Shown: positions 1-24,000 of the stretch, piece by piece
Layout of the letters: every line of letters starts with the position of its first letter
Position numbering within the stretch: position 1 is the first letter of the stretch
From: Rhodocyclales bacterium GT-UBC
Lineage (GTDB): Bacteria; Pseudomonadota; Gammaproteobacteria; Burkholderiales; Rhodocyclaceae
Direction of reading: 5' to 3'
Assembly (NCBI GenBank): GCA_003583745.1
Contig: QXPY01000003.1
Location: 84,052 to 108,051 of the forward strand
DNA length: 24,000 bases
Translations under genes and position numbers: made by a program
The notes under the pieces: model-generated
Told to the model about the DNA's origin: nothing
Seen by the model: only the letters and a program-made list of their open reading frames with translations
The model's database searches: none

Positions 1-12
1 TTTCTCCTCTCT

Positions 13-1482
13 CTACAGGGTCTTGCGTAAATTGACCGGCGGGATGTTGAGCGACTCACGATATTTCGCAACCGTGCGCCGAGCGACAACGATTCCCTGC
101 TGGCCTAGTATTTCGGATATTTGACTATCCGACAAGGGCTTCTTGCCATCCTCGGCGCTGATCAATTGCTTGATCAGCGCGCGAATGGCAGTGGCAGAAC
201 AAGCACCACCGGTATCGGTGGAAACATGGCTGCCGAAAAAGTACTTCAGTTCAAAAATACCGCGCGGCGTCGCCATGTATTTCTGGCTGGTGACACGCGA
301 TACCGTTGATTCGTGCAAGCCGAGAATATCGGCAATTTCCCGCAATACCAGCGGCCGCATGGCGACCTCGCCATGTTCGAAGAACTGGCGCTGACGTTCG
401 ACGATGGCCTGGGTCACGCGGTGAATGGTGTCAAAACGCTGCTGGACGTTTTTGATCAGCCAGCGTGCTTCCTGCAACTGCCCGGTCAGATTGCCGTTCC
501 CGCGCCGCTGGCGAGCCAGGATCTCGGCATACAAACGGTTAATGCGCAGGCGAGGATAGGCATCGGGATTGATGTAGGCCGTCCATTTTCCCTTGATCTT
601 CTTCACCATCACATCGGGTGTGATATAGCGTGCCTCGACCTGAGCAAAACGGGCACCCGGACGAGGATTGAGGCCAACAATCAGAGCTTGGGCGGCTTTC
701 AGGCTATCGTCGTCACAACCGGTCAGGCGGCGGATCTTGGTGAAATCGCGGGCGGCCAGCAATTCGAGATGCTTGTCGACGATGCTCAAGGCAAGAATCT
801 GTATCTCGTCCTCCGGCATCGCCTTCAGTTGCAGGGCCAGGCATTCCTTCGGGCTGCGCGCTCCGATCCCGATCGGATCGAAATGCTGGATGTGGCGCAA
901 AGCGATTTCGAGTTCTTCAATCTCGATTTCGAATTCCGGTGGCAGGGTTTCCCACAGTTCCTGCAAAGGCGTGGACAGGTATCCGTCATCATCGAGCGCC
1001 TCGATCAGAAAACGCACCAGGCTGCGGTCGCGCTCGCTCAATTGGGTCATGCCCAACTGCCAGCCCAGGTGATCGCGCAGGCTGGTCGTTGCGGCGTGGA
1101 TGTCGTGAGCCTCGTTGTCGTCTTCGTCATCGCGGCCGGCCCCACTGAATGTGCCGGCATCGGAGGTCCAACGATCATCATCGACTTCGGATGGCGACGA
1201 CGGAATCTCCTGTTGATCGCGCTCTTCGCGCGGCTCACGCTCTTCGGATGCAGATGCCTCGCTGCGACTTTCCTCGTTGCGCGGCGAATCAAACTGCTGC
1301 GCTGCGGCAAACGATTCGCCGCCCTGATCGTCATCACGCTCCAGCATCGGATTCTCAAGCAGATAACGCTCGATTTCCTGCTGCATTTCGACGGTCGACA
1401 GCTGCAAGAGCTTGATCGACTGCTGCAGCTGTGGCGTCAGGGCCAGGTGCTGGGATAGTTTGAGTTGGAGGGCTGGCTTCAT
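13..1482 (-). CDS. rpoN: RNA polymerase sigma-54 factor RpoN
   Basis: 489-aa ORF. N-terminal glutamine/leucine-rich region I (LKLSQHLALTPQLQQSIKLLQLS), acidic linker, and C-terminal RpoN box ARRTVAKYRESLNIP. Sits directly downstream of lptB as in most Proteobacteria. A GGAGA-containing sequence at 1-12 (minus strand) probably serves the next gene (hpf-like), which lies off-window. Confidence 0.95.
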   Translation of the reverse strand: MKPALQLKLSQHLALTPQLQQSIKLLQLSTVEMQQEIERYLLENPMLERDDDQGGESFAAAQQFDSPRNEESRSEASASEEREPREERDQQEIPSSPSEVDDDRWTSDAGTFSGAGRDDEDDNEAHDIHAATTSLRDHLGWQLGMTQLSERDRSLVRFLIEALDDDGYLSTPLQELWETLPPEFEIEIEELEIALRHIQHFDPIGIGARSPKECLALQLKAMPEDEIQILALSIVDKHLELLAARDFTKIRRLTGCDDDSLKAAQALIVGLNPRPGARFAQVEARYITPDVMVKKIKGKWTAYINPDAYPRLRINRLYAEILARQRRGNGNLTGQLQEARWLIKNVQQRFDTIHRVTQAIVERQRQFFEHGEVAMRPLVLREIADILGLHESTVSRVTSQKYMATPRGIFELKYFFGSHVSTDTGGACSATAIRALIKQLISAEDGKKPLSDSQISEILGQQGIVVARRTVAKYRESLNIPPVNLRKTL

Positions 1483-1510
1483 CGATTCTTGTCTGGGCGC
1501 TGCTTATCGG

Positions 1511-2244
<734 letters not shown>

Positions 2245-2248
<4 letters not shown>

Positions 2249-2688
2249 TCATCGGCTCCGCGCATCACCCGGCGGATCGCATCGCCGGAAAAACCGCGAT
2301 ATTGCAAGAATCGCATTTGCTTGGCCCGCTCCTCGGCCGATTGAGGCGGGTTGCGAAACTTTCTCGCCCAAACCGCCTGGCAGCGCTCGGCTTCGTCGCC
2401 AGCTTCGGGCATGGCGGCGGCGATGTCGTCGTCACCCACACCATGCTGCCGAAGATCCTGCTGCAGCCGTGCGTTGCCGTAACGGCTGCTGCGGGCGGCC
2501 ACCCGCTGGCTGGCAAAGCGATGGTCGGAAAGCAGGCGCTCGGCCTGCAAGGTGTCGAGCACTGCATCGAGTTGCGCCTCGCCCTCCGCTTGTGCGGCGA
2601 GCTTGGTCCTCAACTCGGCCCGGCTGTGATCGCGCCGGGCGAGGAGTCGAAGCGCGGCAAGCCGCAGCGCAACAAGCGGATCAGGCAT
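2245..2688 (-). CDS. recX: RecA regulator RecX
   Basis: Follows recA on the same strand. Sequence ([19 protein letters not shown], repeated helical segments) fits the RecX family. The ORF opens at 2766, but the ATG at 2688 gives a typical ~147-aa RecX and overlaps the recA stop (ATGCCTGA). The start is uncertain (2688, 2721 or 2766). The stop overlaps the lptB ATG (ATGA). Confidence 0.8.
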
Positions 2689-3709
2689 CGGTCTTGGCAG
2701 CCTTGACCGGCTTGATGACATTGGTGCTAGCCGCTTCGCGAATGCCCGTCTCGATTTCCTGGGCAATTTCGGGGTGTGCCTTCAAGAACTCGCGGGCATT
2801 GTCCTTGCCCTGACCGATCTTCTCACCCTTGTAGGCGTACCAGGCACCGGATTTGTCGACCAGCTTGTGGGCAACGCCCATTTCGACGATTTCGCCCTGA
2901 CGGGAAATCCCTTCGCCGTAGAGGATATCGAAGATCGCCTCGCGGAACGGGGGAGAGACCTTGTTCTTGACGACCTTGACCTTGGTTTCGCTGCCGATCA
3001 CCTCGTCGCCCTTCTTGATCGAACCGATACGGCGGATATCAAGGCGGACGGAAGCATAAAACTTCAGCGCATTGCCACCGGTGGTGGTTTCCGGCGAACC
3101 GAACATGACGCCGATCTTCATCCGGATCTGGTTGATGAAGATAACCAGGGTATTGGTCTTCTTGATGTTGGCGGTCAGTTTGCGCAGGGCCTGCGACATC
3201 AGGCGGGCGTGCAGGCCGACCATCTGGTCGCCCATTTCGCCTTCGATTTCTGCGCGCGGGGTGAGGGCGGCGACGGAGTCGACGATGATGATGTCGACCG
3301 AGCCTGAGCGCACCAGCATGTCGGCAATTTCCAGGGCCTGCTCGCCGGTGTCGGGCTGCGAGATCAGCAGGTCGCCGACATTGACGCCCAGCTTCTGAGC
3401 ATATTGCGGATCGAGCGCATGTTCGGCATCGATGAAGGCAGCGGTACCGCCCAGCTTCTGCATCTCCGCAACGACCTGCAGACAGAGCGTGGTCTTGCCG
3501 GAGGATTCCGGACCGTAGATTTCGACAACGCGACCGCGGGGCAGGCCGCCGACGCCCAAAGCGATGTCCAGACCGAGCGAACCGGTCGACACAACCTGGA
3601 TGCCTTCGTCGATTTCGGCATCGCCCATCTTCATGATGGAACCTTTGCCGAACTGCTTTTCAATCTGTTGCAGCGCTGCGGCCAGCGCCTTTGCCTTGTT
3701 GTCGTCCAT
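2681..3709 (-). CDS. recA: Recombinase RecA
   Basis: The ORF track gives 411 aa from 3916, but the canonical RecA N-terminus [26 protein letters not shown] begins at residue 70 (ATG 3709-3707) and is preceded by GAGG. Walker [10 protein letters not shown]. Typical 342-aa length. Confidence 0.96.
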
Positions 3710-3893
3710 GGGCGTACCTCGGAAATTTGACGGGATTATGGCACAGGGGCCAAAGATGGAATAGAAATTGCAGAGTTTGCAGAGCTGGTGTAAGCCGCGG
3801 CCAGGAACAAACGATGCTAAGCCGGCAGCAATATCCGGGAAAAGCACGGAAACACGCGGTATATTCTCTGGCTCGCCGTTTCCCGCCCCGGAG

Positions 3894-3913
3894 CACTGGG
3901 TATAAATACAGTA
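3894..3913 (-). promoter_or_regulatory. Putative LexA (SOS) box overlapping a recA promoter
   Basis: The plus strand reads CACTGGGTATAAATACAGTA, which matches TACTGTATATATATACAGTA at 16/20 positions (CTGG-N8-ACAG core). On the minus strand a -35-like TTGCCA (3936-3931) is followed by 17 nt and then TACTGT (3913-3908), so the box overlaps the -10. The site lies about 190 nt upstream of the recA ATG. Confidence 0.5.
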
Positions 3914-3965
3914 CATTTACTGTACGGGCTTGGCAAGCAGATTCTCAATCCATGCCCGATCGCCC

Positions 3966-4622
3966 ATGTCCATCCCCTACACGCCGCCACCCGATAATGG
4001 CCTGACTGTGCTCTTCGCCGACGCCAGCCTGCTCGTCGTCAACAAGCCGGCCGGCCTGCTCTCGGTGCCCGGGCGGGGGGACGACAAGCAGGATTGCCTG
4101 GCCAGCCGGGTTCAGGCCGAATACCCGGATGCGTTGATCGTGCATCGCCTCGACATGTCCACCTCCGGCCTGCTGGTACTGGCCCGGGGCGAAGCCATGC
4201 AAAGCGAGATCAACCGTCTGTTTCGCGAACGAGCCGTGGACAAGCGCTACCTGGCCGTGGTCGACGGCATGCTGGCAGAGGAGGGCGGCGAAATCGACCT
4301 GCCGCTCATCTGCGACTGGCCGAATCGCCCCCGGCAGAAGGTCGATCACGACATCGGCAAGCGCTCACTGACCCGCTTCACCAGGCTGGATGTCGATGAG
4401 GCGAGCCAAACGACACGCGTCGCCCTGGAACCGATCACCGGCCGTTCGCACCAGTTGCGGGTACATATGGCCGCGCTTGGTCACCCCATCCTCGGCGACG
4501 AACTCTATGGCGGCCCGGCCGAACACAAGGCACCGCGCCTGCTGCTGCACGCCATGGATCTCGCTTTCGTACACCCCTTGAGCGGCGAGGCGCTGGCTTT
4601 CCACTGTCCACCCGATTTCTAG
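3966..4622 (+). CDS. rluA: Pseudouridine synthase, RluA type
   Basis: Strongly colinear with E. coli RluA as I remember it: VVNKPAGLLSVPGR, catalytic HRLDMSTSG, LPLICDWPNRPRQKV, ITGRSHQLRVHMAALGHPILGD, PRLLLHA. The ORF track starts at a TTG at 3930; the ATG at 3966 fits the family N-terminus better. Confidence 0.87.
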   Translation: MSIPYTPPPDNGLTVLFADASLLVVNKPAGLLSVPGRGDDKQDCLASRVQAEYPDALIVHRLDMSTSGLLVLARGEAMQSEINRLFRERAVDKRYLAVVDGMLAEEGGEIDLPLICDWPNRPRQKVDHDIGKRSLTRFTRLDVDEASQTTRVALEPITGRSHQLRVHMAALGHPILGDELYGGPAEHKAPRLLLHAMDLAFVHPLSGEALAFHCPPDF

Positions 4623-4739
4623 CCTGCGAACGGGAAGCCGACTACGCGAAATTCTTGCAGTCGGGGCTGCGCCTGCTGCAGCGCAATAACCTTATAATTC
4701 CCGCGTTTTCAACCCCTTGCCCCGGTCGACCGCGCCAAA

Positions 4740-6278
4740 ATGCTGATCTGGTTCGTCGTTCTCTACCTGCTCGTTTCCATCGGCATCGGCCTCTTTGCGG
4801 CGACCCGCGTCCATAGCGCCAAGGATTTTGCCGTCGCCGGCCGCCACCTGCCCCTGCCGGTTGTCACCGCCACCGTATTCGCCACCTGGTTCGGCGCCGA
4901 GGCGGTATTCGGAGTTTCCGCCACCTTCGTCAAGGAAGGCCTGCGCGGCGTCGTCGCCGACCCCTTCGGTTCCTCGCTTTGCCTGATCATCGCCGGCTTC
5001 TTCTTCGCCACCAAGCTCTACAAGCTCAATATCCTGACCCTCGGCGACTTCTTCCGCATGCGCTACAACCGCACGGTCGAAGTGCTGACCACGCTCTGTA
5101 TCGTCGCCTCCTACCTGGGCTGGGTTTCGGCCCAGATCAAGGCCCTCGGCCTGGTCTTCAACGTCGTCACCAACGACGGCATAAGCCAGACGGCCGGGAT
5201 GATCCTCGGCGCCGCCATCGTCCTCACCTACACCACCTTCGGCGGCATGCTCTCGGTGGCGATCCTCGATTTCGTCCAGATGGGCGTCATCATGGGCGGC
5301 CTGTTCTACATCGCGACCCTGGTTGCCGGCCCGGCCGGCGGCGTCGATACCGTCATCCAGCATGCCTCGGCCGCCGGCAAGCTCGACTTCTTTCCCGAGG
5401 CCGATCCCTGGCAATGGCTGTCCTTCCTCGGTGCCTGGATCACCATGATGCTCGGCTCGATCCCGCAACAGGACGTCTTCCAGCGCATCACCTCGGCGAA
5501 GACGGCGAAGATCGCCATCTGGGGCTCGCTGCTCGGCGGCTCGATCTATTTCTGCTTCACTTTCGTCCCGATGTTCATCGCCTACTCGGCGACGCTGATC
5601 GATCCCGACCTGTTCAACGGTCTGCTGCAGACCGATTCGCAACTGGTGCTGCCGACCCTGGTCCTGCAGCACACCCCGTTGCTCGCCCAGGCCATCTTCT
5701 TCGGCGCCGTGCTCTCGGCCATCATGAGCTGCTCGTCGGCCACGCTGCTGGCGCCCTCGGTTGCCTTCTCGGAAAACATCGTGCGCGGCTTCTATCCGCA
5801 CATGGGTGACCACCAGTTCCTGCGCGTCATGCGCACCTCGATCGTGGTCTTTGCCGCAGTCGTCCTCGGCTTCGCGCTGTATTCCAACGCCAGCATCTTC
5901 AAGATGGTTGAGAACGCCTACAAGGTGACGCTGGCCGGCGCCTTCGTGCCGCTTTTCTTCGGTGCCTTCTGGAAGCGTGCCACGACGCAGGGCGCGCTGG
6001 CCGCCATCTTCGGCGGCCTGAGCGCCTGGCTGCTGATCGAGAGCCTGGTCGGCAGTACGGCCCAGGCCGGCGATTACGCCTATGCGCTGGCCCATGTCGG
6101 CCAACTGGTGCCGCCGCAACTGATCGGCCTCGCCGTCAGCATGCTCGGCATGATCGCCGGCTCGCTGTTGCCGCAATGGGTCGGCCGGCCGACGCCGCAG
6201 ATGGATAGCCACGCCGCGCTGCATCACCGGGCCGCCGCCGAAACCCAGCACACCGCCCATCACCCGCACCAACACTAG
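4740..6278 (+). CDS. Sodium:solute symporter (SSS) family transporter
   Basis: 512-aa polytopic membrane protein. N-terminus (DFAVAGRHLPLPVVTATVFATWFGAEAVFG) is typical of the SSS family. The substrate cannot be assigned. It has a His-rich C-terminal tail (HHRAAAETQHTAHHPHQH). Confidence 0.85.
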   Translation: MLIWFVVLYLLVSIGIGLFAATRVHSAKDFAVAGRHLPLPVVTATVFATWFGAEAVFGVSATFVKEGLRGVVADPFGSSLCLIIAGFFFATKLYKLNILTLGDFFRMRYNRTVEVLTTLCIVASYLGWVSAQIKALGLVFNVVTNDGISQTAGMILGAAIVLTYTTFGGMLSVAILDFVQMGVIMGGLFYIATLVAGPAGGVDTVIQHASAAGKLDFFPEADPWQWLSFLGAWITMMLGSIPQQDVFQRITSAKTAKIAIWGSLLGGSIYFCFTFVPMFIAYSATLIDPDLFNGLLQTDSQLVLPTLVLQHTPLLAQAIFFGAVLSAIMSCSSATLLAPSVAFSENIVRGFYPHMGDHQFLRVMRTSIVVFAAVVLGFALYSNASIFKMVENAYKVTLAGAFVPLFFGAFWKRATTQGALAAIFGGLSAWLLIESLVGSTAQAGDYAYALAHVGQLVPPQLIGLAVSMLGMIAGSLLPQWVGRPTPQMDSHAALHHRAAAETQHTAHHPHQH

Positions 6279-6298
6279 GTCGCCGCCCGAGATAAGGG

Positions 6299-6327
6299 CT
6301 GACTCGGCCGGCGTTAGGCCCTAGAAT
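6299..6327 (+). promoter_or_regulatory. Putative sigma-70 promoter giving a leaderless transcript for the VanZ-like gene
   Basis: -35-like CTGACT (6299-6304), 17-nt spacer, -10 TAGAAT (6322-6327). The ATG at 6334 lies 7 nt after the -10 and no Shine-Dalgarno sequence is present. Confidence 0.3.
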
Positions 6328-7340
6328 CAAGACATGACCGAACACGGCCGTGGCCCCATCCTGCTCGCCCGTTATCTCGCGCTGGCTTGGTGTGGGCTGG
6401 TGATCTACGGCAGCCTGCACCCGTTTTCCGGCTGGCGGGATACCGGCGTTTCCCCCTTCGCCTTCCTTGAGGGCGGCTGGCCGCGTTACTGGACCGTTTT
6501 CGACCTGGTGACCAATGTCGCCGTCTATGTCCCGCTCGGCTTTTTCCTGACCCTGGCCATCAGCCGCGTTCCGGGCCGCTATACCGCCCCCATTTTGGCC
6601 GTACTGTTTGCCGGCGGTGTCAGCTTCGGCTTGGAAAGCCTGCAAACCTGGCTCCCGTCACGCGTCCCGTCCAATCTCGATCTCGCCTGCAACACGCTGG
6701 GCGGGCTGGGCGGCGCGCTCTGGGCGCAAGTCGTCGGACCGCGCGTCTTCGCCCGCATCGCCGCCCTCGAACACCGGCTGATCGCCCCGGTACCGCACGC
6801 CGAACTCGGCCTGACCCTGCTCGGCATCTGGCTACTCGTCCCGTTGTCGCCGGAAACCCTGCTTTTCGGGGCCGGCGACCTGCGCCAGGCGCTCGGGCTG
6901 TCCGGCGCCGTACCCTTCGTCGCCGAAAGCTTCGTCGTCATCGAGGCCAGCATCACGGCGCTCAATGCCATCGCGGTCGGTCTCATCGTCCGCCTGCTCA
7001 CCGCCCGCCTGCTCTGGGCCTATGTCGTCGTGCCACTGTTCCTGCTGCTTGGCCTGGTCGTCCGGACACTGGCCACCGCCATCCTGGTCAATCCCGGCGA
7101 AGCCCTGGCCTGGCTGACGCCGGGCGCCGAAATGGGGCTGCTCATCGCCGGCCTCTTTCTCGCCGTGGCCATCGCCCTGCCGGCCACGCCCCGCCTGATG
7201 TTCGCCGCGCTGGCGCTGATGGCCGGTTGCGTACTGGTCAACCTGGCACCGCCTAACCCGTATTCGGTGGCTGCGCTGGCCACCTGGCGGCAGGGGCACT
7301 TCCTGAATTTCAACGGCCTGACCCGATTGGTGGCAACACT

Positions 7341-10046
<2,706 letters not shown>

Positions 10047-10058
10047 AAGCGAACCCCC

Positions 10059-10064
10059 TATAAT
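10059..10064 (+). promoter_or_regulatory. Perfect -10 hexamer TATAAT upstream of the ferredoxin gene
   Basis: TATAAT at 10059-10064, then AGGAGA (10077-10082) and the ATG at 10088. The -35 region (TTCCAG) is poor. Confidence 0.25.
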
Positions 10065-10087
10065 TGGCGGCCCCACAGGAGAAACCG

Positions 10088-10396
10088 ATGAGCTATTTCC
10101 AACATCACGTCTTTGTCTGCACCAACCAGCGCGAGGCCGGCGAGCAATGCTGCAACAGCATTGGCGGCAGCGAAATGTTCGCCTATGCCAAGGACCGCAT
10201 CGGCGCGCTGAAGAAAAACGGCCCGGGCAACATCCGCATCAACAAGGCCGGCTGCCTCGGCCGCTGCGACCAGGGCCCGGTGATGGTCGTCTACCCGGAG
10301 GAAACCTGGTACTCCTTCATCGACAAGGAAGACGTCGATGAAATCATCAACGAACACCTGCTCGGCGGCCGCGTCGTCGAACGCCTGAAGATCTGA
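10088..10396 (+). CDS. Thioredoxin-like [2Fe-2S] ferredoxin domain protein
   Basis: The start at 10088 (MSYFQHHVFVCTNQR) follows an AGGAGA Shine-Dalgarno sequence. The Cys pattern (VC...CC...GCLGRC) and PVMVVYPEETWY are typical of this family. The ORF track starts at 10064. Confidence 0.8.
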   Translation: MSYFQHHVFVCTNQREAGEQCCNSIGGSEMFAYAKDRIGALKKNGPGNIRINKAGCLGRCDQGPVMVVYPEETWYSFIDKEDVDEIINEHLLGGRVVERLKI

Positions 10397-10400
10397 CGCC

Positions 10401-11039
10401 ATGAAAGCACCGGAAGAGAAGATCGTCGTTGCCGGCCCGGTCGGCAACATCGACGTCATCATGGAGCGCCCGGACGCACCGCGCGGTATCGCGCTGATCG
10501 CCCACCCACACCCGATGGGCGGCGGCGCCAATACCAACAAGGTCGCCTATACCCTGGCCCGCACCTTCGCCAGCCTCGGCTATGCCGCCTTCCGCCCGAA
10601 TTTCCGTGGCGTCGGCGGCACCGAAGGCGAGCATGACGAAGGCATCGGCGAGACCGAGGACCTGCTGGCCGTGCTGGAAGAAGCCAAGCGCCGTTGCGGC
10701 GACCTGCCGGTGGCCCTGGCCGGCTTCTCCTTCGGCGCCTACTGCCAGACCCGCGTCGCCAAGCGCTTGGTCGAAGCCGGGCATCCGGCCCAGCGCCTGG
10801 TCCTGGTCGGCACCGCCGCCGGCCATGTCGAGGGCAGCCGCCAGTACGACACCGAAGCCGTGCCGCACGACACCATCGTCATCCACGGTGCCGAAGACAC
10901 GCTGGTCCCGCCTTCGAACGTCTATGCCTGGGCCTTGCCGCTCGACCTGCCGGTCATCATGGTGCCGGGCGCCGACCACTTCTTCCATCGCCGCCTGCAT
11001 CTGATCCGCGACATCATTACCCGCGCATGGCGACACTGA
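10401..11039 (+). CDS. Small alpha/beta-fold hydrolase (COG2945-like)
   Basis: 212 aa with a nucleophile elbow in LAGFSFGAY, IALIAHPHPMGGG, and C-terminal GADHFF. Starts 5 nt after the ferredoxin stop. Confidence 0.75.
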   Translation: MKAPEEKIVVAGPVGNIDVIMERPDAPRGIALIAHPHPMGGGANTNKVAYTLARTFASLGYAAFRPNFRGVGGTEGEHDEGIGETEDLLAVLEEAKRRCGDLPVALAGFSFGAYCQTRVAKRLVEAGHPAQRLVLVGTAAGHVEGSRQYDTEAVPHDTIVIHGAEDTLVPPSNVYAWALPLDLPVIMVPGADHFFHRRLHLIRDIITRAWRH

Positions 11040-11086
11040 ACGTCTCCAAGCTGCGCAAGGTCTATGGCGGCAGCTCCGCAAAATAA
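11027..11086 (+). pseudogene. 19-codon 5' stump of an ABC-transporter ATPase gene
   Basis: ATG at 11027 overlaps the hydrolase stop and encodes MATLNVSKLRKVYGGSSAK*. The first 15 residues parallel [12 protein letters not shown] of the intact ABC ATPase at 20670, including a 22-nt identical stretch. After that stretch the sequence diverges and stops. Confidence 0.55.
11051..11072 (+). repeat. Left copy of a 22-bp perfect direct repeat CTGCGCAAGGTCTATGGCGGCA
   Basis: Identical to 20718-20739. The 15 nt upstream are also 11/15 identical between copies. Sequence downstream of the repeat is unrelated. Confidence 0.9.
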
Positions 11087-11181
11087 GCCTCGGCATGAAT
11101 TCACTCGCAGTTGGTGAGGAGCTGGCTGCGATTTCAACCGCGGGCTCTTGAGCTTTCCTTCAAGAAAGGAACGAAGCGGCC

Positions 11182-11268
11182 TTACCCTCTTCTGGTGTCA
11201 GCTGTTTCACACGCAATCAACATTACCGATCCGGAGACGGCTAATTTCCCGATCATCCTGTTACTCAT
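11182..11268 (-). CDS. Speculative 28-codon mini-ORF with a lipobox
   Basis: Encodes MSNRMIGKLAVSGSVMLIAC|ETADTRRG*, with LIAC fitting the lipobox pattern. It lies 38 nt downstream of the acylase stop on the same strand. There is no convincing Shine-Dalgarno sequence, and it may be a chance ORF or the remnant of a lipoprotein gene. Confidence 0.15.
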   Translation of the reverse strand: MSNRMIGKLAVSGSVMLIACETADTRRG

Positions 11269-11305
11269 GGATGCGGGGGGGCACGACGGTCGGCGCCTCT
11301 GCGCT

Positions 11306-13498
11306 TCAGCGTTCAAAACTGAAGGCGAAACGCTCACCTTGGCGCCAGCGATGTAAATGCTTTTTCAGGAAGACGCCGAAGGGGTTGCCGCTGCTGGGCA
11401 TGTTGGCCAGGTAGGGATTGATCGCACCAGGGGCGAGATCGAAGACCATCTTGAAACTGGTGCCGAAGCTGTATGAACTGCCCCCACCGCCACCTTGGCC
11501 GCTGGTCAGGAAGTCGCAATTGCGGCGCAAGGCCGGGATTGTCTCGCGCGATCCGCCGTCGTAAGGATGCGAGGCGGAGAGTAGGCGACGCAGCAGGGGA
11601 TGGCGGCGCAGGGTGTGGCGATAATCGACGCGCGGAGGCTCGCTGTTACCGGTGCAGACCGAACGATAGGCGTCGCCGACGATGACTGCCACGGAAGCCG
11701 GCAGCGGCCAGTCGGCATCCGGCTCAAACACGATGGCCATGATATTCCAGCGATGCGCCGGCCACATGTCGAGGTAGCGCACGGCCAAGGGAAGCGACAG
11801 TTCGGACGAGAGAACGCGCAGACAGATGGCTTCGACCCAGCGCTCGAAGAGCAGCGATGGCCCGACGATGCGGGTATCCCCGCGCCACCCGGCGAGCGAC
11901 GAACCGGCCTGTGTCGAGGCGTCGAGCAGGGCCCATAGTCTGGGCATCCAGGTTGCGGCGAAGAGGTCGACGCGGTCATCCTGGATCGCCACGAAGCTGG
12001 CCGCGTCGTGCTGCGCCGTCGCGTCGAGCAGTTCGCGGATGCGCCAGGCCCGCGAAGGTGGGTGCCAGCGGTTGGAGATGTAGGGGGCCGGGATGAAATG
12101 CGTCGAATACTGATTGGCGTACAGGGCGACATCGTCGGGCGGGTTGAACTGGCTCGGCATGTCGTCGAAGGGCACATAGCCGCGCCAATCCCAGCGCGCC
12201 TCGGCGAGCGGCAGGAGCAGGCTGCCCGCTGCTTCGAGACCCTTTTCGCGCGCCGGTAGCAGGCCATAGACCTGCGTACCGATATTGTTCTCGCGGTCGG
12301 CATAAGCCGCGACACCGGGGGCGTTCTGCAAGCGCGCCAGCGCCGCGCGAAACTCCGGCCAGTTGCTGGCGCAATTGAGGGCGTACAGGCTGACCGAGCC
12401 GAGGCCGCGATCGAGCGCTGGCCAGCGCAGGAACAGGCCGAGGCCGTTACGTTCGAGCAGCATTTGCCCACCGGCGAAACCGTAGCTGCGATGGACCTCG
12501 CCCTTGCCTCGGCGTAGGCCGATTCCGCTTTCCCGACAGTCCAGCACCTCCCAACCGCGGAAAGTACGGACGCGCCTCCCGGCGAGATCCACCTCGCCCA
12601 CGAACAGATCCTGATTGTCCATCATCACGCCGGTCATACCCCAGGCGATGTCTCGGTTACGCCCGATGACGATGCCCGGTGCGCCGGGGAAATTTGAACC
12701 GAAAACGTCGAGTTTTCCGGCTGACCGCAGATGGAAGAAAAGATTGAAGCCGGGGCTGACCAAGCCCATGTGCGGATCGCTGCCGAGCAGGGGAAATCCG
12801 GATTTCGTCCGTTGCCCGCGCACCGCGAAGACATTGGAGCCGATATCCGGCGATTCCAGGCCAAGTTTGTCCAGTCCGCTGCGCGCCGAAACCAGCAGTT
12901 CCTCCAGCGCCGTGCCGAATTCATTGGCCGCGCCGGCCGGCAGGGCCGGGTGGGTCTGTCCGGCCTCGTCCATGCTCGAAAACAGGCACGCCGCCCGCTG
13001 CGTGCCCAGGGCCGAGGTCACCAGGCTGTGATAAAGCTCGAACTGCCAGGCCGAATTGATGAAATATTTGAGATGCGCCACCAGGTAGACGTCGACCAGG
13101 CTGAACGCCTGCGGACGATAGCCGAGGGCGATGAATTCGGCGGGCAGGATTTTCGTCTCGACCAGGGCCTGGTTGATGCCCTCCACGTAGGCTCGCAAAT
13201 GGCTGCGCTCGGCTGCGTTGTCCGGATCGTCGACGGCCCGCTCGGCCAGTCTGCGCAAGTCCAGGCTGCGCTGAAAGCGGTCGGTCGCCAGCGACGCCGT
13301 GCCCAAAACTTCGCTCAGCGTACCGCTGGCCAGGCGACGGGTCAGGTCGAGCTGCCAGAGCCGCAGGCGTCCGGTGGCGTAGCCCTGGGCGTGATAGACG
13401 GCGGTATCGCTATCGCCCTCGATGCTCACCAGTTGCGTGTTGGGGAGCGTGATCGTGGCCTTGCCCCAGGCGCTCCGCAGGGAGATTCGCCGCTTCAT
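11306..13498 (-). CDS. Penicillin-acylase (peptidase S45) family Ntn hydrolase without a signal peptide
   Basis: Family N-terminal region (YHAQGYATGRLRLWQLDLTRRLASGTLSEVLG...DRF) and a probable autoprocessing site G|SNVFAV with the Ser codon at 12838-12836, followed by LLGSDPHMG. The ORF track extends to 13891, but that stretch is Arg/Ala-rich overlap with the upstream SDR gene. The ATG at 13498 overlaps the SDR stop (ATGA) and gives 730 aa starting MKRRISLRSAWGKATITLPN, with no hydrophobic signal. Confidence 0.85.
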   Translation of the reverse strand: MKRRISLRSAWGKATITLPNTQLVSIEGDSDTAVYHAQGYATGRLRLWQLDLTRRLASGTLSEVLGTASLATDRFQRSLDLRRLAERAVDDPDNAAERSHLRAYVEGINQALVETKILPAEFIALGYRPQAFSLVDVYLVAHLKYFINSAWQFELYHSLVTSALGTQRAACLFSSMDEAGQTHPALPAGAANEFGTALEELLVSARSGLDKLGLESPDIGSNVFAVRGQRTKSGFPLLGSDPHMGLVSPGFNLFFHLRSAGKLDVFGSNFPGAPGIVIGRNRDIAWGMTGVMMDNQDLFVGEVDLAGRRVRTFRGWEVLDCRESGIGLRRGKGEVHRSYGFAGGQMLLERNGLGLFLRWPALDRGLGSVSLYALNCASNWPEFRAALARLQNAPGVAAYADRENNIGTQVYGLLPAREKGLEAAGSLLLPLAEARWDWRGYVPFDDMPSQFNPPDDVALYANQYSTHFIPAPYISNRWHPPSRAWRIRELLDATAQHDAASFVAIQDDRVDLFAATWMPRLWALLDASTQAGSSLAGWRGDTRIVGPSLLFERWVEAICLRVLSSELSLPLAVRYLDMWPAHRWNIMAIVFEPDADWPLPASVAVIVGDAYRSVCTGNSEPPRVDYRHTLRRHPLLRRLLSASHPYDGGSRETIPALRRNCDFLTSGQGGGGGSSYSFGTSFKMVFDLAPGAINPYLANMPSSGNPFGVFLKKHLHRWRQGERFAFSFER

Positions 13499-14481
13499 GC
13501 GCCCTGGCTCTCGCTCGCCTCGGGCAGCAGCGTCCGAACGTACTCGTCGAAACGCTCGCCGAAAGTCGAACAATGATCCTGCCAGGGCCAACCCAATTCG
13601 GACTCGGCTCGCGTGCTGCTGTACAGATAGCTGCTGCCGTCCATGACCTGCAAGGCTTCCCTCGACAAGGGCAGACGAACGCCCAGCGGTCGTAGGGCAT
13701 CGCAGATTCGCGCCGGCCAGCGCAATGATGCGGGCAGCACCTTTTTCGGCAGCGGCAGCCCGGCCACCGCCGCCGCGCGCTCGATCAATTGCGCCATGCC
13801 GACCGTTTCCCCGGTCAGCAGATAGTTCCGCCCGATAACGCCGTGCTCCAGCACGCGCCGCAAGCCATCGCAGACGGCATCGACCGGGCACAGCTGGAAG
13901 CGGCTCTCGCTGACCACCTGCAGGGGCAGCTTGCCGTGCACGAATTGGCCGAGCGCCTGGGCCAGGTCGCTTTGGTCGCCGGGCCCGAAAATGCCGCCGG
14001 GAATGGCGATAATGACGGGCGCCCCACGTTGTTGCATCGCTTCGGCCAGGCCATGGCCGACGTGTTTCGTCTGCTCGTAGAACGAGCGGAAGTGCCCGTT
14101 GTGACGGCTGCTTTCATCTCCCAGACCGCCCTCCGTTTCGCCAAGGGCGGCGGTGCTGCTGACATGAATGATGCGAGGTACCCCGGCACGCCATGCCGCG
14201 TAGAGGACTTGGCGCGTCGCTTCGATATTCGCTGCCGCCATCTCACTCCGGTCGACGCCACCGATCCGGTAACGCGCCGCCAGATGAATCACCGCATCGC
14301 AAGAGGCCAGATCCGCCTGCCAGCCACCGGGCGTTTCGAGCTTGGCCGGGACAAACTGAGCCGGCAGATCGACCGGCGCGCCGGGCCGAACGACGGCCAG
14401 CACCTCATGGCCGGCGGCGCTCAGGTGTCTTGTCAGATGGCGGCCGACAAAGCCGTTGGCCCCGGTCAGAAAAATTTTCAT
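13495..14481 (-). CDS. Extended SDR (NAD-dependent epimerase/dehydratase/reductase family)
   Basis: Starts MKIFLTGANGFVGRHL (Rossmann GxxGxxG) at 14481, overlapping the LuxC-like stop (ATGA). Contains a YEQTK catalytic Y-x3-K. About 328 aa. Confidence 0.85.
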   Translation of the reverse strand: MKIFLTGANGFVGRHLTRHLSAAGHEVLAVVRPGAPVDLPAQFVPAKLETPGGWQADLASCDAVIHLAARYRIGGVDRSEMAAANIEATRQVLYAAWRAGVPRIIHVSSTAALGETEGGLGDESSRHNGHFRSFYEQTKHVGHGLAEAMQQRGAPVIIAIPGGIFGPGDQSDLAQALGQFVHGKLPLQVVSESRFQLCPVDAVCDGLRRVLEHGVIGRNYLLTGETVGMAQLIERAAAVAGLPLPKKVLPASLRWPARICDALRPLGVRLPLSREALQVMDGSSYLYSSTRAESELGWPWQDHCSTFGERFDEYVRTLLPEASESQGA

Positions 14482-15566
14482 GGTGTCGTGTCGCAACTGA
14501 TAAAACGCACCCATTGCGCCAGCTCCCACTGGCCGTCGTGCGGCGCGGTCAACGGGCGTTCGTGCATGCGCCCGAGGCGGCAGCGGTGATACACCGGCAC
14601 ATCGTCGGGGAATTCGGCTGATACGGCGTCCGATGCCGGCCAGATGCCGAAGGTCTGCAAAATGGGCGCCAGCATCGCCGAGCCGGCGACGATCAGGCGG
14701 AACCCGCGGGGCAACCAGTTGGCAGTGTCCATGGCCGAAATGGAAACGCCCCAGCCGGTTTCCGCATTGACCTCAAGCTTGACGGCCTCGCCCAGCCGTG
14801 CCAGCAGCGCCAATTCGCGCGCTTTGAGCAACTGGCGCAAGCGAATTTCCTCGGGAAGCGACGGCAAGTTGGCAAGCCTCGCCACCAGGGCCGCAAATAC
14901 GGCCTTCGCCGTGTCATCGTCCGGCACCAGAACGAACTGCGGCGAACTGCAAACGTTTTGCATGAACAGGCACGTATCGCGGATCAGCGCATCGATACAG
15001 GCGTTCTGCAAGGCGGCTGACGCCGGCCACTCGGCTATGCCGGCGCCGCTCATCTGCGGGCCGTATTCGATGAGGCGCACACCCGGTGCCGCGACCTGCC
15101 GATAATGCCGGATCAGGTCGGCGCTGCCGGCCATGAGAACGGCATCGACGGCGGTCAGCAGTTCGTCGTCCCTTTGCGACAGGCTATCCCAGTCGGCAAT
15201 CCGGCAGGCATCGTCGTTCCAGCCCAGTGCGTCGCGCAATGCCAGGAGCGCTGGCTGGCTGCTGCGCGACTTCAGCGTTAGGCGGTTGCCGGTCAGTGCT
15301 GCCGCCACCAGCGCAGCAATCACGCCGAGATGGTCGTTTTCGCTGATCACCGCCAGCACGTGCCCAAGGGGTCGCCATGAGCGGTCGCCGAGGTCGGCGT
15401 TCATTTTTGCGGTGAGTACCTTCTCATCGGCCAGCATCCTGACCCGCTGGCGACAGAATTCCGCCGTCGCCACATCGGCCACCGGCCAGTCATCCTGCCA
15501 ACCCTGGAGGCAGAGGCGCAGGGCACTGGCCACCTCGGCCGGCGAACGCCTGAAATCGACGGTCAT
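14478..15566 (-). CDS. LuxC-like acyl-CoA (acyl-protein) reductase
   Basis: 362 aa that aligns by eye with Photorhabdus/Vibrio LuxC. [34 protein letters not shown] matches [41 protein letters not shown] matches DQRACFSAQ, which holds the catalytic Cys. There is a C-terminal HDG motif. It is shorter than the ~480-aa canonical LuxC. Confidence 0.72.
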   Translation of the reverse strand: [362 protein letters not shown]

Positions 15567-16612
15567 GCCGCCGCAGAAGCAGCCTGCGCCGCGCAGGTCG
15601 CCGACGGATCACTGGCGCGTCCGAGGAATTCCAGCCAGGGGCGCGCCTTGCCACAGGCACAGCCACTCCCCATGCGGCCGAGGTCTTCGCTCAGCAGATC
15701 GTGGCTCGGTAGCGAGGCGAAGAAGGGATTCTGCAGGCGGATCAGGCCGCTTTCGCCGGGCGCGGCCGGCGCGCCGTCGGCCCGCACGATCTCCAGCCGC
15801 GAATAGCGCGGGATATGAAAGCGGCCGTGCGGGCAACTGATGTAATGCAGCGGATGTTCGGTCATGCCGAAAATATCCCGAATATCGACCTTTGCCGCGC
15901 CGCCCAACGCCTCGCCGAGACGGGCCATGATCTGCGGGCGGTCCATTTTCCGCGTCATGCCTTTCCAGCCGCCGCCGGTCAGGCCACGCACCATGTTGCG
16001 GAAGGGTAGCGGCGTTTGTGGCGCACTCAGTGCCAAATACTCGAAATGCACGGTCAACCCGAAAATAAAGCAAAAATCGCCATCCTTCGCCCAGCGCGCC
16101 AAGGTTTCCCAAGCCAGTTCAGGCTGAAAGCGTCCGCTGTCATCGACGGCGAAGACGATGTCGGCACTCGGCGCACATGCCGTGAAGCGCAGGAAGCTCG
16201 TCGCGTAACCGGCTTGCGGTGCCCGCCGGGGATCGGGCGAGAGCAGCAGGAAGCGGGCGGGATGCTGACTGACCATGCCCTGGCGATAAAAAATCTGGCG
16301 CATGCCGGCCTCGATGCGCCGCATGCTGGCTGCGTCGAAAAAGACCGACGCCGGACCGTTTTTTCCCGTACCCGAACTCGACAGCCACACGCCTTCGCCC
16401 TCGACCGGCGTCCCCAATTCGCAGCGCTTGAACAGTCCAACCGGGATCAGTGGCCGCTGTTCGCCTTCCCAAAGCGCGGCGTAGGCCGGGTTGCGCGCAC
16501 GGTGCCAGGCATCCGCCTCGGCCATGGCGGCATTGAAGAGAGCGTCGTCGGCCGCCCCGGCATAGGGGTCGTCCAGTAGGCTGAGTTGGTCGATGCTTGA
16601 CGGCGTATTCAT
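15563..16612 (-). CDS. LuxE-like acyl-protein synthetase (ANL/PaaK-like)
   Basis: 349 aa. LSSSGTGKNG matches FTSSGTNG of LuxE. LTGGGWK matches ITGGGWK. IRDIFGMTEHPL matches IRDIFNQVELNT. The C-terminal Cys (SATCAA) lies where the acylated Cys of LuxE sits. ATGA overlaps with both neighbours. Confidence 0.75.
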   Translation of the reverse strand: MNTPSSIDQLSLLDDPYAGAADDALFNAAMAEADAWHRARNPAYAALWEGEQRPLIPVGLFKRCELGTPVEGEGVWLSSSGTGKNGPASVFFDAASMRRIEAGMRQIFYRQGMVSQHPARFLLLSPDPRRAPQAGYATSFLRFTACAPSADIVFAVDDSGRFQPELAWETLARWAKDGDFCFIFGLTVHFEYLALSAPQTPLPFRNMVRGLTGGGWKGMTRKMDRPQIMARLGEALGGAAKVDIRDIFGMTEHPLHYISCPHGRFHIPRYSRLEIVRADGAPAAPGESGLIRLQNPFFASLPSHDLLSEDLGRMGSGCACGKARPWLEFLGRASDPSATCAAQAASAAA

Positions 16613-17826
16613 GGAAGCGTGTTGAACCCGTTGAAAGTCTGTTCGGAAAGTCTGGCCATGTCGCGCACCAGGACGCGCAAGTTGGGACCGTGGTTGATCA
16701 GCGCCCGATGGTCATGCGCCTGGCTGATCACGACCGCGTTGTCGCCCCAGGGCACGGCGTCAGACGAGGCGACCAAGGGGCCGCACGGCGCTGCACTGAC
16801 ATGGCGCAGCGGAAAATGGTCGTCGCCAATTTCGAGGCAACGTGCCAGAAGGTCGGGCGCGCGTCGGCGAATCGCCTCGACCGTCGCCGCCACCGGTTCG
16901 CCGTCATGGCCGCTGACGGCCGTGCTGACGGCCTGGTTGGCAGCATTGACGAACCAGGTTTGCGGCACCGACTGCTCCGCGGCGTTCGTTCCGGAAATGG
17001 CCTGTGAAAACTCCCTGGCCTGGGCCAGCTGCCCTGCCAATCCGGCGTAATGGCAGGGCAGACCGACGTCCCTCCAGCTTCTGGCATCGAAAATGTCGAA
17101 GCCGGCAACCGGCTCGCCAGTTCGATCCATCAAGCGCGATTCGGCCGGCAGGAGTTGATACACCGACGGACAACTGGCCACAGCTTCGGCGCTGAAGCCG
17201 TGGAAGCGCCGGGTGGCCGGCCAATAGCCATTCTGCAGCATGTTGATGGTGTTCCACGAGCCGAGCCAGGGCGGGCCGAAGGCATACCACTTGGCGACCG
17301 ATTCACGCATTTCCGGACGGCATTCCCTGAGCCAGTAGCGAATGGCCATGTTGGCGACGGACTGGCCAATGATGATGATTTTCTGGTCCGCGCCGAAGCG
17401 CGATTGCAAGCGCTCGATTTCAATTTCGATCAGCCGGCCGAGGCGCCGGTAGTCGGCCCGCCAGTCGTAGGCAAGAAAGAAGAGGTCGCAATCCAACCGA
17501 TAGCCCAGACCGACTTCGAGCACGTTGACCACGTCGCGGGTGACGATGCTGCTGAACAAGCCCGGCACGATCTGGAATTCATACAGGGTCTGGTTGGCGA
17601 GCACGCGCCAGGGATCGTCATGGTCGACCCCGTAGTCGGCCTCGTGCGGCTGACGAAAGAGCAGGCCGCGGTAATCGCCCCAAATGTATTCGCCGCACTG
17701 CCGATCGAAGAGCTTGGTCCCGAACAGCCCGGGAATGTAGAGCACAGGCAGCCGGCGAGCCGGCGACTGGCGGGATGAACGCAAAACGACGCGCGAGCGC
17801 AGCCGGGAGTACGCCTTGGCAAGCAT
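16609..17826 (-). CDS. LCAT-family (lecithin:cholesterol acyltransferase-like) alpha/beta hydrolase
   Basis: 405 aa with IPGLFGTKL, the family hallmark YDWR (FLAYDWRADY), and the nucleophile elbow IIIIGQSVAN at the position of the GHSLG motif. Confidence 0.7.
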   Translation of the reverse strand: MLAKAYSRLRSRVVLRSSRQSPARRLPVLYIPGLFGTKLFDRQCGEYIWGDYRGLLFRQPHEADYGVDHDDPWRVLANQTLYEFQIVPGLFSSIVTRDVVNVLEVGLGYRLDCDLFFLAYDWRADYRRLGRLIEIEIERLQSRFGADQKIIIIGQSVANMAIRYWLRECRPEMRESVAKWYAFGPPWLGSWNTINMLQNGYWPATRRFHGFSAEAVASCPSVYQLLPAESRLMDRTGEPVAGFDIFDARSWRDVGLPCHYAGLAGQLAQAREFSQAISGTNAAEQSVPQTWFVNAANQAVSTAVSGHDGEPVAATVEAIRRRAPDLLARCLEIGDDHFPLRHVSAAPCGPLVASSDAVPWGDNAVVISQAHDHRALINHGPNLRVLVRDMARLSEQTFNGFNTLP

Positions 17827-17833
17827 TCAGCGA

Positions 17834-19249
17834 TCAGCGGGGCTGCAGCGGGGCCGGCGGTACGTCGCAGCTTCCGGATTGCGATTGCTCGGTAAGGACC
17901 GTCGGGAAATGTGCCCGGTCAAACACTTCCAGCACGCGAACATCCTTGTCCGCATCGAGATCGATGCGCATGGCCACGACCCGCGCACTCGGCTTCGATA
18001 CCAGGAATCGCAGGCAGGACGATTGCCCACCCATGATTTCCTTGCCATCGGCATCGAGGAAAACATAGCGGATGGGGTTTTCCGTGGCTTGCTCGATGTG
18101 TGCCGCGCCAATCGCCCCACGGAAAACGTGGGTCAGCGAACGACCGGGCTTGCCGGCAAACGCGACCGGCTTGCTTGTTTGGGGCAGGTTCACGATAGGT
18201 AAAACGTGCCCGCAGTGGCCGCATCGATTGCCGTCGAGATGCAACGCAATGCCTTCGCCACTGCGCCGGATCACAACCTCACGGCACTGAGGGCAACAGG
18301 TGTCGACGCTTACGGTATTGGCGGTATTGCCCAAATAGACAAATTTCACGCCGGCATCAAGCGCTTGGCGCCGGGCCTGTTCCAGAAAATTCACATCGGT
18401 TCGCGCCACCTGCGTATACAGGTAATCGGGGTGGAAACGCACATAGTGCAAGGGAATCTCGTCGTCCAGGTTGTCCAGCATCCAGTCGCAGACCCGGCGA
18501 GCCTGTTCGAGGTTGTCGTTGCGCCCGGTGATGCATAGGTTGGACACTTCGAGGTGCGGTCCGCGGCCGCCCTGGCGCGCCCGGTAAACCTGCTTGATAC
18601 CTTCGAGCACTGGCTGCAACTCGCTGCGCGTGAATTTGCGGTAGAAGTCGGCATCCAGCGATTTCAGTGAAATGCTGAAAATGTCCATGACCTCGAGCAA
18701 CTCGTCGATGGCCTCCGGCCCGATGGAAAAGGCTGACTTGTATAGATTGCGCAAACCGGCCTGACGGGCGAGGCGCGCCGTGTCCATGACGAACTCTTGC
18801 CAGACCACCGGATCGTTATAGGTCCACGACAGGATGCCGATGCCGTGACGCACTGCGTAATCGACGACCTGCTCCGGCGTGTAGCGGGCAATATCCTGCT
18901 CACGAACCAGCCTCGCCTGACTGGTCTGCCAGTTCTGGCAGAAGTCGCACTTAAGCATGCAGCCGATGTTGCCGAGCGACAGGATCGGAGCGCCCGGAGC
19001 GTAATGGTAAACCGCCTCGGATTCGATGCGCTCTTCGGTCATCGGCACCGATTTGCCGTAATTCAGCGTCAGGAGCTCGCCGTTGCGGTTGTAACGCACG
19101 CCGCAGAAGCCGAGGCCGCCCTCGGGGATGCGGCACTTGCGGGGTGACAGGTGGCATTCGACTCGGCCGTTAGGCAGCGCCTTCCATAGGCTGGCAGGAT
19201 GCATTCCGTCCTGGAGGGACGCGGTCAAGGTGTGGAGTTTGTCGGACAT
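17834..19249 (-). CDS. Radical SAM enzyme, AmmeMemoRadiSam/PFL-activase-like, with an extra C-terminal domain
   Basis: 471 aa with the CX3CX2C motif in GNIGCMLKCDFCQNW and a family-like N-terminus (LWKALPNGRVEC...GFCGVRYNRNGELLTLNYG). Also LHYVRFHPDY, YLGN and a Cys4 ribbon (CCPQC...CGHCG). About 115 further residues follow with no motif I recognise. Confidence 0.85.
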   Translation of the reverse strand: MSDKLHTLTASLQDGMHPASLWKALPNGRVECHLSPRKCRIPEGGLGFCGVRYNRNGELLTLNYGKSVPMTEERIESEAVYHYAPGAPILSLGNIGCMLKCDFCQNWQTSQARLVREQDIARYTPEQVVDYAVRHGIGILSWTYNDPVVWQEFVMDTARLARQAGLRNLYKSAFSIGPEAIDELLEVMDIFSISLKSLDADFYRKFTRSELQPVLEGIKQVYRARQGGRGPHLEVSNLCITGRNDNLEQARRVCDWMLDNLDDEIPLHYVRFHPDYLYTQVARTDVNFLEQARRQALDAGVKFVYLGNTANTVSVDTCCPQCREVVIRRSGEGIALHLDGNRCGHCGHVLPIVNLPQTSKPVAFAGKPGRSLTHVFRGAIGAAHIEQATENPIRYVFLDADGKEIMGGQSSCLRFLVSKPSARVVAMRIDLDADKDVRVLEVFDRAHFPTVLTEQSQSGSCDVPPAPLQPR

Positions 19250-19251
19250 CG

Positions 19252-20223
19252 TTATCGGGACTCAATCAATTTTCCCTGCGCGGCGAGAACCATGCCGACG
19301 TAGGTGTCATGTAGAAATGTCATAACCGTCTGCTGTGCAGCGGGGAATGGGGCATTCTGGGCACCGATGCGAACAAAGCCGGCGCCCTTCTGCAAACCGA
19401 CCGTCAGCTTTTCATCAGTGCGATAGCCACGCCGCATGACGTCCTGGAAAAGCGGGTGCGTATCCAACCCGAAGAGCAGCAGGTCGTGCCGGATCAGTTC
19501 TTTCGGCGTCATGCTGCTCAGCATGGCCATTTCAAAATGCCAGTCTTCTTCCTGCAATGCCTTATCGAGATTGCGCTTCGGATCGGTCTTCAGGGACAGC
19601 GGCAGTTCAAGCCGGGCAGTGGCCACCGTGTATTTGAACGGCCCGATGCCCAGCGAAATGTCGAGTGCCGGCGACGGGTCGGCCGCCGTACGAATATCGC
19701 GAACTTGGGCAAAAGTATCGATCAGCCGTGACGAGAACGGCGGGGCGACAATCTGGGCCTGAGCCTGGGCCGGCGTCAGTACGACCTGCTTTTCTTCGCC
19801 GATCGTCACCGTCCACCCATCCACCTCCGCCCTATCCGGCGAACCGGCACCCGGCACCGTGTAGGTGCTCAGGCGGTTGTGCCAACCATTGCTATCCTTG
19901 CTGATGACGAGATGGATCAGGTAGGGCCGCGACCGCGTTCCCCACTGACCTTTTGCATGTAGCAGGACATCGGCGACGATGGCACTTTCGCCATACACAT
20001 GATTGTTGGCAATGCGAATCTCGCGCCGAGCTTCATCAACACTGGCCACGGTATGTGCGTCATCGATTACCAGCCGATTCGACACCCCTGCCTGCTGCGT
20101 TCCCGCCGCCGTCGGAAGCCGCATGATGAGCGGCCCCGTTAGTTCCGCGGCCGACACATCCAAAGTTACCATCAAGCCCACTCCCAACCCCAAAAGCCCT
20201 ACCAGATTCAGAAACACGGTCAC
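19252..20223 (-). CDS. Hypothetical protein, probably exported or membrane-anchored
   Basis: 323-aa ORF from a GTG at 20223, ending 2 nt before the radical SAM ATG. The N-terminus MTVFLNLVGLLGLGVGLMVTLDVSAAE is signal/anchor-like (VSA|AE) but has no basic n-region. An alternative ATG at residue 18 (20172) is preceded by GGGAG and would remove the hydrophobic segment. I recognise no family. Confidence 0.6.
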   Translation of the reverse strand: MTVFLNLVGLLGLGVGLMVTLDVSAAELTGPLIMRLPTAAGTQQAGVSNRLVIDDAHTVASVDEARREIRIANNHVYGESAIVADVLLHAKGQWGTRSRPYLIHLVISKDSNGWHNRLSTYTVPGAGSPDRAEVDGWTVTIGEEKQVVLTPAQAQAQIVAPPFSSRLIDTFAQVRDIRTAADPSPALDISLGIGPFKYTVATARLELPLSLKTDPKRNLDKALQEEDWHFEMAMLSSMTPKELIRHDLLLFGLDTHPLFQDVMRRGYRTDEKLTVGLQKGAGFVRIGAQNAPFPAAQQTVMTFLHDTYVGMVLAAQGKLIESR

Positions 20224-20256
20224 ACTGCACGAAAATTCAATTGGAATAATGACAAC

Positions 20257-20285
20257 ATTCTAACGAGCAAGCCCGCCGAGCACAA
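20257..20285 (-). promoter_or_regulatory. Putative sigma-70 promoter of the seven-gene operon
   Basis: Minus strand: TTGTGC (20285-20280), 17-nt spacer, TAGAAT (20262-20257), 34 nt upstream of the GTG at 20223. It lies in an AT-richer spacer. Confidence 0.25.
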
Positions 20286-20669
20286 CGAACAATCGCCGTG
20301 TTGCGACAACGAAGACGAATTCGAGGCGGCGTGGCGTGCCAACGGCAAATCTCAGGGTCTGCCGGAAAATCTGGCCAAATCGAAATTTCGAGGACTGGCT
20401 GCGGCTCAGACCGTGCAAAAACGCCGCCTGACAGGAATCCTGGAAGCGCCGTTCGGCTATAGCGGAAGACAGACCGAGAGAAATAGAAGGTGGCGGATTG
20501 GCCGTCAGGCTGCCCGGCCATGCCTTCATCAACGCCACTACGCTCAGGAGATTCACGTATTGTTCCGACTAGCGGTAAAGTATGTCTCCCTCGACACGAT
20601 GCAATAACTGGTAAGACCAAAATTACCTGAAACTCTGGCATATCGTGCTCAATCGACAGAATACTCCCA

Positions 20670-21611
20670 ATGCCCATGGCCCATCCCAATACAGCTTGTC
20701 CGCTGATTGTTTCCAACCTGCGCAAGGTCTATGGCGGCAACGAAGTCGTTGCCGGGCTTTCGTTCGCCGTCCAGCCCGGCACCTGTTTCGGCCTGCTCGG
20801 GCCGAACGGGGCCGGCAAGACGACGACGCTGCGCCTCTGCCTCGGCCTCACTGCACCGGATAGCGGCGAGATCAGCCTGGCCGGCCGGCCGATTCCCGGC
20901 GAAGCCCAGCAGGCCCGGGCCAAGGTCGGCGTCGTGCCGCAGTTCGACAACCTCGACCCCGATTTCACCGCCAGCGAAAACCTGCTCGTCTTCGGCCGCT
21001 ATTTCGGCCTCAAGGAAGCCGAAGTCAAGGCGCGCATTCCGCAATTGCTCGAATTCGCCGGCCTCACCGGCAAGGCCGATGCCCGCATCGCGACCCTCTC
21101 CGGCGGCATGAAGCGCCGGTTGACCCTGGCCCGCGCCCTGGTCAACGACCCCGATATCGTCTTCCTCGACGAACCGACCACCGGTCTCGACCCGCAAGCC
21201 CGCCACCTGATCTGGGACCGCCTGAAACAACTCAAGTCGGCCGGCAAGACGCTGATCCTGACCACCCATTTCATGGACGAGGCCGAACGCCTGTGCGACC
21301 GGCTGATCGTCATCGACCACGGCAAGAAGATCACCGAAGGCAGCCCGCGCCAGTTGATCGCCGAGCACATCGAACCCCAGGTTGTCGAAGTCTTCGACGA
21401 AGGCAGCCACGACCTGCAAGGTTTCGTCGAAGCCAACCGCCAACTGGCCGAACGCGTCGAAACCAGCGGCGAAACCGCCTTCTTCTACTGCCGCGAACCG
21501 CGCCCGCTGCTGGCCAAACTGGCCGAAGCCGACGGCCTGCGCTACGTGCACCGCGCCTCCAACCTGGAAGACGTCTTCATCAAGCTGACCGGTCGGGAAC
21601 TGCGGGATTGA
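20670..21611 (+). CDS. ABC transporter ATP-binding protein, ABC-2/NodI-DrrA type
   Basis: 313 aa with Walker [11 protein letters not shown]-loop VVPQFDNL, signature [15 protein letters not shown], Walker [13 protein letters not shown] and H-loop TTHFMDEAE. No Shine-Dalgarno sequence precedes either ATG (20670 or 20676). An in-frame TGA at 20628 prevents any upstream extension. Confidence 0.9.
20718..20739 (+). repeat. Right copy of the 22-bp perfect direct repeat CTGCGCAAGGTCTATGGCGGCA
   Basis: Identical to 11051-11072. It lies within codons 17-24 of the intact ABC ATPase gene. The two copies are 9667 bp apart (start to start). Confidence 0.9.
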
Positions 21612-22200
21612 GCGCCGGGCCGGCCTCCGGCCAATCGGCTTCGAACACCCCGGCATAGCGGAACACCTCGCCGAAAAGCGGGTGGGTCAGGCGGAAATCC
21701 ATCGCGAAATGGCACTCGTCGATGGCCGCCTCGACGATCGTCGTATGCCCGAGCAGCAGCCATTCCGGGATCGGCAAGACCAGTGGCCCAAGCTTGACGA
21801 CGAAGCGCACACCCCGGTAATGCAGGCGGCCGTCCTCGACGTAAGGCGCCATCTGCAGGCCACAGACCGGATTGACGTACTCGATCACCTGACCCGGCCC
21901 GGCCGCCACCCAGAAGCTGTTGAAGCGAATGAGCCGGCCATCGGGGAAGACGATGCGCCGCCGCCAGTACTGGCGCTCGCCGACCACCTATTTCTCGACC
22001 CGGGTGGCGACGCCCCGGCCACGGCGATGCACCAACGCGCCGACCAGTCGCAGCAGCAAGAGCAGGGGCCACATGAAACGCGGAAATTCGATATCCAGAT
22101 GCCCGATATCGGTGCTCGTCCCGAAGCGGTAATGCGCCTGCAAAGCCGGCGGCAAGCGGTCCCAATCGGCGCCCAGCGCCTGTTGCATGAGGCTTTTCAT
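21580..22200 (-). pseudogene. DUF4166-family gene interrupted by an in-frame TAG
   Basis: ATG at 22200 (MKSLMQQALGADWDRLPPALQAHYR, a typical DUF4166 N-terminus) runs 70 codons to a TAG at 21990-21988. The same frame then continues for 135 codons (VVGERQYWRRRIVFPDG...FRYAGVF). The combined length of about 205 aa fits the family. The start overlaps the DUF2269 stop (ATGA). Confidence 0.7.
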
Positions 22201-22676
22201 GATCCGGCTCCCGGCAGGTGTTTGAAGACCATCAACGCCACGACCAGCAGCATCGAGATGAAGGCCGGCACGCCCAGCCAGAACCAGGCACGCGCCATGC
22301 GCCAATAGGCGGGCGGCAACAGCTGCTGGCGGATGACGGCATCCTCGGCCATTCTCTGCATGCGGATCTGCAACCAGACCACCGGCAGCCAGCAGGCTCC
22401 GGCCAGGCCATACAGCCCCAGGCTGATCGCCACCCAGGGCGTGCTCAGTGGCAGGCCGAGCAGATGGATCATCCACAGGCCGCTCAGAGGCTGGAAAATC
22501 ACCGTCGGCGTGGTGAAGATCCAGTCGGCCAACACCACCTGCCGGTTGGTCGCGGCGATGTGCTGCGGATTGCCTGTGCGGTCGGCCATCCATTTATAGA
22601 AGGCGCTACCCAGCCCGGTGCCGAACAGCAGCACCATGCTGAGGATGTGCATGGTCTTGATCAGGGTATAGCTCAT
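22197..22676 (-). CDS. DUF2269-family integral membrane protein
   Basis: 159 aa from the ATG at 22676 (MSYTLIKTMHILSMVLLFGTGLGSAFY) with four predicted hydrophobic helices. The ORF track extends to 23093, but that part overlaps the SDR gene. ATGA overlaps at both ends. Confidence 0.7.
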   Translation of the reverse strand: MSYTLIKTMHILSMVLLFGTGLGSAFYKWMADRTGNPQHIAATNRQVVLADWIFTTPTVIFQPLSGLWMIHLLGLPLSTPWVAISLGLYGLAGACWLPVVWLQIRMQRMAEDAVIRQQLLPPAYWRMARAWFWLGVPAFISMLLVVALMVFKHLPGAGS

Positions 22677-23539
22677 GATGAACTCCTTGCCATGGCGGCA
22701 TCGCTGAAGAAAAGCCCCGGCTCGACCGGCAAGGGCAGGCGCCCCAGCCAGTTCGCCCAGGGCCGGTAATCGGCCTGGTAGCCGGTCTGCAGCATGTGCA
22801 GGTTTTCCGGCTGCAGCAGGGCGGTGAAATGGCGGCCGATGCGACACGACAACATGGCCAGGGGCAGGGGAATGCGCAGGAAGGGTGCCGGCGGCAGGCC
22901 CTGCGCCTGGCGCATGGTCTGCAACCAGTCGCCGAAAGCGAAGCTTTCGCTGCCCAGGATATCGAGCGAGCGGCGGACATCCGGCGAAACCAGGGCATGC
23001 CGGACGCTGGCCACAACATCGGCGATATGGACCGGCTGGATGGTCTGCCGGCCGTCGCCGGGCACCGGCAGCCAAGGCCAGCGGGCAAGACACATCAACA
23101 ACTCGGCACTGCCGCCGCCCCGCCCGTAGATCAAGGACGGGCGCAGCACGAACCAGTCGAGGTCGAGACGGCGCAAGCCGTCGTCGGCCAGCCCCTTGCT
23201 CCGGTGATAGGCCGAGAATGCCGTGTCGTCGGTACCCAGCGCCGAAATCTGGATCACCCGCCGCACGCCGGCCTCGGCGCAGGCCTGGAACAAGGCAAGC
23301 GGCGCCTGGGCATGCAGGCAGGCGAAGCGCTGTGTCGACGATTCGCCGATGATGCCGACTGCGTTGATCACGACCTCGACCCCCGCCAGATGGGGCAGCC
23401 AGTCGCCGACCGCCAGCATGTCGCGGAAATCGACGCCACTGCGGCGGGAAACCGGGATCACGCGATGCCCTGCGGCGACCAGCGCAGCAGCGACATTGCG
23501 GCCGATGAAGCCGCTGGCACCGGTGAGCAGGATCTTCAT
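22673..23539 (-). CDS. NAD(P)-binding SDR-like protein (NmrA/NDUFA9-like)
   Basis: 288 aa starting MKILLTGASGFIGRNV (Rossmann motif), with YHRSK as Y-x3-K. The start overlaps the upstream ORF stop (ATGA). Confidence 0.85.
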   Translation of the reverse strand: MKILLTGASGFIGRNVAAALVAAGHRVIPVSRRSGVDFRDMLAVGDWLPHLAGVEVVINAVGIIGESSTQRFACLHAQAPLALFQACAEAGVRRVIQISALGTDDTAFSAYHRSKGLADDGLRRLDLDWFVLRPSLIYGRGGGSAELLMCLARWPWLPVPGDGRQTIQPVHIADVVASVRHALVSPDVRRSLDILGSESFAFGDWLQTMRQAQGLPPAPFLRIPLPLAMLSCRIGRHFTALLQPENLHMLQTGYQADYRPWANWLGRLPLPVEPGLFFSDAAMARSSS

Positions 23540-23877
23540 GGCAGGCTCCCCGGTGACGGCACCTCGATGAATTGGCCCAGCCTTTGACCGATCGAGCGCA
23601 GGCCGATCAACAAGCCGCCCAGCGCGGCAAGCAGGGCCAGGCGCAGGCTGTCCAGCGGGTTGCTGAAATGCGAGAACAAATCGACCAGCAGTACCAGCAA
23701 CAGCGGCGCGATCATCAACATCACCCGCGTGTAGCTCAGCCAGAAGGCGGCGGCCTGCTCGTCCGGACAGATGCGACCGAGAATGCTGCGTAACGGACCC
23801 GACAACGTAAAGAGAACGATGCCGCTGGCGGCGATGCTGATCGAAGCGGCGGCAAGCAACTGCAGATAGGCATTCAC
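23536..23877 (-). CDS. Small hydrophobic membrane protein of unknown function
   Basis: Three hydrophobic segments (LLAAASISIAASGIVLFTL, LMIAPLLLVLLV, LALLAALGGLLIGL). The GTG at 23877 is preceded by GGGAG. The ORF track begins at the ATG at 23982, so the start is uncertain. Confidence 0.45.
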   Translation of the reverse strand: MNAYLQLLAAASISIAASGIVLFTLSGPLRSILGRICPDEQAAAFWLSYTRVMLMIAPLLLVLLVDLFSHFSNPLDSLRLALLAALGGLLIGLRSIGQRLGQFIEVPSPGSLP

Positions 23878-24000
23878 GATGGACTCCCGATGGCTATGAG
23901 GAGTCTTCAGTGTGCGCAGCGAGAAGCGCTCAATCTTCCGTTTTGATCGAAACGGAGCATTTTTCGGCTCCGGAATGATCATTCCGGAGCGCGGATCGGG

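Follow-up and report, generated by a model that had tools for sequence, protein, structure and literature searches.

In the window, meaning here the whole stretch of 24,000 nucleotides that was analysed, an alpha/beta hydrolase gene and a nodI/drrA-type ABC ATPase gene are separated by an insertion with a direct repeat at its borders. The features are, from left to right:

10401 to 11039, plus strand: alpha/beta hydrolase gene (Pfam Abhydrolase/Thioesterase), the conserved left neighbour
11027 to 11086, plus strand: 5′ remnant of the native ABC gene (dead stump), MATLNVSKLRKVYGGSSAK followed by a stop, colinear with the ABC start of empty sites
11036 to 11072, plus strand: left repeat copy, 37 nt, imperfect, with the perfect 22-mer at 11051 to 11072
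11073 to 11305, no strand: left insert-specific flank, non-coding, 55.8% GC
11306 to 13498, minus strand: gene 7, acylase of the penicillin-amidase (Ntn-hydrolase) family, 730 aa (PF01804, E 7e-122)
13495 to 14514, minus strand: gene 6, NAD-dependent epimerase/dehydratase (SDR), similar to HpnA/OleD (PF01370)
14478 to 15566, minus strand: gene 5, LuxC-like acyl-CoA reductase (PF05893, E 4e-18)
15563 to 16612, minus strand: gene 4, LuxE-like acyl-protein synthetase (PF04443, E 4e-13)
16609 to 17826, minus strand: gene 3, LCAT-family alpha/beta hydrolase or acyltransferase (PF02450, E 1e-10)
17834 to 19249, minus strand: gene 2, AmmeMemoRadiSam-type radical SAM enzyme (TIGR04337, 276 bits, cut-off 220; PF04055)
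19252 to 20223, minus strand: gene 1, no known family, 306 aa from ATG 20172 or 323 aa from GTG 20223
20224 to 20289, minus strand: promoter-like region of the cassette (TTGTGC, 17 nt, TAGAAT; the -10 box at 20257 to 20262)
20290 to 20669, no strand: right insert-specific spacer, non-coding
20670 to 20717, plus strand: new ABC N-terminal leader, insert-derived, 16 protein letters
20676 to 21611, plus strand: intact nodI/drrA-type ABC ATPase gene (NCBIfam NodI, 464 bits), native body with the new leader
20703 to 20739, plus strand: right repeat copy, 37 nt, with the perfect 22-mer at 20718 to 20739

The DNA of the window corresponds to "Ca. Dechloromonas occultata" (Rhodocyclales bacterium GT-UBC). 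The hydrolase protein matches RIX48269.1 of this bacterium exactly, and the stop codon of its gene (11037-11039) overlaps with the native ABC start. The stump ORF, which runs from ATG 11027 to TAA 11084-11086 across the hydrolase stop, is native as far as 11072-11074 and consists of insert DNA from there on. Since a full-length ABC gene starts at this place in the empty-site strains (L098 and L102-L104), the left stump is the original ABC start, as the original prediction proposed, and the leader of the intact gene arrived with the insert. The first ATG of this leader (20670) reads ATA in two other occupied loci, L101 and L087, and gene calls begin at the second ATG. Thus, the intact gene likely starts at ATG 20676; its different N-terminus had been predicted correctly, while the start position had to be corrected. 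Also in line with the prediction of a missing Shine-Dalgarno sequence, no GGAG, GAGG or AGGA was seen by eye in the 35 nt that precede ATG 20670 or 20676. The ABC gene shares 96% amino-acid identity with those of L098, L102 and L103, and its dN/dS against empty-site alleles is 0.03-0.06. With a ratio of about 0.05, it has stayed functional under purifying selection. The leader evolves at a non-coding rate (85% identity between the window and L101), and formal searches found no ABC N-terminus that resembles its part upstream of the 37-nt repeat.

When the whole window was scanned, CTGCGCAAGGTCTATGGCGGCA was found as a perfect 22-mer at exactly the two predicted places, with no third copy even when two mismatches were allowed. 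Such a match occurred in 0 of 100 dinucleotide shuffles. A repeat search extended the 22-mer to a 37-nt imperfect repeat of 89% identity. The ORFs confirmed that both 22-mer copies lie in frame inside ABC N-terminal coding sequence. With regard to XerCD-dependent elements, which would need a 28-bp dif-like site with XerC and XerD arms, the 22-mer is by eye ordinary ABC coding sequence, kept in the orthologues L095, L098 and L099. The perfect repeat is 26 nt long in L101, and the ancestral perfect repeat was probably 24-26 nt.

Between the repeats lie, as predicted, only seven minus-strand genes and two non-coding flanks. Gene 1 has no match in Pfam, NCBIfam, PADLOC or PHROG, and its relatives amount to only 19 clusters among 5.8 billion proteins; an AF2 model (pLDDT 78) gave just a weak chalcone-isomerase-like fold match. 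Gene 6 scores 153 bits against the NCBIfam HpnA model, which is under the cut-off, and gene 7 has at least 62 homologues at E <= 1e-100. The seven-gene operon is rare. It had been suggested to look for the cassette in other contexts, and the module was indeed found, from promoter to stop, at four or more other loci, 72-90% identical and with unrelated flanks. Some of these loci belong to other Dechloromonas-like genomes, and none has flanking repeats or conserved ends. The homology of the cassette to them starts at 11315-11366 and extends to 20289 in L082, L083 and L088. The promoter-like block is conserved by eye in the window, L082, L088 and L094; the candidate promoter falls under the threshold of the promoter scanner. 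The LuxC/LuxE/radical-SAM/acylase operon is thereby marked as an accessory, horizontally mobile trait of "Ca. D. occultata" and its relatives.

The sequences outside the cassette homology are narrowly distributed. The left flank matches only L101 (82%), its ORFs have no Pfam or PHROG match, and no plasmid or viral match was found for it. The right spacer matches only L087 and L101 (about 85-86%) and nothing in Rfam or in plasmid, metagenome or viral collections. The flanks are AT-richer, as predicted (55.8% GC on the left and 52.5% for the whole intergenic region 20224-20669), but the overall compositional discontinuity is weak. GC amounts to 62.6% in the insert, 64.1% in the left backbone and 65.1% in the right one, and the tetranucleotide correlation between insert and backbone is 0.90-0.96. 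GC3 is 68-79% in the cassette and 81-89% in the nearest neighbours, with the housekeeping genes rpoN, lptB and recA of the same window at 68-74%. The value of about 73% GC that was first given for the flanking ATPase genes holds just for part of the P-type ATPase gene.

Is there an empty site? In four independent assemblies (L098, L102, L103 and L104), whose flanking DNA matches the window at 96-98% identity, the hydrolase gene is followed directly by a full-length ABC gene, with the hydrolase stop overlapping the ABC start. When these assemblies are aligned to the left and to the right side of the window, the two alignments have exactly the 37 nt of the repeat in common. The empty site had been predicted, and the ABC start peptide is one residue off the prediction. 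In 49 fetched loci across Betaproteobacteria, the hydrolase and ABC genes are co-located, and in most of them directly adjacent, as in D. hortensis, whose hydrolase shares 96% amino-acid identity. A few of the 49 loci have small insertions, none with a stump or repeat. In L090 and L099, the hydrolase/ABC junction carries small tandem duplications.

The insertion is present in L101 with the identical stump and identical left and right junctions, colinear over 20.6 kb, and L087 has the same right junction. On these junction sequences, the occupied sites of the window, L101 and L087 derive from a single event. Since the identities between the window and L101 are alike for the insert (92.7%) and the backbone (91.8%), the insertion is as old as the split of the two. 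Thus, the insertion is old, being common to lineages about 8% apart. The original prediction spoke of an old or recombination-driven acquisition; old it is, and in addition it is polymorphic across the species complex and not private to the window genome. The same exact hydrolase protein lies beside the occupied site of L101 and the empty sites of L102-L104, and the left flank of L101 is closer to that of L103 (98.5%) than to that of the window (96.2%). Judged by the flanks, the occupied sites do not form a monophyletic group; thus, later recombination or loss is required.

The junctions differ in a way that bears on the mechanism. The left repeat copy is native throughout, with 36 of its 37 bases equal to those of the empty-site strains L098 and L102-L104, and past 11072 it has no further similarity to the native gene (anchored extension score 0). 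Over its final 28 nt, the right copy equals the native sequence of the empty sites, and it differs only in the distal 9 nt, where three changes fall within 5 nt (AAC to ATT, GTC to GTT), all common to the window and L101. Native-like similarity continues for 15-17 nt ahead of the right repeat; the level seen upstream of the right 22-mer was matched by 0 of 500 shuffles for the window and 3 of 500 for L101. No native base is missing in comparison with L098 and L102; 37 nt are duplicated instead. Thus, the insert is bracketed by a duplication of the shared segment, and chromosomal and incoming sequence are combined in each copy. Because the homology is asymmetric, extending upstream of the right repeat and ending abruptly after the left one, a single crossover with circular DNA fits best. 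The original proposal of a single crossover through an ABC-like 5′ patch was retained as the best mechanism.

I consider it somewhat probable, as a whole account, that foreign DNA entered the 5′ end of the ABC gene by a single Campbell-type insertion. In an ancestor of a "Ca. Dechloromonas occultata"-like lineage, the ABC start ATG would have lain inside the last hydrolase codons, just upstream of the TGA stop. About 9.65 kb of incoming foreign DNA would have carried the seven-gene operon with its own promoter and 242 bp plus 428 bp (about 0.7 kb) of donor flank. One single crossover between a circular form of it and the chromosome may have taken place in a patch of about 40 nt resembling ABC codons 4-17 and identical over the last 28 nt, up to the end of the 22-mer. 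This crossover would double the patch, which gives the direct repeat (22-26 bp perfect, 37 bp imperfect). Of the native start, a stump of 19 codons would stay behind, joined to the hydrolase gene, and the ABC body would be fused to a new leader and presumably also to a promoter that is new to it, located in the right spacer. Later, alleles may have been exchanged by homologous recombination, or the insert may have been lost without a scar when the two repeats recombined. For RecA-dependent crossovers, some 40 nt of homology, 28 nt of it perfect, is at the lower limit (minimal processing segments). Plasmid, viral and JGI metagenome collections yielded no donor of either the spacer or the ABC-like patch, so the circular intermediate is hypothetical. 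The ABC-like patch could alternatively be a once-perfect duplication that diverged later.

Such divergence is part of a different explanation, which I regard as possible though rather unlikely: an illegitimate or replication-based insertion, by template switching or staggered-break repair, duplicated about 40 nt of the target perfectly without any ABC-like donor sequence, and the right copy later took three substitutions while adapting to its new leader. The abrupt junction after the left repeat, a leader that resembles no ABC gene in formal searches and evolves like non-coding DNA, and a hydrolase/ABC junction prone to small tandem duplications (L090 and L099) would all suit it. However, the clustering of the three changes, with none in the next 28 nt and all of them shared with L101, fits a homeologous patch better than drift. 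Moreover, no mechanism is known to me that would typically duplicate 40 nt of its target. Site-specific integration, with the 22-26 bp repeat as an att core, a tyrosine recombinase acting in trans or since lost, and a substitute gene end, is improbable. As in integrase-borne islands, both ends carry a perfect direct repeat, att-like in length, that duplicates part of the target, the insertion lies at a gene end and restores the gene with element-borne sequence, partial similarity is confined to one arm, and the presence/absence polymorphism comes with a precise empty site. Against this, and as had been noted from the start, no domain of an integrase, transposase, excisionase or other recombinase came up when the seven genes and the flank ORFs were searched with Pfam, NCBIfam and PHROG. 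No other element occupies the site in the 49 loci, although islands of this type use one att site again and again. Every occupied site comes from a single event, and at its other loci the cassette is free of flanking repeats and conserved ends. The alternative offered originally, a site-specific recombination at the 22-mer, found no support. A stronger form of it takes the repeat for a working att site and the 9.65-kb unit for an integrase-less "satellite islet" (operon, promoter spacer and substitute 5′ end) that a recombinase encoded elsewhere moves in and out of the ABC gene. This form is very improbable; if true, the ABC gene would be either coupled in translation to the hydrolase gene or under a promoter of its own, depending on the islet.

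Could the cassette be ancestral, the "empty" genomes having lost it by deletion between the repeats? Inter-repeat recombination is scarless, so that a secondary loss looks like an ancestral empty site, and the occupied L101 is closer to the empty L103 than to the window. Yet the stump requires a pre-existing intact gene, Dechloromonas, Azonexus, Propionivibrio and distant Betaproteobacteria mostly keep the two genes adjacent, none of them with a stump or repeat, and other Dechloromonas-like genomes carry the cassette at different loci. For the whole genus, this account is very unlikely indeed, while secondary loss within the species is possible and belongs to the crossover model. A chimeric contig joined at the repeated 22-mer was considered because the window comes from a metagenome-assembled genome. 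The chance of this assembly or binning artefact is next to nil; it is refuted by independent assemblies with the same junctions, L001 (Logan SRR8188020), L101 (an 809-kb JGI contig) and L087 (SRR28335226), and the independent copies have diverged by 6-8%. A transposon or IS element was rejected as well, on the lack of a transposase and of terminal inverted repeats and on a duplication of 22-37 nt against 2-14 bp; there are no inverted repeats at the insert ends and no tRNA.

The favoured single crossover has an experimental counterpart. In E. coli conjugation, a single crossover with a recircularised molecule can be told by the duplication of the homologous segment (PMC3240628). As there, the insert is bracketed by the duplicated segment in hybrid chromosomal/incoming copies, and no element-encoded recombinase is needed; in contrast to the 109-950 bp duplicated in those experiments (PMC3240628), the homology here is about 40 nt, and the event is natural and old, with a circular intermediate that is inferred. 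Homology-facilitated illegitimate recombination, which gives an insertion plus a deletion of recipient DNA (PMC3240628), resembles the present case in that a short conserved gene segment anchors one side and the other side is abrupt and non-homologous. It was rejected since nothing is deleted here and 22-37 nt, 37 nt in the longer repeat, are duplicated.

Module displacement at the T6SS loci of Vibrio cholerae has reportedly been ascribed to homology-facilitated illegitimate recombination, with one homologous and one illegitimate junction. Phage 21 and e14 insert in icd and carry a substitute gene end. Like them, the insert has flanking direct repeats, a diverged replacement end that keeps the target intact and a strain-variable distribution. 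Unlike them, it has no integrase, replaces the 5′ and not the 3′ end of the gene, and uses a site that is not recurrent; nor has the cassette defined ends elsewhere.

As integrase-less acquisition, the locus is a clear but ordinary fresh example of a known process. It offers a clean natural case of a whole operon that would have entered a chromosome without mobility genes, through a few dozen bases of gene-start similarity, with both junctions, the untouched empty site and the 19-codon relic all preserved. The ABC gene survived the loss of its own start and of translational coupling, taking its leader and presumably its promoter from the insert. In principle, the repeats allow scarless loss, which may explain the polymorphism among 96-98% identical strains. 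The exact junction sequences may be used for strain typing of "Ca. D. occultata" and its relatives.

The 22-mer CTGCGCAAGGTCTATGGCGGCA has two exact copies in the window (11051-11072 and 20718-20739); the window has no third copy at up to two mismatches, and 100 shuffles gave no match. A repeat search lengthened the two copies to 37 nt with 89% identity (11036-11072 versus 20703-20739), and the similarity of the 15-17 nt upstream of the perfect repeat, which was reached by 0/500 shuffles for the window and 3/500 for L101, is significant. The left copy lies inside a 19-codon ORF (ATG 11027, TAA 11084-11086; hereafter the stump), whose start codon is located just 5′ of the stop codon of the hydrolase gene (11037-11039), the two frames overlapping. 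The right copy lies inside the N-terminus of an intact nodI/drrA-type ABC ATPase of 311-313 aa. It is practically certain that the segment between the copies was inserted with a repeat derived from its target, and the original observation that the 5′ end of the ABC gene had been duplicated was confirmed, its interpretation being supported with the corrections given below.

Does an empty site exist in related genomes? I performed an ABC-protein scan of species-representative genomes, which gave 80 loci. Both the hydrolase and the ABC genes are present in 49 of the fetched loci, the ABC gene being immediately 3′ of the hydrolase gene in most of them, and the hydrolase stop and the ABC start overlap in Dechloromonas and Azonexus. 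Aligned to the window, the DNA of the relatives matches up to 11037-11072 and again from 20714-20718 to about 21610-21623. In Dechloromonas hortensis, whose hydrolase has 96% amino acid identity, the two genes are neighbours as well. The loci that settled the question were obtained by a 22-mer search of the JGI metagenomes and an exact-protein look-up. L098, L102, L103, and L104, from four different samples and with flanks 96-98% identical to the window, have an empty site reading ...GCATGGCGACACTGAACGTCTCCAAC-CTGCGCAAGGTCTATGGCGGCA-ACGAAGTC... (also written ...GTCTCCAAC-CTGCGCAAGGTCTATGGCGGCA-ACGAAGTC...), which differs by one residue from what had been predicted. When these loci are aligned to the left and right sides of the window, the two alignments share exactly the 37 nt of the repeat. 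L098, L102, and L103 are colinear into the downstream DUF4166, DUF2269, and SDR genes of the window, and L098 and L102 also into a membrane protein gene. Since the start in the empty-site loci is short, coupled, and the same as the stump, the left ORF is where the ABC gene originally began, as had been proposed. The longer, uncoupled ABC starts of D. hortensis and of L092, another hydrolase-ABC locus, had suggested that the stump is foreign and that the leader before the right copy (20670-20717) is the native N-terminus in a long form; this idea was rejected on the short coupled form of the four close relatives.

The hydrolase/ABC stop/start junction (equivalent to 11020-11050 of the window) is highly variable, as seen in L099, L090, L091, L095, L092, and L002. 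The two genes are uncoupled by short tandem duplications: L099 has TGGCGGCAC in duplicate, and D. hortensis carries a copy of about 22 nt. Between close relatives, the part of the ABC N-terminus before LRK differs in length, from 8 codons to about 17.

Compared with L098 and L102, the whole left copy is native, and the native similarity ends abruptly past its GGCGGCA(GC) (anchored extension score 0). In the right copy, the last 28 nt are native, and 3/9 nt just before them differ from the native sequence (CTGATTGTT versus CTGAACGTC); these three differences are common to the window and the occupied locus L101. Further upstream, no similarity of the leader (MAHPNTAC...) to any of the ABC 5′ ends searched was detectable, and the leader evolves at a non-coding rate. 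In L101, the left copy has the native TCCAAC, both copies end with GGCAGC, and the perfect repeat is 26 nt. Thus, the AAG in the left copy of the window and the AAC after its right copy are later changes, and the repeat, 22 bp in the window as first described, was probably longer ancestrally.

Because the left copy is native, the left end is abrupt, and the right copy is homeologous upstream, a single crossover is favoured, and the whole account is on balance the probable one. The chromosome would have recombined with a circle whose ABC-like patch, homeologous and about 40 nt long, would end where the left junction lies; the circle junction expected from excision would read ...GTTTCCAAC-CTGCGCAAGGTCTATGGCGGCA-GCTCCGCAAAATAAGCC... 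In E. coli experiments, single crossovers with recircularised DNA were marked by a duplicated homologous segment, a pattern matching the insert here, whereas homology-facilitated illegitimate recombination gave insertion plus deletion instead (PMC3240628). It is rather unlikely that a perfect duplication of about 40 nt was made by an illegitimate or replicative insertion and diverged later. Site-specific recombination, which had been offered beside a single crossover, with a recombinase that was lost or acted in trans, is less probable still. No ORF of the insert or flanks matched an integrase, transposase, or phage family, the lack of an integrase and a transposase having been noted at first reading, and a recombinase is absent from the insert. 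The site is unused by other elements in the 49 hydrolase-ABC loci, small insertions in Sulfuritalea and Casimicrobiaceae have neither stump nor repeat, and the cassette at its other loci is without flanking direct repeats above chance. A dedicated att site has no support. Integrase-free operon acquisition by short-homology recombination is a known process; what is new here is a well-resolved example.

The GT-UBC MAG originates from an Mn(III)-reducing enrichment of Lake Matano, and the name given to it is "Candidatus Dechloromonas occultata"; that paper (10.1101/695007) says nothing about the acylase or LuxC. The hydrolase protein is identical to RIX48269.1 (Rhodocyclales bacterium GT-UBC), and the acylase cluster includes the next accession of the same MAG, RIX48270.1. 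L101, an 809-kb JGI contig (sample 3300078563), aligns colinearly with 20.6 kb of the window at 92.3% identity and shares both of its junctions, and L087 has the same right junction. The insertion is a single event. Since the identities of insert and backbone to L101 are 92.7% and 91.8%, it is as old as the split of the window and L101. The backbone is a mosaic (85.6-98.1% per gene). The insertion is also polymorphic; the same exact hydrolase protein is found beside the occupied site of L101 and the empty sites of L102-L104. In the 2 kb left of the site, L101 is 98.5% identical to the empty L103 and 96.2% to the occupied window. Thus, either allele exchange by homologous recombination or a secondary scarless loss between the repeats is required. 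An assembly artefact was ruled out by independent assemblies with diverged copies.

The general interest of the insertion itself is modest. More intriguing, though a separate question, is its rare cargo operon. Seven genes lie between the repeats.

Genes of the cassette
Between the repeats, minus strand, penicillin-amidase-family acylase
Between the repeats, minus strand, HpnA/OleD-like SDR
Between the repeats, minus strand, LuxC-like reductase
Between the repeats, minus strand, LuxE-like acyl-protein synthetase
Between the repeats, minus strand, LCAT-family hydrolase
17834-19249, minus strand, radical SAM enzyme (NCBIfam AmmeMemoRadiSam passed, 276 bits versus a cut-off of 220)
Between the repeats, minus strand, protein without a known family

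No AMMECR1-like or Memo-like partner for the radical SAM enzyme was detected in the cassette, where its partners are the LuxC/LuxE-like and LCAT-like enzymes. A literature search for this combination found nothing, nor did PADLOC on the cassette proteins. The family-less protein is rare (19 clusters among 5.8 billion), and its model gave chalcone-isomerase-like fold matches (best E 0.015, TM 0.26-0.37) that were too weak for such a function to be used. Judging from the domain set, a reasonable guess is that the cargo may encode a LuxCDE-like fatty-acid activation/reduction pathway coupled to an N-acyl amidase. The tRNA and Rfam scans gave no hit in the window, and the insert ends have no inverted repeats.

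The GC content is 62.6% in the insert, 64.1% in the left backbone, and 65.1% in the right backbone. GC3 is 68-79% in the cassette, 81-89% in the adjacent genes, and 68-74% in rpoN/lptB/recA, and the tetranucleotide profile of the insert differs only slightly. The compositional contrast first reported was only partly right, the signal being weak, and it was dropped as a sign of foreign origin, which rests on the comparative evidence.

The cassette had been expected in other contexts, and its seven genes do recur as a unit at other loci with 72-90% nucleotide identity.

Other loci of the cassette
L082, L083, L088, L089: between a VWA gene and phaR, Dechloromonas/Azonexus-like genome
L084, L085, L093: between other genes of unknown kind
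L086: after asmA
L094: in front of a DUF5710 gene

Their homology to the window covers only 11315/11366 to 20079/20289, starting just past the acylase stop and ending at a conserved promoter-like block 5′ of the first gene. By eye, this block (20236-20289, operon strand) has TTGTGC or TTGCAT, 17 nt, and TAGAAT in the window, L082, L088, and L094. It accompanies the cassette at every locus, and the inter-locus homology stops just upstream. The 242 bp (11073-11314) and 428 bp (20290-20717) at the ends of the insert match L101 and L087 only (82-86%). No donor of these flanks was found in plasmids, nor in the JGI metagenomes with a conserved 21-mer of the right flank, and IMG/VR gave nothing with words of either flank or with the family-less protein. 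The left flank contains a 12-mer (AGCCTCGGCATG, 11086-11097) that is also found in the hydrolase-stop/ABC-start interval of L092; since the 2.8 Mb of fetched loci have two further, unrelated occurrences, the match is probably by chance.

L094 starts with a sequence like a tRNA 3′ end (1-30, GGTTCGATCCC...CCACCA); a terminator comes next, about 270 nt before the cassette. The tRNA-like gene is cut by the contig end, so ARAGORN cannot call it; this hints that the cassette may be on a tRNA-linked island there. In L082, a prophage-like block (1-7200) with LPD38, Terminase_2, and numerous small ORFs is located within 3-10 kb before the cassette.

The insertion removed the translational coupling of the ABC gene to the hydrolase gene, and 9.65 kb of genes on the opposite strand now stand between the ABC gene and the promoters upstream. 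The new N-terminus of the intact gene was recognised correctly, but its start was corrected; the ABC gene probably starts at ATG 20676, because the first ATG is ATA in L101 and L087. A Shine-Dalgarno motif was seen upstream of neither this start nor the native one. The ABC gene appears to be still functional because its dN/dS against the empty-site alleles is 0.03-0.06 (0.07 for the hydrolase). A promoter for it presumably lies in the right flank. No promoter-like site was detected in the flanks by a consensus promoter scan, and a terminator scan there found three terminator-like stems of no clear meaning.

Downstream, the DUF4166 gene (21580-22200, minus strand) converges with the ABC gene with a 32-nt overlap. 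It has an in-frame TAG at 21988-21990, where L098 and L102 have CAG (Gln), and it is intact in L102 (206 aa). The window copy is either a nonsense mutant or pseudogene, or a consensus error of the MAG. The ABC-2 permease partner is absent from the window (21580-24000 examined). It directly follows the ATPase in L005, L008, L010, and L013, and elsewhere lies after a gap of about 1.3 kb (L003, L006, L007), 2.6 kb (L090), 3.8 kb (L002), 5.5 kb (L004), or 7.3 kb (L102). Since the gap varies in length among relatives and is filled with unrelated, mostly opposite-strand genes, it is a second insertion hotspot.

Follow-up and report, generated by a model that had tools for sequence, protein, structure and literature searches.

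A six-gene cassette with LuxE- and LuxC-type reductase genes conserved across distant bacterial lineages

Gene organization

LuxE and LuxC form the acid-to-aldehyde reductase of glowing bacteria. Genes for proteins of both types occur in a 24,000-nt stretch of DNA from Rhodocyclales bacterium GT-UBC (the window) in a tight array with genes for two hydrolases, an SDR and a radical SAM enzyme. The original prediction described a seven-gene minus-strand array at 11306-20223, and the open reading frames agree with it (Table 1), as do the junctions: from g1 to g7, gaps of 2 nt and 7 nt are followed by four ATGA stop/start overlaps (16609-16612, 15563-15566, 14478-14481 and 13495-13498). Consensus scans of the gene array did not support internal promoters or terminators, with no promoter-like sites against 1.9 expected and seven terminator-like sites against 8.8 expected. 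Purifying selection acts on all seven genes, with dN/dS values of 0.07-0.22 between the window and the Dechloromonas copy (0.16 for g1). The family calls for radical SAM/TIGR04337, LCAT, LuxE, LuxC, extended SDR and penicillin amidase each scored above the curated cut-off and, as predicted, the gene set contains no luxA, luxB or luxD.

Table 1. Genes of the array and features near its edges, in window coordinates
Feature	Position	Strand	Description
g1	19252..20223	-	323 aa; hydrophobic signal-like N-terminus
g2	17834..19249	-	Long-form radical SAM enzyme, 471 aa
g3	16609..17826	-	LCAT/LPLA2-fold alpha/beta hydrolase; predicted lipid esterase or acyltransferase
g4	15563..16612	-	LuxE-type acyl-protein synthetase
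g5	14478..15566	-	LuxC-type thioester reductase, short form, 362 aa
g6	13495..14481	-	Extended SDR; probable aldehyde or ketone reductase
g7	11306..13498	-	Penicillin-acylase-family Ntn amidase, 730 aa
Upstream leader	20224..20289	-	Common to the window and the Dechloromonas copy
37-nt direct repeat, left copy	11036..11072	+	Inside a 19-codon ABC ATPase stub (ATG at 11027)
37-nt direct repeat, right copy	20703..20739	+	89% identical; inside an intact ABC ATPase gene (20670-21611)

Distribution and transfer of the cassette

Besides the window, the cassette is present in approximately 25 further loci from Rhodocyclales, Burkholderiales, Pseudomonas, Budviciaceae, Proteus/Providencia and Myxococcota, a co-occurrence that spans three phylum-level groups. 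Of the 17 genome loci found, 16 carry the six enzyme genes as a cluster, and so do all six close metagenome loci and the further contigs L025 and L026; the 17th genome locus, L018, has LuxE-LuxC-SDR only, paired with a polytopic membrane protein. Since the same six genes are clustered in nearly all loci found, the arrangement is not due to chance. The original prediction treated all seven genes as one operon, but g1 was found next to the cassette in two loci only, L002 (86% identity) and L013 (38%); the conserved, self-contained unit is g2-g7, and g1 is a lineage-specific extra.

The cassette genes are arranged in either of two cyclic orders, between flanks that are unrelated in every case, and the identities (%) of the six proteins covary from locus to locus. 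The 4-nt LuxE/LuxC and LuxC/SDR overlaps are also found in distant lineages (e.g. L004, L006, L009 and L010), and the LuxE-like and LCAT-like clades are both cassette-specific. The cassette moves horizontally as a unit between distant bacteria, Proteus and Providencia among them. In Budviciaceae it is located between the atp operon and glmU, among housekeeping genes. No acyl carrier protein, transporter or regulator is encoded in the cassette, no NRPS, PKS, aminotransferase or exporter genes were found with it, and no transporter is kept alongside it across the loci examined. The original prediction recognised no characterised pathway in the gene combination, and the set is likewise described in no paper, defence-system model or annotated record.

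BLASTN homology between the window and L002 was confined to 11315-20289 (89.8% identity), and the leader upstream of g1 marks the upstream edge of the transferable block. The g1 protein had no match in Pfam, NCBIfam or PADLOC, and it belongs to a small family, with 79 representatives in a set of 1.84 billion proteins. Alignments with its homologues begin at residue 5-16, which supports the long GTG start. We propose that g1 encodes a putative exported or membrane-anchored accessory protein, found only in some Betaproteobacteria.

The LuxE- and LuxC-like proteins and the SDR

In profile searches g4 matched PF04443 at 4.4e-13 and g5 matched PF05893 at 3.8e-18. The motifs quoted for them in the original prediction can be seen in the translations (SSSGT, TGGGWKG and IRDIF in g4, NVCSSPQ in g5), and in g5 VCSSP is invariant. 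Profile comparison of g4 with LuxE (7xc6_E, 1.1e-17) aligned Lys217 with LuxE Lys238; Arg332 and Cys340, whose LuxE counterparts are Arg355 and Cys364 (PMC9157457), are kept in 31 of 33 sequences, with Cys340 nine residues from the C-terminus. Comparison of g5 with LuxC (7xc6_A, 2.1e-9) aligned Cys206 with chain Cys285, which we infer from an 11-residue numbering offset to be Cys296 of PMC9157457. The predicted catalytic residues of g4 (Lys217 and Cys340) and g5 (Cys206) are intact, as are Ser221 of g7, the Ser156/Asp335/His373 triad of g3 and the YxxxK motif of g6.

The pair resembles the lux reductase in its active-site Lys and flexible C-terminal tail Cys (g4) and catalytic Cys (g5) (cf. 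PMC9157457), in the adjacency and translational coupling of the two genes, and in having a separate hydrolase available as acid supplier. It differs in the absence of a luciferase (luxA/B) and a LuxD-family transferase, in low identity to LuxE/LuxC (20 bits on the NCBIfam LuxC equivalog against a cut-off of 750), in its candidate acid suppliers, which are an LCAT-fold enzyme and an Ntn amidase, and in the addition of an SDR and a radical SAM enzyme. In addition, g5 is approximately 120 residues shorter than LuxC; about 80 N-terminal residues are missing, and its C-terminus falls short of the P460-P488 element, an oligomerisation element that forms part of the long hydrophobic cleft of LuxC (PMC9157457). 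With both parts missing from g5, the acyl group may be something other than a long fatty chain.

The nearest sister clade of g4 (26-33% identity) belongs to clusters of LuxE with a LuxC::AMP-binding fusion, found on Streptomyces linear plasmids, Salmonella IncF plasmids and metagenome contig L037. These clusters, annotated 'acyl-protein synthase/acyl-CoA reductase', are luciferase-less and uncharacterised like the cassette, but their partners are a PaaK-like ligase, GNAT, MFS and the long fused reductase, and genes for a radical SAM enzyme, an LCAT-like protein, an SDR or an acylase are absent from them.

The SDR, g6, matched PF01370 at 6.6e-28, as well as PF07993 and PF01073, and has conserved TGxxGFxG and YExTK motifs. 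Its nearest NCBIfam models were HpnA (6e-45), SdmB (2e-29) and OleD (1e-18), all below cut-off, and its nearest named relatives act on lipid ketones. The OleBCD olefin pathway similarly combines an alpha/beta hydrolase, an adenylate-forming enzyme and an SDR (g6 matches OleD at 1.4e-18), but it was rejected as a model because there is no OleA thiolase, the LuxE-type protein is not an OleC-type beta-lactone synthetase, and the OleD match reaches 67 bits against a cut-off of 580.

Two candidate acyl donors

The g3 protein matched PF02450 at 1e-10, and the top Foldseek matches of its AF2 model (pLDDT 92) were LPLA2 (4x95), LCAT (4xx1) and Tle4, with TM scores of 0.55-0.66; the modelled fold is that of a true LCAT/LPLA2. 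Enzymes of this kind pass an acyl chain from a glycerophospholipid to water or a lipophilic alcohol. Their Ser-Asp-His triad is present in g3 with similar spacing as Ser156-Asp335-His373, in which Asp335 and His373 never vary and conservation of Ser156 is at least 90%. In contrast to LCAT and lysosomal phospholipase A2, g3 is bacterial and cytoplasmic, shares about 15% identity with them, and has the nucleophile elbow G-Q-S-V-A rather than the usual G/A-x-S-x-G. Its clade is cassette-restricted, with 47 clusters at 39% identity or more, beyond which the matches drop off to E of approximately 1e-7.

The match of g7 to PF01804 (3.8e-122) covers its full length. Like penicillin G acylase, glutaryl acylase, D-succinylase and PvdQ, it has a Ser-Asn beta-chain N-terminus and a DPH motif; its G-S-N and DPHMG motifs are conserved, and Ser221, which aligned with beta-chain residue 1 of solved acylases, is the predicted nucleophile. 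Unlike these enzymes, g7 has no signal peptide, and since its N-terminus lines up with the beginning of mature alpha chains there is no room for a leader. Residue beta24 is Met, whereas it is Arg in three solved relatives (D-succinylase, glutaryl-7-ACA acylase and an unnamed 'penicillin acylase family protein'). The closest solved relative, D-succinylase 7eby, matched at only 1.9e-40, and the PvdQ equivalog scored 35 bits against a cut-off of 950.

The LCAT-like protein had been put forward for the role of LuxD. This is possible, but it is not the sole candidate: g7 is the one most tightly linked to LuxE-LuxC-SDR, by gene order and conserved ATGA coupling, so either hydrolase could play that role.

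The radical SAM enzyme

The g2 protein matched PF04055 at 8.7e-14 and scored 276.5 bits on TIGR04337 against a cut-off of 220. Its core resembles that of PFL activase, with CX3CX2C at Cys97/101/104; there are further invariant cysteines at 32, 39, 49, 319, 322, 343 and 346, and an extra C-terminal beta-sandwich at approximately residues 370-442. The AF2 model has a pLDDT of 89, and the best solved match was PFL-AE 3c8f. It is the most conserved protein of the set (53-58% identity between Rhodocyclales and Enterobacterales), and its gene is adjacent to g3 in every cassette. The large long-form clade to which it belongs is also spread over many quite different, unrelated clusters, where its members adjoin ACP/AMP-ligase, FA_desaturase and LGT genes, or are found in a PEP-mutase cluster, in triple-radical-SAM clusters and beside PLP enzymes.

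Proposed pathway and alternatives

The best reading of the core is a luciferase-independent LuxE-LuxC carboxylic-acid reductase. The acid would be adenylated by g4 via Lys217 and then held as a thioester on the flexible-tail Cys340, and g5 would accept the acyl group on Cys206 and reduce it to an aldehyde, presumably with NADPH as in LuxC; conserved residues support both predicted steps well. The translationally coupled g6 would then convert an aldehyde or keto group to an alcohol. The acid may come from g7, a cytoplasmic Ser-Ntn amidase that would cleave an N-acyl amide, and/or from g3, which would strip a glycerolipid of an ester-linked acyl chain via a Ser156 acyl-enzyme; LCAT-like re-esterification of the alcohol product may also occur. 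The chain or product would also undergo a radical step, independent of oxygen, at the hands of g2. These roles of g2, g3, g6 and g7 are suggested by family resemblance and gene order. Since the pathway would cost ATP, two reducing equivalents and SAM, it is probably biosynthetic or remodelling and not energy-yielding.

We tentatively favour a lipid-oriented reductive pathway, in which acyl groups freed from an ester or amide are reduced to aldehyde and alcohol before a radical step. The broader prediction of biosynthesis or salvage/remodelling of an acylated molecule or lipid fits all findings and has gained ground through the g3 fold, the g6 relatives and the LuxE/LuxC residues. Other observations that point to lipids are the nearest models of g6, the g2-clade neighbours, the membrane protein of L018 and the beta24 Met of g7; those that point away are the short g5, D-succinylase as the nearest solved g7 relative, the g2-clade clusters that are not obviously lipid-related, and a cassette without an acyl carrier protein, transporter or regulator as a pointer to the product.

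A non-lipid specialised metabolite, for which LuxE/LuxC would reduce a polar or amino-acid-derived carboxylate, g2 would tailor it and g7 would remove a protecting N-acyl group, is unlikely given the lipid-enzyme fold of g3, the lipid-ketone reductases nearest to g6, the hydrophobic beta24 of g7, the lack of NRPS, PKS, aminotransferase or exporter genes, and locations among housekeeping genes such as atp/glmU in Budviciaceae. It does draw on the g2 relatives in the PEP-mutase (phosphonate-type) cluster and beside PLP enzymes, on the action of D-succinylase on N-succinyl amino acids (N-succinyl-D-amino acids), and on the missing part of the fatty-chain cleft in g5. LuxE/LuxC homologues also use short hydroxy acids in some polysaccharide loci.

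Deacylases of AHLs and lipopeptides belong to the penicillin-acylase family, and g7 has a weak local PvdQ match. The cassette could thus serve to break down or detoxify an N-acylated compound taken up by the cell (AHL, N-acyl amino acid or lipopeptide); g7 would deacylate it and LuxE/LuxC/SDR would produce a harmless alcohol, consistent with their translational coupling and with a patchy, island-like distribution typical of niche-specific accessory functions. We consider this quite unlikely, as the known AHL/lipopeptide acylases are exported whereas g7 lacks a signal peptide, no conserved transporter accompanies the cassette, g2 and g3 are left without a role, and a chain that could be burnt by beta-oxidation would hardly justify the cost of ATP, two reductant equivalents and SAM.

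Among structures and HMMs, those nearest to g2 are glycyl-radical-enzyme activases, and its strong conservation and constant adjacency to g3 would suit a PFL-AE-like activase that modifies a cassette protein, most likely g3, which would then be the true catalyst. This is improbable: none of the cassette proteins showed a glycyl-radical-enzyme domain or a C-terminal glycyl-radical motif, g2 scores far below cut-off on all activase equivalog models, and its clade occurs in other clusters without any LCAT-like partner. An AmmeMemoRadiSam-type enzyme had been predicted, and the TIGR04337 score of g2 and the NCBI names of its orthologues agree with that label, which is nevertheless misleading. We give almost no credence to g2 as a member of the AmmeMemoRadiSam system with unrelated neighbours, since this is contradicted by genomic context (no AMMECR1 or Memo in the window ORFs scanned or beside g2 in the approximately 25 loci examined, and partners strictly conserved across phyla) and by some 120 extra residues in the protein.

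For the favoured lipid-oriented pathway, the product would most likely resemble a lipid and be in a reduced state, at the level of an aldehyde, alcohol or ester. What is new here is a six-gene cassette conserved across distant lineages.

Gene organization and flanking regions

Seven ORFs, all on the minus strand, occupy positions 11306-20223. The window is from a Rhodocyclales MAG, as its LuxE-like protein has a 100% identical counterpart in 'Rhodocyclales bacterium GT-UBC'. The original prediction of a tightly packed cluster was borne out: the first two junctions have gaps of 2 and 7 nt, and the next four are ATGA overlaps at exactly the positions foreseen (16609-16612, 15563-15566, 14478-14481 and 13495-13498). 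The family calls proposed for the last six genes also held, each scoring above its curated cut-off in Pfam/NCBIfam HMM scans. These six enzyme genes are referred to here as the cassette. The additional first gene encodes a member of a tiny family (79 representatives among 1.84 billion proteins) with a hydrophobic N-terminus that is common to its homologues; signal-peptide and membrane calls, here and below, were made by inspection, without a predictor. At E <= 10, Pfam returned nothing for this protein, for the C-terminal extension of the radical SAM enzyme, or for a membrane protein of the Rhodospirillaceae locus L018. Consensus scans gave 0 promoter-like sites where 1.9 were expected, terminator-like sites numbered 7 compared to an expectation of 8.8, and an Rfam search over the window matched no family.

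Positions of features in the window and in related loci
Sequence	Feature	Position	Strand	Match
Window	RecA ORF	2681-3916
Window	alpha/beta-hydrolase gene	10401-11039
Window	ABC ATPase stub	11027-11086
Window	direct repeat, left copy	11036-11072
Window	acylase	11306-13498	minus	Penicil_amidase 3.8e-122
Window	DNA homology to L002	11315-20289
Window	SDR	13495-14481	minus	Epimerase-type extended SDR 6.6e-28; closest named models HpnA, SdmB, OleD
Window	LuxC-like	14478-15566	minus	LuxC PF05893 3.8e-18
Window	LuxE-like	15563-16612	minus	LuxE PF04443 4.4e-13
Window	LCAT-like	16609-17826	minus	LCAT PF02450 1e-10
Window	radical SAM	17834-19249	minus	Radical_SAM 8.7e-14; TIGR04337 276.5 bits (cut-off 220)
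Window	first gene, 323 aa	19252-20223	minus	no match in Pfam, NCBIfam or PADLOC
Window	ABC ATPase, intact	20670-21611
Window	direct repeat, right copy	20703-20739
L005	split acylase gene	13135-15325
L012	radical SAM and LuxE ORFs	9968-11026, 15437-16824
L018	LuxE-LuxC-SDR	8504-13106
L019	sister LuxE cluster	5230-12671
L020	sister LuxE cluster	8851-13728
L037	sister LuxE cluster	7057-13529
L021	PEP-mutase cluster	2918-13257
L022	radical SAM-PLP cluster	8001-13276
L029	radical SAM-PLP cluster	2856-7877
L028	radical SAM-PLP cluster	4544-10477
L024	three-radical-SAM operon	7581-13719
L027	three-radical-SAM operon	7050-12285

The block is flanked by a 37-nt direct repeat, the copies of which are 89% identical. 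The left copy lies inside an ABC ATPase gene stub of 19 codons (MATLNVSKLRKVYGGSSAK, then a stop) that overlaps the stop of an alpha/beta-hydrolase gene, and an intact homologue of the ATPase gene starts at 20670. Repeat and stub together look like a recombination scar left by an insertion of approximately 9.6 kb. No recognisable permease ORF was found after the intact ATPase gene in any forward frame of 20670-22200. At the other end of the window, the RecA ORF in its longest form encodes 411 aa with the RecA domain beginning at residue 76, and translation probably initiates at an internal codon.

Distribution and evolution of the cassette

A LuxE-like alignment was used to scan the genomes of 185,579 species, each represented once, resulting in 17 loci, 16 of which hold the radical SAM, LCAT, LuxE, LuxC, SDR and acylase genes together by tblastn; more copies came from six metagenome loci. 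The order rSAM-LCAT-LuxE-LuxC-SDR-acylase is present in Dechloromonas, Thauera sinica, Rhizobacter, Pseudomonas sp. F1_0610, a Kofleriaceae MAG and a Pseudomonadota MAG, and the cyclic permutation LuxE-LuxC-SDR-acylase-rSAM-LCAT in Budvicia, Limnobaculum, Leminorella, Proteus and Providencia. Even in L025, whose LuxE-like protein diverges furthest of those found (44% identity), the six genes are together. The LuxE-like clade comprises 81 clusters, with identity dropping from 44% to 26% at its edge, and the LCAT-like clade 47 clusters, beyond which matches weaken to E of about 1e-7; both clades are essentially confined to the cassette. Across loci, the six proteins vary in identity in parallel, which suggests that they are inherited as a block.

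The genes flanking the cassette differ in each genus; in the Budviciaceae its neighbours are the atp operon with a divergent LysR gene on one side and glmU on the other. When the window was compared with its closest relative, the Dechloromonas MAG copy L002, DNA homology (89.8%) was found over 11315-20289 only, and dN/dS was 0.07-0.22 for all seven genes. The first gene accompanies the cassette in L002 and one further locus, L013, only. The Rhodospirillaceae MAG locus L018 has LuxE-LuxC-SDR alone, with no radical SAM, LCAT-like or acylase gene, and a gene for a 486-aa polytopic membrane protein 15 nt upstream. These observations, combined, point to a cassette built from a LuxE-LuxC-SDR(-acylase) module and an rSAM-LCAT module.

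Proteus and Providencia copies are labelled hypothetical, 'LuxE/PaaK family acyltransferase' or 'lipase/acyltransferase domain-containing'. Some of the copies are damaged: in Providencia stuartii NCTC11800 (L005) the acylase gene falls into two parts through a frameshift close to codon 600, and Limnobaculum eriocheiris (L012) has a frameshift close to codon 65 of its radical SAM gene and a break in its LuxE ORF; these lesions may represent cassette decay in some strains or sequencing/assembly error.

The LuxE/LuxC/SDR core

LuxE and LuxC are textbook enzymes of bioluminescence. The LuxE-like protein scored 49.3 bits against PF04443 (cut-off 24.9), and a profile of its orthologues matched the cryo-EM LuxE chain 7xc6_E at 1.1e-17. 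In LuxE the reference residues are the active-site Lys238, Arg355 and the tail Cys364 (PMC9157457), the last of which carries the acyl thioester (PMC9157457; PMC12041015). Lys217, within the motif TGGGWK, corresponds to Lys238 in the profile alignment. The C-terminal tail resembles that of the lux enzyme in its Arg332 and Cys340 (nine residues from the end), which are kept in 31/33 sequences, with Cys340 equated to Cys364 by position only, as the tail falls outside the HMM alignment.

The LuxC-like protein scored 66 bits against PF05893 (cut-off 21) and its profile matched LuxC chain 7xc6_A at 2.1e-9. Its Cys206 aligns with chain Cys285, which was taken as the catalytic Cys296 because the chain appears to run 11 residues shorter than the published numbering, and the VCSSP motif is invariant. 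Compared to the 488 aa of lux LuxC, this protein has 362 aa, with an N-terminus shorter by approximately 80 residues. The alignment stops at chain residue 447 (approximately 458 in the published numbering), and the protein ends just short of the P460-P488 oligomerisation/cleft element, which it lacks. Given the short N-terminus and the missing element, it can be regarded as a minimal LuxC. The LuxC equivalog NF052251 gave 20.3 bits against a cut-off of 750. Pfam matched no luciferase or LuxD family among the cassette genes and the larger flanking ORFs of the window, and no additional conserved family lies beside the cassette in the other loci. The conserved residues suggest that the LuxE/LuxC core works like the lux fatty-acid reductase. 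Since full-length LuxC, equivalog-level similarity and linkage to luciferase or LuxD are all lacking, the cassette is, judged by its sequence, a deep luciferase-less variant and no lux operon.

The SDR scored 98 bits against PF01370, and both its dinucleotide motif TGANGFVG (TGxxGFxG) and its catalytic YEQTK (YExTK) are conserved. It falls under the cut-offs of the named SDR equivalogs HpnA (153.5 versus 367.65), SdmB (103.3 versus 600) and OleD (67.3 versus 580). An OleABCD-like olefin pathway was rejected, as the OleD score is far under its cut-off and there is no OleA.

The two hydrolases

The LCAT-like protein scored 41.9 bits against PF02450 (cut-off 21). Foldseek comparison of its AlphaFold model (pLDDT 92) returned LPLA2 and LCAT as the closest structures (TM 0.55-0.66, E 4e-10 to 1e-7). 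In the model, Ser156 occupies the elbow that joins strand 150-155 to helix 158-168, and neither Asp335 nor His373 varies among the orthologues. With this HMM match, a modelled alpha/beta fold and cap, and a predicted Ser-Asp-His triad, the protein is a member of the LCAT/LPLA2 family.

The 730-aa acylase scored 410 bits against PF01804. Ser221 lines up with the first residue of the 35sz_C, 4hst_B and PGA beta chains, in a conserved context (G-S-N / DPHMG). PGA, PvdQ and AHL acylases are exported by means of a signal peptide, whereas this enzyme seems to be without one: no hydrophobic core was recognised by inspection in its N-terminus, MKRRISLRSAWGK, and the match to mature alpha chains already begins at residue 25-33, too early to leave space for a signal peptide. 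A PvdQ-like acylase was considered and rejected, since PvdQ matches beta-chain residues 1-69 only (8e-6), more weakly than do D-succinylase, glutaryl acylase and PGA. Position beta24 is Met, and is Arg in D-succinylase, a glutaryl acylase and an unnamed acylase-family protein. From their conserved residues, all five enzymes from the LCAT-like protein to the acylase look active.

The radical SAM enzyme

The CX3CX2C cysteines of the 471-aa radical SAM enzyme (Cys97, Cys101 and Cys104) are invariant, as are seven further cysteines. Its AlphaFold model (pLDDT 89) has a PFL-activase-like core, with 3c8f as the closest solved structure, and a C-terminal seven-stranded beta-sandwich (residues 370-442) with conserved motifs. 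The likeness to the PFL-AE fold is confined to the core, the best glycyl-radical activase model (TIGR02493) gave 39.7 bits against a cut-off of 231.75, and Pfam found no glycyl-radical-enzyme domain in any cassette protein; a role as a protein activase is accordingly very improbable.

The enzyme had been described as AmmeMemoRadiSam-type, and its TIGR04337 score does pass the cut-off, but the name is not matched by the gene context. AmmeMemoRadiSam (TIGR04337) is defined as a three-gene system of radical SAM, AMMECR1 and Memo, and neither AMMECR1 nor Memo was found among the scanned ORFs of the window, in the Pfam lists of the cassette loci L001, L025 and L026, or in the conserved flanks of the 17 loci. 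Membership of that system in the true sense is scarcely credible. The TIGR04337 name over-reaches, since long-form relatives of the enzyme sit in widely differing clusters, and no function is assigned to AmmeMemoRadiSam enzymes in the literature. The protein is therefore a putative tailoring enzyme. ArsL-like ACP transfer was considered because relatives of the enzyme often adjoin Cys/Met-type PLP enzymes. ArsL belongs to a separate family of ACP-transferring radical SAM enzymes (NF040542) with an RCCLKC C-terminal tail, and the idea was rejected as our protein has neither an NF040542 match nor this tail.

The long form is widespread, with 1,873 matches at E <= 1e-10 (more than 1,800 clusters). 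In L022 and L029 it occurs with a Cys_Met_Meta_PP enzyme and FA_desaturase, LGT-like and hexapeptide-repeat genes, and in L028 downstream of ACP and AMP-ligase genes. In this recurring cluster, which spans Planctomycetota and Proteobacteria and is apparently undescribed, the radical SAM gene is translationally coupled to that of a cystathionine-synthase-type PLP enzyme. Actinomadura sp. ATCC 31491 (L021) carries a long-form gene within a PEP-mutase (phosphonate-type) cluster, with HMGL-like, PhyH, GFO_IDH_MocA, phosphoribosyltransferase, beta-eliminating-lyase and ATP-grasp genes as neighbours. In a Chloroflexi MAG (L024) and Actinoplanes siamensis (L027) it is the first gene of a three-radical-SAM operon in which one radical SAM protein is HemN-like; the Chloroflexi copy has a flavoprotein gene, and a small upstream ORF of 68-94 aa could encode a peptide substrate.

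Proposed pathway

We tentatively read the cassette as a lipid-remodelling pathway, with a confidence that falls a little short of even. Acid would be freed from acylated precursors by the acylase (amide) and/or the LCAT-like hydrolase (ester). The LuxE-like protein would then adenylate the acid and hold it as a thioester on Cys340, and the LuxC-like protein would take the acyl group onto Cys206 and reduce it to an aldehyde; conserved residues support both of these steps. From family and coupling, as for acid release, the SDR would reduce the aldehyde or a keto group, the LCAT-like enzyme may esterify the alcohol in LCAT fashion, and the radical SAM enzyme would contribute a radical step independent of oxygen.

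A lipid substrate is hinted at by the LCAT/LPLA2 fold, by the nearest models of the SDR, by the lipid-enzyme genes beside radical SAM relatives, by the L018 membrane protein, and by the Met at beta24 of the acylase where three relatives carry Arg. Counting against it are the truncated cleft of the LuxC-like protein, the affinity of the acylase to D-succinylase, and the non-lipid surroundings of some radical SAM relatives. It is rather unlikely that the cassette makes a non-lipid metabolite. Catabolism of an N-acyl compound, to which an amide-cleaving acylase would be suited, is a slightly poorer candidate, as the consumption of ATP, two reducing equivalents and SAM suggests a biosynthetic or remodelling function rather than a catabolic one.

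Lipid remodelling could extend to a complete oxygen-independent route in which acyl chains of membrane lipids pass through LuxE/LuxC and the radical SAM enzyme acts on the aldehyde or alcohol, giving an undescribed reduced lipid or hydrocarbon; we consider this quite unlikely. The radical step might then be, for example, decarbonylation to an alkane, or C-H functionalisation or C-C coupling on the chain. A RiPP-type system was rejected, as no conserved small precursor ORF lies up- or downstream of the cassette in 12 loci, as was anti-phage defence, since PADLOC matched none of the seven proteins.

Relation to known systems and significance

Cassette DNA was unmatched among 5,426 E. coli genomes, plasmids yielded a distant sister clade only and no six-gene combination, and no description of the combination was found in the literature or in defence models. 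This sister clade contains the nearest relatives of the LuxE-like protein, and is luciferase-less and itself uncharacterised. Its hosts are Streptomyces linear plasmids, conjugative Salmonella IncF plasmids and a metagenome contig (L037). Sister clusters (L019, L020 and L037) differ from the cassette in combining LuxE with a LuxC::AMP-binding fusion (approximately 800-914 aa), a PaaK-like ligase and an MFS or GNAT gene. Tambjamine biosynthesis is reported to involve a stand-alone LuxC-like reductase, TabE (bioRxiv 10.1101/2025.08.11.669332), which provides a precedent for use of the LuxC family without luciferase.

The cassette thus presents a deep-branching, luciferase-less LuxE/LuxC pair in a fixed set of six enzymes that is mobile among Beta- and Gammaproteobacteria and Myxococcota. 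The set is kept in many Providencia stuartii and Proteus genomes, where its members are annotated as 'hypothetical' or under borrowed names. Once the product is identified, an orphan pathway of clinically relevant bacteria would have a function, and a radical SAM clade of more than 1,800 clusters, mislabelled as AmmeMemoRadiSam, a first reaction. If the route to a reduced lipid or hydrocarbon were true, Providencia and Proteus would have a new lipid, and this long-form 'AmmeMemoRadiSam-like' clade would gain its first function. Knowing the product could also uncover a new way of converting membrane lipids into products at the aldehyde or alcohol level, with relevance to lipid biology and to fatty alcohol and hydrocarbon biotechnology.

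Follow-up and report, generated by a model that had tools for sequence, protein, structure and literature searches.

The 24,000-nt stretch of Rhodocyclales bacterium GT-UBC contig QXPY01000003.1 that we analysed (the window) encodes, at positions 17834 to 19249, a predicted functional enzyme that probably belongs to a distinct, long-form sister clade of the AmmeMemoRadiSam radical SAM enzymes and is no component of the AmmeMemoRadiSam system itself. This sister clade is widespread, and the C-terminal tail carried by its members is a hallmark of the clade, not an adaptor specific to the gene cassette in which the window gene lies. The gene and its parts are as follows:

17834 to 19249, minus strand: long-form AmmeMemoRadiSam-like radical SAM enzyme, 471 aa plus stop codon, in a single uninterrupted open reading frame
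18965 to 19249, minus strand: N-terminal domain, residues 1–95, with the Cys motif C32-x2-S35-x3-C39...C49
18320 to 18964, minus strand: radical SAM core, residues 96–310, with the cluster motif C97-x3-C101-x2-C104, all three Cys invariant
18197 to 18319, minus strand: C-terminal Cys4 ribbon region, residues 311–351 (C319, C322, C343 and C346), where the TIGR04337 match stops
17837 to 18196, minus strand: clade-specific C-terminal domain, residues 352–471, comprising a linker, a seven-stranded β-sandwich (about residues 370–442), the DRAHFP motif and a variable end
17903 to 17920, minus strand: signature motif D444-R445-A446-H447-F448-P449

The invariant C97-x3-C101-x2-C104 motif, together with a match to PF04055 above its gathering score (52.5 bits versus 29.5, residues 96–256), identifies the protein as a radical SAM enzyme. 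A profile search with TIGR04337 gave 276.5 bits against a cut-off of 220, with the match spanning residues 21–351 only. The motifs CMLKCDFCQNW, LHYVRFHPDY and YLGN are all present, and the AmmeMemoRadiSam-like identity assigned in a preliminary description of this DNA, made without database searches, is borne out. The ribbon cysteines (C319-x2-C322...C343-x2-C346) are invariant in long and short forms alike, as are C32, C39 and C49 across an alignment of 100 long and 15 short forms. At position 35, the window protein and 72 of the 100 long forms have Ser and all 15 short forms have Cys, so the N-terminal motif, described as degenerate, does deviate from the four-Cys arrangement (C32-x2-S35-x3-C39...C49). 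The full-length AF2 model (mean pLDDT 89.5, pTM 0.91) shows a partial TIM-barrel radical SAM fold, which Foldseek matched with a probability of 1.00 to PFL-AE, QueE, HydE, RlmN and LipA; the top match in the PDB is PFL-AE (3c8f, E 6.9e-11). The window enzyme retains the CX3CX2C site, where a SAM-cleaving [4Fe-4S] cluster is predicted, along with a PFL-activase-like core and the Cys4 ribbon. Its likeness to PFL-AE (3c8f, 3cb8) is confined to the shared core fold (TM 0.70 on target): identity is 14–18%, no glycyl-radical enzyme lies near the window gene, and the window protein is about twice as long, with additional N-terminal, ribbon and sandwich modules.

Comparison with the canonical AmmeMemoRadiSam enzyme AmrS (TIGR04337) reveals a common plan and several departures from it. 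The window protein passes the cut-off of the AmrS model, has the N-terminal Cys-containing domain, the CX3CX2C core and the C-terminal Cys4 ribbon, and is about 35–37% identical to short forms over residues 10–350. However, it is about 120 aa longer, continuing for 120 residues past the end of the model with the β-sandwich and DRAHFP; the second Cys of the N-terminal motif C-x2-C-x3-C...C is replaced by Ser; it is encoded apart from AMMECR1 and Memo; and the phylogeny places the long forms in a clade of their own. The genome also has a canonical Memo–AMMECR1–radical SAM operon on contig C5, whose radical SAM enzyme scores 617 bits to TIGR04337, and the window protein scores 340 bits under this copy. 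This makes the window gene a divergent paralogue. Neither AMMECR1 nor Memo was found in a profile scan of the window open reading frames, in agreement with the earlier statement that the gene stands outside its usual partnership, and neither occurs within 10 kb at any of 34 long-form loci. As a control, AMMECR1 or Memo was found within 10 kb at only 7 of 56 sampled short-form loci, even after jackhmmer iteration, so being an orphan is not unusual by itself.

Short-form relatives stop 5–25 residues past the ribbon, at a canonical length of about 350 aa, just as the preliminary description stated for the family. Residues 352–471 of the window protein matched no Pfam or NCBIfam family, Pfam yielding at E ≤ 1 only scattered single noise matches, and a profile of the tail matched no PDB sequence, which upholds the description of the C-terminal domain as unrecognised. 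Searching 1.84 billion representative proteins with the tail alone (phmmer) gave nine weak matches, to short fragments and repeat proteins, and no free-standing family; a word search with the same region likewise returned close full-length relatives and no free-standing homologues. The structure prediction that had been called for gave a confident seven-stranded β-sandwich, with pLDDT of 93–95 across the sandwich in both the full-length and the tail-only AF2 models. Foldseek matched the tail model only to generic lectin- or CBM-like sandwiches (E ≥ 8.6e-3, TM ≤ 0.48).

The tail is present in 100 of 100 long-form sequences compared, 66 of them database proteins and 34 encoded in the loci that we fetched, and its conservation holds across an alignment of 29 diverse tails. 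H384 and R414 each occur in 100 of 100 long forms. Within DRAHFP, D, R and A are each found in 99 of 100, H in 96, F in 93 and P in all 100, and the motif is absent from the 15 short forms compared. The C-terminal β-sandwich is an integral gain of the enzyme, and its few invariant residues are polar (H384, R414, D444, R445 and H447). The pTM of 0.91 of the confident full-length model would imply a fixed arrangement of tail and core.

In the phylogenetic tree, long forms are monophyletic with support of 100/100 and are separated from the short forms by a branch of 2.3 substitutions per site. The clade comprises at least 120 protein clusters at 90% identity, with lengths of 436–508 aa except for four truncated entries of 276–375 aa, and includes members from Pseudomonadota, Actinomycetota, Planctomycetota, Elusimicrobiota, Chloroflexota and Myxococcota. 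A subclade linked to LuxC- and LuxE-like genes (support 92/96) is nested within lineages tied to PLP enzymes or other genes, all with the same tail. Since the tail, with the same H, R and DRAHFP, occurs in long forms lacking Lux-like neighbours, it is older than the LuxCE association. It follows that the tail does not co-vary with a LuxE/LuxC neighbourhood, a relation that the preliminary description had proposed to check, and is no peculiarity of the window protein, since all members of the large sister clade have kept it. It had also been anticipated that the tail might turn out to be a common, already annotated feature of the family; common it is, but without annotation. NCBI names the long-form proteins "AmmeMemoRadiSam system radical SAM enzyme". 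We found no characterised radical SAM clade with which the window protein groups, and a literature search on AmmeMemoRadiSam and related gene pairings returned no paper on the long-form clade or on the six-gene cassette described below; one candidate paper, PMC13149037, proved irrelevant.

The window gene is the first of six genes arranged in the order radical SAM enzyme, LCAT-like, LuxE-like, LuxC-like, SDR and Ntn acylase. The five genes that follow it are:

16609 to 17826, minus strand: cassette gene 2, LCAT-like α/β hydrolase or acyltransferase, 405 aa (PF02450, 41.9 bits)
15563 to 16612, minus strand: cassette gene 3, LuxE-like acyl-protein synthetase, 349 aa (PF04443, 49.3 bits)
14478 to 15566, minus strand: cassette gene 4, LuxC-like acyl-CoA reductase, 362 aa (PF05893, 66 bits)
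13495 to 14481, minus strand: cassette gene 5, extended SDR, HpnA/OleD-like (PF01370, 98 bits; TIGR03466, 153 bits, below cut-off)
11306 to 13498, minus strand: cassette gene 6, penicillin-amidase-family Ntn hydrolase, 730 aa from the ATG at 13498 (PF01804, 409 bits)

Orthologues of the LCAT-like protein (38–74% identity) follow the radical SAM gene in loci L008, L012, L095, L096 and L097, and the LuxE-like, LuxC-like, SDR and acylase genes each have orthologues in all five other cassette loci. The LuxE-like protein matches remotely (29 bits) the LuxE chain of the LuxC–LuxE complex (7xc6_E) and keeps the adenylation motifs SSGT and TGGGWK. The LuxC-like protein is no LuxC equivalog (NF052251, 20 bits versus a cut-off of 750). 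Like LuxCDE of luminous bacteria, the cassette has adjacent LuxE-family and LuxC-family genes and an α/β hydrolase in the place of LuxD, but this hydrolase is LCAT-like rather than LuxD, the likeness is very remote, and the cassette adds the radical SAM enzyme, the SDR and the Ntn acylase. No luciferase-like family matched any window open reading frame scanned. For the SDR, translation probably begins at the ATG at 14481 rather than at the GTG at 14529, judging from family alignments that begin at residue 17 of the longer frame. The acylase has D-succinylase (7eby, E 1.9e-40) as its nearest solved relative and shares PF01804 over its whole length with this enzyme and penicillin G acylase (7reo); its alignment with the β-chains of solved acylases starts at about residue 221, following G-S-N. 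Unlike those enzymes, it is encoded within a cytoplasmic-looking operon, and no obvious signal peptide was found at its coupled start.

We found the cassette at six loci: the window, Thauera sinica, Leminorella grimontii and three metagenome contigs. Nucleotide similarity between the window and T. sinica spans exactly 11315–19249, and a sample of 120 other genomes of the same family contained neither a long form nor the cassette. The cassette is bracketed by a 37-nt direct repeat, detected by a repeat search, whose copies are 89% identical, with the last 22 nt the same, at a spacing of 9667 nt:

11036 to 11072, plus strand: left copy of the direct repeat
20703 to 20739, plus strand: right copy of the direct repeat

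The cassette was horizontally acquired in this genome and is horizontally mobile. A 323-aa open reading frame immediately upstream (19252–20223) was considered as a further cassette gene and rejected, as tblastn gave no match to it at the cassette loci and it falls beyond the block of similarity to T. sinica.

Most of the long-form loci that we examined have no Lux-like neighbours. (For GC-rich loci, gene calls annotated with Pfam were used, as plain open-reading-frame calling took some antisense frames.) They typically lie beside genes for Cys/Met-type PLP enzymes, aminotransferases and LysE/RhtB-type exporters, the association with PLP enzymes being seen at 13 of 34 loci; further contexts include a PEP-mutase cluster, a triple-radical-SAM cluster and lipid genes. 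There is no neighbour that all long-form loci share, and the diversity of contexts suggests that the clade may be functionally heterogeneous. At the Pseudomonas locus L020, the radical SAM gene is one of a set of five, with genes for an AsnC regulator, an uncharacterised 239-aa protein, a CGS-like enzyme and an aminotransferase, and a LysE exporter is encoded there as well. Where a Cys/Met PLP enzyme and a LysE exporter accompany the radical SAM enzyme, the likely product is a non-proteinogenic amino acid.

From the gene neighbourhoods, the substrate is predicted to be a small molecule bearing a carboxylate or an amine, and the PLP-enzyme, aminotransferase and LysE/RhtB neighbours point to an amino-acid-like compound, possibly of the homoserine or methionine type. 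The sandwich would dock on the core and may supply substrate-binding or catalytic residues; it probably does not serve to dock a partner protein. Speculatively, the cassette could act in three steps: (i) The Ntn acylase, whose nearest solved relative is an N-succinyl-D-amino-acid amidase, and the LCAT-like hydrolase would act on an N-acyl or lipid precursor, freeing an acyl chain as well as an amine or amino-acid moiety. (ii) The LuxE-like, LuxC-like and SDR proteins would activate the carboxylate and reduce it to an aldehyde or alcohol. (iii) The 5'-deoxyadenosyl radical generated by the radical SAM enzyme would take a hydrogen from an unactivated C–H of one of the released pieces. We tentatively suggest, as a possibility somewhat short of an even chance, that the long-form clade is a new functional class whose active site is completed by the sandwich (H384, R414, DRAHFP) and takes a small substrate, either amino-acid-like or lipid-linked, the cassette being a mobile pathway that makes or remodels an undescribed metabolite derived from acyl or amino-acid units. 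In one version of this, the amine or acyl fragment set free from an N-acyl amino acid, or from a compound of the acyl-homoserine-lactone type, would undergo radical modification.

Other readings of the window gene fit less well. PFL-activase-like enzymes classically have proteins as their targets, which keeps a protein substrate in consideration, and the window protein might accordingly be a PFL-AE-like activase or protein-modifying enzyme acting on the LuxC-like, LCAT-like or acylase protein, with the sandwich docking its target. The closest solved fold is that of PFL-activating enzyme, the parent family is assumed to work with protein partners, the radical SAM gene is tightly linked to the LCAT-like gene at six of six cassette loci, and the sandwich fold resembles binding modules. 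However, the tail invariants are identical in clade members with no cassette protein nearby, no neighbour recurs at every long-form locus, the GRE activase models score far below their cut-offs (TIGR02493, 39.7 versus 231.75; TIGR02494, 25 versus 174.35), and the sole glycyl-radical domain (PF01228) in the genome lies on contig C35, with none in the window. We therefore consider an activase unlikely. It is less probable still that the protein is a true AmmeMemoRadiSam-system enzyme, a second copy acting in trans with AMMECR1 and Memo from contig C5. It does pass the TIGR04337 cut-off, its relatives carry that name at NCBI and the genome does encode both partners, but the C5 operon already has a radical SAM enzyme of its own, at 617 bits, and the window gene, in a clade of its own set off by a long branch, differs in its N-terminal Cys motif, bears an additional domain, moves with a different, horizontally acquired cassette, and belongs to a group in which none of 34 loci has AMMECR1 or Memo within 10 kb.

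The preliminary description favoured a tail gained on recruitment of the scaffold to a LuxE/LuxC pathway, where it might bind the acyl substrate or a Lux-like partner. Part of this stands, as an acyl-processing cassette is real and conserved at six loci, but the tail is not tied to recruitment: it is ancestral to the whole long-form clade, within which the LuxCE subclade is nested, and the phylogeny contradicts this account, to which we give slightly less credence than to a trans-acting second copy. An annotation or assembly artefact (read-through, fusion or frameshift) draws support only from the absence of a family annotation; the single open frame, the recurrence of this length and these motifs in over 100 independent sequences across many phyla, and the confident fold prediction refute it, leaving a negligible probability. 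A functional long-form enzyme apart from the AmmeMemoRadiSam system is the reading that we retain.

The long-form clade is one among many uncharacterised radical SAM subfamilies. Hundreds of its proteins from many phyla, including those of Streptomyces, Pseudomonas, myxobacteria and planctomycetes, are named AmmeMemoRadiSam despite a separate clade, an extra conserved domain and different gene partners, and recognising the clade corrects their annotation. New radical chemistry, or a new metabolite, might come to light from either of its two recurring contexts, the radical SAM enzyme with a Cys/Met PLP enzyme and LysE or the mobile six-gene cassette. The clade also defines a new domain with clear mutational targets in H384, R414, D444, R445 and H447.

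The radical SAM gene is an uninterrupted open reading frame of 471 codons (window 17834-19249, minus strand), and its start agrees with that of homologues, which likewise open with M-[SA]-D-K-L-H-T-L. The sole Pfam match of the protein is Radical_SAM (PF04055, 52.5 bits, residues 96-256), and NCBIfam model TIGR04337, "AmmeMemoRadiSam system radical SAM enzyme", is matched at 276.5 bits (cut-off 220 bits) over residues 21-351 and model positions 3-330 of 349; all scores against the NCBIfam glycyl-radical activase models are far under cut-off. Residues 352-471, the tail, have no match in Pfam or NCBIfam and none among PDB sequences, even with a 29-sequence profile. The motifs cited in the preliminary description are all found in the protein, and the observation was real. 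The N-terminal cysteine motif, which had been called degenerate, is so in this protein and in most long forms, i.e., those that carry a tail: Cys32, Cys39 and Cys49 are invariant in 115 of 115 sequences (100 long forms and 15 short forms, which end soon after the Cys4 ribbon), and at position 35 all 15 short forms have Cys, as do 28 of the 100 long forms, the other 72 having Ser. If an auxiliary Fe-S cluster is bound at this site, its ligation in most long forms would, judging from the sequences, be by three cysteines.

A second match to TIGR04337 in the window's assembly lies on contig C5 and scores 617 bits; genes for AMMECR1 and Memo stand directly upstream of it on the same strand. This genome thus has the full classical three-gene system at a locus separate from the window gene, which is a divergent paralogue.

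C5:125124-127535 (loci L001, L006, L007): complete canonical Memo-AMMECR1-radical SAM operon

A third contig holds the genome's only glycyl-radical domain. No AMMECR1 or Memo gene occurs within 10 kb of the long form at any of 34 loci. Orphans are common among TIGR04337-like short forms too: even with iterated profiles, AMMECR1 or Memo turned up within 10 kb at just 7 of the 56 sampled short-form loci (L036-L091), so orphan status alone is not remarkable.

Long forms are widespread. In a search of 5.8 billion proteins, the best 120 matches to the window protein are 436-508 aa long (leaving out four truncated entries of 276-375 aa), with query coverage of 88-100% and identity of 45-96%. Where a taxon is given, they come from Pseudomonadota (including Leminorella grimontii), Actinomadura, Micromonospora, Actinoplanes, Archangium and other Myxococcales, Planctomycetota, Brocadiae, Elusimicrobiota, Chloroflexota and Magnetococcales, and where a long form among them is named by NCBI, the name is "AmmeMemoRadiSam system radical SAM enzyme". 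A further scan, of species-representative genomes, extended the list to Thauera sinica (81% identity to the window protein), Streptomyces, Saccharothrix, Streptoalloteichus, Corallococcus, several Pseudomonas, Sericytochromatia, Aminicenantes and Flavobacteriales; its lower-ranked matches are short forms, alignable just to residues ~1-351. Past the Cys4 ribbon, short forms have 5-25 residues, whereas long forms have 104-156. A maximum-likelihood tree built from 49 sequences puts the 34 long forms in a single, distinct clade (support 100/100) whose branch measures 2.3 substitutions per site; the 15 short forms, among them the canonical enzyme of this genome, fall outside it.

The tail is predicted to be an integral, conserved and so far unannotated β-sandwich. 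The AlphaFold2 model of the full-length protein (66-sequence alignment) has a mean pLDDT of 89.5 and a pTM of 0.91, the latter pointing to a fixed arrangement of tail and core; residues 351-370 are modeled as a linker of lower confidence and residues 370-442 as seven strands (pLDDT 93-95), and a tail-only model reproduces the identical strands. The top Foldseek match to the whole model is the PFL-activating enzyme (3c8f, E 6.9e-11), followed by other radical SAM cores, and the tail alone matched nothing beyond generic lectin-/CBM-like sandwiches (E ≥ 8.6e-3, TM ≤ 0.48). A phmmer search of 1.84 billion representative proteins gave no free-standing family for the tail; by sequence, the predicted sandwich is therefore confined to the long-form clade. 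One protein of 5799 aa (P0122) matches tail residues 26-57 across 29 repeated stretches (97 bits summed, phmmer), which may be a distant link to the repeat domains of large surface proteins or mere compositional similarity. Overall identity across 29 diverse tails is ~20-35%, yet His384, Arg414, Asp444, Arg445, Ala446, Phe448 and Pro449 are invariant among them and His447 nearly so. Among 100 long forms, His384, Arg414 and Pro449 occur in all, Asp444, Arg445 and Ala446 in 99 each, His447 in 96 and Phe448 in 93. Because a handful of polar residues stay invariant despite this low overall identity, and given the high pTM, ligand binding or catalysis is a more likely role for them in the predicted fold than a generic docking surface.

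Five genes follow the radical SAM gene in the same orientation, each separated from or overlapping the next by a few bases, and complete a six-gene cassette.

Features of the cassette and its surroundings
Downstream of the radical SAM gene, minus strand: LCAT-like hydrolase (PF02450)
Downstream of the radical SAM gene, minus strand: LuxE-family protein (PF04443)
Downstream of the radical SAM gene, minus strand: LuxC-family protein (PF05893)
13495-14529 (longest open reading frame), minus strand: extended SDR, HpnA/OleD-like, below family cut-offs
Downstream of the radical SAM gene, minus strand: penicillin-amidase-family Ntn hydrolase (PF01804, 409 bits)
19252-20223, minus strand: 323-aa open reading frame directly upstream of the radical SAM gene (2-nt gap)
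11036-11072 and 20703-20739: 37-nt direct repeat, spacing 9667 nt, 89% identity, last 22 nt identical
L095:10410-11093 and L096:10389-11072 (metagenome contigs): extra 227-aa gene between the radical SAM and LCAT-like genes, no family match

The LuxE-like protein keeps the SSGT and TGGGWK motifs and is remotely similar to LuxE from the solved structure of the LuxC-LuxE complex. The nearest solved relative of the acylase is D-succinylase (E 1.9e-40), an N-succinyl-D-amino-acid amidase; alignment with the β-chains of solved acylases starts near residue 221, and there is no obvious signal peptide at the coupled start. The longest open reading frame of the SDR opens at GTG 14529, and family alignments start at residue 17, the ATG at 14481, which overlaps the stop codon of the LuxC-like gene; from the sequence, this shorter, coupled start is more likely.

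All cassette genes accompany the radical SAM gene in T. sinica (L012), on three metagenome contigs (L095, L096 and L097) and, in a different order, in L. grimontii (L008), with pairwise identities of 38-75% between partner proteins. The 227-aa proteins of L095 and L096 are 66% identical, and the gene is missing from the window. At the nucleotide level, the window resembles T. sinica over exactly 11315-19249, a block that runs from the acylase gene to the radical SAM start, and the flanks are unrelated. Outside this block lies the 323-aa open reading frame, for which neither Pfam, NCBIfam nor a tblastn search of the other cassette loci gave a match, and which may be lineage-specific cargo or no real gene. 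The direct repeat copies bracket the cassette and, with the T. sinica comparison, suggest an insertion event. Sampling 120 further genomes of this family gave a short-form match in 78 and a long form in none. Taken together, the six conserved genes, the limits of the T. sinica block, the lack of long forms in the sampled family members and the bracketing repeat indicate that the cassette was acquired horizontally as a unit.

The idea that the tail co-varies with LuxE and LuxC is contradicted by the tree, in which the six cassette-linked enzymes form a single subclade (92/96) nested among long forms with other neighbors. Its sister (L094) has a Cys/Met PLP enzyme on one side and, on the other, an AMP-binding enzyme with a carrier protein. 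A Cys_Met_Meta_PP enzyme is the commonest neighbor (13 of 34 long-form loci, mostly immediately downstream); other recurrent neighbors are LysE-type exporters, aminotransferases, AsnC regulators and a ferredoxin. In Actinomadura sp. ATCC 31491 (L009, 4918-15257) the long form lies within a phosphonate-type PEP-mutase cluster with HMGL-like, PhyH, PRPP-synthetase-like, β-eliminating lyase, ATP-grasp and Cys/Met PLP genes. Three radical SAM genes in a row (long form, 501-aa and HemN-like), then a LysE exporter, are found in Actinoplanes siamensis (L092, 8001-12982), and long forms of Planctomycetota and Flavobacteriales have lipid-related neighbors (FA desaturase, LGT, MMPL).

The window protein is predicted to work like a PFL-AE-type radical SAM enzyme, and TIGR04337 is its nearest sequence relative. 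It lacks four of five features of AmmeMemoRadiSam membership (partners, architecture, Cys motif and phylogeny) and is therefore not filed there. Uncharacterized radical SAM subfamilies are numerous, and a literature search found no characterized clade or publication covering the long forms or the cassette. The long-form clade is systematically misnamed; it has a new domain and occurs in two recurrent gene contexts that can be tested. We consider it probable that the window enzyme acts outside AmmeMemoRadiSam on a small molecule, rather than on AMMECR1, Memo or a glycyl-radical enzyme, and the β-sandwich would contribute to the active site. The clade-wide link to a Cys/Met PLP enzyme and a LysE/RhtB-type exporter suggests that the substrate is amino-acid-like. 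In the cassette, the two hydrolases would liberate an acyl and an amine portion, a carboxylate would be activated and reduced by the LuxE-like, LuxC-like and SDR proteins, and the radical SAM enzyme would functionalize an unactivated carbon on one of the resulting pieces. This specific chemistry is speculative, and any particular substrate proposed for the window enzyme is unlikely to be the right one.

The simplest system for uncovering the chemistry of the clade is a compact conserved gene set in Pseudomonas spp. (L020, L021, L024 and L029, ~8500-14600), which looks like a small amino-acid-metabolite cluster: an AsnC regulator, an unknown 239-aa protein, the long-form enzyme, a Cys/Met PLP enzyme, an aminotransferase and a LysE exporter.
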